NCBI GenBank assembly: GCA_963713825.1
Contig: CAVQNG010000005.1
Span: 480,001 to 544,000, forward strand
Origin: an uncultured Acidobacteriota bacterium
GTDB taxonomy: Bacteria > Acidobacteriota > Thermoanaerobaculia > Multivoradales > JAHEKO01
DNA length: 64,000 bases
Direction of reading: 5' to 3'
Shown: in pieces, positions 1 through 64,000 of the stretch
How the letters are laid out: each line of letters begins with the position of its first letter
Numbering within the stretch: the first letter of the stretch is position 1
Notes under the pieces: generated by a model
Databases searched by the model: none
Told to the model about the DNA's origin: nothing
What the model saw: only the letters and a program-made list of their open reading frames with translations
Made by a program: the position numbers and the translations under genes

Positions 1-294
1 TTGGGCAGTCTCGACGGTATCGATGGAGAAGCCCTCCAACACAAGGATCTTGCGGAAACTGTCGAGGACGACGGGCTCGTCGTCGACTGCCAGAATGCGG
101 GCCTTCGGCGAATCCACTTCGACCCGCTTGAGACTCACGGCTTCATCGGTGTAGTCGAGCTTGAGGCCGGTATCGAGGGCCTCGGCCCGCTCCTTCTTGA
201 GCTTGGCGTCCTCTCTTTTCTTCAGTGCCAGGCGCAGCAGGAGATCGACGACGAAGAAGACAACAATGGTCAACAGGACGATTACGACTACCAT
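1..294 (-). CDS. Membrane-anchored response regulator (N-terminal TM helix + receiver domain), runs off the left edge
   Basis: Not in the ORF track. Manual translation from ATG at 294 (GGGAGGT RBS upstream): MVVVIVLLTIVVFFVVDLLLRLALKKREDAKLKKERAEALDTGLKLDYTDEAVSLKRVEVDSPKARILAVDDEPVVLDSFRKILVLEGFSIDTVETAQ, a hydrophobic helix then the receiver start ILAVDDE. Confidence 0.85.
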   Translation of the reverse strand, partial: MVVVIVLLTIVVFFVVDLLLRLALKKREDAKLKKERAEALDTGLKLDYTDEAVSLKRVEVDSPKARILAVDDEPVVLDSFRKILVLEGFSIDTVETAQ

Positions 295-322
295 GGCTTT
301 ACCTCCCACTCGAAACGGTGGT

Positions 323-1156
323 TCACGAAACCGGTTTCCTTTCGCCTTCATGGGTCGGGCGGTGTTCAATCACGGTCAGCTCCCGCTCGAGGTCCGAAGG
401 GATGATTTGTGCAAGCCAGCCGGTGCCGAACGGATCCCGGTCGAGGATCTGCGGGTCGGCTCCGAGTTGCTCGTTCGTGGTCAGGATCTGTCCGCTCAAT
501 GGGGCCCAGACACGGTGCACCAGGCCTCCATGGCTGAGAATTCGAATCAGGGTCTTGCCCTGAACCGTGTTCTCGGAGCCGCCTGAGAACTCGATCGACT
601 CGATCTCCCGGAGCAGTCCAGCGAAGGTCTCGGCGGCACCGAGAGTCGCTGTCCCGTCTTGGTCGAGGCGAACCCAGCTGTGGCGCCCGAGTTGATAGCC
701 CTCGACTCCGGCGTCGGCGTCGTGGCGGGCGGCCTCTGCTGCCAGGAAGTCAGGCGACAAGGCGCCTGGGGCCGAGCTCACGAGACGAAAACGCAGAGAA
801 CGACGTACCACACCCAGAAGCTCGCGAGCGTCGAAGGGTTTCGGTATGAAATCGAAGGCGCCCAGGTGAAAGGCCTCGAGGGCGTTCTCCAGGGTCGCGT
901 AGCCGGTGATCATGACGATCTCAGGAGGGGCGGCGAGGGCTCGGCAGAGGTCGAAGATCTCGAAGCCGGATGCCCCGGGCAGCTTCAGGTCGCAAAGCAC
1001 GATCTTGTAGGTGGCGACGTTCAACCTGGCGGCGGCGCTCTCCATTTCCGGTGCCATGTCGGTTGAGAGTCCGGCTCGACTCAGCACGCGCTCGGCCGCC
1101 ATCTGGACAACCGGCTCGTCTTCGACGATCAGGACGTCAATCTGTGGCTTGGTCAT
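323..1156 (-). CDS. Response regulator receiver fused to a glycine-cleavage-H-like domain
   Basis: Start MTKPQIDVLIVEDE; receiver motifs LCDLKLPG, MITGY, FIPKPF; C-terminal HSWVRL..ATLG..VWAPLSGQI..NEQL..DPFGTGWL is GcvH-like but lacks the lipoyl Lys. Confidence 0.85.
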   Translation of the reverse strand: MTKPQIDVLIVEDEPVVQMAAERVLSRAGLSTDMAPEMESAAARLNVATYKIVLCDLKLPGASGFEIFDLCRALAAPPEIVMITGYATLENALEAFHLGAFDFIPKPFDARELLGVVRRSLRFRLVSSAPGALSPDFLAAEAARHDADAGVEGYQLGRHSWVRLDQDGTATLGAAETFAGLLREIESIEFSGGSENTVQGKTLIRILSHGGLVHRVWAPLSGQILTTNEQLGADPQILDRDPFGTGWLAQIIPSDLERELTVIEHRPTHEGERKPVS

Positions 1157-2675
1157 CGCTCGTCCCTTGGGTGTATCCGCTGGTCTCGTTGACTGGCAGA
1201 AGGATCGTGAAAGTGGTTCCCCGGTTCGGTTTGCTGTCCACGGAGATGGTGCCGCGATGTTCCTCGACGATGCCCCAGACCACCGCCAGGCCGAGACCGG
1301 TGCCACCCGTATCTCGGGTCGTGAAGAAGGGTTCGAAGACTTTTTGTAGATTCTGGCTTGGTATACCGCAGCCGTTGTCCGCGACTTTGATCTCGATGTG
1401 CGGAGTGCCTTCGATTTTCTGCAGGTCGGTCCCGACGAAGATCTCACCGCCCTTTTTGGGTCCGATGGCAAGAGCCGCATTGACGAGGAGGTTGATGAGC
1501 ACCTGGACCAACTGGTTGGCGTCGACCCGGATGTCAGGAAGCTCCTCGAGAAGGCCGCGGGTTACCTGGATATTGGCGACATCGAGCTCGTGATCGACGA
1601 TGGACAGAGCCTGGTTGACGATGGTATTGATGTCGGAGTTGGTCTTGCGGGGTGGCACCTGGCGTGAGAAATCGAGGAGGCCCTTGACGATGTCGCGGCA
1701 CCGTTTGGTCTCTCGGACGATGGTCTCCAGGTCTTCGCGGACTGCGGGATCCTGGTCGGTCTGGCTGAGCAGGAGACTGCTGAAAGTGAGGATGCCGGTC
1801 AGGGGATTGTTGATCTCGTGGGCGATTCCCGCCGCCAGCTGGCCGACCGATGCGAGCTTGTTGGACTGGTAGAGCTGGCTTTCGGTCTCGGCGATCTTCT
1901 GGGTCATCTCGTTGAAGGAATGCTGGAGCTTGCCGAGCTCGTCGTTGCGCTGAACTTCGATCCGGTAATTGAAATCCCCCGCTGCGACGGCGTCGGTAGC
2001 TTTCATCAGTTTGCCGACCGGCTTGCCGACGAGACGATGGACGATCAGCCAGATCAGGAAGCTGATGGAGAGGATGGCGATGGCAATGGAAAGCAGGGCT
2101 TTGGCTCGCTCTTCTGCCATGTGGCGTTCCGTGCTGGCGAGATCCAGGGTGATATCCAGGACGCCGAGGACGGCTTGATCTGGCGGGTGAGCGTGACAGT
2201 CGGCTTCGGTGCAGCTGGGCTCGTTATAGATGGGCTTGATGATGCCGAGCTGGGCGTGGCCTTCCGAGTCGTCGAAGAAGCGTGTCCGGGATGTTCTGTC
2301 GGGTCGCTCGAGGGGGGAGTCCGAGGCGTGACAGACATAGCAGGCTTCGGCGTGCTTATCGACCATGGTGCCGATGGTGCCCTTGTCGGGGGAGTAGATG
2401 ACACGGCCGTCTTTGTTGAGGATGCGGATGCCGAGGATGTTCTCTTGGCGGCCGATCGCATCGATGATCTGGTGCACCTCCTCCGGTTGATTCTGGAGCA
2501 TGGCGAAGCGGGTGCTTCGTTGGATGGTCTCGGCGCACTGGTCCGCGTAGCTCTCCATGAGGGTGACCATGGAATGGCGGTGGGTGACGATGAGGAGATT
2601 GGAGAGGAGGCCGAAGATGACGGCCGCCGTCAAAGCCACTGCCACGATGAGCCGGTGACTGATCCTTGTCCTCAT
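1137..2675 (-). CDS. HAMP sensor histidine kinase with periplasmic heme-c motifs
   Basis: Start MRTRISHRL; two TM helices; periplasmic CYVCH and CTEADCH; HAMP; H-box AHEINNPL; N/G boxes (DNGCGI, FFTT, GTGLGL). Confidence 0.92.
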   Translation of the reverse strand: MRTRISHRLIVAVALTAAVIFGLLSNLLIVTHRHSMVTLMESYADQCAETIQRSTRFAMLQNQPEEVHQIIDAIGRQENILGIRILNKDGRVIYSPDKGTIGTMVDKHAEACYVCHASDSPLERPDRTSRTRFFDDSEGHAQLGIIKPIYNEPSCTEADCHAHPPDQAVLGVLDITLDLASTERHMAEERAKALLSIAIAILSISFLIWLIVHRLVGKPVGKLMKATDAVAAGDFNYRIEVQRNDELGKLQHSFNEMTQKIAETESQLYQSNKLASVGQLAAGIAHEINNPLTGILTFSSLLLSQTDQDPAVREDLETIVRETKRCRDIVKGLLDFSRQVPPRKTNSDINTIVNQALSIVDHELDVANIQVTRGLLEELPDIRVDANQLVQVLINLLVNAALAIGPKKGGEIFVGTDLQKIEGTPHIEIKVADNGCGIPSQNLQKVFEPFFTTRDTGGTGLGLAVVWGIVEEHRGTISVDSKPNRGTTFTILLPVNETSGYTQGTSDDQATD

Positions 2676-2690
2676 CCGCCCCCCTCCCTC

Positions 2691-3959
2691 GGTGCCACCC
2701 TTTTTTCTGCGACAAAGGGCGGTTCTGCGTGAAGGTGCTTTGGGGACCGAGGCAGTCGGCTCAATGAACGAATTGCTGACTGCATTTCCGAGCCGACGGC
2801 GCTGCCCTCGATCGTCCGCAGTCAGTATGCGGCCGATACGAGGCAAAGAAAACGTCCCTTGGGGTATGAAGCCCTCGTCTGTCCGTATTGCTGCCCGATG
2901 CACCTTAGGGCTTACGATGGGTTGCAGTCTCTACGACTTCCCGATGACAGTTTCTTCTGAGACTGGCAGCTAGGTCGGGCCTCGCGCATGTTGCCGGCAG
3001 GGGAGGTGAGGTGGAAAGGCGCCTTCAGGAAATTCGCCGAAGATGTCTGCAGAGTTCAATCGGTTGGCGGCATTCTGGAAGGCCTCAACGAAGCATGAGT
3101 AGGCCTCTCGAAAGAGAGTGCGGGCCTCCTGAGAGACACAATGAACGAGCGGGGCAGGAGACCACTCGGATTTTCTTGGCTTGGTATGAGGGTCCTGGGT
3201 GAGGATGTTCTTCTTGCCCAAAGGGCGACTGCTGCGGGCTCGATGCCGTGCCAAAGCGTCTGCTTCGATTTCAGAAATCAGCTCACGGATGCGCTTCCGC
3301 ATGAGTGCTGGGCGAAGGGATCGCCAGCATGGGATGGGAACGAACTCAACGTGCTCACTTTCACAGAATTGAGATGAATCTCGATGTGCCGCGCCGGGAG
3401 TGGCGACCCGCTGCCGGGTTCTATCGATCCAAATGCCCTCTAGCCTTGCACCATCCAAAAGAGGTCGGATGGAGCTGACACCTGGCCAATCGAGCGGGCT
3501 CGACACTAGGTTCTCTTTGCAGCTGTTGGCCATGATGTAGCGGAGTCGGGCGATCTGTGCTTCTGGCTCGTCACTGACCACGATGTGCTGATATCGACGA
3601 TGCCAGAAGGGACCACGCCATCGATGCAGCCGTCCTGCCTCTTTGGCTAGATTCCCCTGGAAGTACCCGACAAATTTCGCCAGTTGTCGCGCGCTCTCTA
3701 CCGTGAGCAGAAGGTGGTAGTGGTTCGATAGGACTACGCAGGCGTGGAGTCTGACTCCATAGATGCGCTGTGCCCGACCGAGCACTCCAATGAGCAAGCG
3801 ATTGAGCTCGGCTGAAGGTCTCAGCAGGAATCGACCCTGAATGGTGCGATTCGTGACCTCGACGAGGCTGCCTCCTGAAGGAATGAATCGAAGGCGTCGT
3901 CCCATAACCATCCAAGACGAAATGCCGCCCCGACATCTTTCAAGAAAAAAGGTGGCACC
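2691..3959. mobile_element. Putative RAYT element bounded by inverted motifs GGTGCCACCCTTTTTTCT / AGAAAAAAGGTGGCACC
   Basis: Near-perfect inverted 17-18-bp motifs at 2691-2708 and 3943-3959 flank the transposase gene; a third copy lies at ~11333-11349. Confidence 0.5.
2970..3905 (-). CDS. REP-associated tyrosine transposase-like protein (HUH/Y1, IS200-related)
   Basis: MGRRLRFIP..VEVTNRTIQGRFLL; HUH motif in VVLSNHYHLLL; FWHRRY; LRYIMAN..DWPGVSS. Confidence 0.85.
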   Translation of the reverse strand: MGRRLRFIPSGGSLVEVTNRTIQGRFLLRPSAELNRLLIGVLGRAQRIYGVRLHACVVLSNHYHLLLTVESARQLAKFVGYFQGNLAKEAGRLHRWRGPFWHRRYQHIVVSDEPEAQIARLRYIMANSCKENLVSSPLDWPGVSSIRPLLDGARLEGIWIDRTRQRVATPGAAHRDSSQFCESEHVEFVPIPCWRSLRPALMRKRIRELISEIEADALARHRARSSRPLGKKNILTQDPHTKPRKSEWSPAPLVHCVSQEARTLFREAYSCFVEAFQNAANRLNSADIFGEFPEGAFPPHLPCRQHARGPT

Positions 3960-4064
3960 TGAAGAAAGAGCCGAGGCGCCACGGGGGCGACTCGGCTCGG
4001 AAATGGCGTCGGGGCTTAGGCGCCGAACGCGGATTGCGACGCCGGCCCCTCTTCCAGTCAATTC

Positions 4065-5762
4065 TTACAGTGCTTTCACTTTCACCAGTTCCTTGCCCTC
4101 GGCATCATGGGTATGAATCGCACAAGCCAGGCACGGGTCGAACGAGTGAATGGTGCGCACAACCTCGAGAGGTCTCTCGGGATCGGCCACCGGGTTGCCC
4201 ATGAGTGATGCCTCGTAGGGCCCCATCCTTCCCTTGGCGTCTCTCGGCCCGGCGTTCCAGGTCGAGGGCACGACACACTGGTAGTTCTCGATGACTCCGT
4301 CGCGAGCGACAACCCAGTGCGACAGCGTGCCGCGCGGAGCTTCGTGGAAGCCGAACCCTTTCTGCACGCCCTTGAACTCGGGCTTCCGCCAGATCTCCAC
4401 GTCTCCGCTGGCGATGTTGTTGGCCAGCAGACCCCAGTGCTTCAGGGCCAGATCCGACAGCACGACGCACCGAATGCACCGCGCCGCGTGCCGTCCGAGG
4501 GTCGAATGCAAGACCTTCGGGGTCAGCTTGACGCCCGCCATGTTGCCAGCCTGCTCTAGGACGTAGGTGCCGTACTTGGCAAAGAGCTCGTTGCCCGAGG
4601 CCAAGCCCATCAGCACCTGAGCCAGCGGACCCACCTGCATCGGCTCGTCCTGGAACCGAGGCGACTTCACCCAGGAGTAGTCCCCGTCGTCTTCCCATTC
4701 GCTGTACTTGGGAACGGTCTCCTCCTCCCAGGGGTGACGCTGCCAGTCACCGTCGTACCAGGAGTGAGCAATCCCTTCCTCGACGTTGTCGCGGAAGTAC
4801 TCGTCATTGAAGCTCGAGATCGGCTTGTACGAACCGAGATCAGCATTCATGATCGTGCCGCCCGGCAGGTCGAACTCTGTCCCCGCTTCGTCGAGCGGCA
4901 GATCTGGCACAGCCATGTAGTTCGTCACGCCCGCCCCGTATCCCAGCCACTCCGGATACATGGAGCCGATGGCGATGACGTCCGGTAGATAGACGTTCTT
5001 CACAAAGTCCTGAACCTCTGTCAGCAGCACCTTTGCCTGATACAGCTTCTTCATGTTCAACGTGGCTTCGTTGTCCATGTTGATGGCGTTGGCGACGCCT
5101 CCGACAGCCAGGTTCTGAATGTTGGGGGTCTTCGACCCCAGAATGGTCACCACCTGATTGGCCTTGCGCTGATACTCGAGGGCCTGCAGGTAGTGGCTTG
5201 CCGCCAGCAGGTTGACCTCGGGTGGCAGATGCATGGCTGGGTGACCCCAGTAGCCGTTGGCGAAGATCCCCAACTGCCCGCTGTCCACCACACCTTGCAG
5301 CCTCGCCTTGACCGCCGCGAGCTGCTTGGTGCTATTTCCAGGCCACTCCGAAATGCTCTCCGCTAGCTTGCTCGCCGCGGCCGGATCGGCTTTCAGAGCC
5401 GACACGATGTCGACCCAGTCGAGCGCCGACAGGTGGTAGAAGTGCACGATGTGATCGTGCAGCCCGTGGGCCGCCAAGATCACGTTGCGAATGTACTGGG
5501 CGTTGATGGGTACGGTCATACCCACCGCATTCTCCACCGCGCGCACCGAAGTGATGGCGTGCACGGTGGTGCACACCCCGCAAATGCGCTGGGTGAAGAG
5601 CCAGGCGTCCCGCGGGTCGCGGCCCTGGAGAATGACTTCGATCCCTCGCCACATCTGGCCCGAGGACCAGGAATTCTGCACCTTGCCGCCATCGACTTCG
5701 ACGTCGACGCGCAGGTGGCCCTCGATGCGAGTGATCGGGTCGACTGTGATCCGTCTACTCAT
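4065..5762 (-). CDS. hybC: [NiFe] hydrogenase large subunit (Hyb/group 1c-like)
   Basis: TRIEGH, L1 RICGVC, L2 DPCLACAIH with a cleavable C-terminal extension; operon with hybOAB. Confidence 0.95.
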   Translation of the reverse strand: MSRRITVDPITRIEGHLRVDVEVDGGKVQNSWSSGQMWRGIEVILQGRDPRDAWLFTQRICGVCTTVHAITSVRAVENAVGMTVPINAQYIRNVILAAHGLHDHIVHFYHLSALDWVDIVSALKADPAAASKLAESISEWPGNSTKQLAAVKARLQGVVDSGQLGIFANGYWGHPAMHLPPEVNLLAASHYLQALEYQRKANQVVTILGSKTPNIQNLAVGGVANAINMDNEATLNMKKLYQAKVLLTEVQDFVKNVYLPDVIAIGSMYPEWLGYGAGVTNYMAVPDLPLDEAGTEFDLPGGTIMNADLGSYKPISSFNDEYFRDNVEEGIAHSWYDGDWQRHPWEEETVPKYSEWEDDGDYSWVKSPRFQDEPMQVGPLAQVLMGLASGNELFAKYGTYVLEQAGNMAGVKLTPKVLHSTLGRHAARCIRCVVLSDLALKHWGLLANNIASGDVEIWRKPEFKGVQKGFGFHEAPRGTLSHWVVARDGVIENYQCVVPSTWNAGPRDAKGRMGPYEASLMGNPVADPERPLEVVRTIHSFDPCLACAIHTHDAEGKELVKVKAL

Positions 5763-5774
5763 TCCAATGTCCTC

Positions 5775-6971
5775 CTAATGGGCTTCCGCTGTGGTGGATC
5801 GGCCAGCCAGGATCGGAAAGACCGTGACCAGTGCCACGTACAGCACGATTTCGATTGCAACGATTCCGATCGTGACGAACATCTCCGGCACGGTCGGGAA
5901 GTACGAGAAATTCTCGCCCGGCATGAAGGCCACCAGATACGTGTCGAACCGGTACATGGTTCCGGCGAGGACCAGCATCATGGCAGCGCGAAACAGATAG
6001 CCGAGATTCTGTCGTTTCTGGGCGTTCATCAGCATCACCGCAGGAACGGCGAAGCAGATGATCTCGAGCCAGAACATCAGAGAGAAGACGTTGAACTGAA
6101 ACATCAGGCCGAGCCGTCCGCGCAGTACCAGTTCCACCAGGCGCAGAGCCAGGTAGACCCAGATGATGTAGGCGGCTACCTTGCCGATGTTTGCCAACAT
6201 CGAGGTGTGGGACGGGCGCCCGAAGTAGCGACTCGCCAGCGCCGATTCCATCACCACCACCGCATAGCCCATGGCGATGCAGGAGATCAGGAATAGCAAC
6301 GGCACGAGCGGCGTGTTCCACAGGCCGTGCAGCCGTGGCCCCGACAGCAGCATCAGGCTGCCCAGGGACGACTGATGCATGGTCGGCAGCAGCACTCCCA
6401 GCGCGATGATCCAGATCAGCAGTTTGTTGACAATGCCGTAGGCTTTCTTCGAGAAGTTGGCCAGCCCCTCCTTGGGACTGTCCTTCCACTTCTCAAAAAA
6501 CGCCGGCGACAGCTCGATCCATAGAACGATGACGTAGGCCATCACACACAGCGCTACTTCGAGCAGGGCGGAGTTCCAGTTGTACTTGCCCATGTCGGGG
6601 AAGCCACCCAGCGGGATGCGCCAGATGAACCACGGCCGGCCCACATCGATGGCGATGGCCAGCCCCGCCATGGAGTAACCGAGGGCGCTGGTCAAGATCG
6701 CCGGACGAACCAGCGGATGGTACTTGCCCTTGTTGAAGATATAGACCAACAGGGCCATGGCGAAGCCGCCGCAACCCAGGGCCGTACCGGTGACGACGTC
6801 GAAGGCGATCCAGAGACCCCACGGATAACCGTCGGTGAGTCCTGTCGACCTGCCAAGACCGACGGCGAAGCGCCAGAGGATGAGGACAACACCGAGGATG
6901 CCGAGCCACAAGATCCACTTGTTGACTTTGCCGAAGGCCGGGCCACCTAGAGGTTGTGCTTGCTCGCTCAT
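5775..6971 (-). CDS. hybB: Hydrogenase-2 integral membrane subunit, NrfD family
   Basis: YPWGLWIAFDVVTGTALGCGG, DVGRPW, LPTMHQSSLGSL; multiple TM helices. Confidence 0.93.
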   Translation of the reverse strand: MSEQAQPLGGPAFGKVNKWILWLGILGVVLILWRFAVGLGRSTGLTDGYPWGLWIAFDVVTGTALGCGGFAMALLVYIFNKGKYHPLVRPAILTSALGYSMAGLAIAIDVGRPWFIWRIPLGGFPDMGKYNWNSALLEVALCVMAYVIVLWIELSPAFFEKWKDSPKEGLANFSKKAYGIVNKLLIWIIALGVLLPTMHQSSLGSLMLLSGPRLHGLWNTPLVPLLFLISCIAMGYAVVVMESALASRYFGRPSHTSMLANIGKVAAYIIWVYLALRLVELVLRGRLGLMFQFNVFSLMFWLEIICFAVPAVMLMNAQKRQNLGYLFRAAMMLVLAGTMYRFDTYLVAFMPGENFSYFPTVPEMFVTIGIVAIEIVLYVALVTVFPILAGRSTTAEAH

Positions 6972-7861
6972 GCCTCACCAGCCTCTTCTGCATCGCCATC
7001 CTTGCGACGATTGCGCCACATCACGACGCCCAGCATTGCGTAGAGCGCTGCTGGTGCGATGAAGCCCTGGTACACGCCGTGTTGGATGGTCTGCTGCATC
7101 TCGGGCACCGGCTCTTCGTCATCGAACCGGAAACCGAGCTTCTCGAACGGCACATGCGACAGGTAGAGCACCTGCGTGCCGCCCAGATCCTTCTCGCCGT
7201 AGATCTTGGGCTCATAGCGATCGGGGTACTCGGCGAGGCGCCGCTTGGCTTCTGCCAGAAGCTCATCGTAGGTACCGGCGATAACCGCCTCACGTGGGCA
7301 GACCTCGCAACATGCGGGCTCCCACTGTTTGTCCCCTGCTCGCTGCCGGCAGTACTCGCACTTGACGATGTAGGGGTTGAGGCTGGACCACTCGAACTGC
7401 GGAACGTTGAAGGGGCATGCCATCTGGCAATAGCGGCAGCCGATGCAGCGGTCCTTGTCCCAGGTGATCACACCGTACTTCTCTTTGCGGAAGGAGCCGA
7501 TCATGCAAGCCCCGACGCAGGCCGGGTCCACACACTGCATGCACTGGCGCTTGACGTAGGAACGCCGATCACCTTCCGAGTAGAGCTTGATGATGTTCTT
7601 GGTGTATTCGTTGAGATCGGTGGGAGCGTCGTAGTTCTCCATCCCTGGGGTCGTGGTGTCCGCCGGCAAGTCGTTGGCCTCTTTGCAGGCCCTCACGCAG
7701 GCTTTGCACCCGATGCACAGGGTGGTGTCGTAGAGCATGCCGCGAGCATCTTCCGGGACAACCTTGCGCTCGCGGGCAGCCTTGACAGGCGACGCGCTCG
7801 CCACCGCTGCGGCACTGGCGGTGGCCATGCCCTTGAGCAGGGAGCGTCGATCGAATGCCAT
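6968..7861 (-). CDS. hybA: Hydrogenase-2 4Fe-4S ferredoxin-like subunit
   Basis: Tat motif DRRSLLK; CIGCKAC, CMQCVDPAC, CIGCRYCQMACP, KCEYC..ACCEVCP; C-terminal TM. Confidence 0.93.
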   Translation of the reverse strand: MAFDRRSLLKGMATASAAAVASASPVKAARERKVVPEDARGMLYDTTLCIGCKACVRACKEANDLPADTTTPGMENYDAPTDLNEYTKNIIKLYSEGDRRSYVKRQCMQCVDPACVGACMIGSFRKEKYGVITWDKDRCIGCRYCQMACPFNVPQFEWSSLNPYIVKCEYCRQRAGDKQWEPACCEVCPREAVIAGTYDELLAEAKRRLAEYPDRYEPKIYGEKDLGGTQVLYLSHVPFEKLGFRFDDEEPVPEMQQTIQHGVYQGFIAPAALYAMLGVVMWRNRRKDGDAEEAGEA

Positions 7862-7863
7862 GG

Positions 7864-8985
7864 CTAGCTCTCCTCTTCTTCGGGCTCGTCACCGAGCTTC
7901 TTCGAGGCGGCGTAGCCGGCACCCAGCAGGCCTCCCGCCACGAGTCCGGCCACACCCGTTGCCACCGCTCCGACCTTGCCTTGTGGGGCGCCGATCGGCG
8001 GGTAGGTGTCGGGGTTGGTCGGACGCTCGATGTCCACCGTGTCGGTAATCGATGTCTGCCAGAGGACCTTCTGCTCCGTGCAGCCGACGCAGGGGTGTCC
8101 CAGCCCGATGGGCCAGGCATCGACGACCTCGCCAAACGCCTGAACCGAGCAGTTGGCGTGGGTCACAGGTCCTTTGCAGCCGAGCTTGTACAGGCAGTAG
8201 CCCTGGCGATGGTTCTCGTCGCCGTAGGCCTCTGCAAACCGCCCGGCGTCGAAGTGCGCCCGCCGCGGGCAGTGCTCGTGGATCGTCCGGCCGTAGGCCC
8301 ACTTGGGCCGAGCCAGCTCATCGAGCGCCGGAAGCGTGCCGAAGGTGGCGTACTGCAGAGCCGTTCCGAGGAAGTTGTAGGGGTTGGCCGGGCAACCGGG
8401 AATGGTCACGACGGTCTTGCCCTCGAGAATCATCGGTGCGCCGGTGGCGCCGGTCGGATTCGGTTCGGCTGACGGGATGCCGCCCCAGGATGCGCAAGAG
8501 CCAATCGCGATAATGGCCCCTGCCATCTCTGCAGCCTCGTTCAGGATGTCGACGGCCGTGCGGCCACCGATCATGCAGTAGATCCCATCGTCCTTCTCCG
8601 GGATTGCACCCTCGACCACCAGAATGAACTTGCCCTTGTGCGCCTCCATGGCGGCCATTCGGACCTCTTCGGCCAGATGACCCGAGGGCACCATGAGGGC
8701 CTCGTGGTAGTCCAGCGAGATCAGATCCAGGATCAGCTCGTCGAGGCCCGGGAAGCGCGTACGCAACAGGGTCTCTGTACAGCCGGTGCACTCCTGGAAC
8801 GACAACCAGATTACCGACGGCTTCTGACCTGCAATGGCGGCCTCCGCCATCTTCACACCGGCTCCTGCCGGCAATCCGACGGCCGCGGCCGCAATGCTGC
8901 AGATCTTCAAGAAGTCTCGGCGGTCCACGCCTCTGCCCAGCATCTCCTCGCTGGACACCCCTTTCACGACTCTTGGCAGCAACAT
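7864..8985 (-). CDS. hybO: [NiFe] hydrogenase small subunit
   Basis: Tat DRRDFLK; QECTGCTE, GCPANP, HCPRR, CLYKLGCKGP, HPCVGC; C-terminal TM; ATG at 8985 follows GGAGG. Confidence 0.95.
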   Translation of the reverse strand: MLLPRVVKGVSSEEMLGRGVDRRDFLKICSIAAAAVGLPAGAGVKMAEAAIAGQKPSVIWLSFQECTGCTETLLRTRFPGLDELILDLISLDYHEALMVPSGHLAEEVRMAAMEAHKGKFILVVEGAIPEKDDGIYCMIGGRTAVDILNEAAEMAGAIIAIGSCASWGGIPSAEPNPTGATGAPMILEGKTVVTIPGCPANPYNFLGTALQYATFGTLPALDELARPKWAYGRTIHEHCPRRAHFDAGRFAEAYGDENHRQGYCLYKLGCKGPVTHANCSVQAFGEVVDAWPIGLGHPCVGCTEQKVLWQTSITDTVDIERPTNPDTYPPIGAPQGKVGAVATGVAGLVAGGLLGAGYAASKKLGDEPEEEES

Positions 8986-9197
8986 ATCCACCTCCGCGTT
9001 TAGTGGTTCGGACGACTGCTTGTGCCGCTTCCAAACTGTGGCCTATTTGTGACATCTGCCACAGTCCCTACAAATACCCTCAGGGGTAGTCAATTCATCG
9101 CATGCGGGTAGCCCTCTCGACTGTCCTATTGGGTAGGTTCCGAGGCGGCTGGTCTGTGAGACAATGCCGCGCAGACCGGCCTCGACTGTGATGGACC

Positions 9198-9545
9198 ATG
9201 CACGAGTACTCCATAGTGAGCGCCCTCCTGGCCCGTGTCGAAGCCGAAGCCCGGGCGCATGGTGCCGAGGCAGTGCACCGCATCCGGGTGCAGATCGGTG
9301 AGCTCTCGGGAGTGGAACCGGAGCTCCTCGAATCAGCCTACGAGCTGGTTCGTGAGCGCACGATCTGCGAGAAGGCCGAGCTCGAGATCGTGCCCGTCGA
9401 AGCCCGGTGGGCTTGTAGCTCTTGCAAGAGCACGATCCCCAAGGGAGCGGTTCTGCGCTGCTCGGTCTGCGACCTACCGGCCCAGCTGGCCGAGGGGGAT
9501 GAGATACTGCTGGAACGGGTGGAAATGGAGGTTCCTGATGTGTGA
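9198..9545 (+). CDS. hypA: Hydrogenase maturation nickel metallochaperone
   Basis: MHEYSI N-terminus, GELSGVEP, two CxxC motifs. Confidence 0.95.
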   Translation: MHEYSIVSALLARVEAEARAHGAEAVHRIRVQIGELSGVEPELLESAYELVRERTICEKAELEIVPVEARWACSSCKSTIPKGAVLRCSVCDLPAQLAEGDEILLERVEMEVPDV

Positions 9546-10251
9546 GACCTGTGGTTGTGGTGATTCCGATCTCGTTCCCGTCGAGGTTCACGAGGCCATC
9601 CTGTCGGAGAACGAGCGGGGTGCGCGCCACAATCGCGAGCACTTCGTCGAGCAACAGGTGCTGGCGATCAACCTGATGGGCTCGCCTGGATCGGGCAAGA
9701 CCGCCGTTCTGGAAGCGACTGCCAAGGCCATGGAGGGCAGCTGGCGCTTGAGCGCCATGAGCGGCGATCTGGCGACCGACAACGACGCCAACCGCCTCGA
9801 AGCGGCGGGGATCCCCTCCCAATCGATTACGACCGGCTCGGCCTGTCATCTGGACGCCAAAATGGTGCACCAGGGGCTTCACCAGCTGCCCTGGCGGGAG
9901 ACCGATCTCCTCTTCATCGAGAACGTGGGCAATCTGGTGTGTCCAGCGGTTTATGACCTGGGCCAGGCCTTCAATGTCGTGGCGTTGGCGGTGACCGAAG
10001 GCGAGGACAAGCCCCTCAAGTACCCGGTGATGTTCCGGACAGCGGACCTGGTGTTGCTGACCAAGGTGGACCTGTTGCCTCACCTGCCGCAGATCGATGT
10101 AGCGACCATCGAGGACGGCCTGGCTCGCACCATGCCGGAGCCGAATGTCATCCACGTTTCGGCGATCACCGGCGAAGGCATGGACCGCTGGATCGAGTGG
10201 CTCGAGGCAAAACGGACCGCCGCACTCACGGAGGTCGCTGCCAAGGCATGA
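9538..10251 (+). CDS. hypB: Hydrogenase nickel-incorporation GTPase
   Basis: MCETCGC, GSPGSGKT, ACHLDA, ENVGNLVCP, EGEDKPLKYP. Confidence 0.96.
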   Translation: MCETCGCGDSDLVPVEVHEAILSENERGARHNREHFVEQQVLAINLMGSPGSGKTAVLEATAKAMEGSWRLSAMSGDLATDNDANRLEAAGIPSQSITTGSACHLDAKMVHQGLHQLPWRETDLLFIENVGNLVCPAVYDLGQAFNVVALAVTEGEDKPLKYPVMFRTADLVLLTKVDLLPHLPQIDVATIEDGLARTMPEPNVIHVSAITGEGMDRWIEWLEAKRTAALTEVAAKA

Positions 10252-10994
10252 CCGAGCCCCTGATCATCCTGGCCGCCACCGCGGCGTCGATCGGCCTGGT
10301 CCACACCCTGATCGGGCCAGACCACTACGTGCCGTTCATCGCCTTGGCGGGCGCCCGTAATTGGTCTCTATCCAAGACTTTAGGCATCACGGCGGTGTGT
10401 GGCGTCGGCCATGTGCTCGGCTCCGTGGTGCTCGGTGGTCTGGGGATCCTCCTCGGCCTGGCTCTTGGGGGCTTGGAGTGGTTCGAGGGCTTTCGAGGCG
10501 AGATCGCAGGTTGGCTGCTGCTGGGATTCGGACTGGCTTACATGGCCTGGGGACTTCGTCAGGCGTATCGCAACCGGCCTCACACCCACTGGCACGGTCA
10601 TGCGGACGGGTCTCTGCACGAGCACACCCACACCCACCAAGAGGAGCACGCCCACGTTCACGCGGCGGTCCAGGAAGCGCCTCGAGATGAACAGGCGAAG
10701 GCGACAACCGGTAAGCGCATTACACCCTGGGTCCTTTTCCTCATCTTCATCTTCGGCCCGTGCGAGGCCCTGATTCCGGTACTCATGTACCCAGCGGCCG
10801 ATGGCAGTTGGTGGGGTGTTGCCCTGGTCGTGATGGTCTTCGGCGTCACGACGGTCGCCACCATGCTGGTGACGGTCGCTGTCGGCTACCTGGGAATCTC
10901 TCGTCTACCTCTGGGCCGACTCGAACGCTTCTCCCACGCCCTCGCCGGCCTGGCCCTCGTCGTCTGCGGCCTCGCAATCCAACTCGGCTTCTGA
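10248..10994 (+). CDS. His-rich nickel/cobalt transporter (UreH/HoxN-like)
   Basis: HTLIGPDHY, GVGHV, His-rich loop HTHWHGHADGSLHEHTHTH, FGPCEALIP; overlaps hypB stop. Confidence 0.8.
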   Translation: MTEPLIILAATAASIGLVHTLIGPDHYVPFIALAGARNWSLSKTLGITAVCGVGHVLGSVVLGGLGILLGLALGGLEWFEGFRGEIAGWLLLGFGLAYMAWGLRQAYRNRPHTHWHGHADGSLHEHTHTHQEEHAHVHAAVQEAPRDEQAKATTGKRITPWVLFLIFIFGPCEALIPVLMYPAADGSWWGVALVVMVFGVTTVATMLVTVAVGYLGISRLPLGRLERFSHALAGLALVVCGLAIQLGF

Positions 10995-11022
10995 TCACCT
11001 CCAGGTTCTCAGAACTTCCTTT

Positions 11023-11047
11023 GTAGGGGAGGGGCTTGCCCCCTCCC
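11023..11047 (+). repeat. GTAG-type REP hairpin (family 1)
   Basis: GTAGGGGAGGGGCTTGCCCCCTCCC; related copies at 28508, 30156, 30415, 31208, 31235 (inverted), 31294, 57863 (inv), 58196 (inv), 58258 (inv). Confidence 0.8.
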
Positions 11048-11354
11048 GAGTAGAACCCCGTATCCCCTGCGGTCCAGTCCTTTCGGTCTACCTGGGGCAC
11101 TACCCCTTCGGGTAGGCTGTTCCCACCTAGGCGAGTGTGTTCTTTACCACCTCACAATGGTATTTATCAGATGCCTCGACAAAGGCAGAGCCGGTGAAAT
11201 TCCGGGCGCAGGCCACGGGTCTTCTCTTTTTCCCATAACTGCCTCCAGTGGAAGTGTGTCCAGACGTCCCGTCTGGAAGGAAGGAAAACTCGGAAAACTC
11301 GGGGACACTATTCAAGTTACCGAGCCCGCCCCGAAAAAAGGGTGGCACCTTTGG

Positions 11355-12425
11355 TCAGCAGATACGAGGGAGCTGCTCGCCGCTGAGCATGTCGACGACA
11401 CGCATGCCGCCGACGCGGCTGCGGAGGTAGACGCGGCCATGGTGCTCGTCCACGACCTCGCCGATGATGGCCGCTTCCTTGCCGAGTGGGTCGGAGCGCA
11501 TCGCTTCGAGGACGTTGTCCGCCGCTTGCGGGGCCACGATCGCCAGGCATTTTCCTTCGTTGGCGACATAGAGGGGGTCGAAGCCGAGGATCTCGCAGGC
11601 GCCGCGCACTTCTTCCTGCAACGGGATGGAGTGCTCGTCGAGCCGGAAGCCGATCTTGGATTGCTCGGCGATCTCGTTGAGCGCACTGGCCACACCGCCA
11701 CGGGTGGGGTCACGCAGCACATGCACGTCGTCCCCTCCGGCAGCCAGGACCTTCTCGACCAGCGGATAGAGGGTCGCCGAATCGCTCTCCAATTGGGTCT
11801 CGAACTCGAGACCTTCGCGCACCGACATGATGGCGATGCCGTGGACTGCGATCTGTCCGCTCACCAGCACCTTGTCGCCAACCTGCGCCTTGAGTGGAGT
11901 GATATCGACGCCATCGGGGATGATCCCGAGCCCGGTGGTGTTGATGTAGATGCCGTCCCCTTTACCCTTGTCCACCACCTTCGTGTCTCCGGTGACCACT
12001 GACACACCAGCCTCATCGGCTGCCCTCTGCAGCGATTGGACGATGCGCCAGAGATCTTCCATTGGCAGGCCCTCTTCCAGGATGAACCCGGCCGACAGCG
12101 CCATCGGTTTGGCGCCGCACATGGCCAGGTCGTTGACCGTGCCGTGTACCGCCAGCGATCCAATGTCACCGCCAGGAAAGAAGAGCGGGCTGATGACGAA
12201 GGAGTCGGTGGAGAAGGCCAAGCGACTTCCGCCCACGCCCAGAATGGCCCCATCGTGGAGCATGTCGAGCTCCGGATTGGCGAAGGCCTTGGCGAACATT
12301 CCTTCGATGAGAATCTGGGAGAGGCGCCCCCCGCCGCCGTGCGCGAGCTGCACAGATGGGTAGTCGCTCAGAGGGATCGGGCACACCGCACCCGCGAACG
12401 TAATTTCGGAGCTGTCGTCGCTCAT
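11355..12425 (-). CDS. hypE: Hydrogenase maturation carbamoyl dehydratase
   Basis: LAHGGGG, FSTDSF, GDTKVV, RDPTRGG, C-terminal LPRIC. Confidence 0.97.
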
Positions 12426-13511
12426 TGTCCCCGTCCATACTGGTAGTAGGCGGCGCAGGCCCCTTCAGCGGAGACCATCGGGGCGCCCAGAGGGTGCTCA
12501 GGCGTGCACTTCGTACCGAAGGCCGTGCACTCGATGGGGTTTCTGCAGTCCCTTCAGGATCTCACCGGCGATGCACTCCGGCGCCTCCTGGGTCACGATG
12601 TCTCCCACGTCGTAGCGCTGCTCGGCGTCGAAGGTGACCAGCTCTTCTTTCAGCCGATAGCCGCTCATGGGGATCTCACCGATACCCCGCCATTTGCGGT
12701 CGCAGACGTCGAAGACCTGTCCCAGGAGCTTCTGGGCCGGCTTGTTACCGTCCCGCGTCACCGCCCTCGTGTACTGATTCTCGACGCCGTAACGGCCTTC
12801 CTCGAGAGCCTTCAACGTCATGTAGATGCCGTGCAACAGATCGAGTGGCTCGAAGCCGGTCACGATGAGGGGGATCTTGTACTTCTCGCCAATGGGCTCG
12901 TACTCCCAGTAACCCATCACCGCGCAAACATGGCCAGCCGCGAGGAACCCCTGCACTTGGTTGTCGGGAGCGCTCAAGAGAGCCTCCATGGCTGGGGGCA
13001 CCAGGACGTGCGAGCAGAGGATGGAGAAATTCTCGATGCCGAGTTGGTGTGCCTGCCAGACGGCCATCGCGTTGGGTGGGGCAGTGGTCTCGAAACCGAC
13101 GGCGAAGAACACCACCTCCTTATCCGGATTCTGCTGGGCCAGCTTCACCGCGTCCAGAGGTGAGTAGACCATCCGTACGTCGGCCCCCTCGCTCTTGACG
13201 GCCAGCAGATCCGAGGTCGAGCCGGGCACCCTGAGCATGTCGCCGAAGGAGGTGAAGATCACATTCGGTCGGCGCGCGATCACCAGCGCCTTGTCGATGA
13301 GCTCGAGAGGTGTCACGCAGACCGGACATCCGGGGCCGTGCACGAGAGTCACCGACTCGGGCAGCAACCGATCGACGCCCGACTTGATGAGCGTGTGTGT
13401 CTGGCCGCCACAGATCTCCATCAGGGTCCAGTCGCGAGTGACCAGTTCCTCGATTCCCTCGACGAACTTGCGAGCGTCCTCCTCGCTGCGGTACTCGTCG
13501 ATGAACTTCAT
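12422..13511 (-). CDS. hypD: Hydrogenase maturation protein HypD with a +1 frameshift near the 3' end (~12533-12540)
   Basis: [27 protein letters not shown]; the conserved tail [30 protein letters not shown] is in the next frame and ends in a TGA overlapping the hypE ATG. Confidence 0.9.
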
Positions 13512-13802
13512 CTAGTTGGCCTCGCCGGGTCCGGTCGGCTGGACCTCACTCGGCTGCGGCACGTCGAGCTCTTCGAGCTCGCCCATCTCCTTGAGGAACT
13601 CGAAGACCTTGTGGGCTTCCGCTTCGTCGATCGTACTGATCGCGAAGCCGACGTGCACGACGACGTAGTCGCCGACCTCGACCTCCGGCGTGTAGGCGAG
13701 ACAGACCTCTTTGACGATGCCGCCGAAGCTCACCCGCGCCATATTCATGCCGGTTGGATCTTCCCGGATTTCGAGGATCTGGCCTGGAACACCTAAACAC
13801 AT
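13512..13802 (-). CDS. hypC: Hydrogenase assembly chaperone HypC/HybG
   Basis: MCLGVPG, VGDYVVVHVGFAI. Confidence 0.96.
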   Translation of the reverse strand: MCLGVPGQILEIREDPTGMNMARVSFGGIVKEVCLAYTPEVEVGDYVVVHVGFAISTIDEAEAHKVFEFLKEMGELEELDVPQPSEVQPTGPGEAN

Positions 13803-13814
13803 CTTGCACCCCCT

Positions 13815-16229
13815 CTAGTCAGTCAACGGACTCGATCCCTCTGCCATTCGCGCCGCGGCGACCGCGATCTGTCCCAAGCTGATGCCACCATCATTGGGTG
13901 GCACCTGCCGGTGCAACAAGACGTCGAAGCCGGCCTCGCGCAGCCGCTGACTGGCTCGCTCGGTCAGGAGCCGGTTCTGGAAGCAGCCTCCCGTCAAGGC
14001 TACTTTCGGCTCCCCGACCGCTTTGGCGACCGCCAGTATGGCCTCCACCAGAGCGTTGTGGAACCTGGCGGCAATGATACCGACATCCACCCCGCGTCGC
14101 GAGTCCTCGATCATGGCCTCGACAAGCGGCTGCCAGTCGATCTCCAGGATCTCTTCCCGATCCTCGGGCGCCGCCTGGAAGAGCTCGCGATCAGCCGAAG
14201 GTGTGGCGACGACGACAGGGTAGGCGGCGAGCACATCTTTGTCGGCGATCCACTCCACGGCCATAGCAGCCTGGCCTTCGAAGGCGACCCTCTGCTGAAT
14301 CCCCAGAATGGAGGCCACCGCGTCGAAGAGGCGGCCGGCGCTGGTCGTGCGCGGGGTGTTGAGCCCTGTCTCGAGCATGTGTCCCAGCAAGCGGAGCTCC
14401 GCCTCGTCGAAGGCCTGCACCGGTGTCAGGTCATCGCGATCCAAAGCCTCGTCACCGAGCATCTCCCATAGAAGTGCCAGCCCGCATCGCCGGGGCTGTT
14501 TGACGGCCGCATCGCCTCCCGGTAAATGGAAGGGCCGGAGTCGGCAGACGCGAGAGAACGAGGCCATGTCCCCGAGCAGGAACTCGCCTCCCCATACCGT
14601 GCCATCGGTGCCATATCCGGTGCCGTCCCAGGTGACCCCCAACGCCCTGGTCTCGACCTCGTTCTCCATCAGGCAGCCAGCCAGATGGGCATGGTGGTGC
14701 TGCACGGCGAACGTCGGCTTGCCGACGAGCAGGTTCTTCCAGGATGATCCCTCGCCGATTTGTGACGTCGATGTATCTGCATCGCTACCGTCGACGATCT
14801 GCTGCACCCATCGGGTCGAGGGGTAGTCAGGATGCAGGTCGTTGACGATCGCTACGGGCTCGGCCTCGTACATGTCGAGAAAGTCCCGGGCCACCGCCTC
14901 GAAGGCTTCGAAGGCCTGGGGTGTTTCCATGTCGCCGATGTGCTGGCTCAAGAAGACCTTGTCACCGACGGAGAGCGCGACCGTGTTCTTCAGGTGGGCT
15001 CCCACCGCAAGCAGAGTCGGGAGCGGCTTGGCGGCGACGATCGGCATGGGGGCCATACCTCGCGCGCGGCGGATCGGTTGAGCCTTGCCAGCGACAACCG
15101 AGACCACGCTGTCATCGACATGGCGCTGGATCGGTCGGTCGTGGACCAGGAGCAGGTCCGCGATCCCGCCGAGGCGGTCCAAAGCCTCTCCGTTGTCGAT
15201 GCAGATCGGCTCGTCGCTCAAGTTGCCGCTGGTCGCGACGACTGGGAAGCTGAGCTCCCCGAGCAGCAGGTGATGCAGCGGGGTATAGGGAAGCATCAGG
15301 CCGAGCCACGGATTGTCCGGTGCCACCGCCGCGGCGATCCCGGCAAACGGCTGACGCTGCAGTAAGACGATGGGGCTCTCCGGGGATTCCAACAGGGTTT
15401 CTTCGGCGGGATCCACGAGGCAGATCCGTCGCGCTTCCTCGATGTCCCGCACCATGAGTGCCAGGGGTTTTTCATAGCGCGCTTTGCGTTGTCGCAGGCG
15501 GGTGACCGCGGCGGCGCTGCGACCATCGACCATCAGATGGAAGCCGCCCAGGCCCTTGACCGCCAGAATCTCTCCGCGGCGGAGGGCTTCAGCCGCCTGT
15601 TGCAAAGCGAAGTCGCCGGTCGCTTGGGTGTTCCCTCTGGTGTCCCACAGGGCGAGTTGGGGGCCACAAGCCGGACAGGCATTGGGCTGGGCGTGAAACC
15701 TCCGGTCCATGGGCTCGGTGTATTCGCCACCGCACTCCGGGCACATTTGGAAACCGCGCATCGTCGTATTCGGGCGGTCGTAGGGCAACGCCTCGATGAT
15801 GGTGAAGCGTGGGCCGCAGTTCGTGCAATTCGTAAATGGGTAACGGAAACGCCTGTCGCCTTTGTCCAGCACCTCGGCGAGGCAGTCGGGGCAGGTGGCG
15901 ATGTCCGGCAGCATGACTACCGACTTGGTGCCCTCCTCCTCGCTGTGCCGAATTTCGAAGGTCTCGAACCCCTCCGGCGCCAACCAGTTCATCTCCAGGC
16001 TATGAATGACGGCGCGAGGAGGCTTCTCGACCGGCAGGCGACGCAGGAAGGTGTCCAGAATCTCCTTCGGTCCCTCGACTTCGATGAAGACCCCGCGACT
16101 GTCGTTGAGGACCCACCCCGGCAGCTCCATCTCGTGGGCCAGGCGGTAGACGTAGGGCCGAAACCCGACGCCCTGTACGGCGCCACGGATCTCGATTCCC
16201 AGCCTCCTGGTGTCCTGGTCGGACGTCAT
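13815..16229 (-). CDS. hypF: Carbamoyltransferase HypF
   Basis: Acylphosphatase GAVQGVGFRP, zinc fingers CPDC/CTNCGPR/CPEC/CPACGP, QHHHAH, DGTGYG, PPNDGGISLGQ. Confidence 0.97.
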   Translation of the reverse strand: MTSDQDTRRLGIEIRGAVQGVGFRPYVYRLAHEMELPGWVLNDSRGVFIEVEGPKEILDTFLRRLPVEKPPRAVIHSLEMNWLAPEGFETFEIRHSEEEGTKSVVMLPDIATCPDCLAEVLDKGDRRFRYPFTNCTNCGPRFTIIEALPYDRPNTTMRGFQMCPECGGEYTEPMDRRFHAQPNACPACGPQLALWDTRGNTQATGDFALQQAAEALRRGEILAVKGLGGFHLMVDGRSAAAVTRLRQRKARYEKPLALMVRDIEEARRICLVDPAEETLLESPESPIVLLQRQPFAGIAAAVAPDNPWLGLMLPYTPLHHLLLGELSFPVVATSGNLSDEPICIDNGEALDRLGGIADLLLVHDRPIQRHVDDSVVSVVAGKAQPIRRARGMAPMPIVAAKPLPTLLAVGAHLKNTVALSVGDKVFLSQHIGDMETPQAFEAFEAVARDFLDMYEAEPVAIVNDLHPDYPSTRWVQQIVDGSDADTSTSQIGEGSSWKNLLVGKPTFAVQHHHAHLAGCLMENEVETRALGVTWDGTGYGTDGTVWGGEFLLGDMASFSRVCRLRPFHLPGGDAAVKQPRRCGLALLWEMLGDEALDRDDLTPVQAFDEAELRLLGHMLETGLNTPRTTSAGRLFDAVASILGIQQRVAFEGQAAMAVEWIADKDVLAAYPVVVATPSADRELFQAAPEDREEILEIDWQPLVEAMIEDSRRGVDVGIIAARFHNALVEAILAVAKAVGEPKVALTGGCFQNRLLTERASQRLREAGFDVLLHRQVPPNDGGISLGQIAVAAARMAEGSSPLTD

Positions 16230-16358
16230 CAGTTCCTTTCGAGCTTGCGCGAAGGCGTATTCTAGCGACTCGTGCGATTGTTTATACTGGGCCCGGCATT
16301 GATCTGCTGTTCCGCGCCGGCAGGGATACCTCGAGGTGGGCCTTCAGGAGGGAAGGGT

Positions 16359-16856
16359 ATGAGCGACGACGCCCGTGTGAGCGGCACATCCCCAATCGAC
16401 AACCAGTCCGACCGCAGTCTGGAACAGGAGCGGTTCCCAAGACGGACCCTATTCAAGGTCCTCGGTGGTGCTGCCGGAGTCGCGGCCGTGACCCAATTGA
16501 CTGGACTGTCGGGCTGTGGCCCCAAGGTTCCCGAGCCGCCTCCTGTGGCGGAAGTCCCCCTGAGCTCGCTTCCCGAGGGTGAAAAGGTGCGAGCGATGAT
16601 GGGAGTCACTCCCATCGAGGTCACCCGCACCGGAGACGAAGTCACCGCCCACTCACTGTGGTGCACCCATCTGGGGTGTGAAGTGAAGTGGGACGGCGAG
16701 CAGAAGAAGTACTTCTGCCCCTGCCATGAGGGCGTCTACAACGCCAAGGGAATCCCCATCAGCGGCCCGCCACCCCGCCGCCTCGACAAGCTGCAAGTGA
16801 CCGTTGCGGATGGCATCGCAAGCATCACTACCATCGAAGCGGTAACCGAAATCTGA
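16359..16856 (+). CDS. Tat-exported Rieske [2Fe-2S] protein, probable lipoprotein
   Basis: PRRTLFK Tat motif, LSGC lipobox, CTHLGC and CPCH boxes, GPPPRRL. Confidence 0.9.
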   Translation: MSDDARVSGTSPIDNQSDRSLEQERFPRRTLFKVLGGAAGVAAVTQLTGLSGCGPKVPEPPPVAEVPLSSLPEGEKVRAMMGVTPIEVTRTGDEVTAHSLWCTHLGCEVKWDGEQKKYFCPCHEGVYNAKGIPISGPPPRRLDKLQVTVADGIASITTIEAVTEI

Positions 16857-16939
16857 ATCGGCAGCTCGACCGCGGTCGCGTGGAGGTCCGTCCGGGTGGT
16901 CCGCAGGCGCTGGTCCCTAGGACATCTGGTCATTGTGGA

Positions 16940-17267
16940 GGGGTCCGACGTGGGGCCCCCAGGGGGCTATCCTCCCTTCCGCTGCAAGAACCCCCATGGA
17001 GGTCCCCACGCCGGACCCTGGGCGCGGCCTTGCACTTCTGTACCTTCGAGCTTTCTGTCCCCTACGCTCCTAGGCCCCTGCGCCTTCAATGCCTCAATGC
17101 CACCATTGGTGCCAGAGGTTCGTTCGGGTGGTCAGAAAGGGGGTGCCACGTCGAGCGCAGCGCAAGGGCCTTCGCAGAGCAGATGAGATGAGGCGCGATG
17201 ACGTGACAAGGTGGCGGCCCGCCCGTTGCAGTCCGAGTAGCCGACGCCGTCCCCCTAAGGGCCACCC
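16940..17267 (+). repeat. Left copy of a ~330-bp two-block inverted repeat
   Basis: 16940-17020 is the exact reverse complement of 19682-19762; 17108-17267 is a near reverse complement of 19463-19622. Confidence 0.9.
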
Positions 17268-17402
17268 GGATGGACCTCGATGAGACAGCAACAACCTGCA
17301 AAGGCCCCCGGGGTGCAATTCGGGTCGGGGTTCCGGTGTTACAGTAGGTAGAGGCAGACTTAGAGTTTTCAGGCACTGCGTTGATCCCGTTGGGGGGAGC
17401 AC

Positions 17403-18986
17403 ATGGCGCTGCCTCAGATTGTGGTTACCGGCTCTTCCGGATTTCTCGGCCGGCACTTGCTGGACGAGTTGAAGGAGGAGTATCGGATCTTCGGGATCGC
17501 CCGCCGCTCGCCAGCCAAGGTGGGCGCACCCATCCACCGCAACATCACCTGGTATCAAGCCGACATCGGTGACCAGCTGGAGCTGGCCACGGCCTTCCGC
17601 AAGATCCGCGAAGAGGGTGGCGCTGAGATGGTGATCCATCTGGCAGCGCACTACGACTTCATTCGCGACAAGCATCCCAACTACTGGCGAACCAACGTCG
17701 AAGGGCTGCGCAACGTCCTCGAGGAGTGCCTCGATCTCCGCTTGCGGCGCTTCGTCTTCGCGAGCTCGGCAGCCGCCTGTGGTTTCCCGCCATCCTACGA
17801 ACCGGCGCGGGTGCTGACCGAAGACACACCGGCCGACGGCAGGCACATCTATGCCATAACCAAACGACTGGGCGAAGAGATGGTGGAGGAGTACAGCGAC
17901 GACATCCCCACCGCCACGATTCGGTTTGCAGCGCTGTTCTCCGACTGGTGTGAGTACCCGCCTCTGTTCATCTTCTTGCAGACCTGGCTCTCGAAGAGTT
18001 GGCGCCGCCGGATGTTGGGCGGCAAGGGAGAGTTCGCGATCCCGTACCTCCACGTCCGTGAAGCCGTGCGGGTGGTGAGGAGAGTCATGCGGCAGGCCGA
18101 CGACTTATCGAGCGGCGACGTATTCCTGGCCTGCCCGGATGGGGGAGTGACTGCACGGTACCTCTTCGAGGAAGCGACGATGCTCTACTTCGGTTCGGGT
18201 GAAGAGCCGATCTGGGTGCCGCGGTGGTTTTGTCGCCTGGGGATGAAGACGCGGGAGAGGATCCTGACCCTGCTGGGACACACTCCCTTCGAGCGCGCCT
18301 GGATGGCGGACTACATCGATCGGCAGCTGTTGGTCGATGCCCGCCAGACCCGCCAGATCCTGGACTGGGAGCCTCGTCCCCGCTTGAACATCTCGCGGCG
18401 ACTTCCCTTCATGATCGAGAACTTCAAGACCGATCCTGTGGAGTGGTACCAGAAGAATCACGCAGCAATGCGCATAGAGCCGCCGCTGGACAATTTGCGC
18501 GTCCATCGGATGTTGGAGAAATACGAATCGAGAATCCTCGAAGGCATGTCCACACTGATGACGAATCGCGACGGCAGAGAGCGGTTCCCCTCCTACCAGA
18601 CGCTCTCTGCCGATGAGCAACTGTGGAATCACCGTGTCGCTTTGCGTCACGTCATGGATTCGGTCCGCACGAGGGACAAGTCGATCTACGCCTCCTTCTG
18701 TCGAGACTTGGCCGAGCTTCGGTCTGGGCAGGGTTTCGAGGCCGAGGAGGTCTGCGAGGCCCTTCGCACTCTGCGGGATGTCTGCATGCGGGTCCTGTTT
18801 CAGGACCCCGAAGCCGAGGGCCTGGCTCAAGAGATCGAAGACCACATCACCATGACCATGCTGTTCGGCTGCGATCAGATCGAGGACACCTTCGAGCAAC
18901 TGGTGGATGTCGACATTTCATGGGAAGAGAAACGGGATAAAGTAGCCTCCGAGATGGAGGAGCCCGCCGTTGCCAACGAACCCTGA
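17403..18986 (+). CDS. Extended SDR (NAD-dependent epimerase/dehydratase) with C-terminal helical globin-like (RsbRD_N-like) domain, paralogue 1
   Basis: TGSSGFLG, HLAAHYDF, FASS, YAITK (YxxxK); C-terminal helical domain RDLAELRSGQGFEAEEVCEAL. Confidence 0.8.
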   Translation: MALPQIVVTGSSGFLGRHLLDELKEEYRIFGIARRSPAKVGAPIHRNITWYQADIGDQLELATAFRKIREEGGAEMVIHLAAHYDFIRDKHPNYWRTNVEGLRNVLEECLDLRLRRFVFASSAAACGFPPSYEPARVLTEDTPADGRHIYAITKRLGEEMVEEYSDDIPTATIRFAALFSDWCEYPPLFIFLQTWLSKSWRRRMLGGKGEFAIPYLHVREAVRVVRRVMRQADDLSSGDVFLACPDGGVTARYLFEEATMLYFGSGEEPIWVPRWFCRLGMKTRERILTLLGHTPFERAWMADYIDRQLLVDARQTRQILDWEPRPRLNISRRLPFMIENFKTDPVEWYQKNHAAMRIEPPLDNLRVHRMLEKYESRILEGMSTLMTNRDGRERFPSYQTLSADEQLWNHRVALRHVMDSVRTRDKSIYASFCRDLAELRSGQGFEAEEVCEALRTLRDVCMRVLFQDPEAEGLAQEIEDHITMTMLFGCDQIEDTFEQLVDVDISWEEKRDKVASEMEEPAVANEP

Positions 18987-19380
18987 CACACCCCTGACAT
19001 CCGATTCCTTCTGGCCACGTGCCGAGAAGTGGCTAGTCGTCCTGATCGCCATCCACAGTTTCGTCGTCGCCCTCTTCTTGATGTTCCTGACCCGTTGGGG
19101 TGCCGCTTTCGGTGGTTGGGGAGATGTTTCACCCCTGTTCTTCGCACGTCAGGCCGGGGTCTTTCACATTGTCGTGGGGATCGGGTACCTGCTCGAGTAC
19201 TTCAGGGACCGGGGTGTCACATTCTTGCTGACCACCAAGGTTCTGGCGGTGTTGTTCCTGGCGTCGATGATGGTGGTGGCCGAGCCCGCTCCCTGGGCCG
19301 TTCCGCTGTCGGGCGTCGCGGACGCCTTCATGGCGCTGGTGGTTTACCTCGTACACCGCAAGGCAAAACAAGTCAGTTGA
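18970..19380 (+). CDS. Small membrane protein of unknown function (~4 TM)
   Basis: Hydrophobic segments; overlaps the SDR stop; His residues within helices (IAIHS, GVFHI). Confidence 0.7.
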   Translation: MPTNPDTPLTSDSFWPRAEKWLVVLIAIHSFVVALFLMFLTRWGAAFGGWGDVSPLFFARQAGVFHIVVGIGYLLEYFRDRGVTFLLTTKVLAVLFLASMMVVAEPAPWAVPLSGVADAFMALVVYLVHRKAKQVS

Positions 19381-19462
19381 TCCCGTACGGGTTCAACCTC
19401 CGGCTTGGGGGTTGAGGCGGCCGGACTTCGTCCCGGCTCGATCTTTTGGGGCGTGGGGCGAT

Positions 19463-19762
19463 GGGTGGGCCGCCTGGGGGACAGCGTCGGCTACTCAGAC
19501 TGCAACGGGTGGCCGCCACCTTGTCACGTCATCGCGCCGGATCTCTCATGCTCTGCGATGGCCCGTGCGCTGCGCTCGACGTGGCACCCCCTGACGAACC
19601 ACCCGAACGAACCTCTGGCACCTTTGAGGTCAGTAGGGCGCTGAGGCAGTGGGGCAGTGAGGGCTTGAGAGCACACCGGTTCAGGGTCCGGCGTGGGGAC
19701 CTCCATGGGGGTTCTTGCAGCGGAAGGGAGGATAGCCCCCTGGGGGCCCCACGTCGGACCCC
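19463..19762 (-). repeat. Right (inverted) copy of the two-block repeat
   Basis: Reverse complement of 16940-17267 with a different spacer between the blocks. Confidence 0.9.
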
Positions 19763-19826
19763 CGCACGATCAGTCCCGCAGCCCAGGACCCAAGTCCCAA
19801 GACCCAGGATAGATCGGCGACTGGGG

Positions 19827-21443
19827 TCAATCGCTGGCGTCGAGCTTTTCGCGCAGCTCGAACTCGGCGGAGGAGGGCTTGGTGTCACGGTGGTGGGTGC
19901 GCCACAGCTGGTCCTGGTACCGGAAGGTGGGCGCCGCCACTTCGCCTTCCTGCATGTACTCGAAGATCTCCTGCACCTGGTCGATGCTGAAAGTGATCGT
20001 CGTCGTGATGTAGTCGTGCAGGTCCTTGTCCGTCACTCCCGAGTCGGGGAGGTTGCCCAGCACTTCCAGGCAGACATGGTTCAGCGCCGCCAGGGCCGAG
20101 GCCACCTCCTCACACGCGAACCCCTGCTGACATCGCAGCTCGGCGACGTCGCGGCAGTAGGCCATGAGGATGCCCTTCTCGCGCGTCCGAATCGAAGTCA
20201 TGAGCGTGTGGATGATCACCTTGATATGCCAGTCGAGATCGTCGGCGGGAAGAGCCTGATAGCTGGAGAGGGGGTCCTCGCCGCGCTCGCCGACAAGGAT
20301 CTCCGCGAACTGCCGGGCGATCTCCTCTTCGTGGGCTTCCAGCAGGCGGTAGATCCGCAGGTTGGGCCGCATCTTGACCGCCATCGCCTCCTGGTTGCGC
20401 CGCGACCACTCCACGGGATCGGTCTGCATGTTCTCGATCAGGAACGGGAAGCGTCGCAGGATGTCGAGGCGCGGGTGCGGCTCCCAGTCCAGGATCTCAT
20501 GGGTGTAGGTGGCTTCTGCCGTCAGCTGCAGATCGATGAACTTTGCCATCCAGGGCCGCTCGAAGGGCCGGTTGCCCAGTAGCCGACCCATCGCATCCCG
20601 CATCACCATGCCGGGGCCGGCGAGAAACTTGGGCATGTGGATGGGTTTGGGTGCCTGACCGTAGTAGTAGGAGGTGGCCGCTTCGAACAGCTCCTGATGA
20701 GTGACGGCGCCATTGGTGCTGGCGTTCAAGACAGCGACCTGCTCCAGATCGTCGGCCTTCTCGACAACTTTGCGCAGGAAGTTCGCACCGTCGCGCACAT
20801 GCAGGTAGGGGACGGCTGACTCTCCCTTGCCACCGAGGATCTTCGAGTTCCACTGGTTCGACAACCAGGTCTCGAGGAAGACGAAGAGAGGCGGGTACTC
20901 ACACCAGTCCGAGAACATGGCGGCGAATCGGACGATGGCCGAGGGCACCTCGTCGGCGTACTCGCGTAGCATCTCCTCACCCTTGCGCTTGCTGACCGCA
21001 TAGGGATGCTGACCGTCGGGCGGACTTTGCTCTGTAAGTGCCTGTCCAGGGGGAGGGAACTCGCAGGCGGCCAGGGAGCTGGCGAAAATGAACCGCTTCG
21101 GCTTCATCACCCGGCACTGCTCGAGGAGGTTGCGCAGGCCGTCGAGGTTGGTTCGCTGGTACTCCGGATGATCCTCGCCGCTGAAGTCGTAGTAGGCGGC
21201 CAGGTGAATCACGGAGTGGATCTCGTCGCCGTTCTTGACCTCGTTGCAGACCGCCTGGAGGGCGTTCTCGTTGCAGATGTCGAACTGATGCCAGCTGATG
21301 TTGGGGTGCTTGGGCACGCCGCTCTCGGACTGCGAGCGCAGGTCGATGGCGATCAGCTTGTACTGCGATTTGAGGAGATCGAGAACCCGTCGCCCGAGAA
21401 AGCCCGAGGCCCCCGTGATCGCGACCCGTGGTAGTGATTCCAT
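19827..21443 (-). CDS. Extended SDR with C-terminal globin-like domain, paralogue 2
   Basis: MESLPRVAITGASGFLG, HLAAYYDF, YAVSK; FSDWCEYPPLF and PFERxWMA shared with 17403-18986. Confidence 0.8.
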   Translation of the reverse strand: MESLPRVAITGASGFLGRRVLDLLKSQYKLIAIDLRSQSESGVPKHPNISWHQFDICNENALQAVCNEVKNGDEIHSVIHLAAYYDFSGEDHPEYQRTNLDGLRNLLEQCRVMKPKRFIFASSLAACEFPPPGQALTEQSPPDGQHPYAVSKRKGEEMLREYADEVPSAIVRFAAMFSDWCEYPPLFVFLETWLSNQWNSKILGGKGESAVPYLHVRDGANFLRKVVEKADDLEQVAVLNASTNGAVTHQELFEAATSYYYGQAPKPIHMPKFLAGPGMVMRDAMGRLLGNRPFERPWMAKFIDLQLTAEATYTHEILDWEPHPRLDILRRFPFLIENMQTDPVEWSRRNQEAMAVKMRPNLRIYRLLEAHEEEIARQFAEILVGERGEDPLSSYQALPADDLDWHIKVIIHTLMTSIRTREKGILMAYCRDVAELRCQQGFACEEVASALAALNHVCLEVLGNLPDSGVTDKDLHDYITTTITFSIDQVQEIFEYMQEGEVAAPTFRYQDQLWRTHHRDTKPSSAEFELREKLDASD

Positions 21444-21479
21444 GGCGAGGCAAATATACACGATGGCAAGAGAGGGCAT

Positions 21480-21590
21480 AAGGGCTTAGGGGCGTAGGGG
21501 TAGGGCAGTGAGGCCATGGGGCATTGGGGCAGTGGGGCATTGAGGCAGTGAGGGATTGGGACTTGAAGCGGCCAGCGCCTCTGCCGGCCG
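21480..21590 (+). repeat. G-rich 8-bp-period tract followed by a TTGAAGCGGCC hairpin
   Basis: ggcagtga/ggccatgg/ggcattgg/ggcagtgg/ggcattga units; similar tracts at 62925-62990, 24481-24507 and 17058-17105. Confidence 0.65.
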
Positions 21591-21650
21591 TATCGCGGCT
21601 CAGCTATGAGTTGTTGCCAACGCAGGGTTTTCCGATAGAGTTGCCCCCCG

Positions 21651-23471
21651 ATGACGAACATCCTGGGGATTTCGGCGTTCTACCATGACTCCGCGGCCTG
21701 CCTCGTGCAGGACGGAGAGCTCGTGGCCGCTGCCCAGGAGGAGCGCTTCACCCGCAAGAAGCACGACCACCGATTTCCCGATTCAGCAGTGCGGTACTGC
21801 CTGCAGGAGGCTGGCATCACGGCCGATCAACTGGATGCCGTGGCCTTCTACGACAAGCCCTGGCTGAAGTTCGAGCGGTTGCTGGAGACCTACCTCTCCT
21901 TTGCACCGGCGGGCCTGCCTTCGTTCCTGAAGGCGATGCCGCTGTGGCTGAAGCAGAAGCTCTGGATGGGCGAGCTGATCCAGAAACAGGTCGGCTTCGA
22001 GGGCGACTTGCTCTACCCCGAGCACCATCAATCCCACGCTGCCTCGGCCTTCTATCCCTCGCCGTATCAGCGGGCAGCGATCTTGACCATCGATGGTGTC
22101 GGCGAATGGGCCACCGCATCCTGGGGTGTAGGCCATGACCACAATGTAGACATCCGCTGCGAGCTGATGTTTCCTCACAGCCTCGGATTGCTCTATTCGG
22201 CCTTCACCTACTACACCGGTTTCCGAGTCAACTCGGGTGAGTACAAAGTGATGGGCCTCGCCCCGTACGGCGAGCCGAAGTACGTCGACCTGATCCTCGA
22301 CAATGTGATGGACCTGCGCGAGGACGGCTCCTTCTGGCTGGACATGGACTACTTCAACTACTGCCAGGGTCTGACGATGACCTCGGAGAAGTTCCATCGG
22401 CTTTTCGGGGGCCCGCCGCGGGCTCCGGAGTCGGAGCTGACGCAGAAGGAGATGGACCTGGCCCGCTCGGTCCAGGAGGTCACTGAAGAAGCCATGTTGC
22501 GCATGGCCCGGCATGTGAAGAAAGAGACCGGCGAGAAGTACCTCTGTCTGGCCGGCGGCTGTGCCCTCAACTGCGTGGCCAACGGCAAGATCCTGCGCTC
22601 CGGCATCTTCGAGGACATCTTTATCCAGCCGGCTGCTGGAGATGCCGGCGGAGCGCTCGGAGCGGCCCTCTTCACCTGGCACCAGGTGATGCAGAAACCT
22701 CGAACGGCAGCCGGAGATCGTGACTCCCAGAAGGGTTCCTACTTGGGGCCGGCGTTCGAGTCCAAGACGATCGAGACGTGGCTCGAACGGGAGGAGATCC
22801 CCTACGAGCGACATGAGCCCGAGGCAATCCCAGGCCTGGTCGCCGACATCATCGACGACGAGAAGGTCGTTGGCTTCTTCGCGGGCCGAATGGAATTCGG
22901 TCCCCGAGCCCTGGGTGGGCGCAGCATTATCGGCGATGCCCGCTCGACCAAGATGCAGTCGATCATGAACCTGAAGATCAAGTACCGGGAGTCCTTCCGG
23001 CCTTTCGCGCCCTCCTGTCTCGTCGAGGATGTCTCGGAGCTCTTCGAGCTCGACCGTCCCTCGCCCTACATGCTCCTCGTGGCGGACGTCCAGAAGAGTC
23101 GGCGCAAGGCGATGACCGAGGAGCAGAAGAGCTTCTTCGGCATCGAGAAGCTGAATGTGCCCCGCTCGGACATACCGGCGATCACCCATATCGACTACTC
23201 TGCCCGTGTGCAATCGGTCGATGGTGTCAACAACCGGCCCTACTACGACACGATTCGAGCTTTCAAGGAGAAGACCGGCTACGGGGTGGTCGTCAACACG
23301 TCGTTCAATGTGCGCGGGGAGCCCATCGTCTGCACGCCGCAGGATGCGTTTCTCTGCTTTATGCGCACTGAGATGGACGTGCTGGTGCTCGAGAACCTCG
23401 TCCTCTACAAGACACAGCAAAAGGAGCTCGAAGGCGACGAGGACTGGCGGGAGCAGTATGACCTGGACTGA
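21651..23471 (+). CDS. Carbamoyltransferase, NodU/CmcH (SxtI-like) family
   Basis: ILGISAFYHDSAA, EERFTRKKHD, EHHQSHAASAF, DGVGE, AGGCALN, EFGPRALG, RESFRPFAP, NTSFNVRGEP. Confidence 0.93.
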   Translation: MTNILGISAFYHDSAACLVQDGELVAAAQEERFTRKKHDHRFPDSAVRYCLQEAGITADQLDAVAFYDKPWLKFERLLETYLSFAPAGLPSFLKAMPLWLKQKLWMGELIQKQVGFEGDLLYPEHHQSHAASAFYPSPYQRAAILTIDGVGEWATASWGVGHDHNVDIRCELMFPHSLGLLYSAFTYYTGFRVNSGEYKVMGLAPYGEPKYVDLILDNVMDLREDGSFWLDMDYFNYCQGLTMTSEKFHRLFGGPPRAPESELTQKEMDLARSVQEVTEEAMLRMARHVKKETGEKYLCLAGGCALNCVANGKILRSGIFEDIFIQPAAGDAGGALGAALFTWHQVMQKPRTAAGDRDSQKGSYLGPAFESKTIETWLEREEIPYERHEPEAIPGLVADIIDDEKVVGFFAGRMEFGPRALGGRSIIGDARSTKMQSIMNLKIKYRESFRPFAPSCLVEDVSELFELDRPSPYMLLVADVQKSRRKAMTEEQKSFFGIEKLNVPRSDIPAITHIDYSARVQSVDGVNNRPYYDTIRAFKEKTGYGVVVNTSFNVRGEPIVCTPQDAFLCFMRTEMDVLVLENLVLYKTQQKELEGDEDWREQYDLD

Positions 23472-23483
23472 TCGTTGGGAATG

Positions 23484-23526
23484 CGGTGACAGGCACCTCA
23501 TTTCTGAAATGAGGTGCCTGTCACCG
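23484..23526. repeat. Perfect 43-bp palindrome (21-1-21), REP-like
   Basis: CGGTGACAGGCACCTCATTTC-T-GAAATGAGGTGCCTGTCACCG. Confidence 0.85.
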
Positions 23527-23543
23527 AAAAAAGGAAGAGGCTG

Positions 23544-23945
23544 ATGAGCGAGCACGCAGCCAAGACCGTCAAAGAGCTCCGGAAGTTCGGCTTCGCATTC
23601 ACGGGCGGTCTGACGCTTCTCGGTAGCCTGCTCCTCTGGCGGGGCAAGGCGCCGGGTCCCTATGTCCTGGGAGCGGCCGCTGTGGTCCTAACCCTGGCTC
23701 TGCTGGCACCTGCCGCGCTTCGACCGCTGGAAAAGACGCTCGCCACGATCTTCCGGTGGGTCACGGCTGCCCTGACTTACGTGATCCTGGTTGTGACCTA
23801 CTATCTGGTGGTGACCCCGATGGGGATCATCATGCGACTTCTGGGCAAGGATCCCCTGCATTTGAAGCGAGAGCCGAATCGACCATCCTTCTGGGTATCG
23901 GTAGAGGAGGATGGGCCGGCGTCGCGGCCGGACAAGCCGTACTAG
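23544..23945 (+). CDS. SxtJ-family membrane protein
   Basis: KELRKFG, YYLVVTPMGIIMRLLGKDPL..SFW; follows the carbamoyltransferase. Confidence 0.85.
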   Translation: MSEHAAKTVKELRKFGFAFTGGLTLLGSLLLWRGKAPGPYVLGAAAVVLTLALLAPAALRPLEKTLATIFRWVTAALTYVILVVTYYLVVTPMGIIMRLLGKDPLHLKREPNRPSFWVSVEEDGPASRPDKPY

Positions 23946-23946
23946 A

Positions 23947-24740
23947 GGGTCGAGGCGGCCGTCATGCTTCCGGCCGATCTTTGAGGGCTTGGGGGTTGAA
24001 GAGGCCGTCGCTTGCTCCGGCCGGGTCTTTGGGGCGATGGGGCAGAGAAGTACTGAAGCGACCGGCGTCTCTGCCGGCCGGGGTGTGTGGGGGAGGGGAA
24101 GGTTCTTCTATAATCGAGATCTGATTAGTGGCTTTGAAGGGATAGGCAGCTCATGGCATCGAATTCCAAGATCGGCACCATCTGGGGCTTTCTCAAGACC
24201 CGCAAGAAGTGGTGGCTGACGCCCATCATTCTCACTCTGGTCCTGCTGGCGGCCCTGATCGTGCTGACCGAGTCCTCGGCGGTCGCGCCGTTCATCTACG
24301 CGTTGTTTTAGGCGCGGGCTCGTACCTCGCCCACGCAGGGTAATGAGGGCTTGGGGTTGAGGAGTCCGGCGTTCCTTCGGGCAATCCTTGAGGCAGTGGG
24401 GCACTGAGGGCTTGGGGGTTGAGGCGCTCGGCGAGTGCGCCGAGCGGTCTTTGGGGGCTTGGGGGAAGACGGATTCAATACCCCTCGGCCCTTACGCCCC
24501 TAAGCCCATCTGAATCGGCCGCCCCTACAGAGTAGACGCGTTTGAAGCGGCCGGACCTGTGCCGGCCGGGGAGCCCCAAGCCCCAGAACCCAAGCCCCCA
24601 TTGCCTCAAAGGTCGGCCGGAGCAAGCGACGGACGATTCAACCCCCAAGCCCTCAAAGAATCGGCCTACACGAAGTGTGGCCGCCTCAACCCCCAGGCCC
24701 TCAAAGACCAGCCGAAGGTACGCCGGCTGGCTCAACCCTC
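23947..24740. repeat. Clusters of ~45-50-bp units TTGAGGGCTTGGGGGTTGA(A/G)-hairpin-TCT with variable loops (family 2)
   Basis: Units at 23947-24040 and 24343-24465 (+) and 24600-24740 (-); isolated related hairpins at ~19401, 21562, 24054, 24541, 28393, 28466, 30060, 30280. Confidence 0.75.
24153..24311 (+). CDS. SxtK/DUF5989-family small membrane protein (52 aa)
   Basis: Below the ORF-track cutoff: MASNSKIGTIWGFLKTRKKWWLTPIILTLVLLAALIVLTESSAVAPFIYALF, with the RKKWWL and APFIYxLF signatures. Confidence 0.9.
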   Translation: MASNSKIGTIWGFLKTRKKWWLTPIILTLVLLAALIVLTESSAVAPFIYALF

Positions 24741-24833
24741 TGTTCACATTCCCTACCCTCTAGGGTAGCTGCCAAACCCACCCGACTGTGTGCCCCTCGA
24801 CTACCCCCGGGGGTATAAGAGGGGATCCCGAGC

Positions 24834-24851
24834 TTGTGCGAACCTTCACAA
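24834..24851. promoter_or_regulatory. Rex-like operator upstream of the decaheme gene
   Basis: TTGTGCG-AACC-TTCACAA versus consensus TTGTGAA-N4-TTCACAA (2 mismatches). Confidence 0.4.
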
Positions 24852-25145
24852 GCGGAGGGCACAGGAGCCTTCAAGAAAGCTCATCCTGGCCCCCGCTTTC
24901 GGAACGACCCTTAGGGGGTAACGCAAGTTGTCTGGACTATCGTGGCGTTGTTGACCGACGGTTGAGGCGTGCTGGCAGCAGGCCTGCGACCATCAAGCTG
25001 TGTCGGCAGCAGCCGAAGCGGGCGGTACAAGGCGCGGATCCGACCCACACGCGAAGGCCAGCCTACTTGCATTTTCCCGAGGGGCCGCTCACGGGGGTGG
25101 GGGCCGTTTTCACCTGAATAGCGTTTCCGAGAGGGAGGTCTCGTA

Positions 25146-26081
25146 ATGAGATTTCATGGGAAGTTGCTGTTCCTGGTGGCATCAGCTGTCCTGTTGGTCG
25201 CGGCGGTAGCGACGGCGGGCGACGTACCGACGGCGGACAACGCCTACATCGGTAGCGAAGCCTGCCTGGACTGCCATGAAGTGGCTGACTTGGGGCTCAT
25301 GGAGCACGACGTGCACATGCAGATCCAATCTTTCGAAGTGCAGGGCCGCGAGGTCGGCTGCGAGGGCTGTCATGGCCCTGGCAAGCTGCATATGGAGGAG
25401 AGCGATCCGGAATTGATTCGCACCTTTGCTGATGATGCGGACTACTCCCAAGAAGTGTGCATGAACTGCCACGCCACCAAGAACCTGCCGGAATGGGATG
25501 CCTCGATCCACGCACTCGAGGCCGTCCAGTGCACTGATTGTCACGGGGTGCACAAGAGGACGTTCAAGCCCAATGAAGCGTGCACAGCCTGCCACGCGGA
25601 TGCGAGGGCCGCTTTCGAGCTGCCGTCGCACCATCCGCTACGCGAGGGCAAGATGGAATGCTCTAGCTGTCACGACCCACACTCTGCCACCGAGTTCATG
25701 CTCAAGACGCGCATGCGCAAGGCCGATCTTTGCTACACCTGTCATCAGGACAAAGAAGGCCCGTTCATCTTCGAGCATCCCCCGGTGCAAGAGGACTGCA
25801 ATCTCTGCCACACGCCGCACGGCTCCGTGGCCGACAACCTGCTCACCGCCAATGAGCCGACGTTGTGCTTGCAGTGCCATGACTTCCACTTTCACACCGG
25901 ATACCGCGCCTCCGACAGCCTCGAAGTGGACGTTGGAGGAATCGAGCGAGAGAACCCGTTCGGTCCCGAGGGCTTCCAGATTGCCTACTCGACCAATTGC
26001 ACGCAGTGCCATGCCCGGGTCCACGGATCCGACACCCCGTCGCAGACGCCGACGAACTACGGCAAGGGCCTGACCCAGTAA
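25146..26081 (+). CDS. Periplasmic decaheme cytochrome c, DmsE/MtrA/PioA family
   Basis: Signal peptide; 10 CxxCH; SHHPLREGKMECSSCHDPH, KEGPFIFEHPPVQEDC, CTQCHARVHGSD. Confidence 0.92.
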   Translation: MRFHGKLLFLVASAVLLVAAVATAGDVPTADNAYIGSEACLDCHEVADLGLMEHDVHMQIQSFEVQGREVGCEGCHGPGKLHMEESDPELIRTFADDADYSQEVCMNCHATKNLPEWDASIHALEAVQCTDCHGVHKRTFKPNEACTACHADARAAFELPSHHPLREGKMECSSCHDPHSATEFMLKTRMRKADLCYTCHQDKEGPFIFEHPPVQEDCNLCHTPHGSVADNLLTANEPTLCLQCHDFHFHTGYRASDSLEVDVGGIERENPFGPEGFQIAYSTNCTQCHARVHGSDTPSQTPTNYGKGLTQ

Positions 26082-26093
26082 AGGAGGAGAGAG

Positions 26094-28259
26094 ATGAAAA
26101 CAACCTATCGACTCCTACTGGTAGCTCTGGTAGTGGCAACGGTCCCGGCGGCGACGATGGCGGCTATCGGTGACGGTGGCACCATCATTGTCGAGCGGAC
26201 TTTCTGGCTTGGATACTGGGACTCCAGCGTCGACGGATCTCCGGATCTCGCCGCCGAGTACCGAGTGATCGGTGACGGCCCCGACCTGGGCGTCAAGCTG
26301 AAGACCATCCACGAGTGGGGCGCAGTCGACTTCTACGGCCGGTATCGCGATTCGGCAGACCAGAAGTACAAACTGGACTTCGACGTCAATCGCGTGTTCC
26401 GTTCACAGAATTTGCTCAATTCGCTCATCCATCGGCTCGGACATCAGCCGATCGAGCACTTCCAGGCGGCGACCAATCATGGCCGTGTGGTGTGGGAGAG
26501 CGACCTCGATCCAGATTCGGAATACGACCTCAAGTACCAGGTCTTCGAGACCAAAAACGAGGTTCAGTTGCCGAGCGTCGACGGCCTTACGGTCGGTTTC
26601 GGCTATCGCAACCAGCAGCGTAAGGGGACGCGTCAGCACACGACGATTTCTCACTGCGATGCTTGTCATGTGAACAGTCAGGACCGGCCGACCGACGAGA
26701 CCACGGACGACGCCTATATCGATCTGAAATACGCCTGGGCTTCGAACTTCGTTCGCGGCAGCTACACCGGGCGCAGCTATAGTGAGAGCCCACAGAACAT
26801 CTCGCTACTGTTCGATGACGCGCTGCAACCGGAATTGAGAACCCCGGTTTTCGACAATCGTGTCCAGTGGGATGTCGACGAAGGCCCGCAGCCCGTGGAC
26901 CTGAAGCCGGACATCTCGAAGGACATCTTCAAACTCGACACCCTGATCAATACCAGCGGTTGGGGCATCGTCGGCGAAGGCGTCTGGTCTTCGACCGAGA
27001 ACGACTACACACGCAACAAGACCGATTTCACCGGTTTCATGGCGAGTGTGGCCAAGCGTTTCGGCTCGGATCGGCGCTGGAACTTCCGCTGGCGGGGTCG
27101 TACCTACTCGGTTGACAATTCCACGGTGGAGTTGGTTCCGATCCAGCGGCCAGGTACGGCTGGACCGCAGTCACCGGGGACCTATGGTTCCTACTACCCC
27201 GATTGGCCGCAGACATTCACCCGACTGCCGGCAGTGAAACGGGACGTCCTCGAGTCGAAGGCCGATCTCGTCTTCGGTAGGTCCACTCGCGGTATCGGAC
27301 AGTTCCGGTTCACCTGGAACTACGACAAGCAGGATCGTGAGTACTACGAAGTGGCCCCGGGAACGACCGACACCACGAAGAACCTGCTCGGTGTGTCCTG
27401 GTCGGCACGACCTGGGAAGGGTTGGAAGACGTATGCCGGCATCAAGTACGCCGACATCAGCAATCCCTTTCAGATCGTTGATGGCAAGTACTCGACGCTG
27501 GTCTCACAACCGTCCGGAGGCAGCCCCTTCGACCCGCGTGCGGCCCAGTACTGGCAGATGCACAACGCTCGCATCGCCGAAGGAACGACGTCGCCAGCGT
27601 CCTACTTCCAGGCTGACTTGCGTGGCACCTACCTGCACGACGGCAACATGCTGACGGCTTCGTACCGCTACTGGAAGGGTGACAACAATGACGGTGATCT
27701 GAATGACTGGGCGCGGGATTCCCAGGCCTTCAACATCACCTACTGGGCGACACCCTCGCCGGATTGGCAGTGGTACGTCGGTTACAACTACAACGACACC
27801 TCGATGGACACGGTGTTCACCATCCCGATCTTCGATGGGTGAGCGGGCTCCATTGTTTCGGGCCAGGCTGGCTCGGATTCGAGCACGACCAAGTACACAT
27901 CCACCGTCAACACCGGGATGGGTGGCCTGAAGTTCAAGGTCACAGAAGCATTCAAGATTGGTTTCGACCTGGCATACGTCGATGCCACGGCTGGAATGGA
28001 CTCATTCCGATTCGAAACCGCTGAAGCATGGGCGGCTACCAAGCCGAACCAGAACTACGACATGTCGCTGGTCAACACCTATTCGGATCTCGACACCTCG
28101 CGATTCGAGTCGGACCTGTGGGCCAAGTTCGGCTTCGGGAAGTCTCTCTTCCTGTATGGCGACTGGCGGTATGTCGACTATGCCGACGACGCGCCGTATC
28201 TCTACGACACGTCCGGCGAGATCAGCTGGTACACGCTCAGCCTAGGCTGGTCGTTCTGA
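26094..28259 (+). CDS. MtrB/PioB-like outer-membrane beta-barrel with one CxxCH and an in-frame UGA at 27840-27842 (probable selenocysteine)
   Basis: ORFs 26094..27842 and 27918..28259 share a frame and are separated only by one TGA; signal peptide; SHCDACH; C-terminal YTLSLGWSF beta-signal; SECIS-like hairpin follows the TGA. Confidence 0.8.
27843..27884 (+). promoter_or_regulatory. Candidate bacterial SECIS element
   Basis: Stem TTCGGGCCA (27857-27865) / TGGCTCGGA (27869-27877), loop GGC starting 23 nt after the UGA; possible lower pairing GCTC/GAGC. Confidence 0.6.
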
Positions 28260-28296
28260 TGCACTTTCGTTAGCCTCCTTGGTGCATCGGTTCCAA

Positions 28297-28332
28297 GACC
28301 CCGCCCTTCATTGGGCGGGGTCGTTTTTGTTT
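28297..28332 (+). terminator. Rho-independent terminator of the cytochrome-porin operon
   Basis: GACCCCGCCC-TTCATT-GGGCGGGGTC followed by GTTTTTGTTT. Confidence 0.85.
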
Positions 28333-28533
28333 CAGGCCGGCGGAACTTCCGGCCCTTGATTGTCCTGGGGCTTGGGTCCTGGGTCGTGAAGGGTTGAAGC
28401 GGCCGTCGCCCCTGGCGGCCAGGGTGGGTGGGGGAACCGGATTTGCGGCGTCCGGCCACGGGTGATTGAATCGGCCGTCGCCTCTGTCGGCCGGGGTGGG
28501 CGGTGGTGTAGGGGAGGGCCTTGCGCCCTCCCG

Positions 28534-30114
28534 CTATGGTGCCAGCCAAGCGAGCGGTCGAATCTGCCCCAGATCCTGCTCCGCGGCCATCCTCTCCAAC
28601 ATCTCATGATCCACTTGGTACAACCTCCAGAACCCCTCTCTCGTGACCGGAACCAACGCTGGGACCAGCGCAACATTTTCGTGGTTCTCTGCGCTTCCGT
28701 TGGCCAAGACCACATCGAACCAGGCCAGATCGCTCAGCTTCAGGTTCCACGGCTCCCATTCGAGGTTGTGGGTCCAGGCGTGGCTGTAGGTTTCCTTGAA
28801 CACCACCGGCATCGGGGCGAAGTTGGCGAAGGAGAAGGCGAGCGTCCCGCCGCCGCGCACCTGGGCGTAGGCAGGGAGCTGCAGAAAGGGCAGCCGCTTG
28901 ATCACCTGGCTTCGTTGCTGCGTCTCGATGCCGAGAACTCGTGACTGCGGCGGTACCTGCTCCAGCGCCTGCTCGAAGCCCGAGAGCTCGTGACGCTCGT
29001 AGAAGCTCCAGAGGATGGCCAGCATCGCGACGAACAGAAGGGCGACGGCTGAGGTCCCGATTCGGGCGAGCGAGGGCTTGATTCTCGGTGCCGGTGCGGC
29101 CAGGACCAGCAGCACCAGCGCCGGTGCCGTCCACCGTTGCGCGAATTCGGTCGTCTGGTGGTAGAGATTGGGGAGCGCCAGTGCTGCGAGGAACAGCATC
29201 GATCCTGCGAGCGCGAGGGCCCCGTCACCCTCTTCTCGGAGGCTCTTGCGGTTCTGGACCAGCCCCACCGCGACCCATAACAGGATCAGTCCGAGCATAA
29301 CGATTTCCGTGGGGCCTCTGACCCCACCGAAGCCCGTGTTCACCAACCAGCTCGGATTCAGTCGTTGCCAAGGCATGGGAGCCCAGTCCACCGGAGACGT
29401 GAACTGCAGCTTCTCCAGGTTTCCGTACCAGAGGGCTGCAAGGACCAGTACTGGGGCCACAGCCGCGAATCGCCTCAGGCGTCGCTTCCGAAGAGGCAAG
29501 CGAGCCGCCACATCGTGGACCACCAACCAGATGAACCCGGCCACCAGCCAAAGGGCGTGGCTGAAATAGAGCAGCAGGAATCCCAGCAGCAGTTTCCACT
29601 CGGAGCGCTTTTCGGCCGGCTGGGTCGTCAGGTGGATCCACAAGAGAAACACCGGCAACCCGACTACGAAGGGAGCGAACCCCCAGTACATCGAGAGGCT
29701 GAAGAAGAAGAGGGATGCCAAGACCGCCGACGAGATGCTCCGCCCGCGGCTGGCCGCCAGCGCGTGGATCCCACCTGCCCAGGCCATTCCGAACAGCGCC
29801 ATCCCGATCAGGCCGACCTTCATCGGCTCCACGAGCTTCCAGAGAGCCCCGAACACCAGATAGGCGATCCAGTAGGGCGTCAGCCACTGGACGCGATAGA
29901 CCGAATCGGGATTCCCGAGGGTCTCGAAGAACAACCGCACCTGCGCCACATGCTGCGGCAAGTCCGCCGATGGAGGAACATCCACCGCCAGAAACGGCAC
30001 CACCATCAGTCCCATCGCCAGCAGCGCAAACCACAGCCTCGCTGAGTTCAGCTGCGCCCGAAGCGGCCGGCGCCCCTGCCGGCCGGGGTGTGCGCGGGAT
30101 TGGTCAGGTCCCAT
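28534..30114 (-). CDS. Multi-TM membrane protein, possibly GT-C-fold glycosyltransferase-like (start uncertain)
   Basis: PPSADLPQH after TM1, about 10 TM helices, soluble C-terminal domain; 5' end overlaps a REP hairpin. Confidence 0.6.
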   Translation of the reverse strand: MGPDQSRAHPGRQGRRPLRAQLNSARLWFALLAMGLMVVPFLAVDVPPSADLPQHVAQVRLFFETLGNPDSVYRVQWLTPYWIAYLVFGALWKLVEPMKVGLIGMALFGMAWAGGIHALAASRGRSISSAVLASLFFFSLSMYWGFAPFVVGLPVFLLWIHLTTQPAEKRSEWKLLLGFLLLYFSHALWLVAGFIWLVVHDVAARLPLRKRRLRRFAAVAPVLVLAALWYGNLEKLQFTSPVDWAPMPWQRLNPSWLVNTGFGGVRGPTEIVMLGLILLWVAVGLVQNRKSLREEGDGALALAGSMLFLAALALPNLYHQTTEFAQRWTAPALVLLVLAAPAPRIKPSLARIGTSAVALLFVAMLAILWSFYERHELSGFEQALEQVPPQSRVLGIETQQRSQVIKRLPFLQLPAYAQVRGGGTLAFSFANFAPMPVVFKETYSHAWTHNLEWEPWNLKLSDLAWFDVVLANGSAENHENVALVPALVPVTREGFWRLYQVDHEMLERMAAEQDLGQIRPLAWLAP

Positions 30115-30443
30115 GTCGCGACTCTGGCGTATGCAGTCCGTGCTGGGTGGGGGATGTAGGGGCGGGGCTTGTCCCCGCCCGCGGACGCCCCTGCCGGCCG
30201 TTTGTCACTTTGGCCTGTGAGATGTCCTTTTTGGGTGCTAAGTGGTGTTTTTTGGACGGTGAGCTGTCATTGTTTGCTGCAGCGGCCGGCGCCCCTGCCG
30301 GCCGGGGAGTGTGGGGGTGCCCGGATCCGTGCCGGCCTTCCAACGACGAACTCGAATTGTCAGCTCCCATGCCGCCCCGACTCTAGCGCATGGCGGTTGG
30401 GTTGGGAGGGGGATGTAGGGGCGGGGCTTGCCCCCGCCCGCTG

Positions 30444-30863
30444 TCATGCATCTGCCGGCAGGATCCGAAACGGCTTCCCGCCAGCACCTCTCAGCGCCCG
30501 GAAGTGCCTGTGATCGAGCGTCAAGAGGTCGAGGACGTTTTGCTTCTCCGACAACACGACGATCGATGCATCGGCCAAGCCGATCCCCAGATCGGAGTAC
30601 TGCTCGATGATCTCTCTAGCACGCTTGATGTCTGCGAGTTCGAAGGGAGCAAGATCATAGGCCCCACGCTCGACTTCTCGAAGAAGAGTGAGCTCTTTGG
30701 GGATACCCGCGAGCTTGGTAACCAGGTAGTCCAGCTCGGCGAGAACGAAGGGAGACAGAAACAAGAGTCCTTTGTTCTTGGTGAGAACCTTGGCGCAGTC
30801 TTTATGGCTGCGTTGGTCAGGAGATAGGGCGGCGAGCAATCCGCAGGAGTCGACCAGCATCAT
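30444..30863 (-). CDS. vapC: PIN-domain toxin (VapC family)
   Basis: MLVDS, VLAELDYL, GLADASIV, LTLDHRHF. Confidence 0.88.
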   Translation of the reverse strand: MMLVDSCGLLAALSPDQRSHKDCAKVLTKNKGLLFLSPFVLAELDYLVTKLAGIPKELTLLREVERGAYDLAPFELADIKRAREIIEQYSDLGIGLADASIVVLSEKQNVLDLLTLDHRHFRALRGAGGKPFRILPADA

Positions 30864-31096
30864 GACTCGCCGAAGCCCTCGAGCAGCTCGTCCACGCGTT
30901 CTGCGGCAGTAGGATCGCCCAGGCCTTCCGAGAACAGTGGAATCGTGGGCTTGGGCCTTGGGCGTTGGTCGACAGCTCGCTGAATCGCAGCACGAATGAT
31001 CTCCGCTTCGGAGCGCTTCTCCTCGGCGGCCATCTTCTCGAGATCTGCCTTCAGAGCTTCAGGGAGGTAAACCGTCGTCTTGATCATGCCATACAT
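30860..31096 (-). CDS. Ribbon-helix-helix (CopG-type) antitoxin
   Basis: KTTVYLPEALK..RSEAEIIRAAI..ERVDELLEGFGE; overlaps the vapC start. Confidence 0.85.
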   Translation of the reverse strand: MYGMIKTTVYLPEALKADLEKMAAEEKRSEAEIIRAAIQRAVDQRPRPKPTIPLFSEGLGDPTAAERVDELLEGFGES

Positions 31097-31448
31097 TATG
31101 CCATACCTCGAAAGTCATTGATTCCGTTGCTATTTGTCAGCCATCACTGGTAGAGATGACGGGAAGTCGATGGAGGTTCTTGCAGACCATCTTGTGCAGG
31201 GCGGAACGTAGAGGAGGGGCTTGCCCCCTCCCACGGGCGCCCGCAAGGGGCGCCCCTACATTTGGCCGTCATGGATGGGAATGGGCGGGGAATGTAGGGG
31301 AGGGCCTTGCGCCCTCCCGGGGTGCCCCCTTGTGATCCCATTCCTTCGGGTGGGTCCGGATCCTGCCCTTTTAGGGCTTGGGTCCAGGGGGTCGGCCGGA
31401 TACCATAGGCGCGGCCTCGGAGTCGAGGCCGTCTCTAGGAGGATTCCA

Positions 31449-32705
31449 ATGACTCGAATTCGCATTCCCATGGCCTTTCTGGCCCTCCTCGTTGCCCTGA
31501 CGGCAGTGCCTGCAATGGGTGACGAGATCGACAAGCCCTACCGAATGGAGATCGGCGACCCGGCTCGCAAGACCCAGAAGGCCGACCTCGTCCTGGACGC
31601 CATCACCGACACTCGCACGGGTGAGCTTCTGAGCCCCGCACAGCTGGCCGACAGGCTGGCCGACAAGCGCATCGTGTTCATGGGCGAGAGCCACACCGAC
31701 ATCTTCTTTCACCGCTCCCAGTTCCAGATCATCGAGGCCCTGCAGAACGCCGGCCGCGAGGTCCTGATCGGCCTCGAGATGTACCCCTACACCAAGCAGG
31801 AGTTGCTGGATAACTGGGTGGCCGGCCGCTACACCGAAGAGGGCTTCCTCGAGATCTCGCAGTGGTACGAGGCCTGGGGCTACCACTGGGACTACTACCG
31901 CTCCATCTTCATGTTCGCGCAGGAGCACGGCCTCCCCATGTACGCCCTCAATACTCCGCGCGAGATCATCGCGGCAGTCCGCAAGAAGGGCTTCGACGAG
32001 CTGACCGAAGAAGAGAAGGCTCAGATGCCGCCCGACATCGACACCGACAACGCGGACCACCTCGAGCTCTTCAAGGCCTTCTTCGAAGGCGAGGACTTCC
32101 ACTCCTCGATGACCGATGAGCAGTGGATGGGAATGTTCTCCGCCCAGTGCACCTGGGACGCCACCTTCGGCAACAACGCCCTCAAAGCCCTGGAGAAGCA
32201 CCCCGATCCCAACGCGATCCTCGTGGTCCTCGTGGGCTCCGGCCACGTCACCTACGACTTAGGGATACAGCGCCAGATCGCCCAGTGGGAGCAGGTACCC
32301 ATGGCCACCGTGATTCCCATCAATGTCGTGGACGGTGACGGTGTTGCCATCCCCCAGGTGCAGGCTTCCTACGCCGACTTCCTGTGGGGCATGCCGCCTG
32401 TGACCGACCCGATCTACCCGACGATCGGACTTTCTACTCGCAGCACAGGTGACGAAGGCCAACGCACCGTGATTTTCATCAGTGAGGAATCAGTGGCTGA
32501 GCGGGCTGGGTTTCAGATGGGCGACGTGCTTCTCGAGTTCGACGGCCAGCCTCTTCCTGACAAGGCGACTTTCTCCAACTTGATGGCGGGCATGATGTGG
32601 GGTGACAGGGCCGTGATCAAGGTGCGCAGGGGAGAGGAAGAGATAGACCTGGATGTGGCCTTTCGTCGAGCTCTTGCTGAATCAGATTCCGGCGATGTTC
32701 AGTGA
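31449..32705 (+). CDS. ChaN-family heme-binding/uptake protein with a C-terminal PDZ domain
   Basis: Signal peptide; VFMGESH, IGLEM, YRSIFMFA, AQCTWD, VGSGHV; PDZ-like SVAERAGFQMGDVLLEFDG. Confidence 0.82.
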   Translation: MTRIRIPMAFLALLVALTAVPAMGDEIDKPYRMEIGDPARKTQKADLVLDAITDTRTGELLSPAQLADRLADKRIVFMGESHTDIFFHRSQFQIIEALQNAGREVLIGLEMYPYTKQELLDNWVAGRYTEEGFLEISQWYEAWGYHWDYYRSIFMFAQEHGLPMYALNTPREIIAAVRKKGFDELTEEEKAQMPPDIDTDNADHLELFKAFFEGEDFHSSMTDEQWMGMFSAQCTWDATFGNNALKALEKHPDPNAILVVLVGSGHVTYDLGIQRQIAQWEQVPMATVIPINVVDGDGVAIPQVQASYADFLWGMPPVTDPIYPTIGLSTRSTGDEGQRTVIFISEESVAERAGFQMGDVLLEFDGQPLPDKATFSNLMAGMMWGDRAVIKVRRGEEEIDLDVAFRRALAESDSGDVQ

Positions 32706-32816
32706 GGCCTCTCTCCCGATAGAGGATTTCCATTCGGTAGGACTCGGGGTCAGAGATCAGCTGGCCCTTTTCCTTTCTGACGTGACCCGGACTTAAAGCA
32801 AGAAACGCACCCAGTG

Positions 32817-35800
32817 ATGAAGGCAGCTGTCTACATTCTCTTCCTGTTATCGGGCGCCTGCGGCCTGGTGTACGAAGTCGTCTGGTCTCGGATGCTGACC
32901 CAGATCTTCGGCAGCACGGTGATCGCCGTTGGGACTGTGCTGGCAGCATTCATGTGTGGCTTGGCCCTAGGAAGCTATGCCCTGGGCAAGCGTGGAGACA
33001 GGAGCTCCAACCCTCTTCGGCTATACGCCTCCTATGAGCTGGGGATCGGTGCTTCGGCACTGGTCTCCACGCTTTTGATGGGTAGAGTGGAGTGGCTGTA
33101 TCTGTGGTTGTACGGGGTGGCAGGTGGATCGGCGGCACTTTTTGGTGCTCTTCGATTCGTGTTGGCTTTCGGCCTGGTCTTCGTTCCCACCTTCCTCATG
33201 GGCGCAACGCTGCCGCTCTTGGCCAGATTCGTAATCACGCGGCTTTCGACGGTCGGGACTCATCTCAGCACGCTGTATGCGATCAACACGGTCGGAGCCG
33301 TGGCAGGCAGCACGGCGGCCGGGTTCTATTTGATCGGTACCTTTGGGATTCATCGATCGGTGTTCTTGGCGGTTGTCTGCAATCTCGGAATTGGTCTTAT
33401 CGCTTGGATCATGTCAGCGAGACCTGGCGACGAAGAGATGGAGGTCCCGTCTCAGGCCATCGACAGTTCTCCACCGGTGGTCTCTTCACCAGGGGAGCGA
33501 CCGGACGAAAGCGCCAGGGTACTTCTCTGGGCCTTCGGCCTAGCCGGTTTCACGTCGTTCGCCTACGAGATCTTCTGGACCCGCTCGCTGGTCCATCTGC
33601 TTGGCAACTCAACTTACGCCTTCACGATGATGCTTTCGGCGTTCCTGATTGGGATCGCTCTTGGTGGATACCTCATTCGCTTTGTCATCGGTCGAATCTC
33701 GGACCGCTTGAAGTGGTTCGCCGGGCTTCAGCTTCTGATTGGCCTCTCTTCTGCTGCGGCCCTACCGGTAATGTTCTCGATCCTCGAGTCCGAGGCGTTG
33801 TCTGGATTCCTGTTGAGGATGTCGAACGACCTTGGGGCGCTCATGGTGTCGCGCTTCGTGACAGCGCTGCTGATCATGTTGGTCCCAGCTACCATGATCG
33901 GTGCCTTGTTCCCGTTGGTGGGGAGCATCTATGTCCAGGACTTGAGGCGAACCGGTTCCGATGTGGGTAAGTTGTATGCCGTCAACACAATCGGCAACGT
34001 GTTCGGAGCCCTGGCACCGGGTTTCGTCCTACTTCCGATCTTCGGAATCCAGAAGGGCATCGTCCTGATGGCTGCCCTCAATGTGTCGATTGGCCTCTAC
34101 GTGTTTCTTCTCGGCAGCAAGAGTGCCGCGAGGCTTCGATACGGAGTCCCAGTCCTGTTTCTGCTTGCTGTTGTGGTGCTGTCTAGAGCAGATTTCGATT
34201 TCCGGTTCCCAGCCGAGCATGAGACGCCCAACGACAGGGTTCTCTACTATCGGGAGGGAGTCTCAGGCACAACCAAGGTGTTCGAGGAGCCCAGTACCGG
34301 CGAAAAGAGGATGGCCATCGATGGCATCGTGATCGGCGGGACTGAGTTCACCGATTACAAACAACAGATTCTGGCTCACTTGCCCAAGCTGCTCTTGAAG
34401 GAGTTCGATTCGGAGCTCTCAGTTGGCCTGGGCTCAGGGATACTGCTTGGAGAGAGCCTTCGCCACCACGGCCTGGAGAGGCTCGTCTGTCTGGAAATCG
34501 AGCCGAGCGTACTGGAAGGGGCTGCATACTTCGAAGAGGAGAACTACGGAGTCCTGGACGATCCGCGAGTCGAGATCGTCATCGATGATGCCAGCAACTA
34601 CCTACGAACGACTGCCGAGGAGTTCGACATTATCTCGGCGGACGAGAAGACCGCTGACAAGTACGCTTCCAACGGGTTCTCGTACTCGAGCGATTACTAT
34701 CACCAGCTGAGGGAGCACCTCTCCCCGAACGGTCTGGTCGTGCAGTGGATACCCAACCATATCCCGGCAAGCCAGTACCGGATGGTGCTCAGGACCTTCG
34801 CCGAGTCGTTCCCCCACGTTACCGTCTGGTACTTTCCGCCAGCTGGAAAGGGAGGGCCAGCGAACACGATCGTGACAGGGTCTGTTCAAGAGCTCGAGAT
34901 CGACTTGAACTGGATGAACAAAGTCCTGCAGGACGATCCGGAGGCGTTCGACGGCTGGAGGAAATACGGAATAGCCAATGGCGAGGAGATCCTGGCGCAC
35001 TACATTTCAGACAGGTCAGCTGTTCTCAATGCCACGATCGGTGCCAAGGAGAACACTCTAGAGCACCCCTACTACGAGTTCTATTCGCCAAGGGACTACT
35101 CGACATCCGTCAATGCGAGAACGCTGGAAAGTCATGACTTCTTGATGATCTTGCGCGCGGCAGATGGGCCTGATGGTCTTGCGCAGCGTCTCCCAGGACC
35201 TGTGGGCCCGAGATTGAGTGCGGCCATCGAGGCAGAGTACGAGTTCCTCTTGGGTTTGAGGAAGGAGTTGCAAGCGAGGCCACACGAAGAGGTCGCTGCC
35301 GCTTTCGAAGCCGCACTGACCATTGCGCCCTGGAACGCGAACCTTCGCAGCCAGATTCTCTCCTACCTTTGGACCGAAGCCGGAAATGCCTTCTTGGCTG
35401 GCGATTTTGCGTGGGCTCTGGACCGGATGCGCGAAGCGGCCGAGGTCTACCCCGAGAATGGAGAAGTCCGGTACTACTACGGGCTCACCCTCTTGAACAC
35501 TGGGCAGCCTGAGCAGGCGATCCAAGAGATGAAGGATGCGATTCTCCGCAACCCCAGGTTGATCGCTCCTCGACGTCATCTTGCCTCGCAGTATCTGGCC
35601 AACGGTAGGTTCGAGGACGCCGCGATTCAACTGCAGGGTGTTCTTGTCATCGACCCTGAGGACCTCTTCTCTTTGGTGACGTACGCTGCATTGTTGGCGG
35701 AGAAACAGGCTGACTTTGCGGCGGCCGGACGACACCTGGAAGTGGCGGAGCAACTTGCCCCTGGCGACCCGTCGGTGATCGATGCGCGAGCCTGGGTCGC

Positions 35801-35918
35801 CCATCTGAGTGGAGACCGGAACGAGGCTCGCCGAATTGTCGAGGAGGGTGGTAGCTACTACTTGAGCGATGCCTTGTTCGAGCAACGTCGGAAGGCGATC
35901 TTGGGAGGAGCACCATGA
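32817..35918 (+). CDS. Fused membrane (MFS-like) / spermidine-synthase-like SAM-fold protein with C-terminal TPRs
   Basis: SGACGLVYEVVW, LYAINTVG, LYAVNTIG, VGLGSG, LEIEP, DDA; TPR tail. Confidence 0.85.
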   Translation: MKAAVYILFLLSGACGLVYEVVWSRMLTQIFGSTVIAVGTVLAAFMCGLALGSYALGKRGDRSSNPLRLYASYELGIGASALVSTLLMGRVEWLYLWLYGVAGGSAALFGALRFVLAFGLVFVPTFLMGATLPLLARFVITRLSTVGTHLSTLYAINTVGAVAGSTAAGFYLIGTFGIHRSVFLAVVCNLGIGLIAWIMSARPGDEEMEVPSQAIDSSPPVVSSPGERPDESARVLLWAFGLAGFTSFAYEIFWTRSLVHLLGNSTYAFTMMLSAFLIGIALGGYLIRFVIGRISDRLKWFAGLQLLIGLSSAAALPVMFSILESEALSGFLLRMSNDLGALMVSRFVTALLIMLVPATMIGALFPLVGSIYVQDLRRTGSDVGKLYAVNTIGNVFGALAPGFVLLPIFGIQKGIVLMAALNVSIGLYVFLLGSKSAARLRYGVPVLFLLAVVVLSRADFDFRFPAEHETPNDRVLYYREGVSGTTKVFEEPSTGEKRMAIDGIVIGGTEFTDYKQQILAHLPKLLLKEFDSELSVGLGSGILLGESLRHHGLERLVCLEIEPSVLEGAAYFEEENYGVLDDPRVEIVIDDASNYLRTTAEEFDIISADEKTADKYASNGFSYSSDYYHQLREHLSPNGLVVQWIPNHIPASQYRMVLRTFAESFPHVTVWYFPPAGKGGPANTIVTGSVQELEIDLNWMNKVLQDDPEAFDGWRKYGIANGEEILAHYISDRSAVLNATIGAKENTLEHPYYEFYSPRDYSTSVNARTLESHDFLMILRAADGPDGLAQRLPGPVGPRLSAAIEAEYEFLLGLRKELQARPHEEVAAAFEAALTIAPWNANLRSQILSYLWTEAGNAFLAGDFAWALDRMREAAEVYPENGEVRYYYGLTLLNTGQPEQAIQEMKDAILRNPRLIAPRRHLASQYLANGRFEDAAIQLQGVLVIDPEDLFSLVTYAALLAEKQADFAAAGRHLEVAEQLAPGDPSVIDARAWVAHLSGDRNEARRIVEEGGSYYLSDALFEQRRKAILGGAP

Positions 35919-37651
35919 GAACTGTCCGGGTCGTTGGTGCCGCCTTGGTGGCTCTCTTGGCGCTGGTGGTATACGCCAATACCCTGCTCAATGGCCTCCA
36001 CGTCGACGATCAGCAGCAGATCGTCGACAACCCGTGGATCCGCGACCCCACCGCCCTTGGCGAGATCTTCACGTCAGGCGTCTGGGACCACGCAGGCCGG
36101 GTCTCCAGCTATTACCGACCCGGGATGTTCCTGCTCTACATGGGTACGTTTCTGCTCTTCGGATTGCAGCCCTGGGCCTTTCATCTGCTCAACGTGACTC
36201 TTCACGTAGGGGCGTCAGTCCTGGTGTACCTGATCGTCTGGCGGTTGTCGTTTCAAAATCAGGACCCACATGCCGACCCAGACCAAGGGAAACAGTCGCT
36301 GGTCGCGATGCCATCTCTGGCTGCTGGAGCGCTTTTCGCGACTCATCCCATTCACACAGAGTCCGTGGCCTGGGCCGCAGGGGTCACGGATGTCTCGTTC
36401 AGTCTCTTCTTCTTGCTGGCGCTGTACCTGTATATCAATTCTCGACAAACCTGGATCTCTATCATCGCTTCAGCGGTCGCGTTCTTCGCTGCTCTCTTAT
36501 GCAAGGAACCGGCGATCACACTACCGGTGGTGCTAGTCGCCTACGATCTCTTCTTACGCCGCGAGAAGTTCTCGCTCGGTCGCTGTGCTCTGCGGCAGGT
36601 GCCATACGTTGCAGCCATCGCCATCTACATGGTGTTGCGAGTCCAGGCCTTGGGAGGCTTTGCGCCGGTGAGCACCGAGGCCTCATTCACGTTGTACCAC
36701 TACGTGATCAACGTCATGGCCCTGTTCTCGCGCTACCTCGAGGCTCTGGTCTTGCCTCTGAATCTCAACTTCTGGCATATCTTCCGACCGGTTACGAGCC
36801 TGGCCTCGCCTACCGGGATCAAGTCCATATTGGTGGTTTCCGCCTTTCTGGGTCTTGCCTTGCTCGCATGGAGAAAGAGCCGAGCCGCTCTGTTCGGATT
36901 GACTCTGCTGGTCGTACCTCTGCTACCTTCATTCCATGTGTCAGCCCTGAACCAGGGACTCGAGAACGCTTTCGCCGAGCGTTACCTCTACCTGCCTTCC
37001 GTCGGCTTTGTGATCGTGATTGCAGCGTTTCTCGCCTGGGTCAGCATCAACCGACCCCAGTGGAGACGCTTGCTGATCGTGATGGTTGCCGTTGTTGTCG
37101 TCGCCTACTCGGTGACGACAATTCGCCGGAATGTAGTATGGAAGGACGCGTTCAGCCTCTGGTCGGACGCGATCAGCAAATCACCTCAGAGTGCCGTGGT
37201 GCAGATGAACTACGGGTTTTCCCTCATTGGCCGGGGCGAGGTGAGCGCCGGGCGCGAGCATCTCGAGAAGGCTCGAGAGCTCGATCCCGCCCGAGTCGAC
37301 CTCAAGATCCAGAATGGCATCGCCTATGCCGGTCGCGGCAATATCAAACAGGCGATCCTGGAACTCAGTGCAGCCCTGGAGCTCGACCCCCAGTCGGTGA
37401 TGGCTCACTACAACATCGCAATTCTGTTCGAGAAACTGGGCTGGATGGACGAGGCGATCCAGCACTACGAAAAGGCCCTCGCTCTGGCGCCGGACTTCGC
37501 TGATGCCCACAACAATCTGGGCATCCTGTTTGCTGAAGATGGAGATCTGGTGAATGCAGGGCTTCACTTCGAGACAGCCGTACGACTCGATAGCACCCAT
37601 CCCGAGTACCGGGCCAACCTCGAGCGGCTCCGGAGCCTGGAAGGTCGGTAG
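35915..37651 (+). CDS. TMTC-like membrane glycosyltransferase with TPR repeats
   Basis: YANTL..HVDD..IVDNP, YYRP, LFATHPIHTESVAW, LCKE, AERYLYLPS, RNVVW; TPRs. Confidence 0.82.
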   Translation: MRTVRVVGAALVALLALVVYANTLLNGLHVDDQQQIVDNPWIRDPTALGEIFTSGVWDHAGRVSSYYRPGMFLLYMGTFLLFGLQPWAFHLLNVTLHVGASVLVYLIVWRLSFQNQDPHADPDQGKQSLVAMPSLAAGALFATHPIHTESVAWAAGVTDVSFSLFFLLALYLYINSRQTWISIIASAVAFFAALLCKEPAITLPVVLVAYDLFLRREKFSLGRCALRQVPYVAAIAIYMVLRVQALGGFAPVSTEASFTLYHYVINVMALFSRYLEALVLPLNLNFWHIFRPVTSLASPTGIKSILVVSAFLGLALLAWRKSRAALFGLTLLVVPLLPSFHVSALNQGLENAFAERYLYLPSVGFVIVIAAFLAWVSINRPQWRRLLIVMVAVVVVAYSVTTIRRNVVWKDAFSLWSDAISKSPQSAVVQMNYGFSLIGRGEVSAGREHLEKARELDPARVDLKIQNGIAYAGRGNIKQAILELSAALELDPQSVMAHYNIAILFEKLGWMDEAIQHYEKALALAPDFADAHNNLGILFAEDGDLVNAGLHFETAVRLDSTHPEYRANLERLRSLEGR

Positions 37652-37690
37652 AGAACAGGGCAGCAGTCAGGCCAAGTAGCTGTTGGGCCT

Positions 37691-38596
37691 CTACTGGACG
37701 ATCTCGAATCGCTGCACCCGGTTATTTCCCCGATCCGCAACGAACAGGTAGTCGCCACTGGTGGCCAGGCCGGTGGGATAGCGAAGGAAGCCCTCTCTCC
37801 AACCGAGCTGCGACTGGCGACCTTCGAACGAGCCGTTCTGGCCGACGATGACGATGCCGCCGCCGGACTTGTCGGCGAGGTACAGATGCCCCCAGGTATC
37901 CGCGGCGATGGCCGTAGGAAAGGCCATATCTTCTGTCATGGGCTCAGTCACGGCCGCCAAGATCTCATCGTCCTTCGAGGCGGAGAAGACCTGTTTGTTG
38001 CTGGTGTCGATGGCGAAGAGGACGCCTGTCGAGGTGACCGTCAAATCGGAGAGAAATCCGACCTCTGGCGGGAACGCTATCTGACGCACGACGGCGCCTC
38101 CGGGATCCAGGACCACGATCTTGCCTGCAGAGATATTCAGTAGGTAGAGATTGTCGCGGCTGTCGATCGCAAAGCTGCGGAGGATGGTCTCCTCCTGCCG
38201 GGAATCGACCGGTACCTCCACGAAGCTCTTGAACTCACCAGCAGCCGTCAGGCGGGCCAGGCGATGTGACTTACCATCCAGCGCCAGAATCTCCCCTTTT
38301 GAATCGATACCGACCCGGATTGGAAAAGGCACTTGAGCCAGGCGAACTTCGTCCCGCGGCTTGAACCCTTCTTTGAGCTGGTCGAAAATCACCAATCGGC
38401 GATTGCCGGTGTCGGCTACCACCAGAACAGACTTGCCATCGGAAGCTACTCCCTCGGGCTTGTTGAGAGCGGCACCCACTGCGTCGACATAGATCGCGTT
38501 CGTGGGTCGCAGGCGAACCGTTTGCGCGAGCGAGTGCGATGCGGTTACGACGGCCAGCGTCAGAGCTAAGAAGAGAACTCGTTGGTTTCTCGGCAT
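37691..38596 (-). CDS. Secreted NHL-repeat beta-propeller protein
   Basis: Signal peptide; LNKPEGVA..VADTGNRR, FPTAIA, LRYPTGL..VADRGNNRVQ. Confidence 0.85.
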   Translation of the reverse strand: MPRNQRVLFLALTLAVVTASHSLAQTVRLRPTNAIYVDAVGAALNKPEGVASDGKSVLVVADTGNRRLVIFDQLKEGFKPRDEVRLAQVPFPIRVGIDSKGEILALDGKSHRLARLTAAGEFKSFVEVPVDSRQEETILRSFAIDSRDNLYLLNISAGKIVVLDPGGAVVRQIAFPPEVGFLSDLTVTSTGVLFAIDTSNKQVFSASKDDEILAAVTEPMTEDMAFPTAIAADTWGHLYLADKSGGGIVIVGQNGSFEGRQSQLGWREGFLRYPTGLATSGDYLFVADRGNNRVQRFEIVQ

Positions 38597-38603
38597 TACG
38601 GGG

Positions 38604-39863
38604 TTACCTCGCAACCTGCTGGTGGCAGGAAACACAGAGATCGCCTGCGGGATCGAGATGCGACAGAGCTTTGAAAGGCGAGCCATGGGACCGGTGGCAA
38701 CTCAGGCAATCGAGGGTCAGGTTCATGTTGCGCTGGTCCACGATCTCGTCCCCGAGGGGATGGGAGGAGTGCTGGCGCCAATCATGACAGGAGCCACACA
38801 GTTCGTCGACGCTCTCGTAGTCCGACAGAAACACATTGTCCGCCGCGTGGGGTGCATGGCAGGCGCTGCACTCACCATCTTCGACTGGCTGATGTCTCGA
38901 GGCATCCTCTCCCAGATGGGCAGTGCTGTCCTGATGGCAGTTGGCGCACAACTCCTTGCCCGGTGCGATCAGCAATCCCGTTTCATTCGAGGCATGGGGA
39001 TTGTGACAATTCAAGCAGGCGGTCTCGTCGGCAACCGGCCAGTGGAGCCGGTTCTTGTTGAAGGCGGCATTCAAGACATCGCTGTGACAGCCGCGACACA
39101 GCTGTGCGCCTGTCGCTTTCAATTCCAGCGCGTTGGGCGAGGAAGCTTCCAGGTGACACTGGTTGCACATCTTGTTGGTGAGCGGGGCGTGAACCTCGGC
39201 CAGCATGAGGCCCCCGTTGTTCGAGCCGTGCGGATCGTGACAGGAAGAGCAGCGCGAGTCTGCAACTGGATAGCCCATGTGCTGTTGGGAAAACGAGGCC
39301 TGAGTGGTGTTGTGACAGGACTTGCACAGAGCTTCCATATCCTGTTTCAGCAGAGACCCGGCCTTGGTCGAGGCATGAGGGTCGTGGCAAGTGAGGCAAT
39401 TCTGCCGCACTGGAGCGTGCCCGAACTCGCTCTGCTCCACGGTAGCCGCGATCTCCTCGTGGCAGCTGTAGCAGAGTTGATTGCCACCAGCGACCAGGAC
39501 CTTGGGGTTTTGCGAAGCGTGGGGATCGTGGCAGGTAGCACAGTTGCCCTCGAGCACCGCTTGATGGATGCTCACCGCCTCTTCAGGAACGATGTCTGAA
39601 TGACAGGTGGAGCAGATGGTGCTCGCATCGGAGTCCAGCAGCTGGCCGTGCGACGCCGCATGAGGATTGTGGCAATCGGAGCAATCGCCAGCTTTGACTG
39701 GTGTGTGCACGAAGGGCAACTTGATCTGTTCCTGGACCGTGACGTGGCAGTCGAGACAAAGCGCGCCCTTCGCACCCGTCTTCAAACGGTACGGATTCTG
39801 GGAAAAGGCTGCTGCCGGTAGGATCAGCAGGCCGATAAGAACGATCTTCCAGCGTAGGCGCAT
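38604..39863 (-). CDS. 16-heme cytochrome c (paired CxxCH repeat type)
   Basis: Signal peptide MRLRWKIVL; 16 CxxCH counted; HxPV..CxxCHxPHxS repeats. Confidence 0.92.
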   Translation of the reverse strand: MRLRWKIVLIGLLILPAAAFSQNPYRLKTGAKGALCLDCHVTVQEQIKLPFVHTPVKAGDCSDCHNPHAASHGQLLDSDASTICSTCHSDIVPEEAVSIHQAVLEGNCATCHDPHASQNPKVLVAGGNQLCYSCHEEIAATVEQSEFGHAPVRQNCLTCHDPHASTKAGSLLKQDMEALCKSCHNTTQASFSQQHMGYPVADSRCSSCHDPHGSNNGGLMLAEVHAPLTNKMCNQCHLEASSPNALELKATGAQLCRGCHSDVLNAAFNKNRLHWPVADETACLNCHNPHASNETGLLIAPGKELCANCHQDSTAHLGEDASRHQPVEDGECSACHAPHAADNVFLSDYESVDELCGSCHDWRQHSSHPLGDEIVDQRNMNLTLDCLSCHRSHGSPFKALSHLDPAGDLCVSCHQQVAR

Positions 39864-39874
39864 CTCGAGTCCCT

Positions 39875-41845
39875 CTATTCCTGATCGACGAAATGGCAGT
39901 CTTCGCAGGACCTTGCGGCGAAGGGGGCGTGGGCCTCCTCCTTGAACATCTTGGGATCCTGCGAGGAATGGGGAGCATGACAGCTCATGCAATTCATGAC
40001 CCCCGGGTCGATGTATACGTGAGCGTAAGCGAAACTGTCGGATTCCAGATTGTGACACTCACTGCAGAGCGTTGTGGTGTCCTTGCTCAACAGCGGAATC
40101 TGCTCAGAGAAGTGCGGCTCGTGGCACCTCTGACAGTCCCTGGCCGCCGGGTCATGCGCCACTTCCGAGTCCATTCTTGCCTTCAGGTCCTCGTGGCAGG
40201 CGGCACAAAGGTCCGGACCCTGGGCCAGAAGCAGGGCCGAGGATTTCGACTTGTGCGGATTGTGGCACCCGGTGCATTGGCCTGCCGCCAGTGGCTCGTG
40301 TTGGCTGGCGGCTTCCTGCATGCCGTCACCGACATCCGAATGACATTCGATGCAGAGCTCGTCCTCGGCTTTCACGATCATGCCGACTTCGTTACTGGCA
40401 TGGGCGTCGTGACAACCGAGGCAATCCCCGTCTTCGAACGGATAGTGGGTGGTGCCGGCCGTTTCCGGCTTCAGCAGATCCGCATGGCAGTCGGCACAAA
40501 GGGCCGAGCCGGCCTTCTTGAGCAGGCCCGCCTCTTCGGCACCATGCGCCGCATGACAGGCGACACAATCGCCGGTCAGGACCGGTTGATGAACATTGGA
40601 CACCTGGTAGCTGAGCTCGGCGTCTCCGTGACACTCGAAGCAGACTCGATCGGGGCGGTCATTGAGGATGGCCACGGAGTTCGAGCCGTGCGGGTTGTGG
40701 CACGAAGCGCACATCCCGTCGACGTAGGGCATGTGCTCGGCCGCTTGCCCCGTCTCCGGCTCGCCGTGGCAGCTGGAGCAGAGCGCTGCACTTTCCTCGA
40801 CCAGGAGACCTTCATGGGTCGCGGTGTGCGGTGCGTGGCAGGATCGGCAACCATCGCCGTCCGTCAGGGCGGCGTGACTATTGAGAACCTCTTGTCCCTG
40901 CTCCGAGTGGCACTCGACACAGAGCAGATTGCCCTTGCGGGCCAGGAGAGAGGGGCTATCCGCGGCGTGGGGGTCGTGGCAGCCTTCGCACATGCCGGCG
41001 CCGAAGGGCTCATGCATCACAGAGCCCATCTCGGACAATCCGGACTCGTCGTGGCACTGGAAACAGAGGGAGCTACCGCCCTCGGTGAGCTCGAACGGAG
41101 TCGAGGAACCGGCTGCCTCATGGCAGGAGTCACAGGCGGCCTCGGCCACTGGAGCGTGAACGCTGGCCCTGAGTAGGGCGGGTTGAGATGCGGAATGAGG
41201 ATCGTGGCACAGAGCGCAATCGGACGACTCGACAGGATAGCCCTGATGGGATCCTGCAAACCCGGCGTCGTTCGCCTCATGGCAAGAGAGGCACAAGGGG
41301 GTCGCTGCACTCGTCAGGAGATCGGGAAAGTCCGAGCTGTGAGCCTTGTGACACGCACCACACCCCTCGTCTCGCAGCACCTCGTGCACCACTGGCTGTT
41401 CGAAGTCTGCTCTGTCGTGACAGACGAAGCAGGCCTCGGCTCCCGAGGAGCCCAGAAGGTGTTGGCCCTGCGAAGCGTGTGGGTTGTGGCACGAAGTGCA
41501 ATCGGTGCCGCCGAGAAGGGCGGTATGGACATGGGCCTTCTGCAATCCGAGAGACTCCTGGTCATGGCACTCGTAGCAGAGCTGATTGCCTTGCTTCTTC
41601 AATAGCAGCTTGGGCACGAGGCCGTGTCTCAGGTGACAGGTCTCACAGTTACCGTCCTTCATGCCAGGATGCTGGCTCTTCATTCCGCGGTACTGCTGCT
41701 CGAACTCGGCATGGCAGTCGGCGCAGTCTTTCGAGCCCCCCAGCGACCGTCGCTTCTGGGCCAGGGTCGAATCGCTTGCACCCAGTGCCAAGACGGTCCA
41801 GATCAGCAACAGGACACCAAGGCGGGTCGTTCTTTCTCCGTTCAT
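39875..41845 (-). CDS. 26-heme cytochrome c (paired CxxCH repeat type)
   Basis: Signal peptide; 26 CxxCH counted. Confidence 0.92.
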   Translation of the reverse strand: MNGERTTRLGVLLLIWTVLALGASDSTLAQKRRSLGGSKDCADCHAEFEQQYRGMKSQHPGMKDGNCETCHLRHGLVPKLLLKKQGNQLCYECHDQESLGLQKAHVHTALLGGTDCTSCHNPHASQGQHLLGSSGAEACFVCHDRADFEQPVVHEVLRDEGCGACHKAHSSDFPDLLTSAATPLCLSCHEANDAGFAGSHQGYPVESSDCALCHDPHSASQPALLRASVHAPVAEAACDSCHEAAGSSTPFELTEGGSSLCFQCHDESGLSEMGSVMHEPFGAGMCEGCHDPHAADSPSLLARKGNLLCVECHSEQGQEVLNSHAALTDGDGCRSCHAPHTATHEGLLVEESAALCSSCHGEPETGQAAEHMPYVDGMCASCHNPHGSNSVAILNDRPDRVCFECHGDAELSYQVSNVHQPVLTGDCVACHAAHGAEEAGLLKKAGSALCADCHADLLKPETAGTTHYPFEDGDCLGCHDAHASNEVGMIVKAEDELCIECHSDVGDGMQEAASQHEPLAAGQCTGCHNPHKSKSSALLLAQGPDLCAACHEDLKARMDSEVAHDPAARDCQRCHEPHFSEQIPLLSKDTTTLCSECHNLESDSFAYAHVYIDPGVMNCMSCHAPHSSQDPKMFKEEAHAPFAARSCEDCHFVDQE

Positions 41846-43554
41846 GGGTTCTCCTGAGAGTTCAGGCCGAGCAGCTGCTGGAGCCTGTCGTCGGTGACGA
41901 GAATCTCGATGTCAGAGGCCTTGCGCAACTCCTCGGCGTAGCGATCGATCGCTTCCTGTCGCTCTCGTCCAAAGGCCTGTTTGGCAATCTGCTCCCTGAC
42001 CTGATCGAACGACTGTGGAGTGGCTGGGAAGGTCTCCATGATGTGGAGAGCGTAAGAAGGTTTTCCGGGTTCGCCGTAGAAGCGGAAATCACCGGCTGCT
42101 GCGCCAGCGACCGCACTCCGGACTCCGGCGGGTAAACCGGGCACTGCCAACAGACTCCGGTTGAATTGCAGGGTGGGCTGATCGTCACCGGGTGGAATCT
42201 GACCGCTGGCATTCTCGCCCATCCACTGCATGTCCGCGCCCTGTCGCAACTTCTCTAGCGCGGCCTCCGCATCGGCCTTCTCGTAGAAGACCAGGCTGTC
42301 GATACGCATCATCTCGGGTCCGGTGTAGTCGGAGAGATGGTCCTGGTAGTAGGCCTGGAGCTCTTCTTCATCGAGACGGATCTCTGGATTGATCACCCGG
42401 CTGACAAAGGCAGCGAAGATCATGGTTTCTCGCAGGTCCTCGACCGAGGACTGGAATTCGCTCGAATCCAAGATTCCCAGCCTTTCTGCCTCCAGCTCGG
42501 CGGATCTCTCCAGCGTCAGGCGATCGAGAACCCCGAGGACCTCGTCGTTGACCCTCTGCTGCTCGAGGGCTCGCTCCATGCCATGGAAGAGCTCTTGTTC
42601 GATGGTCCTGGTCAGTTCAGCCACCGTGATCGGTTCACCGCCATCGACCTCGGCCAGTACCCTCTGATCGTTGCGAAAGTCCTCCAACCCGGCACTGCCT
42701 GCACTGTCGAAGTCGAGGCTTTCTGCCAGCTCCCGATCCGCGGTGATGTAGCGGCCTCGCATTTCTTCGGTGTAGTCGCGAAGTCGTTCCATCTGACGGA
42801 TTGTCAGGGCCTGACCTTCCGCTTCGGCGCGGGCCTCGGCATCTTCAGGAATGCGAGAGTCGAGCAGCTTCACGACGGCGAGGCCGCCAGTGATCGGAAT
42901 TGGCGCGCTGATTTCTCCTGCTTCCATCTGGGTCAGGGCCTCAGTCACTGAAGGCCACATCTCGGCGGCTTTGAGGTAGTCATCACCCATGGATACCTGC
43001 GCCTTGCCCTGCTGTACCATCCTCTTCGCCTGGGCCTCGAAGTCACCGCCCCCCCGAATGGCCGCCTCGAAGTAACTTGCATCCTCGGCATCCTGGAAGA
43101 GGACAGATTGGACTTTCACTTCGCGAACGGCATCACGATACAGCTGCTGCGCGACTTCCGGATCACCTGTAACGATGTCTTGGACCGCCGCTTGAGCGAT
43201 CCTCTGCCGAAGGAGGTCCAGGCGCCCCTCCTGCAGCCTGTTGATGACCTCTGGCAGCTCGCCCAAGCCGATGGCCTCGGCTTCTTGCATCATGAGTGTG
43301 GAGTTGATCACCCTGTCCAACAGCGCCGCAGCATCGGGGCGCTGGACCTTTTGACTCGCCTCGCCGAGGTCGACGTGGAAAGAGCTGACTTGACGCAGGA
43401 AGTCGTCGAGCGTGATGGGCTCGCCATTGACCCTGGCCAGGGGCTCCTGATCGGGAGCTTCGATCGGCTGAGCCCCGGCCGAGCCAACTGTTGCCGCGCA
43501 ACAGGCGATCGCGCCTAGTATCAGGGGTAGTTTCTTGCGGCTGGCTATTGTCAA
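41842..43554 (-). CDS. SurA/parvulin-like peptidyl-prolyl isomerase chaperone (duplicated domains)
   Basis: LARVNGEPIT and LAEVDGGEPIT, EELQAYY, GEISAPI, SFDQVREQI; TTG start after GGAGG. Confidence 0.8.
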   Translation of the reverse strand: MTIASRKKLPLILGAIACCAATVGSAGAQPIEAPDQEPLARVNGEPITLDDFLRQVSSFHVDLGEASQKVQRPDAAALLDRVINSTLMMQEAEAIGLGELPEVINRLQEGRLDLLRQRIAQAAVQDIVTGDPEVAQQLYRDAVREVKVQSVLFQDAEDASYFEAAIRGGGDFEAQAKRMVQQGKAQVSMGDDYLKAAEMWPSVTEALTQMEAGEISAPIPITGGLAVVKLLDSRIPEDAEARAEAEGQALTIRQMERLRDYTEEMRGRYITADRELAESLDFDSAGSAGLEDFRNDQRVLAEVDGGEPITVAELTRTIEQELFHGMERALEQQRVNDEVLGVLDRLTLERSAELEAERLGILDSSEFQSSVEDLRETMIFAAFVSRVINPEIRLDEEELQAYYQDHLSDYTGPEMMRIDSLVFYEKADAEAALEKLRQGADMQWMGENASGQIPPGDDQPTLQFNRSLLAVPGLPAGVRSAVAGAAAGDFRFYGEPGKPSYALHIMETFPATPQSFDQVREQIAKQAFGRERQEAIDRYAEELRKASDIEILVTDDRLQQLLGLNSQENP

Positions 43555-43719
43555 GATCGATTCCTCCAAACCTCGGGAATTCTGTACCGGATACAGTCTG
43601 TCAGCCATACTCTGTTGGGTAGCTGGCCTAACCACCCTTGCGGGTGGCTCGGCTCGCCGGATGGCGAGCGTAACCGGAGTGTGATTGCTGAGCGGCAGTG
43701 AACATCGCGAATGAGATCC

Positions 43720-44940
43720 CTATTTCGAGACGACGTGGATCAGTGCTCGGCTCATCCGGGATGCCAGATCCTGAGCTGTAGGAATGCTCCGCGCATCGAA
43801 GAAGAACACTCCATCACTGCCTTTGCTGAAGCTGATGGACGACCAGATCGCCTGTTCGGTCCGGGTGTCGACGGCTCGAAAGGAGAAGTCCACGACCGGA
43901 TAGGGAGTTCCGGGGCCCGTTTCGAGGTATCGATCCACCTCGCCGAAGAGTGCGAGATCGGCTTTCATATCGATGCGAAGGATATCGGTGTCGGACGACG
44001 AAGGACCTTCAGTGTAGATCTGGCGCGTCTCCAGGAGCACCTGCCGGACGACGCCCGGTTCGATGATATCAGCTCCCAGCCGGACCAGGTGTCGAATGAC
44101 CTGGTCGGTCAAGATCTCCCCGGCATAGTGTGTCGAGCTGTCGTTGGAAAAAGGGAGCACCGCCACCCGCTCGGCCTGTCTACGAACGTCTGGAAACTCA
44201 GGCGCGGCAAAGTAGACCCTGGGTCGAAAACGGCGGGAGCCCTTGACCCGACCTCTTCCCTTTTGCCTATTGCTGACCGCTTGGGAGGACTCCAAGCCTG
44301 CAAAGGCGTCGGCGAGCTGAGTCGTGACTTTATCCAGGATCTCATCGAAGCCGTTGATGATGCCAAGGCCCAGAAGACCTGGGGATTCGTCTCCGGTTCG
44401 AACTGCGCTGTCCATCCAGAGGATTCTCGGTTCTGCCGCCGTCGTGACGAGTCTGGAGGTGAGGGCCAGCTTGGGAGGGTTGGCTTCCTGGTACAGGTCG
44501 ACAGACGTAATGAGGACCCCCTTGGCGCCGATCTCGGTCTGGAAGGACTGGGCCAGTACTCCATTGATGCCCCCCGTGAAGCGAATCCGGTGCCGGCGCA
44601 TGAAAAGCTCCACGACTTCACGATCGAGGATCTCGTAGCCCCGAAATCCGAGCTTTATGGCGAGCATCGCCTGGATCTTGTCGATCGGGGCTGACCGCCG
44701 ACTCCGATCCCAGATCGGCAGCATGGCGATCGATTCTGCGGAGGGAGCTGCGTAGACTGCCGAAGGCTGCAGGACCGGTCCGGTCTCCGGCCCTCCTTCA
44801 GCCACAGGCTCGATCTGCGCCTGCGTCGGGGCAGCTGGCATGGCACTGGCCACCATTGCCAAGGCCAGGAGCCGCCTGACACTCCGAAGGGTAGGTCTGT
44901 CTCGCAGGGAGCTCATCGAATCCAGGGGTCTATTGCACAA
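43720..44940 (-). CDS. Exported protein with two CsgG/DUF799-like domains
   Basis: IAMLPIWDRS and VAVLPFSNDS domain starts; ADLALFGEVDRY; AIWS. Confidence 0.65.
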   Translation of the reverse strand: MCNRPLDSMSSLRDRPTLRSVRRLLALAMVASAMPAAPTQAQIEPVAEGGPETGPVLQPSAVYAAPSAESIAMLPIWDRSRRSAPIDKIQAMLAIKLGFRGYEILDREVVELFMRRHRIRFTGGINGVLAQSFQTEIGAKGVLITSVDLYQEANPPKLALTSRLVTTAAEPRILWMDSAVRTGDESPGLLGLGIINGFDEILDKVTTQLADAFAGLESSQAVSNRQKGRGRVKGSRRFRPRVYFAAPEFPDVRRQAERVAVLPFSNDSSTHYAGEILTDQVIRHLVRLGADIIEPGVVRQVLLETRQIYTEGPSSSDTDILRIDMKADLALFGEVDRYLETGPGTPYPVVDFSFRAVDTRTEQAIWSSISFSKGSDGVFFFDARSIPTAQDLASRMSRALIHVVSK

Positions 44941-45511
44941 GCTGGTCGATGACCGCCTTGACCGCCTCGGTGGTGACGATGTTCATGGGCTGGCCTCCGC
45001 CTCCGAGGAGTCGCTCCGAGGCGCCGACCCCACCGCGCGAAGCCGAAGCGCTCCAGACGGAGAGACCGGTCTGGCCTTCGAGCATCCTGACGCTGAGCGA
45101 GCATACGGTCGCGGCCGCCACGCCCGAGCGGACTTCGCCGTACTCGAGCACGGTTCCGGTGATCAGAACGTCGGCCTCGAGGTTCTCGGCCAAACGGATG
45201 GCCTCCTCGCTGGTCGGTTCTGTCGGGTTTTCCGGCTGGATTCTCGAGATCGACCTCGCCACTTCACCCGGTGGAATGACATAGACCTCCACGGTGGCTT
45301 GTAGCATCGTCATGAACACGTCGCGGACTCTCTCTCCCGCGTTCCCAGTCGCGGTCAGATCGACGAAGGGCATGACCGCTACCGAACGAACCAGCCCGAA
45401 GTCCATATTGGGGTCGTGGAACGTCGACTGTGCGGCGGGCTGCGATGAGCAGCCCCACAGGCTGATCAGGGCAACGGTCGCTAGGATGAGTGGCAGGATT
45501 CTGTGGTTCAT
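44930..45511 (-). CDS. CsgG/DUF799 (GNA1162-like) lipoprotein
   Basis: Lipobox LWGC; VAVMPF, ADVLITGTVLEY, LSVRMLEGQTGLSVWSAS. Confidence 0.75.
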   Translation of the reverse strand: MNHRILPLILATVALISLWGCSSQPAAQSTFHDPNMDFGLVRSVAVMPFVDLTATGNAGERVRDVFMTMLQATVEVYVIPPGEVARSISRIQPENPTEPTSEEAIRLAENLEADVLITGTVLEYGEVRSGVAAATVCSLSVRMLEGQTGLSVWSASASRGGVGASERLLGGGGQPMNIVTTEAVKAVIDQLVQ

Positions 45512-45551
45512 GGCTAGGCTCCTTCGGCAATCGGGCGCTGTCTGTCTCACC

Positions 45552-47792
45552 CTAGAAGATGATTCTGGTGCCGAATCTCAATATATCGGAGTTGCCGAGC
45601 TCGAACTCCGAATCGGTCTCGGATCGTTGATAGGACGCCTGGATATACCAGCGGCTGGTGATGTTCCACCGGACCCGTGGAGTGAACAGCTTGAAGACCG
45701 TATCGAACTCGGATCGATAGGTCTCGTTGTAGTTGATGCTCAATTGCAGGTTTCCGTTGGGGAACGGCGACCAGCTGACTGCCCAGTCGGTGAATGTCCG
45801 GTCGTCGGTGTCGGTCTCTGTTTGGAGGCGATAACCACCGAATAGATAGACAGCCGGAAATGGAGTAAAGGTCAGGCTGATGCGGCCGAGGCTCTTGTCT
45901 CGATCGCGGCTGCCATCGATATCGCCGCCCTTTTCCTGGTCGTTTCGCAGTAGGTACTGCAGATTCACCGCCAAGGTGCGGTGCGGGATCAGGGTGGCGT
46001 TGGCGTTGACCTGGGTGCCGTCGATCTGGAGTCCGTCTGGTCGCTCAGCAGTGGTCGCACCGACGCCGACATCGACTCGCACACCCTTGTAGAGCTCGGC
46101 GTAGGTTAGCAGGAACAGCGACTTGTCGCTGGTGGAAAGGCCCTCGAACTCACCTTCCGTGCCGCTGAGCCCCTCGAACTCACCTTCCCTGCCGCTGAAC
46201 ACGAGGGTCTGCTGCAGCGTCGGAAGCCAGGCGGCGCGGAGCGATGCCGAATAGGGGTAGGTCGTGCGATCTCCGTTCGATTCTCGCCCATCTTGGCGCG
46301 CGGCGCGCGCAGAGACCGTATAGGTGGGGTTGATCTCCTGGCGAAACGAGAGTCCGTTCGACATTTCCCAGGTGGCTTCGAAATCGTCGGTCTTGCGCGC
46401 GGCATAAGCGAACTCGTAGTAGAAGAACCGGTTTTCCAGCAACTGGGTGCGCAGGCTGGTGTTGAACCGATGGTTGGTTTGAGAGGTCTCCCTCTCGATC
46501 TCGGTGGATGAGGTCCTCTCGAAGGCTTCGAGCTCGGTGACAAAGATGTTGCGAAACTCTCCGGGCAGGGGAGCGGTCAGGTCGAGCGGCCTCACCACGA
46601 CCTTGATGTAGCGTTGGGAGACATCGCCGAAGCGCAGCTCGAAGCGGGGATCCAGGGGACCTCCGAAGGGGGCCCGGGGGATTGTGGCCTGGAAGTCCCA
46701 GCGCCGGTTGTCGATGCTGGTGTAGATATCCCACGTGAAGAAGCCGGCCACCTCTGGCGGCAGCTCGCGATCCACCCATACTCGGAGTGTGTCGACCGTC
46801 TTGGGCGTGTCCAGATCCAGGCCGAGGTTGCGGGGACTGTCGTCACCCCCCGGCGGCGGGAGCCCCAGATCAATCCCGGCTGAAGCTTGCAGATTGCCGT
46901 CGATGAGTGCCGGATTGGGCTCCAAGACTACATTGCTCGGAAACTCGGTGTTGGCGGATAGCCCAGAGAAAGCCGGCACAGGTACGATGACTTCGCCACC
47001 CACGCCTTCCGAGATCGTCGTCAGATTCTGATGGTTGACGTTGTACTCGGCCAGGAAATGCAGACGGTCGCGCCAACGTCGATCGAAATAGGTGACTCGG
47101 CCGGTATTGCTGAAGCGCTCCGTATCGACCTGCTCCAGTTGATCGGCCCTCTGTTCGACGCCGCCGCGGTAGTAGAACTGGAGTGAATCGTAGAGCTCGT
47201 ATTCCATGGTGAGGTCGGCCACGTCCTGGGTGGTATCCTGACGCTCCCTCTGCGAGTCGTAGGCTTTCCTATGCACCAGTCGGAGTCGCCATTCCGGGTA
47301 CCGCTCGGGCGTCCAGCCGAAGACCGCGTCGAAGGTCTCCTGCACTTCTTTCAGCGACAGGCCGGCGGTTTCGACGCGATCGTCGAGGCGTACGTAGCCA
47401 AGGTAGGCGTCGTACAACGGAGTATTGAGTGTCAGTCTCAAGTAGGGTTGAAGCCTCTGCCTTTGGGTGTCTGGTAGGGGGTCTCCACCGCCGGCATCCT
47501 GGCCGTCGTTCTGCTCGAAAAGGCCTCCAACCAGTAGTCGCAGGTTGGGATACAGGGTCCAGTTCACGTTGAGGCTGTAGCGCTGCAACAGGTTGAGTCG
47601 ACGAATGTCGGAGGGGGGAGACCCGACCAGCTGGTCCTGTCTGTTAGACCGGTCGGCTCCCAACTCGACGTAGCCGTCGAGTTGTTGCGCCCGGGGAGCT
47701 GTCTGGCCGACGATGGCTAGCAATATCAACGTCAGGGCTGGCCGCACCAGTCCCCTGGTACCCAAACGAACTGTCAATTGGTGGCGGTTCAC
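45552..47792 (-). CDS. Large outer-membrane beta-barrel with an inserted beta-sandwich-like domain
   Basis: Signal peptide, amphipathic beta-strands, C-terminal LRFGTRIIF; central LIDGN..LGLDL..RYIKVVV insert. Confidence 0.72.
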   Translation of the reverse strand: MNRHQLTVRLGTRGLVRPALTLILLAIVGQTAPRAQQLDGYVELGADRSNRQDQLVGSPPSDIRRLNLLQRYSLNVNWTLYPNLRLLVGGLFEQNDGQDAGGGDPLPDTQRQRLQPYLRLTLNTPLYDAYLGYVRLDDRVETAGLSLKEVQETFDAVFGWTPERYPEWRLRLVHRKAYDSQRERQDTTQDVADLTMEYELYDSLQFYYRGGVEQRADQLEQVDTERFSNTGRVTYFDRRWRDRLHFLAEYNVNHQNLTTISEGVGGEVIVPVPAFSGLSANTEFPSNVVLEPNPALIDGNLQASAGIDLGLPPPGGDDSPRNLGLDLDTPKTVDTLRVWVDRELPPEVAGFFTWDIYTSIDNRRWDFQATIPRAPFGGPLDPRFELRFGDVSQRYIKVVVRPLDLTAPLPGEFRNIFVTELEAFERTSSTEIERETSQTNHRFNTSLRTQLLENRFFYYEFAYAARKTDDFEATWEMSNGLSFRQEINPTYTVSARAARQDGRESNGDRTTYPYSASLRAAWLPTLQQTLVFSGREGEFEGLSGTEGEFEGLSTSDKSLFLLTYAELYKGVRVDVGVGATTAERPDGLQIDGTQVNANATLIPHRTLAVNLQYLLRNDQEKGGDIDGSRDRDKSLGRISLTFTPFPAVYLFGGYRLQTETDTDDRTFTDWAVSWSPFPNGNLQLSINYNETYRSEFDTVFKLFTPRVRWNITSRWYIQASYQRSETDSEFELGNSDILRFGTRIIF

Positions 47793-48072
47793 AGGAGGCT
47801 ATCCATCGAGATCTTCTGAGCGGTGCTGAGACTCCCGGCCCGATCGCAACCGGAGGGGGCCGCTGTCGGGTTGCTTCCAGCTCTCAGAGGGAAGACCACA
47901 ACCCTGAAACTTCAAGGCTATCTTGTCTGCCTGGGCCCTCGATAGCCACATGCCGCGGGGTGGTAGGCGCCCCCCCCCCGCCGGGGTGGCACCTACCCGG
48001 AAAGACCGGAGACGGTGGTCGGTGAGGAGCCTGTGCGCCCAGATTTGGTCACTAGCTCGTTCCCCGCGCCTC

Positions 48073-49476
48073 CTAGTCGCCCGTCAACGCCAGCCAAAAC
48101 GGTGCTGCATCCACAGCGGTGCGTGTCTTGGTGCTCTTGCCTACGACCTCGATGGAGCGGACTTCTCGGAGCTCGGCCAGGACGACGAAGAGGGCGTTCT
48201 GTTCCCCATCGAAGGACAGGAAACTCGGCGTTGCATCGACCGAAATCGAGTCGATCGGCAGCAGGGAAAAGGGATCGAAGATCTCGATCTCGCCAGAACC
48301 CTGGCGACTCAGATAGAGGTAGTCGGTTTGGGGGTTGACCTTCAGAGCTGTCACCCGCGGCCCGACGTAGACCTTGTTTCTGACGACCAGGGTCTCCGGG
48401 TCGACCACGGAGACATAGGGCGAGTGCCGATGGGCGACATAGAGTGAGCCCCCGAGTCGGTCGAGTTGGCCCCAGAAGGGGCCGGGATCGGTGGCGATGG
48501 TGCCGACCAGCGATCGCCGGCTGACATCGATGGCTGTAATGGTGGCGGACCCGGTATTGAAGACGTAGGCTCGCTGTCCGGCGCCATCCATCAGGACGGC
48601 CTCGGGCTGGTCGCCGACCGTGATGCGGTCGGTTTCGACCATGGAGAGCGGATCGATGAAGCTCAGGGTGCGTGAACCGTGATCGGCAGCTAGGAGGGTG
48701 GCTCCGTCGGGGGTGAGGGCCAGGCCCACAGGCTGATCCCCGCCGCGCAGTCGCAGCGTGCTGAGTGAGCGGAACTCCAGCAGCCCGATCTCGAGGACAG
48801 TGTCGTCGCCTGGTAAGGCGACATAGGCTCGGCTTCGTCTCGAGTCCAGGGCGATCGCAGACGGCTCTCTACCGGTAGGAATGACGCCGACCACCCTGCC
48901 AGAGACCTTGTCGAACAGGGTGACGGTGTTGGCCTCGCGATTCGAGACGAGGGCCAGCAGGCCGCTCGCGGGTCGGGGCGGGGTCTGGCTTCGGAAGACT
49001 GGAGTGAAGAGGTCGGTCCCCCTGACCGAGGCCCGCGGGTCGAGTGTCAGGCTGAGGACCGTTGCCTGCTTTCTGTCCACTCGAAAAGGCACTGTAATGG
49101 AAATGGGCTCCGAGGGTGGCGGCAGTGCGATCTTCTCGCCCTGAGATTCGAGGCTGGCGGCCCCGATCGTCATGCTCAGGCCACTGTACTGGCCCGGGGG
49201 GAGCACGGAAGAGGAGAGGGCACGCTGCCGGAGCTGCTCCGCCCCACGAATCTCCCGGAGGAAGATCGGCAGCGTGAAGGTCTCACCAGCGGCATTTCTG
49301 GCCTCGAGCTCGAGGATCCGGAAGTCCAGTTGAGTGGCTTCGGCAACAAAAGGCTCCAGATACAGGTACAGGGCTCCATCGACTTCGAGCGGCCGCGGGG
49401 CAGCCCCGAGCTCAGGGCTGGCGACAGCGCTGAACACAAGACAAACGAGCACTACCGAAATGACTTTGTGACGCAT
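48073..49476 (-). CDS. YncE/YVTN beta-propeller protein with an N-terminal beta-sandwich domain
   Basis: Signal peptide; VSNREANTVTLFD, IPTGREP, ITVGDQP, AYVFNTGSATIT. Confidence 0.8.
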   Translation of the reverse strand: MRHKVISVVLVCLVFSAVASPELGAAPRPLEVDGALYLYLEPFVAEATQLDFRILELEARNAAGETFTLPIFLREIRGAEQLRQRALSSSVLPPGQYSGLSMTIGAASLESQGEKIALPPPSEPISITVPFRVDRKQATVLSLTLDPRASVRGTDLFTPVFRSQTPPRPASGLLALVSNREANTVTLFDKVSGRVVGVIPTGREPSAIALDSRRSRAYVALPGDDTVLEIGLLEFRSLSTLRLRGGDQPVGLALTPDGATLLAADHGSRTLSFIDPLSMVETDRITVGDQPEAVLMDGAGQRAYVFNTGSATITAIDVSRRSLVGTIATDPGPFWGQLDRLGGSLYVAHRHSPYVSVVDPETLVVRNKVYVGPRVTALKVNPQTDYLYLSRQGSGEIEIFDPFSLLPIDSISVDATPSFLSFDGEQNALFVVLAELREVRSIEVVGKSTKTRTAVDAAPFWLALTGD

Positions 49477-49513
49477 CGTCGAATGTTGCTGGTAGGCCCT
49501 TCGAAAAGGCCCA

Positions 49514-50506
49514 CTACCTCTCCTCGGAAAGTTGATCGGCGGGGGTTGGGTCCATCGGAGTCAGACGAAAGACCGCGACGCCCTGGCCCCGGGCTTGGGT
49601 GACGTAGAACTTTCCCTCTTCTCCCATGACGAGGTCTGTAGGGCGGGCCAACAGACGGTCCCTCGCCTTGGAGAATTCGGTCAGGAACCGCAGGGTCTTG
49701 TCGAACACCATCACGACATTGCGGAGCTTGTCGGCGATCAGGATATTGCCGTGGTCGTCGGCGATGATGCCGGAGACAATGCCGAACTTGCCGGGCGCTG
49801 AGCCGGCCATGCCGAACTGTCGCAGCTCACCATCAGGCGACACGACATAGGCCTTGAAATTGGTCGGGATCGTGAAGAGGATGTTCCCCGCGGGGTCGAT
49901 ATCGAGACCGAAGATCTCTTCGCTGGCCGGATCCTCGAGTTTCGCCAGTTGTGCCAGATCATGACTCTGTTGGTAGGCTCCTGATCCATCCACCGTCACC
50001 ACCTGATGTTGACTTCTGCTGGCAAGAGTTACGAGTCCATCTCGATAGAAGAGAGCGTTGGGTCCGAAGTCCTCGAGCTCTGCCGGCAGACCGGTCACTT
50101 CCAGGCGTTCGATCGGGGTGCCGCGATAGTCGCAGCGGGAGAGCCACCACTGCCTTGTCTCGTCCGGTGTCTGGAGCGCTGTTTCCATGGGCTCGTAGGT
50201 TAGAAGCAGAAGGTCGCCCGAGTCCTCGACCACGAGATCGAGGATCTGCCCCAATGCAAGATCGACTTCGAAACGATAGACCTCCATTCCGGTACTACTG
50301 AAGATCCGGACAGAGTTGCCCAGCGAGCCGTAGATTTCATCGCGTTGGCGGTCGATGTGGAGAATGACGTCGCTGTACGGGACCATACCGCTGAAATCGG
50401 AGAGGTTGTAAAGGTAGGCTACCGTGACCTCCGGAGCCCCGGACAGGGCTCCCGAGGCGGCCAGGCCGAGGCAGATTGCGAGTCGAATGGTCGTGGTGAA
50501 GCGCAT
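49514..50506 (-). CDS. Secreted NHL-type beta-propeller protein
   Basis: Start MRFTTTIRL; YLYNLSDFSG; FGMAGSAPGKF, IADKLRNVV, LARPTDL. Confidence 0.8.
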   Translation of the reverse strand: MRFTTTIRLAICLGLAASGALSGAPEVTVAYLYNLSDFSGMVPYSDVILHIDRQRDEIYGSLGNSVRIFSSTGMEVYRFEVDLALGQILDLVVEDSGDLLLLTYEPMETALQTPDETRQWWLSRCDYRGTPIERLEVTGLPAELEDFGPNALFYRDGLVTLASRSQHQVVTVDGSGAYQQSHDLAQLAKLEDPASEEIFGLDIDPAGNILFTIPTNFKAYVVSPDGELRQFGMAGSAPGKFGIVSGIIADDHGNILIADKLRNVVMVFDKTLRFLTEFSKARDRLLARPTDLVMGEEGKFYVTQARGQGVAVFRLTPMDPTPADQLSEER

Positions 50507-50648
50507 CGAGTGCCAGGCACGCCGCTGTCCAGTTCTGCACGAGCGGCGCTGCGGAACTCTACAGGAATCGGCACTCTGGCTCAATTTGGCACGACGTGCT
50601 GGAGTACCACGATCGGGCGCCGATTGGGTATGGGCTCCGAGCGAAGGC

Positions 50649-50681
50649 AAAAAGAGGGGCTGGCTTTTCAGCCAGCCCCTT
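50649..50681 (-). terminator. Rho-independent terminator after the OmcS-like gene
   Basis: On the minus strand AGGGGCTGGCT-GAAA-AGCCAGCCCCT followed by CTTTTT. Confidence 0.8.
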
Positions 50682-50723
50682 CGAGAACTCTGGTTGAGCT
50701 CTACGATCAGTGCACGTGTTCGA

Positions 50724-52016
50724 TTAGTCCTTGAGATGGCACTTGTTGCAGAGCACGCGCTGGTGTCCAGCGAACTCCTGCTGTGGCGGCCGGCCGTAGT
50801 AGGTCGCTGCCATCTGACCGACGGTGTAGCCGCGGTTGAACTGACCCTGGTTGCCGAGGCCAGCGTTGACACCCGGATAGACCGGCGTAGCTGGGTCGCC
50901 GAGGGTCAGGAACTCTGCCTCGCCGTTCCAGCGGAGGATGTACTTCCAACCGCCTGCATGGGCCCGGTGGCAGGTCATGCAATTCATGCGGTCGCCACCA
51001 GCAGGGCCGGTCAGAACAGTACCGTCGTTGTTGGCCAGCGCGGCCAGCGTAGCGATATCCGTCGTGCTGGTCGAGAACGGCACCAGCGAGGTGAAGGAAT
51101 CGGCCACGTTACCCGTCAGGTCACCGGTCTTGACATAGGCGTTGTAGTTGTTGGCTTCGTTGCCCAGAGTGTCATCGACAGGATGGACCGTGCCGCCAGG
51201 AGCGCCTGGAGTGTCGGTGTGCATGCCGGTGTGGCAGGTGGCGCACCACTTGCCCCACGACGCGAACCCTGTGGTACCGCCGTTTGCGAAGCCGTAGGCA
51301 ACGCGAGTCGGATTGGGCGACTCGTTGCGATTGTAGTCGTCAGGCACGACTGCTGCGGGGGCGCCAGGGAAAGCCGCCGGAACGCCAGAGGCCTGGTAGC
51401 CGTTAGCGCCGAGGAGACGGTAGGTGCCGACAGCAGAGCCGGCCGCAGGAATCGCACCGTAGGATCCCGAGTCCACGATCGGCGGGAAGGTCGTGCCGAT
51501 CGTCGGGAAGATGACCGTTCCGGTGGAGTCAATGCGCCCGCCACCATGCGGATCGTGGCAGCTCTGGCAACCGAGCTGGCTGGATGCCATCGTGCCGCCA
51601 GGTGCCGTTAGATTCGTCGTGTCAGCGACGTAGGCGTTGTCGGCAGCGATGATGTTGTGGCCGCGCGTTTCGCCATCGTTGGTGATCGGAGCGTAGTAGG
51701 TAGCGGTGGCGGTGAGATCCTGACGCAGCCAGCCGAAGTCACCACCCGGTGTGCGCTGGACGACGATGTCTGTGTCATTCGTCAGCTCAGCGGCCGGCGT
51801 GCTGATGTGGTAGCGGGTCGGGCCGGTATCGCCCGCGCTCTCGTGGCAGGACAGGCAGGTCGAGCTCTGGTCGGTAGCGACCAACAGGAAGCTCGCGCTC
51901 TCTGCGCTGTGCATGCTGTGGCAACCGGAGCATTCTGCGACGCCGCCATCATGGAAGGCGAGGGCGGGCGCGGCCAGGATCGCTACGGCGGCCAGTAGTA
52001 ACAGGGTTTGTTTCAT
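50724..52016 (-). CDS. omcS: OmcS-family hexaheme extracellular cytochrome (nanowire subunit homologue), 430 aa
   Basis: Signal ending ALA; mature FHDGGVAECSGCHSMH; SSTCLSCH, YHIST, TPGGDFGWL, GHNIIA, TAPGG, CQSCHDPHG, YRLLG, RVAYG, WCATCH, CMTCHRAH, terminal QRVLCNKCHLKD; 6 CxxCH. Confidence 0.9.
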   Translation of the reverse strand: MKQTLLLLAAVAILAAPALAFHDGGVAECSGCHSMHSAESASFLLVATDQSSTCLSCHESAGDTGPTRYHISTPAAELTNDTDIVVQRTPGGDFGWLRQDLTATATYYAPITNDGETRGHNIIAADNAYVADTTNLTAPGGTMASSQLGCQSCHDPHGGGRIDSTGTVIFPTIGTTFPPIVDSGSYGAIPAAGSAVGTYRLLGANGYQASGVPAAFPGAPAAVVPDDYNRNESPNPTRVAYGFANGGTTGFASWGKWCATCHTGMHTDTPGAPGGTVHPVDDTLGNEANNYNAYVKTGDLTGNVADSFTSLVPFSTSTTDIATLAALANNDGTVLTGPAGGDRMNCMTCHRAHAGGWKYILRWNGEAEFLTLGDPATPVYPGVNAGLGNQGQFNRGYTVGQMAATYYGRPPQQEFAGHQRVLCNKCHLKD

Positions 52017-52094
52017 TTCGCTTCTCCTTTGTTGATTAACCGTTCTATAACGGTTGGTTTGTGTAGTTGCAATTCCCATTCGAGGGTCTATACA

Positions 52095-52109
52095 GCAAGG
52101 GGCGTGCCA
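52095..52109 (-). promoter_or_regulatory. Sigma54 (-24/-12) promoter of the omcS-like gene
   Basis: TGGCACG-CCCC-TTGC matches consensus TGGCACG-N4-TTGC, ~80 bp upstream of the ATG. Confidence 0.8.
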
Positions 52110-52292
52110 GGTCGAGGCGCGCAGGGCAGCAGAAGGGCCTCTTGGACAGATAGATAGCTGTGCATGGAAATAAAGTCCCCAATTCCTTCGACTTAGGTCG
52201 CCAAGGCTCTCGATGCCACGCGAGTAGGATCTTGGTGGCGGTGGATTCTGCAGTCGTCTACGGCGGTAAGAGTACGGTCGTCGGGTTCCCTG

Positions 52293-52341
52293 GTGGGGAA
52301 TATTCCCCACTTTGGGGCTGACATTGTGAAATTTTTCACAA
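52293..52341. promoter_or_regulatory. Two 18-bp palindromes: candidate enhancer sites; the second matches the Rex consensus
   Basis: GTGGGGAATATTCCCCAC (52293-52310) and TTGTGAAATTTTTCACAA (52324-52341), centres 31 bp apart. Confidence 0.6.
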
Positions 52342-52438
52342 GCACTGAAGTGAGGACTAGGGCCCAAATAGGGAGGATGCGGATTCGAGTCCGACCGGGT
52401 CAGCCGGGCCCAGAAGGATCGGATCAGAAGAGTTCGAC

Positions 52439-52834
52439 TCAAGCTTGAGGCGGTTTGTCGCTGTTGGCCTGGTGCTCGCTGCAGCGCACGAGTAGCTCGA
52501 GCTGTTCTCGAAGATCGGAGGTATGGTAGGGCTTCTCGATGAAAAAACAGGAGTGATTCAAGGGCCCCAGGCCGGCCTCCTCGGCGCTGCGGAAGACGCA
52601 GGATTCAAACAGCACGGGTATTTTTGGCGAGTGGCCCTGGCAGACGTCCTGGAACTGTCTCCAGGGTAGCCCGTCGGGGCCGATGTTGGCGATCACGGCT
52701 TCGGGAGGTCTGCTTTCGAGCGCCTTCAGTGCGGCGTCGAAGGTCGCGACTTCCTCCAACTCGATCTTCCCATCCAGAATTCTCTGAATCAGGGAAACCA
52801 GAAGATGGCTACCATCCAGAACGAGGAATCGCAT
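52439..52834 (-). CDS. Stand-alone atypical (pseudo)receiver domain protein
   Basis: MRFLVLDG..PEAVIANI..IPVLFES..FIEKPY; Asn at the phospho-Asp position. Confidence 0.7.
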   Translation of the reverse strand: MRFLVLDGSHLLVSLIQRILDGKIELEEVATFDAALKALESRPPEAVIANIGPDGLPWRQFQDVCQGHSPKIPVLFESCVFRSAEEAGLGPLNHSCFFIEKPYHTSDLREQLELLVRCSEHQANSDKPPQA

Positions 52835-52873
52835 AACTCCCTCCCGTGGCGCTAGAGACCTATTGATACTCGT

Positions 52874-52888
52874 GCAAATATCGTTCCA
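52874..52888 (-). promoter_or_regulatory. Second candidate sigma54 promoter
   Basis: TGGAACG-ATAT-TTGC, 40 bp upstream of the 52834 start. Confidence 0.6.
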
Positions 52889-53073
52889 AGGGCTTAGGAA
52901 GCGATGTGGGTGGGCGCAACCCATTGTGACCCTCGTTGAGGGAGCGCTGACTGAGGGATGGAACGCGCGTCAAGAGGGTCTCTGGTTCGGGCAATGGGCC
53001 GAGCCCGGTACCAGGAGTGCTCATTCCCTTGTCGAGCGTGAGCTCGAATACCTCTTTCCGCGGTGGACTGAGG

Positions 53074-53718
53074 TCAGGGTATCTGCGGGGACCAGTTGGA
53101 GGTATCGCCGGTCTCGAATCCGTCCTGGAAGATCGAGTTGCTCGTTGGGTCGAAGTCGAAGAAGACATCATCGACGATCAGCGTGCTTGCGTCGGCGATA
53201 TCTGTTTCGACCTGCAGCTGGAGATTTACGGTCTGGCCGGCATAGGGAGCGATGTCGACAGTGCGAAGGGTCCAGATCGATGTGTTGATCCCCGCGTGCA
53301 ATTGGAACTCGTCGACCTCGACGCCGTTGACAAGCAGCCGCGCGAAGTCGAATCCCAGGTGGGAATCCACGGAACCAACCTGGAACCAATACTTGAGGCT
53401 CGGTGAGCCGGCAGGGACCATGATGCTCTGCTCGATGGAAGCAAGTTCGTTGTTGGCGATCCCGAGAACGGCCCCCCAGTTGCCGCTGTGGGCTGTGATG
53501 GACAGCGTTCTGAGGTCTCGGATCAGGTCCAGTCCCTGGACTGAAGACTCGGTCCAGACCTTGGCGCCCTGCTCGAAGTTCCCGTTGGGGAGGGGCTGGG
53601 TGTCGTTGGGAGTTATGGTGCTGCCACTGTTGACCCTCTGGCCTGGTCGGAACGACCCGGGCTCGCGAGGCTTGCGACAGTGGCCAGAATGATGGCCGCG
53701 ACGGCGATCCATGTCCAA
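53074..53718 (-). CDS. Beta-sandwich surface-protein domain ending in IFQDGFETGDTSNWS; no signal peptide, possibly a fragment
   Basis: LPNGNFEQG..W..AHSGNWGAVLG..LIVDDV, then the C-terminal IFxDGFE motif. Confidence 0.55.
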   Translation of the reverse strand: MDMDRRRGHHSGHCRKPREPGSFRPGQRVNSGSTITPNDTQPLPNGNFEQGAKVWTESSVQGLDLIRDLRTLSITAHSGNWGAVLGIANNELASIEQSIMVPAGSPSLKYWFQVGSVDSHLGFDFARLLVNGVEVDEFQLHAGINTSIWTLRTVDIAPYAGQTVNLQLQVETDIADASTLIVDDVFFDFDPTSNSIFQDGFETGDTSNWSPQIP

Positions 53719-53859
53719 GGGCGTCTATTCATCGTTCGGGTCTCCATCGGAGCCGATCCTCTACCAGCGGGAGCAGTCTATGTGGTCTCTAGCAGATCTT
53801 TCGAGGATGGGCCAATACCCTCGGGGGTGGATTCCGCCCACCCGATCAGGTAGGTGGAG

Positions 53860-55226
53860 CTAGCTGCCGAGATCGAATTTCTTGAGGCGGTAGCGGAGCT
53901 GGTCGCGGGTGACGCCCAAGAGCTCGGCGGCGCGGGTCTGGTTGTCGCCGGTGGCGGCCATGGCGCGGGTGACGAGTTGGCGCTCCATCTCTTCGAGGGG
54001 GACGATCGGGGCTTCCGACGCCTGCGACATGCTGCCGCCGGCGCCGGTCGGGTCCATGCCCAGCTCGTTGAGAACCAGAGCTGACGGCTCGATCCAGGGC
54101 GATTTCTCGAGGATCATGGCGCGCTCGACGACATTGCGCAGCTCCCGAACGTTGCCAGGCCAGGAGTAGGAGAGGAGGAGGTTCTCGGACTCGCGGCTGA
54201 AGCCCTTGAATTTGCGGCCCATCTTGGGCTGGAGAGTCTCCAGGAAGTGATTGGCGAGGGGCAGGATGTCCTCCGGCCTCTCGCGCAGAGGTGGCACCCG
54301 GATAGGGAAGATGCTCAGGCGGTAGAAGAGGTCCTGCCGGAAGGTGCCCTCTCGGACCATGGAGGCCAGGTCCCGGTTGGTCAGGCCGATGACTCGCACG
54401 TCGACCTGGATCTCCCGAGAGCCACCGACCCGGCGCAGCCTCCTTTCTTCGAGCACGTGCAGCAGCTTGGCCTGGAGCTCCAGCTTGAGCTCGCCGATCT
54501 CGTCGAGGACGACGGTGCCGCCATCGACCAGCTCGAAGGCGCCCTTGCGGGTCTCCTTGGCGTCGGTGAAGGCGCCGCGCTCGTGGCCAAGGAGCTCGCT
54601 TTCGATGAGGGTGTCGGGCAGCGCCGCGCAGCTGATCTCGAGGATCTGCTTCTTGTGGCGATGGGCGAGAGCGTGGATATAGCCGGGCGAGGACGTTCTT
54701 GCCGGTGCCGCTCTCCCCTTCGATCAGAATGGTGTCGATGTCGGATCGGGCGACCTCGTTGACGACCTCGAGGACGCGGTTGCAGGCATCGGATTCCGAC
54801 ACGATGTCGACTTGGATCTCGCGCTCCCGGGTCTGGCGGGCCGCCTGGACCTCCAAGTGCTCGCTGCGGATGGTCAGGGACTTCTCGATGAGCTTCACCA
54901 GATCGGCCTGGTCCACGGGCTTGCCCAGGAAGTCGATGGCGCCGAGCTTCATGGCGCGGACGGCTTCTTCGATCTGGCCGACCGCTGTCATGACGATGAC
55001 TACCGTGTCCTCGAGGCGGCGGAGATTGCGCTCGAAGAAGTCGAGGCCGTTGCCGTCGGGCAGGGAGATGTCCAGCAGTAGGACGTCGGGTTGGTGGTCG
55101 TCGAGGTGCTCCCTCGCAGTGGCCAGGTTTTCGGGCATCGTGGACGTCGTGGCCGACGCGCTTGAGCTGCTCGGTCAGGGCCCAGCGCAGGAGCTTCTCG
55201 TCTTCGACAATCAGGATCAGGGCCAT
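53860..55226 (-). CDS. NtrC-family sigma54 activator (receiver-AAA+-HTH) with two +1 frameshifts (~55135, ~54680)
   Basis: MALILIVEDE (frame 1), LLLDISLPDG and GESGTGK (frame 2), ESELLGHERGAFTDA, LDEIGE, FRQDLFYRL, WPGNVRELRN, NQTRAAELLG (frame 3); about 454 aa if joined. Confidence 0.85.
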
Positions 55227-55260
55227 TGCAGTCTAGCTTTCGGGTTCTTCGTTCGGGGAT

Positions 55261-56913
55261 TCAGGCTCTTCGGCCACTCGGGGGCGGCTCCTCAGTCTCT
55301 TCCCCAGGGAGAATCAGATAGAAGTTCGTGCCCCTGCCGACCTCGGAATCGACCTGCAGCGTACCACCGTGCTGCTCGACCAGGCTGCGGGCGATGGCCA
55401 GCCCGAGGCCTGTCCCTGAGAACTTGGTGGAGAAGAAGGGCTCGAAGACACGCTTGAGTTGTTCGGGTGGGATGCCGGGGCCGTCGTCTTGCACCGCCAG
55501 CACGATGCCGCCGCCTTCTGGGAAGTCGCTGGCACGAACCGTGACGGTCCCGCCGTCCTCCATGGCTTCGGCGGCATTCTGGATGAGGTTGAGGAGGACC
55601 TGCCGAATCTTCGAGCCGTCGACCTGGGCCTCCAGGGGGCCGTTCGTTAGATCCAGCTCGAGTGCGACATTCTGCCGCCTCAGGCCTGGGGCCATGAGGA
55701 TTCGAACCTCGTCGAGGAGCTTGTTGAGGTCTGTGGTCGCCAGGCGAGCGGGCCCAGGGCGTGCCGAGCCCAGCAGGCTGCGCAGCGTTCCATTGACCCG
55801 CTTCAGCTCGCTGAGCATTTCGTCGAAGAGCTCTTTGTTAGATTCGCTCTCCGACGGGTCTTCCCGGAGGATCTCCAGAGCGCCTTGAATACCGGCCAGC
55901 GGGTTCTTGATCTCATGCGCCAGGCCCGCCGCCAGGCGACCGAGGCTCGCCAGCTGGTCGGTGTGGGCCAGCTTGGTGGCGACCTCGGCTTGCCGTTGCC
56001 GCTGCCGACGCAGGAACTGCTGCAGCGACTTTTGTAGCTCAGCGGAGTGCGGGTCGAGAACCAGCCTGTGGGCACCGGATGCGGGTCCCTCTCCCGACTC
56101 GGCGGCGGCCAGCTCCTCTTCGAACTTACTGGAAAAGCGTTGCACGGATCGGCGAACTAGAGCGTTGATCCCACCCAGGGCGGCGGCCCAGGCTAGGATC
56201 AGGAGAGCGAGATTGCGGCGGGAGTGGTTCCGTACATCTCTGAGAGATTTCGTGACATCCATGCTCATCGAAGCGACGGCCAGGGTCTCGCCGGCGGCGT
56301 GGCAGCGTACACACTCTTCGGTTGCGATGACCTTACTTAGCCCGCGGATCAGCTCCTTACCATCTTCCTCACTTAGCCAGACCCGCTCCAACTGAGGGCT
56401 CGGTAGGAGGCTCAGAATCGCGTCACGCTCCTGCTCGGTGACCAGTGGGTCCGAGCCGATAGACCTTCCATCGGGGAGGAGCAGTCTGAGCCCGACGACA
56501 TAGTGCTCAGCCAGAACTGCTTCGAACATGTGGCGCAGCGTGCCGGAGCCAGTGTGGGCTACTGCGATCTGATTCAACTGCCGAGTAGCAGCACTCAGTC
56601 TTTGCTGTGCTGACTCACGTGCGAGCCCCGCAACCTCGATTTCCGTGATGCGGGCCGTCGCGATGTAGAGAACCCAGAAGGCGAAAACATGCAGAGGTAG
56701 GGTGACCAGCCAAAAGCGGCCTCGGCGGGCCATGAAGGTTCGGAATCGGGCCCGCTTGCCCGGCTTGGGCAAGATCTCTTCTGTGTGATCGGAGATATCG
56801 ATCTCAGGGATCTCGCCGCCGGCTGCACCGGCTTCGGAGACTCCGGACTCGGCCCCGGGCACCCCGGATTCGACTTTTCGGTCGACGGGTCCCTCTGGTT
56901 CCTGAGAGGTCAT
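55261..56913 (-). CDS. Sensor histidine kinase with a periplasmic CxxCH
   Basis: Two TM helices, ECVRCH, AHEIKNPL, DDGPGI, FFSTK, GTGLGL; start uncertain. Confidence 0.9.
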   Translation of the reverse strand: MTSQEPEGPVDRKVESGVPGAESGVSEAGAAGGEIPEIDISDHTEEILPKPGKRARFRTFMARRGRFWLVTLPLHVFAFWVLYIATARITEIEVAGLARESAQQRLSAATRQLNQIAVAHTGSGTLRHMFEAVLAEHYVVGLRLLLPDGRSIGSDPLVTEQERDAILSLLPSPQLERVWLSEEDGKELIRGLSKVIATEECVRCHAAGETLAVASMSMDVTKSLRDVRNHSRRNLALLILAWAAALGGINALVRRSVQRFSSKFEEELAAAESGEGPASGAHRLVLDPHSAELQKSLQQFLRRQRQRQAEVATKLAHTDQLASLGRLAAGLAHEIKNPLAGIQGALEILREDPSESESNKELFDEMLSELKRVNGTLRSLLGSARPGPARLATTDLNKLLDEVRILMAPGLRRQNVALELDLTNGPLEAQVDGSKIRQVLLNLIQNAAEAMEDGGTVTVRASDFPEGGGIVLAVQDDGPGIPPEQLKRVFEPFFSTKFSGTGLGLAIARSLVEQHGGTLQVDSEVGRGTNFYLILPGEETEEPPPSGRRA

Positions 56914-56944
56914 GCCGCTGCTTCCAGTTGCCTGCGCCCTTTCC

Positions 56945-57760
56945 TCAGCCCGCCTTCTTGCCCTTGAGCGCCATGAAGACCAGCAGGATGCCGACTCCGA
57001 TGACGATCAGGCCAGGAACCAGCCACGGGGAGATACCCTCTGACGGTGGGGGACCGGCTTGGGTCGACGCAGCTCCGGCACCGGGTTGTGCCGGCATCGG
57101 TGCCTGGGCTCCTGCGGGCGGGGGCTGTTGTGCGGTCGGCTGGAGTGCGCTGGCGGTGAGAGTCGGTGTGGACTTGTTGTAGTCGACCTCGATCGTGAAG
57201 GAAAGCTCGGCCCCGGCAGGGCCCAGATCCTCGCGCTGATAGATGAGACCGTCATTGGCGAGAGCCGGCGCTGCACTGGCGGGCTGTACCGTGAAACCGG
57301 TGGCTCCAATCGGCTGCAGCACCTCGAAGACAACGCGGTCGATCTCCAGGCCCCCTGGCCATTGTAAGTGGTAGTGGCGTTTCTCGGTGCTGACGTCGAG
57401 AGGCACGTAGTACTCGAGGCGAATCTCGGGTGCGTCGGTGGAGATGTAGACGGTGCTCATCTCCTCTCCTGGCTCGAGCATCGATTGGGCGACGAGTAGA
57501 CCGCCACCTGGGAATCGCTTGGCTACGGCGCTGGGACTGCCTGCCGCGGTCGGGATGGGGAGAGGCACCGAAGTGGGAAGCGGTGTGTCCGGTGACAGAA
57601 AGCCCCGCAGCATTACGAGCACGGAGGGTTGGTCGTACTCCGGCCAGATAGAGATCTCCAGGCGCTCGAGGTGCGGTGTAGCCGGCCCAGGCGCATCCTG
57701 GGCGAAGGAGACCAGCGGGATGAGTAGAAGACAAGCAAAGAGAAAGATGGCTCTGTGCAT
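56945..57760 (-). CDS. Exported protein with a C-terminal membrane anchor, function unknown
   Basis: Signal peptide, IWPEYDQPSVLVM, Pro/Ala linker, C-terminal TM and basic tail. Confidence 0.7.
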   Translation of the reverse strand: MHRAIFLFACLLLIPLVSFAQDAPGPATPHLERLEISIWPEYDQPSVLVMLRGFLSPDTPLPTSVPLPIPTAAGSPSAVAKRFPGGGLLVAQSMLEPGEEMSTVYISTDAPEIRLEYYVPLDVSTEKRHYHLQWPGGLEIDRVVFEVLQPIGATGFTVQPASAAPALANDGLIYQREDLGPAGAELSFTIEVDYNKSTPTLTASALQPTAQQPPPAGAQAPMPAQPGAGAASTQAGPPPSEGISPWLVPGLIVIGVGILLVFMALKGKKAG

Positions 57761-57862
57761 TTCGTAGAGTCTCCGGGACAAGAGAAGGTCACACTGACGG
57801 CCGGCAGGGGCGCCTGGCACCCCCTCCCACCCCGGCTGGCAGAGGCGCCAGCCGCTTCCAAT

Positions 57863-58281
57863 GGGCGGGGGCAAGCCCCGCCCCTACACTAACAAGCCAA
57901 GGGCAAGCCCCGCCCCAATAACAACAAGCCAAGGGCGAGCGGATGCCCAACTACGACAGTGCCAGGGTAAGCGTCTACCCTGAACGGTCTCCTTTCTGCC
58001 TGATGATTCTAAACGCGATGAGGCCGACGAACCAAACGAGAGTTAGCGATACGAAGATCCATTCCAGGACGTAGTGCGGTTGATTCCCGGTCGTGATGTC
58101 ATCCAGGGCCGCGTAGCAGAGGACCAGGAGGATGATGGAGATAGTGAAGGTGAGGAACCGTTTCATAGACACCGCCAACAACGATACATCACCAAGGGCG
58201 GGGACAAGCCCCGCCCTTACATCGGATGTAGGTTCCCCAGGACCCAAGCCCCAGGACGGGCGGCAAGTAGCGCCGCCCTAC
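57863..58281 (-). repeat. Cluster of inverted GTAG-type REP hairpins around a small gene
   Basis: GGGCGGGGGCAAGCCCCGCCCCTAC at 57863, a partial copy at 57901, variants at 58196 and 58258. Confidence 0.75.
57975..58166 (-). CDS. Small two-TM protein (63 aa)
   Basis: MKRFLTFTISIILLVLCYAALDDITTGNQPHYVLEW... Confidence 0.6.
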   Translation of the reverse strand: MKRFLTFTISIILLVLCYAALDDITTGNQPHYVLEWIFVSLTLVWFVGLIAFRIIRQKGDRSG

Positions 58282-59276
58282 AGCTCCGCCTTCCAGGACT
58301 TGAGGATGTCCATGTAGTTGGCGCGTTCGTAGGCGCCGGGGTCGGGGCTGCGGCTCAGGTTCATCGAGCCCTTGGCCTGGGTCAGGGAGTCGTAGTCGTG
58401 GTCGATGAGCCACTGGGCCAGCTCGCGGCGCACGATGCGCAGGTAGTCGGGGCCGTGCCTGAGCAGGGCCGAGACCATTTGCACGGCATCGGCACCGGTC
58501 ATGATCGCCTTGACCGCGTCGATCTCGCCATGCACGCCGCCGCTGACCGCGAAGGAGCAGTTCAATTGCCCCGTTAGGATCGCCAGCCAGCGCAGTCGCA
58601 GGAGCAGTGCCGATGAGGTGGAAAGGACCAGGGTCCGTTGTACCTCGAGCTCTTCGACGTCGATGTCGGCCTGGTAGAAGCGGTTGAAGAGCACCAGGCC
58701 GTCCGCCCCGGCATCTTCCAGGTGCTTGCCGAAGCTGGCCAGCGAGGTGTAGTAGGCGGAGAGCTTGACCGCCACCGGGATCGAGATCTGTTGCTTGACC
58801 TCGGTGATGATCTCGACGAAGCGCTGCTCGAGCTCGGCACCGCTCTCGTTCGGGTCCGTGGCCAGGTGGTAGACGTTCAATTCCAGGGCGTCGGCGCCGG
58901 TCTCCTCGATGAGGCGGGCGTACTCCAACCAGCGGCCCTTGGTGGTTCCATTGAGCGAGCCGATGACCGGCACGTTGACGGCCTCGACGACCCGCCGCAC
59001 CTTGTTCAGGTATTCGTCTGGGCCATAGGAGAGGGAGTCGGGCTCTGGAAAGTAAGACAGCGCCTCGGCGAAGGAGTTGGCAGGATCCTCCGTGAGCCGC
59101 GAGGCCGCTACCTCTTCATGCACAATCTGCTCTTCGAAGAGAGAGTTCATGCAGATGGCCGCGGCGCCGGCGTCCTCCAGCTGCTTCACGGTGTCCATGT
59201 CGTCCACCATCGGGGAGGCCCCTGGCATGAAGGGGTGGGGCAGGTCGAAACCTAGATATCGAGTCGACAGGTCCAT
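58278..59276 (-). CDS. Dihydroorotate dehydrogenase-like FMN protein (PFOR-associated)
   Basis: MDLSTRYLG, SLFEEQI, ALELN, PVAVKLS, LVLFNRFYQ, SGGVH, YERANY. Confidence 0.88.
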   Translation of the reverse strand: MDLSTRYLGFDLPHPFMPGASPMVDDMDTVKQLEDAGAAAICMNSLFEEQIVHEEVAASRLTEDPANSFAEALSYFPEPDSLSYGPDEYLNKVRRVVEAVNVPVIGSLNGTTKGRWLEYARLIEETGADALELNVYHLATDPNESGAELEQRFVEIITEVKQQISIPVAVKLSAYYTSLASFGKHLEDAGADGLVLFNRFYQADIDVEELEVQRTLVLSTSSALLLRLRWLAILTGQLNCSFAVSGGVHGEIDAVKAIMTGADAVQMVSALLRHGPDYLRIVRRELAQWLIDHDYDSLTQAKGSMNLSRSPDPGAYERANYMDILKSWKAEL

Positions 59277-59288
59277 GGCTAATCTCTC

Positions 59289-62882
<3,594 letters not shown>

Positions 62883-63183
62883 TGTGGATCCTTGTGTTGA
62901 CGCCAGATTCGCTGCGCTTATTGGCTTGAGGGCTTAGGGGCGTAAGGGCCTAGGGGCGTAGGGGTTCAAGGGACTAGAGACGTAGGGCCCCGGCCGCTTC
63001 AATCAATGCAGGCTAGCAGCAGGTACAGGGGCAGCCTACACCCAGGTGGGTGGACCCGGGGGCGAGAATGCCCCACCCTCAAGGGTGGGTGTGAGGCTAC
63101 CCATCTGCCTCTGGTACGGTGGGCAGGTCAGAGTAATGATTAAGTGGGGTGATCTCCTAGCAGCCCCAACAAGGGGAATCAAC

Positions 63184-64000
63184 ATGCGCAAGAAACGTGA
63201 CCCGATGCCGCCGAAGTACGAGGGGATGCATCCCGAAAGCCTGATGATGAGCTACGGCTATGTGCCGGCCTGGTCTGAAGGGTCGGTCAAGCCGCCCATC
63301 TTCCAGACCTCGACTTTCGCTTTCGAGACTGCCGAAGAGGGCAAGGAGTTCTTCCAGTGGGCCTATGGCCTCAAGGAAAGGGACCCCGACAAGCCGATGG
63401 GGCTGATCTACAGTCGCCTCAACAACCCCGATCTGGAGATTCTCGAGGAGCGTCTCAAACTGTGGGACGAAGCGGAAGCCAGCGCAGTGTTCTCGTCTGG
63501 CATGTCGGCGATCTCGACTTCACTGCTGGCCCTGGTTCCGATCGGCGAGGCGGTGGTCTTTTCGCGGCCGATCTACGGTGGTACCGACCTGCTGCTCGAG
63601 ACGATCCTGCCGGAGCGGGGCATCGTGACCCGAGAGTTCAGGGCGCGTTCCGAGCCAGAGGAGGTCGATGCCATCTGTGAGGAGCTCAAGGCCGCTGGTA
63701 CTCCGGCGAAGGTGATCTTCCTGGAGACGCCAGCCAACCCGACGATGTGTATGACCGACATCGGGGGGATGGCCGAAGTGGCTCACAAGCACGGAGCCCT
63801 TTGCCTGGTAGACAACACATTCATGGGCCCGCTGTATCAGAAGCCGCTCAAGCACGGAGCGGACCTGGTGCTCTATTCGGCCACCAAGTATCTGGGCGGG
63901 CACAGCGATCTGGTGGCGGGCGTCGCCCTCGGCTCTTGCGAGCTCATCGAGAGGGTCAAGCTGTATCGCACGATTCTGGGCACTATGCTGGAGCCCTTCT
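63184..64000 (+). CDS. Cys/Met-metabolism PLP enzyme (cystathionine gamma-synthase / methionine gamma-lyase family), runs off the right edge
   Basis: Not in the ORF track. PPIFQTSTF, YSRLNNP, FSSGMSAI, ETPANP, VDNTF, YSATKYLGGHSD (PLP lysine). Confidence 0.9.
   Translation, partial: MRKKRDPMPPKYEGMHPESLMMSYGYVPAWSEGSVKPPIFQTSTFAFETAEEGKEFFQWAYGLKERDPDKPMGLIYSRLNNPDLEILEERLKLWDEAEASAVFSSGMSAISTSLLALVPIGEAVVFSRPIYGGTDLLLETILPERGIVTREFRARSEPEEVDAICEELKAAGTPAKVIFLETPANPTMCMTDIGGMAEVAHKHGALCLVDNTFMGPLYQKPLKHGADLVLYSATKYLGGHSDLVAGVALGSCELIERVKLYRTILGTMLEPF

What the first reader, a model, noticed from the sequence alone, without database searches (positions are those of the whole stretch)
26094..28259. 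Probable selenocysteine-containing, heme-bearing MtrB-like porin
Seen: the barrel gene after the decaheme cytochrome is broken only by one in-frame TGA (..IPIFDG-UGA-AGSIVSGQ..). The frame stays open to a C-terminal beta-signal (YTLSLGWSF), and a 9-bp stem with a GGC loop lies 23 nt downstream. The protein also has CDACH. Known: bacterial SECIS elements are hairpins just 3' of the UGA with a G in the apical loop; canonical MtrB has neither heme nor Sec. From memory, a GSU2204-like CxxCH (seleno)protein family has been described, so the family may be known although its function is not. Inference: a 721-aa porin with Sec and heme that could be redox-active itself.
Basis: partly seen in the sequence, partly recalled or inferred. 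Interest (0 to 1): 0.85.

Follow-up and report, generated by a model that had tools for sequence, protein, structure and literature searches.

The report
Selenocysteine-containing MtrB-like outer-membrane porin
The gene is one 721-residue outer-membrane barrel protein whose internal UGA almost certainly encodes selenocysteine; it is a real member of a selenoprotein family that is already catalogued but whose function is unknown.

Summary
ORF 26094-28259 has one in-frame TGA (27840-27842), a CDACH motif, a C-terminal beta-signal, and a 9-bp hairpin with a GGC loop after the TGA.

Comparative evidence supports a recoded UGA:
- 59 of 59 informative related loci (of 63 fetched) carry TGA at the same column, never TAA, TAG or a sense codon.
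- The 136-139 codons after it stay in frame, with dN/dS 0.02-0.34.
- The hairpin keeps its position and shows compensatory changes. 60 of 60 sequences meet the published bacterial SECIS criteria.
- Distant full-length relatives have Cys at this column in 5 of 11 cases.

The protein scores above the cut-off of NCBIfam NF041027, "GSU2204 family CXXCH-containing (seleno)protein". Two reviews (2022, 2026) list this family as a selenoprotein family, so the kind is known.

New here:
- An AlphaFold model resembles MtrB (TM 0.67/0.74).
- CxxCH and Sec sit at the low-confidence tips of two long hairpins, on the side I infer to be extracellular.
- A GSU2203-type decahaem gene lies directly upstream in 58 of 63 loci.

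Not shown: Sec machinery in this genome, haem attachment, and the role of Sec.

The parts
25146..26081 (+). Decahaem c-type cytochrome gene (311 aa), GSU2203 / DmsE-MtrA type; inferred partner inserted in the barrel
   Evidence: NF041028 345.5 bits (cut-off 325) and TIGR03508 226.8 bits (cut-off 192.2). Ten CxxCH motifs are invariant in 26 orthologues. An orthologue lies directly upstream of the porin gene in 58 of 63 related loci.
26083..26087 (+). Shine-Dalgarno GGAGG, 6 nt before the ATG; 12-nt gap to the decahaem stop codon
   Evidence: Read from the sequence.
26094..26162 (+). Predicted signal peptide (residues 1-23, ..ATMA|AIGD)
   Evidence: Hydrophobic N-terminus read by eye; helix 3-21 with low pLDDT in the model. 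No signal-peptide predictor was run.
26094..27839 (+). Porin codons 1-582, the part before the UGA; predicted barrel strands 1-21
   Evidence: NF041027 matches residues 11-582 across the full 580-position model. 30 of 30 aligned database homologues end at this column.
26430..26444 (+). HRLGH motif (H113-H117); candidate distal haem ligand (inference)
   Evidence: H113 is at least 90% conserved, also among the distant Cys/Gly/Leu forms.
26655..26669 (+). CDACH haem-c attachment motif (C188, C191, H192) at the tip of the hairpin formed by strands 7 and 8
   Evidence: Cys at both positions in 59 of 60 sequences; the remaining row has a gap. At least 90% conserved in distant forms. In the model it is the tip between E165-186 and E191-215, with pLDDT below 50.
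27840..27842 (+). In-frame UGA read as selenocysteine (U583)
   Evidence: TGA at the aligned column in 59 of 59 informative loci. Cys at this column in 5 of 11 distant full-length relatives.
27857..27877 (+). SECIS-type hairpin: 9-bp stem, GGC loop at 27866-27868, 23 nt from the UGA to the loop
   Evidence: 60 of 60 sequences meet the bSECIS criteria quoted in PMC13188914.
27843..28256 (+). Porin codons 584-721; predicted barrel strands 22-26 and the C-terminal beta-signal ..LGWSF
   Evidence: Open and in frame for 136-139 codons in 57 of 59 loci; the other 2 run off their contig. dN/dS 0.02-0.34. Strands E591-720 in the model.
28257..28259 (+). True stop codon (TGA)
28297..28332 (+). Terminator-like hairpin (10 pairs, 9 G-C) followed by a T-rich tail
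   Evidence: The scan reports no terminator-like site between 27842 and 28259.

Best explanation
Region 26094-28259 is one gene for a 721-residue outer-membrane beta-barrel protein of the GSU2204 family.

How the UGA is read. The UGA at 27840-27842 is read as selenocysteine. The reading is directed by the hairpin that starts 14 nt downstream, which would recruit SelB carrying Sec-tRNA(Sec) in the established bacterial way. The recoding itself is shown by comparison; the involvement of SelB is inferred.

What the protein does. It is co-transcribed with the decahaem cytochrome encoded just upstream. I infer that the two form a two-gene porin-cytochrome conduit of the MtrA/MtrB kind: an MtrB-like barrel of about 26 strands sheathes the decahaem wire and carries electrons across the outer membrane.

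What differs from MtrB. The barrel has two strictly conserved extras, each at the tip of a long polar hairpin that projects from the long-loop side, which I take to be extracellular:
- a CxxCH motif, so probably an eleventh, covalently bound haem, with H113 or H117 as the likely second ligand;
- the Sec, in the motif IPxFDG-U-AG, roughly opposite on the barrel rim.

My committed reading, all inferred, is that these tips form the redox exit site of the conduit. They would replace a separate MtrC-type surface cytochrome, with Sec acting as a redox-active nucleophile towards an extracellular acceptor.
For: Recoding:
- All 72 database homologues are 481-609 aa and cover at most 81% of the read-through query. 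30 of 30 aligned ones end at G582.
- Of 63 related loci, 59 reach the column in frame, and all 59 have TGA there as their only in-frame stop.
- The true stops of the 57 loci that reach them are 22 TGA, 29 TAG and 6 TAA.
- Downstream dN/dS is 0.02-0.34 in 34 pairwise comparisons.
- Hairpin covariation is strong, and 60 of 60 sequences meet the bSECIS criteria at -8.5 to -14.0 kcal/mol.
- Of the 150 best representatives of 50%-identity clusters, 101 end exactly before the Sec column, 12 cross it and 5 are C-terminal fragments.
- 5 of 11 aligned crossing forms have Cys at the column.
- TGA is the ordinary stop of 13 of 28 Pfam-supported genes in the window, so UGA is not reassigned.

Family: NF041027 scores 451.4 bits against a cut-off of 350. 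The family is listed as a selenoprotein family in the tables of PMC13188914 and PMC9312934 (passages seen).

Fold: pLDDT 80.9, pTM 0.75. The best PDB match is MtrB, 6r2q_B, E 3.8e-20, TM 0.67/0.74; the next matches have TM of at most 0.40.

Partner: the decahaem gene lies upstream in 58 of 63 loci.

One transcript: a terminator-like hairpin follows only the full-length ORF.
Against: - No selA, selB, selD or tRNA-Sec is in the 64-kb window or in the flanks of 56 related loci. The AIRS-domain gene at 11355-12425 is HypE, not SelD. The rest of the genome could not be searched.
- No Rfam family matches the hairpin, and the single-sequence fold is not significant.
- Six of 11 distant full-length relatives have Gly, Leu or Lys at the column yet keep CxxCH. 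The residue is therefore dispensable for the basic function of the fold, and it is not an obligatory haem ligand.
- Both functional tips have pLDDT below 50.
- No coordinates were available. The Sec-haem distance, the extracellular placement and the cytochrome-in-barrel arrangement rest on strand counting and analogy.
- By strand count the two tips are 14 of 26 strands apart, which argues against direct contact unless the hairpins bend inward.
- Haem attachment and selenium content are untested.
Confidence: 0.85

Rival explanations
1. The TGA is a nonsense mutation or a sequencing error, and the gene is a pseudogene.
For: Under table 11 the ORF ends at 27842. No Sec machinery was seen in the window.
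Against: The same TGA is present in 59 of 59 informative loci, at 32-88% best-segment protein identity. 101 of 150 cluster representatives end at that column. The tail is under purifying selection. The hairpin is conserved.
Confidence: 0.01
2. This is a split gene. Translation ends at the UGA, and the last five strands are made as a separate polypeptide from an internal start, for example the ATG at 27918.
For: Gene callers predict separate C-terminal ORFs of 113-133 aa. 5 of the 150 representatives are such fragments. An ATG exists at 27918.
Against: - A C-terminal piece would have no signal peptide and could not reach the outer membrane (established knowledge of outer-membrane protein export).
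- Conservation starts at the codon right after the TGA: A584 98%, G590 100%.
- The first possible start codon is at a different offset in different loci: +15, +39, +60 and +78 nt in L004, L001, L003 and L002 (ORF starts against TGA positions).
- The stop is always TGA, although the true stops of the same genes vary.
- Cys-containing relatives are single 718-810-aa chains.
Confidence: 0.03
3. The UGA is read through as a standard amino acid (Trp, Cys or Gly), either by near-cognate decoding or by a changed genetic code, and not as Sec.
For: Sec machinery was not demonstrated for this genome. Some distant relatives have Gly at the column.
Against: TGA ends 13 of 28 well-supported genes in the window, and also this gene itself. 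A hairpin at a fixed distance with a G-first loop fits the bSECIS model in 60 of 60 sequences. Cys/UGA pairs at one column are the accepted signature of Sec. NCBI's curators model the family as a (seleno)protein.
Confidence: 0.04
4. Sec is real, but its role is not catalysis at an exit site. It could be an axial ligand (a His/Sec pair) to the barrel's own haem or to the last haem of the decahaem partner, tuning its potential. Or it could serve only as an antioxidant or a structural residue.
For: The residues flanking Sec are hydrophobic and highly conserved: I577 92%, P578 90%, F580 97%, as would be expected for a haem pocket. Cys-ligated haems exist in sulfur-oxidising cytochromes such as TsdA and SoxAX (recalled, not checked here).
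Against: Relatives that have Gly or Leu at the column keep CxxCH and H113, so the barrel's haem does not need this ligand. The two tips are about 14 of 26 strands apart (my count). No coordinates were available to measure distances.
Confidence: 0.2

Closest known systems
[quoted passage not shown]
   Same: The HMM score is above the curated cut-off, and the model ends exactly at the residue before the UGA. It shares the CxxCH motif, the single Sec and the adjacent GSU2203-type decahaem gene.
   Different: Nothing in kind. This copy comes from a Thermoanaerobaculia-like (Acidobacteriota) lineage, judged by its nearest loci. The best-scoring full-length members of the model, P0079 and P0086 at 540 and 511 bits, carry Cys. 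In the Acidobacteriota-type set no Cys form was seen, 0 of 59.
MtrB of the MtrCAB complex (PDB 6r2q chain B) and the MtrB/PioB family (PF11854, TIGR03509)
   Same: It has the large barrel fold (TM 0.67/0.74; about 26 strands by my count). It lies next to a DmsE/MtrA-family decahaem cytochrome gene.
   Different: - Only 12% identity.
- Below the Pfam gathering score (20 against 23), and no TIGR03509 hit at E up to 0.01.
- It carries CxxCH and Sec, which MtrB lacks (recalled).
- No MtrC-type surface cytochrome gene is conserved beside it.
ExtKL (GSU2937-2936), the multihaem c-type cytochrome selenoprotein of the Geobacter ext cluster (NF040886)
   Same: It is another Sec-containing component of an outer-membrane electron-transfer gene cluster. 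It too was first annotated as two genes split at a UGA (PMC5877670 passages; PMC13188914 table).
   Different: In ExtKL the Sec is in a cytochrome, not in the barrel. It is an unrelated family, and no sequence comparison was made here.
Cyc2-type fused cytochrome-porins of iron oxidisers (recalled, not tested here)
   Same: An outer-membrane barrel that itself carries a CxxCH haem site.
   Different: As recalled, Cyc2 has its haem motif at the N-terminus of a much smaller barrel, has no Sec and has no decahaem partner. Here the CxxCH is internal (residue 188), at a hairpin tip of an MtrB-sized barrel.

Membership tests
GSU2204 family CXXCH-containing (seleno)protein (NF041027) | HMM score at or above the curated cut-off of 350 bits | tested here: met
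   451.4 bits, E 5.3e-135; residues 11-582 match model positions 2-580 of 580.
GSU2204 family CXXCH-containing (seleno)protein (NF041027) | Conserved CxxCH motif | tested here: met
   C188, C191 and H192 are invariant in 31 sequences. Cys at both positions in 59 of 60 sequences; one row has a gap.
GSU2204 family CXXCH-containing (seleno)protein (NF041027) | Sec (UGA) or Cys immediately after the end of the 'Se_pt_1' model | tested here: met
   TGA at 27840-27842 follows residue 582. Family members P0079, P0086, P0158 and P0205 have Cys at this column.
GSU2204 family CXXCH-containing (seleno)protein (NF041027) | Adjacent GSU2203-family decahaem cytochrome gene. The pairing is inferred from the family names and is not a stated rule of the model. 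| tested here: met
   NF041028 345.5 bits against a cut-off of 325 for 25146-26081. Present upstream in 58 of 63 loci.
Bacterial selenoprotein gene | In-frame UGA conserved among orthologues, with the downstream frame conserved | tested here: met
   TGA in 59 of 59 loci; 136-139 open codons downstream; dN/dS 0.02-0.34.
Bacterial selenoprotein gene | bSECIS: apical loop of 3-9 nt with a G in its first two positions, upper stem of 4-16 bp, 16-37 nt from the UGA, energy at or below -7.5 kcal/mol (criteria as quoted in PMC13188914) | tested here: met
   Window: GGC loop, 9 bp, 23 nt, -11.2 kcal/mol. 60 of 60 sequences meet all four criteria. Covariation is shown. bSECISearch itself was not available.
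Bacterial selenoprotein gene | Homologues with Cys at the Sec column | tested here: met
   5 of 11 aligned full-length relatives have Cys; 2 have Gly and 4 have Leu or Lys.
Bacterial selenoprotein gene | selA, selB, selC (tRNA-Sec) and selD present in the genome | not testable with these tools
   None is in the window or in the flanks of 56 loci.
Bacterial selenoprotein gene | Selenium found in the protein | not testable with these tools
   Needs 75Se labelling or mass spectrometry.
MtrB/PioB decahaem-associated outer-membrane porin (PF11854, TIGR03509) | Sequence-model score at or above the cut-off | tested here: not met
   PF11854 scores 20.0 bits against a gathering score of 23, over residues 152-237 only. 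TIGR03509 is not listed at E up to 0.01.
MtrB/PioB decahaem-associated outer-membrane porin (PF11854, TIGR03509) | Large (26-strand) barrel fold like MtrB | tested here: met
   6r2q_B, E 3.8e-20, TMq 0.67, TMt 0.74. 26 barrel strands by my count of the DSSP elements, with the short E132-137 taken as a loop element.
MtrB/PioB decahaem-associated outer-membrane porin (PF11854, TIGR03509) | Adjacent MtrA/DmsE-type decahaem cytochrome | tested here: met
   TIGR03508 226.8 bits against a cut-off of 192.2.
MtrB/PioB decahaem-associated outer-membrane porin (PF11854, TIGR03509) | Physical complex with the decahaem cytochrome inside the barrel | not tested
c-type cytochrome (haem covalently bound) | CxxCH motif in an exported protein | tested here: met
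   CDACH at residues 188-192 and a hydrophobic N-terminal signal sequence.
c-type cytochrome (haem covalently bound) | Haem actually attached | not testable with these tools
   Needs haem staining or mass spectrometry.

The most novel reading that the evidence does not exclude
The barrel is not a passive sheath. It would be the terminal redox enzyme of a minimal two-gene conduit. An eleventh haem on one extracellular hairpin tip and a selenocysteine on another would together form a surface-exposed catalytic site, for example for polysulfide or elemental sulfur, for selenium or tellurium oxyanions, or for mineral-bound metals. They would do the job of a separate MtrC-type cytochrome. This would be, to my knowledge, the first selenoenzyme active site built into an outer-membrane beta-barrel; I searched the held literature only for this family's names, not for that wider claim.
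Probability: 0.25. Interest if true: 0.75.

Novelty: new member of a known kind. Interest (0 to 1): 0.4.

Why it matters
Standard gene callers cut this gene in two. 101 of the 150 best cluster representatives in the public protein set are truncated at the UGA. As a result, an abundant and diverse porin of putative electron conduits in Acidobacteriota-type MAGs is systematically mis-annotated as a 580-aa 'hypothetical protein' plus a small ORF.

The family's function is unknown. In Geobacter sulfurreducens, the transcripts of its namesakes GSU2203 and GSU2204 rose 2.4-2.7-fold with haematite (PMC4070692, table passage). A strictly conserved Sec and a haem motif at two tips of the barrel give a concrete, testable hypothesis about where electrons leave such a conduit when no MtrC-type partner is present.

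Tried and rejected
- Single-sequence folding of 27830-27910 gave z = -0.41, which is uninformative.
- Rfam found nothing at gathering thresholds over the whole window. With E up to 10 over 27780-27960 it gave only a chance lncRNA match.
- No tRNA genes are in the window. The flanks of 56 loci hold only tRNA-Val and tRNA-Ser.
- A scan of the window for other in-frame TGA candidates with coding-like composition on both sides gave this gene plus 8 others. I judged those to be off-frame or antisense noise and did not test them further.
- The hairpin core GGCCAGGNTGGC, with up to 1 mismatch, occurs 6 times in the window against 2.7 expected; 7 of 100 shuffles reach 6. The only exact copy is this one. 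It therefore gives no sign of a second selenoprotein gene.
- Neighbour conservation: apart from the decahaem gene, the window's flanking genes recur in at most 2 of the 63 related loci each. A DUF3373 barrel plus a further multihaem cytochrome lie upstream in 21 of 63 loci, but not in the window.
- Both reviews cite Zhang and Gladyshev 2008 (PMC2398784) for this family. Its main text has 0 occurrences of 'cytochrome', 'outer membrane' or 'heme'. Its two held supplementary files have 0 of 'outer membrane', 'cytochrome' or 'Geobacter'. I could not trace the primary description.
There is no verdict on binding.
- The model's coordinates are not exposed, so the Sec-haem distance was not measured.
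Full report
**1. The observation**

The sequence is as described.
- An ORF starts at 26094. A GGAGG lies 6 nt upstream, and the TAA of the preceding gene lies 12 nt upstream.
- It runs 582 codons to TGA at 27840-27842, in the context ..IPIFDG-TGA-AGSIVSGQ...
- The same frame continues for 138 codons to TGA at 28257-28259, ending ..YTLSLGWSF.
- CDACH is residues 188-192.
- The hairpin is 27857-27865 paired with 27869-27877, with loop GGC. It has 9 pairs, 3 of them G-U, and an energy of -11.2 kcal/mol.
The stem begins 14 nt after the UGA.
- On the window alone this is not better than chance: an 81-nt fold has z = -0.41.

**2. Is the UGA recoded?**

A search with the read-through protein found 72 homologues. 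All are 481-609 aa long and cover at most 81% of the query. In an alignment, 30 of 30 of them, at 36-86% identity, end at the residue equivalent to G582.

I then fetched DNA for 63 related loci from species-representative genomes. By their record titles most are Thermoanaerobaculia, Holophagae or other Acidobacteriota MAGs, and the nearest has 88% protein identity. The loci sort as follows:
- 3 (L024, L044, L059) end before the column.
- 1 (L039) has a match length that is not a multiple of three, with many stops, and was set aside.
- All of the remaining 59 have exactly one in-frame stop. It is TGA and sits at the aligned column.

After the TGA, 57 of the 59 continue for 136-139 codons to a beta-signal-like end. 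The other 2 (L035, L049) run off their contigs. The true stop codons of those 57 are 22 TGA, 29 TAG and 6 TAA, so the exclusive use of TGA at the internal site is not a general codon preference.

The tail is under purifying selection. dN/dS is 0.21-0.34 among the window and its three nearest relatives, against 0.13-0.17 for the upstream part. It is 0.02-0.19 in a second clade.

TGA also ends 13 of 28 Pfam-supported genes in the window, so the code is not reassigned.

**3. The hairpin**

I aligned the 66 nt from the TGA onward for 59 sequences (57 distinct; L049 was left out because it is too short). The 9-pair stem fares as follows:
- It is paired in 91.6% of cells.
- 5 of 9 pairs show changes on both sides. 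Pair 24-38, for example, occurs as U-A 23, A-U 16, G-C 13 and G-U 4.
- The covariation score is 0.358 against 0.101 in shuffles, and 0 of 500 shuffles reach it.
- Sliding the partner by 1-3 columns gives at most 55% pairing.

RNAalifold on its own recovered only 4 of the pairs. The shuffle control does not correct for relatedness. The slid control and the several independent pair types are therefore the stronger evidence.

The review PMC13188914 (section on SECIS, read in full) quotes four criteria for a bacterial SECIS:
- a stem of 4-16 bp;
- 16-37 nt between the UGA and the loop;
- an energy of -7.5 kcal/mol or lower.

60 of 60 sequences (59 loci plus the window) pass all four. The loops are GGA 41, GGC 5, GUC 5, GUU 3, GGU 2, and four longer AGG../AGU.. 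loops. Rfam has no matching family.

**4. Cys homologues and the size of the family**

A profile of 16 read-through sequences, searched against 1.84 billion cluster representatives, found 721 proteins at E up to 1e-3. I re-scored the 150 best locally:
- 101 end exactly at the column before Sec;
- 12 cross that column;
- 5 are C-terminal fragments called as separate ORFs;
- 32 are other fragments.

I aligned eleven of the crossing proteins. At the Sec column, five have Cys (P0079, P0086, P0158, P0205, P0220), two have Gly, and four have Leu or Lys. All keep CxxCH, and H113 is kept in at least 90% of rows. Eight of the 12 proteins from that alignment that I scanned (the 11 crossing forms plus the UGA-truncated P0216) score above the NF041027 cut-off.

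So there is the classical Cys/UGA pairing. There is also a lineage in which the residue has been lost.

**5. What it is**

- NCBIfam NF041027, 'GSU2204_Se_pt_1, GSU2204 family CXXCH-containing (seleno)protein', matches residues 11-582 over its whole length, with 451.4 bits against a cut-off of 350. The model stops precisely at the UGA.
- The upstream gene is NF041028, a 'GSU2203 family decaheme c-type cytochrome' (345.5 bits against 325). It also passes the DmsE/MtrA-type model TIGR03508. Ten CxxCH motifs are invariant in 26 orthologues.
- An orthologue of the decahaem gene lies directly upstream in 58 of 63 loci. The other five loci have little or no upstream sequence.
- No other neighbour is shared widely.
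- A strong terminator-like hairpin (10 pairs, 9 G-C, then a T-rich tail) follows at 28297-28332, and the scan reports none between the two TGAs.

**6. Structure**

AlphaFold2 with a 36-row alignment gave pLDDT 80.9 and pTM 0.75. Foldseek against the PDB put MtrB of the Mtr complex (6r2q_B) far ahead, with E 3.8e-20, TMq 0.67, TMt 0.74 and 12% identity. The next hits, TonB-dependent receptors among others, have E around 1e-7 and TM of at most 0.40.

From the DSSP string I count 26 barrel strands, treating the short E132-137 as part of a loop. If both termini are periplasmic, as in other outer-membrane barrels (established knowledge), every even-numbered connection is a turn of 2-7 residues. The long loops (49-60, 115-144, 232-273, 343-382, 457-502, 636-663) then all fall on the other, extracellular side.

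On that side, CxxCH (187-190) and Sec (582-588) are the tips of two unusually long hairpins: E165-186 with E191-215, and E558-580 with E591-617. In both, the membrane-like alternating hydrophobic stretch sits next to the periplasmic turn, and the distal 10-15 residues per strand are polar (read from the sequence). Both tips have pLDDT below 50.

The two hairpins are strands 7/8 and 21/22, about half-way round the barrel from each other.

This topology is my inference.

**7. Two further details**

- Cys at residues 466 and 576 covaries perfectly. 44 of 60 sequences have both, 16 have neither (the window has Y and T), and none has only one. This is most simply a disulfide that ties loop 457-502 to the Sec hairpin. 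It shows that Sec is not part of a CxxU-type pair, in line with the '-' in the motif column of the review's table.
- The invariance of G590, Q591 and G593 in the Sec forms coincides with the codons that make the top of the SECIS stem and its loop. The Cys forms have F, M, E or G in place of Q591. Part of the apparent protein conservation after the Sec is therefore probably an RNA constraint.

**8. Mechanism**

Shown:
- It is one gene with a recoded UGA and a SECIS-type hairpin.
- It is a member of NF041027.
- It has an MtrB-like fold.
- It is coupled to a decahaem gene.

Inferred from the Mtr paradigm: the decahaem protein sits in the barrel and conducts electrons across the outer membrane.

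Inferred from motif conservation: the barrel carries a covalently bound haem, with H113 or H117 of the near-invariant HRLGH motif in the neighbouring hairpin/loop as the second ligand.

Speculative: the haem tip and the Sec tip form the exit site that an MtrC-type protein provides in Shewanella.

Gly and Leu forms keep CxxCH and H113. This argues that Sec is an added catalytic or tuning residue, not a ligand that the barrel's haem requires.

**9. What is known**

- The family is listed among prokaryotic selenoproteins in the tables of two reviews. [quoted passage not shown] PMC13188914 (2026) calls it 'GSU2204 family CXXCH-containing protein ... NF041027', with one Sec and no motif given (passage seen).
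- Both reviews cite Zhang and Gladyshev 2008. I found no mention of it in that paper's main text or in its two held supplements.
- A full-text search for GSU2204 returned only two papers. A search for NF041027, NF041028 or GSU2203 returned three.
- The only functional hint is that GSU2203 (OmcK) and GSU2204 transcripts rose 2.4-2.7-fold with haematite in G. sulfurreducens (PMC4070692, table passage).
- A second Sec-containing component of Geobacter conduit clusters, ExtKL, is described in PMC5877670 (passages).

The window's gene is thus a new member of a known kind. The kind's function and the role of Sec remain open.

**10. Limits**

- Sec machinery could not be checked for this genome. Nothing is in the window or in the locus flanks.
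- The organisms behind the protein-cluster ids are unknown.
- Binding of the decahaem protein, haem attachment and selenium content are untested.

Noticed in passing
window 38604-47792, minus strand: A second putative porin-cytochrome cluster. It holds two large multihaem cytochromes (38604-40058 and 39875-41845; 8 and 11 paired-CXXCH stretches, with weak MtrC/OmcA-type hits), a SurA/PPIase-like gene (41842-43635) and a 746-aa outer-membrane barrel (45552-47792) that has no NCBIfam family.
   Followed up: partly
window 4065-16229, minus strand: A [NiFe] hydrogenase gene set: large subunit 4065-5762, an NrfD-like membrane subunit, a 4Fe-4S subunit and the small subunit 7864-8991. It is followed by hypE (11355-12425), hypD, hypC and hypF. 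The large subunit is complete without a UGA. The AIRS-domain protein is HypE (473 bits) and not SelD (34 bits against a cut-off of 125).
   Followed up: partly
window residues 466 and 576 of the porin (nt 27489-27491 and 27819-27821), and loci L001-L063: A perfectly covarying Cys pair in the family: 44 of 60 sequences have both, 16 have neither, and 0 have one. This suggests a disulfide between loop 457-502 and the Sec hairpin. The window's protein belongs to the minority that lacks it, with Y466 and T576.
   Followed up: yes
loci L004-L012 and others (21 of 63), about 1.5-4.8 kb upstream of the porin match, e.g. L004:1560-4848: One subclade has a DUF3373 outer-membrane protein and an extra multihaem cytochrome (Cytochrome_cB, with a weak MtrC-domain hit) upstream of the decahaem-porin pair. 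Both are absent from the window.
   Followed up: partly
window 2970-4061, minus strand: An ORF with a weak IS200-like Y1 transposase match (28 bits) lies beside the hydrogenase genes.
   Followed up: no
window 27855-27878 (porin codons 588-595): The residues after Sec that look invariant in the Sec forms (G590, Q591, G593) are encoded by the SECIS stem top and loop. The Cys-form relatives differ at Q591. Part of the 'protein' conservation here is therefore probably an RNA constraint.
   Followed up: partly
window 21651-24219, plus strand: A carbamoyltransferase (NodU/CmcH-like, 606 aa) and a small SxtJ-like ORF lie upstream of the conduit genes. Both are shared only with the two nearest loci, L001 and L003.
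   Followed up: no

Follow-up and report, generated by a model that had tools for sequence, protein, structure and literature searches.

The closest described system is the OmcS filament of Geobacter sulfurreducens, in which one ligand of heme 5 is supplied by the neighbouring subunit (PMC6584659). According to the accessible text of PMC12977616, osc is an eight-gene block (GSU2500-2493) in this organism, polymerisation into a wire has been shown for G. sulfurreducens OmcS only, its homologues have no known function, and authentic nanowire subunits of other genera are not identifiable from sequence. The available part of PMC13194489 attributes folding to OscH, secretion to OscEFG and morphology to OscD, while excerpts of PMC11077965 describe the physiological role of OmcS filaments as disputed and GSU2507 as a sensor kinase. 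The osc machinery was published in 2025 as "widespread and ancient" (Shen et al., in the portion available). For Acidobacteriota, the accessible sections of Flieder et al. (PMC8528874) reported in 2021 OmcS-like hexahemes that cluster with periplasmic cytochromes and beta-barrels, and note that porin-cytochrome conduits, too, combine a barrel with multihaem cytochromes. The same sections describe Thermoanaerobaculia-like Acidobacteriota as abundant in sediments, with their one cultured relative reducing Fe and Mn oxides.

Here, we analyse a 64-kb stretch of DNA (the window) in which ten co-directional genes lie on the minus strand (37691-52109), the first encoding a hexaheme cytochrome. We read these genes, with fair confidence, as a chromosomal OmcS/osc-type locus of a Thermoanaerobaculia-like acidobacterium that most likely makes an extracellular hexaheme-cytochrome polymer. 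All ten products have signal-like N-termini, intergenic gaps are short, and none of the ten structural genes is disrupted or has lost a heme motif. The OmcS/osc system and its wide distribution have already been published, and the locus is a new example rather than a new kind.

The hexaheme gene (50724-52016, minus strand) encodes a putative filament subunit of 430 aa with a 20-aa signal peptide and six CXXCH motifs; the mature protein starts with FHDGGVAECSGCHSMH and ends in LCNKCHLKD. In a phmmer search of the PDB it aligns to G. sulfurreducens OmcS (6ef8_A) with E=4e-88 and 299.5 bits, residues 21-430 against 1-407, and it is a full-length member of the OmcS family. Among 102 aligned family sequences, each motif Cys and His is conserved in 100-102 and the motif order is kept. 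Exactly six additional histidines reach the same level (mature numbering): H2, H137 and H258 in 102/102, H100 and H333 in 101/102, and H16 in 100/102. His16, reportedly recognised by Wang and colleagues in 2019 as the inter-subunit heme ligand in OmcS, is present in the window hexaheme. It also occurs in OscC-like paralogues of unknown function and is thus no discriminator of nanowire subunits. Following the assignment in PMC6584659, the six extra histidines are presumably the distal heme ligands; together with the six CXXCH sites they would suffice for six bis-His hemes. The protein is also predicted to adopt the OmcS fold: a Foldseek search of the PDB with its AF2 model returned 6ef8_A as the sole match at E<=0.001 (E=2.4e-21, TM 0.69/0.72). 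Because confidence in this model is low (pLDDT 56.9, pTM 0.64), no residue-level geometry was taken from it. A two-copy complex prediction of the mature protein with 4 hemes scored 0.01 against a mark of 0.42, a result without bearing on polymerisation in either direction. At the C-terminus, the protein stops three residues past the last heme His (CXXCH-x-K-D-stop), an ending found in the Geobacterales OmcS clade and in 87/102 family members; all six OscC-like members have other endings.

At least 557 relatives of the hexaheme were found among species-representative genomes, and 78 loci, kept from the best 80 by similarity, were compared. G. sulfurreducens PCA is absent from this set, and the Geobacteraceae loci L058 and L074 stand in for its genes. 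In the family tree, the window hexaheme lies inside a 63-row clade (SH-aLRT 100) that includes neither the OmcS clade of Geobacterales nor the OscC-like clade; the latter forms a clade of its own (SH-aLRT 100). The branching among the three is poorly supported (support 6), and an AU test rejects the OmcS and OscC-like clades as exclusive sisters (p=0.0036, for a group chosen after tree inspection). Hence, the window hexaheme is neither a strict OmcS (GSU2504) orthologue nor an OscC orthologue. It shares about 42-45% identity with OmcS-clade proteins; within L058, the values are 41% for the OscC-like and 45% for the OmcS-clade copy. Its score to 6EF8 compares with 537 and 434 bits for two Geobacteraceae paralogues. 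That the window protein may build conductive filaments is something we infer from sequence, because it falls in this third clade, apart from OmcS and the OscC-like proteins.

Downstream of the hexaheme gene, all on the minus strand, lies first an NHL-like beta-propeller with a signal peptide (NHL1, 49514-50506), which matches NCBIfam scyF_NHL in part (E=5.7e-11) and has no Pfam match. NHL1 homologues are present at 63 of the 78 loci; in 53 they lie upstream of the hexaheme gene, and in 5 they sit between it and the YVTN gene. The remaining genes comprise all eight types of the osc block, in order, and their Osc letters follow the accessible parts of PMC13194489 and PMC12977616. In the OscD-like position is a 467-aa YVTN beta-propeller (48073-49476; TIGR02276 E=1.5e-24; PF21783), a gene present in 62/69 loci with >=1.8 kb of downstream sequence. 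The OscE-like position is taken by a large outer-membrane beta-barrel of 746 aa (45552-47792), whose PF13505 match (E=1.6e-6, residues 569-733) lies at the cut-off. It has colinear homologues in related loci, and unnamed atlas proteins of about 713-731 aa resemble it with scores of 0.99; an F5/8-type-C-like middle domain was sub-threshold (E=0.063) and was set aside. Two lipoprotein-like genes follow. The first encodes a small GNA1162-like lipoprotein of 193 aa in the OscF-like position (44930-45511; lipobox LWGC; PF05643/DUF799 E=1e-4, below cut-off), with homologues across loci that are 40-67% identical. The second, in the OscG-like position (43720-44916, 398 aa), encodes a periplasmic protein whose PF05643 score is likewise below cut-off and whose predicted structure (AF2, pLDDT 83.3, pTM 0.80) matches PelC (5t0z/5t10/5t11, E~1e-8, TMt 0.68-0.79), PelBC (9h80), GNA1162 (4hrv, 4.4e-7) and CsgG (4uv2, 8.4e-5) in Foldseek. 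The model thus points to two domains of the PelC/GNA1162/CsgG fold. Next come a 588-aa SurA-N and parvulin-type PPIase chaperone (OscH-like position, 41842-43608; PF13145 E=9.3e-21, PF13623, PF13624, PF00639) and two c-type cytochromes. The OscI-like one (39875-41845, 656 aa) has 26 CXXCH motifs and matches Paired_CXXCH_1 over 13 stretches (E=9.6e-137); the OscJ-like one (38604-39863, 419 aa from MRLRWK) has 16 (E=5.2e-87). A 301-aa NHL-repeat beta-propeller (37691-38596; PF01436 E=3.4e-19) closes the cluster in the OscK-like position. The arrangement of the two cytochrome genes and then an NHL gene recurs in Geotalea L074 and in L030, L035, L037 and L041.

The cluster order is colinear with that of OmcS-family loci from many phyla, Geobacteraceae among them. 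The run hexaheme, YVTN, barrel, lipoF, lipoG and PPIase is colinear in 35 of the 49 loci with >=9 kb of downstream sequence. In the colinear Geobacteraceae locus L058, identities are 35% (YVTN), 27% (barrel), 44% (lipoF), 31% (lipoG) and 29% (PPIase). The tail of Geotalea L074 runs from PPIase (32%) through 26-heme (49%) and 16-heme (47%) cytochromes to NHL (38%). By gene type and order, the block downstream of the hexaheme therefore classes as a putative osc-type assembly cluster. The initial annotation had proposed such a resemblance to osc, and the match in gene types and order, Geobacteraceae loci included, bears it out. Its description of a 430-aa hexaheme with these mature ends and with His16 at the OmcS position also holds, as does its comparison with OmcS, given the full-length alignment to 6EF8 and the six distal histidines retained. 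The genes it listed downstream are all present on the same strand; the first NHL protein lacks a Pfam match, and both GNA1162-like proteins have Pfam scores below cut-off.

An alternative, which we regard as rather unlikely, is that the hexaheme does not polymerise and works as a cytochrome at the outer surface or in the periplasm, as OmcT and OscC/GSU2501 may do, and that the block serves general export and anchoring or forms a trans-envelope electron conduit. The position of the window hexaheme outside the OmcS clade is compatible with this, as is the occurrence of His16 in paralogues. Moreover, wire formation is known for OmcS alone according to the accessible text of PMC12977616, and the excerpts of PMC8528874 give porin-cytochrome conduits the same barrel and multihaem cytochromes. 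However, the protein retains the fold in full, each of the 12 ligand positions and a C-terminus of OmcS type. Furthermore, the Nitrospirota loci L063, L069 and L071 hold both window-clade and OscC-like copies, and there the window-clade copy sits upstream, in the position of omcS in Geobacterales loci. A strong promoter and a terminator around one small structural gene also fit a subunit made in excess.

The promoter is a sigma-54 (-24/-12) match, TGGCACGCCCCTTGCT (52094-52109, minus strand), which precedes the ATG of the hexaheme gene by 78 nt. It is the sole exact TGGCAC-N5-TTGCW match in the window; at <=1 mismatch there are 3 sites against 1.88 expected, a count not above chance (>=3 in 29/100 shuffles). 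Similar sites (>=8/11) precede 31/100 homologues and 6/100 antisense controls. A chance match is thus countered by exactness, position, the adjacent activator gene and enrichment in homologues. Directly 3' of the hexaheme gene lies an intrinsic terminator (50655-50680, minus strand) with an 11-bp stem, 8 GC pairs, a 4-nt loop and a T-run; no other site of this kind in 37400-53000 is as strong. Both elements had been annotated initially as the gene's own, and both stand.

Upstream on the minus strand are a sensor histidine kinase (55261-56913; NCBIfam AtoS/ZraS-type kinase core, E=1e-65) and its paired NtrC-type sigma-54 activator (53860-55226) with receiver, AAA+ and HTH domains. The same succession of kinase and activator is present upstream of the hexaheme in 25/78 loci. 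Between regulator and hexaheme gene lies a 161-aa protein, p161 (52439-52924, minus strand), of no known family and with neither a Pfam nor an NCBIfam match. Homologues at the equivalent place occur in the Thermoanaerobaculia loci L061 (45%) and L003 (52%) only. The activator gene is broken by two frameshifts: the alignment with its intact orthologue (L061:6345-7736) runs through three different frames and changes frame at about 55129-55140 and 54678-54683. Expression may hence be lost, or may require a different activator. A rival reading, which we consider improbable, is that the cluster is silent or decaying, with a pseudogene for its dedicated activator and a promoter that cannot fire. Two frameshifts within 1.4 kb weigh in its favour, the more so since PFOR (3.6 kb), HypF, the hydrogenase genes and the ten cluster genes give full-length single-frame matches, so that random assembly indels appear infrequent here. 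Against it, ten structural genes are whole with every heme motif present, and the activator frameshifts could be local assembly errors. Other sigma-54 activators could serve the promoter, and the genes beyond the terminator need a promoter of their own anyway.

The host is an acidobacterium, not Geobacter, and its class is probably Thermoanaerobaculia. The PFOR adjoining the cluster shares 96% identity with a protein labelled 'Thermoanaerobaculia bacterium', and the flanking PFOR, DHOD-like, kinase, activator and p161 genes are syntenic with the Thermoanaerobaculia MAG L061, so that chromosomal synteny reaches beyond the cluster. The closest relatives of every cluster protein, among the 78 loci from the best 80 by similarity, are Acidobacteriota loci, and the hexaheme belongs to a 7-row Acidobacteriota clade (SH-aLRT 100). 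The best match to the window in the species-representative genome collection has 64% identity; Rfam and tRNA scans of the 64 kb gave no matches and hence no RNA marker for taxonomy. Phylum labels are scattered over the hexaheme tree (23 changes against a minimum of 9), which indicates that transfers do happen in this family, but we reject as extremely improbable that the locus is 'Geobacter DNA' acquired lately by horizontal transfer from Geobacter or other Desulfuromonadota. Against such an origin stand a cluster GC (0.59-0.63) that matches the rest of the window, the nearest relatives, the Acidobacteriota clade and the flank synteny. A host outside Geobacter had been proposed at the outset, and PFOR, clade and synteny agree. 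The novelty implied along with it fails, because Acidobacteriota OmcS-like hexahemes were reported in 2021 (PMC8528874) and a widespread osc cluster in 2025 (Shen et al.), both as far as these sources are accessible, and at least 557 relatives exist in species-representative genomes.

In addition, the window contains genes for a NiFe hydrogenase of the uptake type and for a second multihaem module; together they suggest a chain from H2 to an extracellular acceptor.

If the favoured reading of an extracellular hexaheme polymer is right, the Sec-type precursor would enter the periplasm and be loaded with heme, and the SurA-like PPIase might hold the subunit assembly-competent. It could then cross the outer membrane through the 746-aa barrel with the PelC/CsgG-like lipoprotein pair as a cap, an arrangement that would resemble the PelC ring feeding the PelB barrel. 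Subunits would stack head-to-tail, with His16 of one ligating heme 5 of the next, and the YVTN propeller may modulate filament form. The 26- and 16-heme cytochromes might provide the electron path through the periplasm to the base of the filament. The sigma-54 promoter would be switched on by the histidine kinase with its NtrC-type activator, and termination after the subunit gene would leave the subunit in excess over the machinery.

More tentatively, the window clade might represent a third OmcS-family lineage, mainly of Acidobacteriota and Nitrospirota, comprising single-copy true filament formers with PelBC-like export through barrel and lipoprotein ring and a dedicated histidine-kinase/sigma-54-activator module that accompanies the cluster from phylum to phylum. 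This is possible, though we would not expect it. If it were so, Acidobacteriota and Nitrospirota of soils and sediments, rather than Geobacter, would hold most of the diversity of OmcS-type nanowires and possibly their ancestral form, and the regulator would offer a handle on the natural nanowire-inducing signal. If the hexaheme polymerises, nanowires would be a plausible route for metal-oxide or interspecies electron transfer by Acidobacteriota. The locus adds a well-resolved, complete and regulated OmcS/osc example from Thermoanaerobaculia-like Acidobacteriota. Its kinase/sigma-54 module, the PelC-like fold predicted for the OscG-like protein and the C-terminal signature that differs from OscC-like proteins could guide experiments on export and induction.

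Compared with known systems, the hexaheme is closest to OmcS (PDB 6EF8/6NEF) in its end-to-end homology, six hemes, the same 12 ligand positions including His16, and a shared N-terminus (FH.GGVAEC.GCH.MH) and C-terminus (LCNKCH.KD). It differs in being about 42% identical and in another clade, and it lacks a loop of about 18 alignment columns that follows His16 in Geobacterales copies. The G. sulfurreducens osc cluster (GSU2504-GSU2493) shares the downstream gene types and order and a histidine kinase gene nearby. In contrast to Geobacter, the window has one hexaheme copy without OmcT or OscC-like paralogues, its first NHL gene lies between the subunit and YVTN genes instead of upstream, and its host is an acidobacterium. 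OscC/GSU2501-like hexahemes, the paralogue that always adjoins the eight-gene block in Geobacter, resemble the window protein in their six hemes, His16 and place directly upstream of the conserved block; their endings of CXXCH plus 5 residues (such as ...SSGTK and ...GGALP) differ from its x-K-D.

'Ca. Polarisedimenticola svalbardensis' MAG AM4 can be likened by description, from the accessible sections of PMC8528874: it is also an acidobacterium with six heme sites and neighbouring periplasmic cytochromes and beta-barrels, and metal-oxide reduction was proposed as the role. It has two such cytochromes, and osc block, regulators and filament features do not appear in those sections. Finally, PelB-PelC (5T0Z, 5T10, 5T11, 9H80) provides a possible parallel for export, since the OscG-like domains are predicted to have the PelC/GNA1162 fold and the neighbouring genes encode a large barrel and a small lipoprotein from this family. 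Identity is just 16-19%, the OscG-like chain has two tandem domains, and a polymer of folded haem protein would be exported rather than a polysaccharide.

The gene at 50724-52016 on the minus strand encodes a 430-aa OmcS-type cytochrome with six CXXCH motifs, as the initial annotation had proposed. Its N-terminus reads MKQTLLLLAAVAILAAPALA followed by FHDGGVAECSGCHSMH, its C-terminal residues are LCNKCHLKD, and a ribosome-binding site rated good, AAAGGAGAAG, precedes the gene. In a phmmer search of all PDB chains, residues 21-430 aligned end to end with residues 1-407 of OmcS (6EF8/6NEF; E=4e-88), and no other chain gave a significant match. An AlphaFold2 model built on a 35-sequence alignment was of low confidence (pLDDT 56.9, pTM 0.64), which may be an effect of the hemes missing from the model. 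The sole PDB match of this low-confidence model in Foldseek at E<=0.001 was OmcS (E=2.4e-21, TM 0.69/0.72, 42% identity).

The heme ligands were examined in an alignment of 102 family sequences, i.e., the window hexaheme and 101 copies out of 78 related loci from species-representative genomes. The Cys and His residues of the six heme motifs are each conserved in 100-102 of 102 sequences. Outside the motifs, exactly six His (mature H2, H16, H100, H137, H258, and H333) are conserved to the same extent; two other His are found in 80-82 of 102. Six extra conserved His is the count required for six bis-His hemes and fits the all-His axial ligation in OmcS; the putative distal His ligands are kept, and the alignment is full-length. 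His16 is said, in an account going back to Wang et al. 2019, to be the residue donated to heme 5 of the neighbouring OmcS subunit. The initial annotation had stressed its conserved mature position. The residue is indeed present, but judged from the alignment it is without power to discriminate between family members, since it is missing solely in two extra paralogues (L058_4147 and L074_10001, from a Geobacteraceae and a Geotalea locus). The loop following His16 in Geobacterales copies is absent from Acidobacteriota copies. In OmcS, all 12 axial ligands are described as His, with heme 5 receiving one from the neighbouring subunit (PMC6584659).

The family is large. A 90%-cluster protein search yielded 1403 relatives at E<=1e-10 among 8000 candidates scored, with named matches from Polarisedimenticolia, Acidobacteriota, and Sulfotelmatobacter, and an exhaustive search of 50%-identity representatives yielded 551, 349, and 158 at E<=1e-3, 1e-10, and 1e-30, respectively. 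When one genome per GTDB species was scanned, at least 658 stretches matched, at least 557 of them encoding a relative; the best identity was 64%, so the window species is absent from this collection. The 78 loci, which come from the best 80 of these at least 557 relatives, comprise, judged by record title, 31 Acidobacteriota, 16 Nitrospirota, 14 Thermodesulfobacteriota, 6 Myxococcota, 5 unassigned loci, and a single locus from each of six further phyla.

Placement of the organism outside Geobacter held. The window PFOR (59289-62882) is 96% identical to a "Thermoanaerobaculia bacterium" protein, and its next named matches, at about 70%, are mostly from Thermoanaerobaculia or Acidobacteria, with one from Phycisphaeraceae. 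The hexaheme falls into a 7-row clade (SH-aLRT 100) whose other members come from MAGs of Polarisedimenticolia, Thermoanaerobaculia, and unclassified Acidobacteriota. Moreover, the Thermoanaerobaculia MAG L061 shares PFOR, DHOD-like, kinase, and activator genes, the gene of a 161-aa protein (p161), and then the cluster itself, and cluster and window have the same GC content. By these sequence comparisons, the cluster is resident in an acidobacterium. A recent import from Geobacter is very unlikely given the Acidobacteriota clade, the flank synteny with L061, and the matching GC content.

Nine further genes follow the hexaheme on the same strand (37691-50506, minus), all of them as first listed, with intergenic gaps of -4 to 280 nt and signal-like N-termini on all products of the cluster. 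They encode an NHL-like protein (49514-50506), a YVTN propeller (48073-49476), a 746-aa barrel (45552-47792), a 193-aa lipoprotein with lipobox LWGC (44930-45511), a 398-aa two-domain protein (43720-44916), a SurA-N/PPIase protein (41842-43608), cytochromes with 26 and 16 CXXCH motifs by count (39875-41845 and 38604-39863), and an NHL propeller (37691-38596). The YVTN, barrel, PPIase, and last NHL assignments have family support. The label of the first "NHL" protein is weaker than originally put: it has a partial NCBIfam match but no match in a Pfam search. Similarly, both proteins called "CsgG/DUF799-like" (193 and 398 aa) score under the Pfam cut-off for PF05643. The 398-aa model matches PelC/GNA1162 and, distantly, CsgG.

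This model is confident (pLDDT 83.3, pTM 0.80) and contains two tandem alpha/beta domains, each resembling PelC from G. metallireducens (5T0Z) and the 5T10 and 5T11 dodecamers (E~1e-8, TMt 0.68-0.79). The domains also match the PelBC exporter 9H80 and GNA1162 4HRV, with CsgG and the TolB N-domain as more distant matches; Atlas look-alikes belong to the GNA1162, FlgO, CsgG, and LpoB families (0.92-0.97). For the 746-aa barrel no curated family was found, and its Atlas look-alikes, about 713-731 aa in length, are unnamed. By analogy, a PelC-like ring might funnel the polymer into the barrel, as PelC rings do into PelB. The OscG-like genes of the Thermoanaerobaculia relatives L061 (15360-17378) and L003 (9459-11486) encode about 670 aa by ORF extraction, compared with 398 aa in the window; the relatives could have an additional domain, or the start codon may have been called wrongly.

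The hexaheme gene had been credited with its own sigma-54 promoter and terminator, and both predictions were recovered. A putative promoter matching TGGCAC-N5-TTGCT exactly lies at 52094-52109 (minus), 78 nt before the ATG; the stop codon is followed by a hairpin (50680-50655, minus) with an 11-bp stem (8 GC) and a T-run. Sigma-54-like sites are no more frequent across the window than chance predicts (3 at <=1 mismatch vs 1.88 expected; at least 3 in 29/100 shuffles); the case for the promoter draws on its being the sole exact match in the window, its distance to the ATG, and the adjoining sigma-54 activator gene. Of the hexaheme upstream regions, 31/100 carry a -24/-12-like site with correctly spaced GG and GC and a score of 8 or more out of 11, an enrichment over the antisense controls (6/100). 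Just upstream of the cluster lie genes for a histidine kinase (55261-56913, minus) and an NtrC-type sigma-54 activator (53860-55226, minus). Kinase and then activator precede the hexaheme in 25/78 loci from several phyla (e.g., L015, L019, L025, L045, and L061), many of the remaining loci having too little upstream DNA to judge. GSU2507, numbered beside the omcS region in G. sulfurreducens, is given as a sensor kinase (PMC11077965). The window activator is split over three frames, with 87%, 62%, and 71% identity to the intact L061 orthologue (6345-7736) in frames -1, -2, and -3 and breaks near 55129-55140 and 54678-54683. No frame is broken in any of the ten genes of the cluster, in the 3.6-kb PFOR, or in the genes for the hydrogenase and Hyp proteins; with two breaks in a single 1.4-kb gene, true decay of the activator therefore seems likelier than random errors of assembly.

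The surroundings hold further genes. A 1034-aa fused MFS/spermidine-synthase-like/TPR protein (32814-35918, plus) borders the cluster and is a recurrent companion, with homologues in 16/78 loci (including L015, L016, L019, L020, L023, L025, L027, L067, L075, and L078); in Vicinamibacteria-type loci its gene lies within the cluster, between the two lipoprotein-like genes. The gene at 35915-37651 (plus) is convergent with the last cluster gene; its 578-aa product is hydrophobic in the N-terminal half, carries TPR repeats towards the C-terminus, and has weak homologues (24-34%) near the cluster in 9 loci. Two genes past the cluster, a ChaN-type haem-binding domain (PF04187, E=3e-56) fused to PDZ (31221-32705, plus) possibly serves haem handling. 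In a second multihaem module (25146-27842, plus), a GSU2203-family decaheme cytochrome (E=2.7e-103) precedes a GSU2204-family CXXCH (seleno)protein (E=2.1e-135). A Hyb-type NiFe hydrogenase (small subunit, HybA, cytochrome b subunit, large subunit) with hypD, hypE, and hypF (4065-16229, minus) places an H2-uptake system less than 25 kb from the cytochrome cluster. The ORF at 2970-4061 (minus) has a REP-associated tyrosine transposase domain (E=5.8e-16, under the family cut-off).

More than one hexaheme occurs in 20/78 loci, compared with one in the window. In Geobacterales loci, the copy far from the YVTN gene scores 537 bits to 6EF8 and the YVTN-adjacent copy 434; the window hexaheme scores 299.5. 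The hexaheme tree contains three separate groups whose joining branches are without support (value 6): the Geobacterales OmcS clade with Myxococcota copies, an OscC-like (GSU2501-like) clade with three Nitrospirota copies, and a 63-row clade containing the window hexaheme. Exclusive sisterhood of the OmcS and OscC-like clades was rejected (AU test p=0.0036), in a test weakened by naming the group after the tree was seen. Following this topology, the window hexaheme is a strict orthologue of neither OmcS nor OscC. Two features lean towards equivalence to OmcS. The x-K-D end, three residues past the last heme His, is shared by the window hexaheme, the OmcS clade, and 87/102 members, while all six OscC-like members have five different residues there. 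Furthermore, in the three Nitrospirota loci with both a window-clade and an OscC-like copy (L063, L069, and L071), the window-clade copy lies upstream, in the omcS position of Geobacterales. Nitrospirota L046 carries six tandem OmcS-family copies, two nearly identical (6724-16428). In L058, a 315-aa ORF with four CXXCH (11466-12413) lies between the OmcS-clade and OscC-like genes; its counterpart is absent from the window.

For synteny, all 78 loci were searched by tblastn with the ten window proteins. The order hexaheme, YVTN, barrel, small lipoprotein, two-domain protein, PPIase is colinear on one strand in 35/49 loci with at least 9 kb downstream; of the other 14, five have no block (L032, L038, L039, L055, and L072) and nine are rearranged or partial. 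The YVTN gene is present in 62/69 loci with at least 1.8 kb downstream. In 53 loci, among them those of the closest relatives, L061 (8671-9700) and L003, the first NHL gene precedes the hexaheme, whereas the window and five loci (L011, L014, L028, L067, and L075) have it between hexaheme and YVTN; its position in the window is a local rearrangement. Geobacteraceae L058 has the same block as the window at 27-44% identity, and Geotalea L074 the same tail (PPIase, 26-heme, 16-heme, NHL) at 32-49%. This order matches the published description of the block GSU2500-GSU2493, whose eight genes always accompany a GSU2501-like hexaheme according to section 6 of PMC12977616, and the roles cited in PMC13194489: folding for OscH, secretion for OscE/F/G, morphology for OscD, and periplasmic cytochromes for oscI and oscJ. 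The physiological role of OmcS filaments is presented as contested (PMC11077965). The novelty outside Geobacter that had been claimed for the system is low: OmcS homologues are reported from diverse bacteria (PMC10954620), six-heme cytochromes resembling OmcS are described from an acidobacterial MAG, in clusters with beta-barrels and periplasmic cytochromes (PMC8528874), and the title of Shen et al. 2025 calls the osc machinery "widespread and ancient". Thus, the observation is confirmed, its earlier interpretation is partly supported, and the locus adds an example of a known system.
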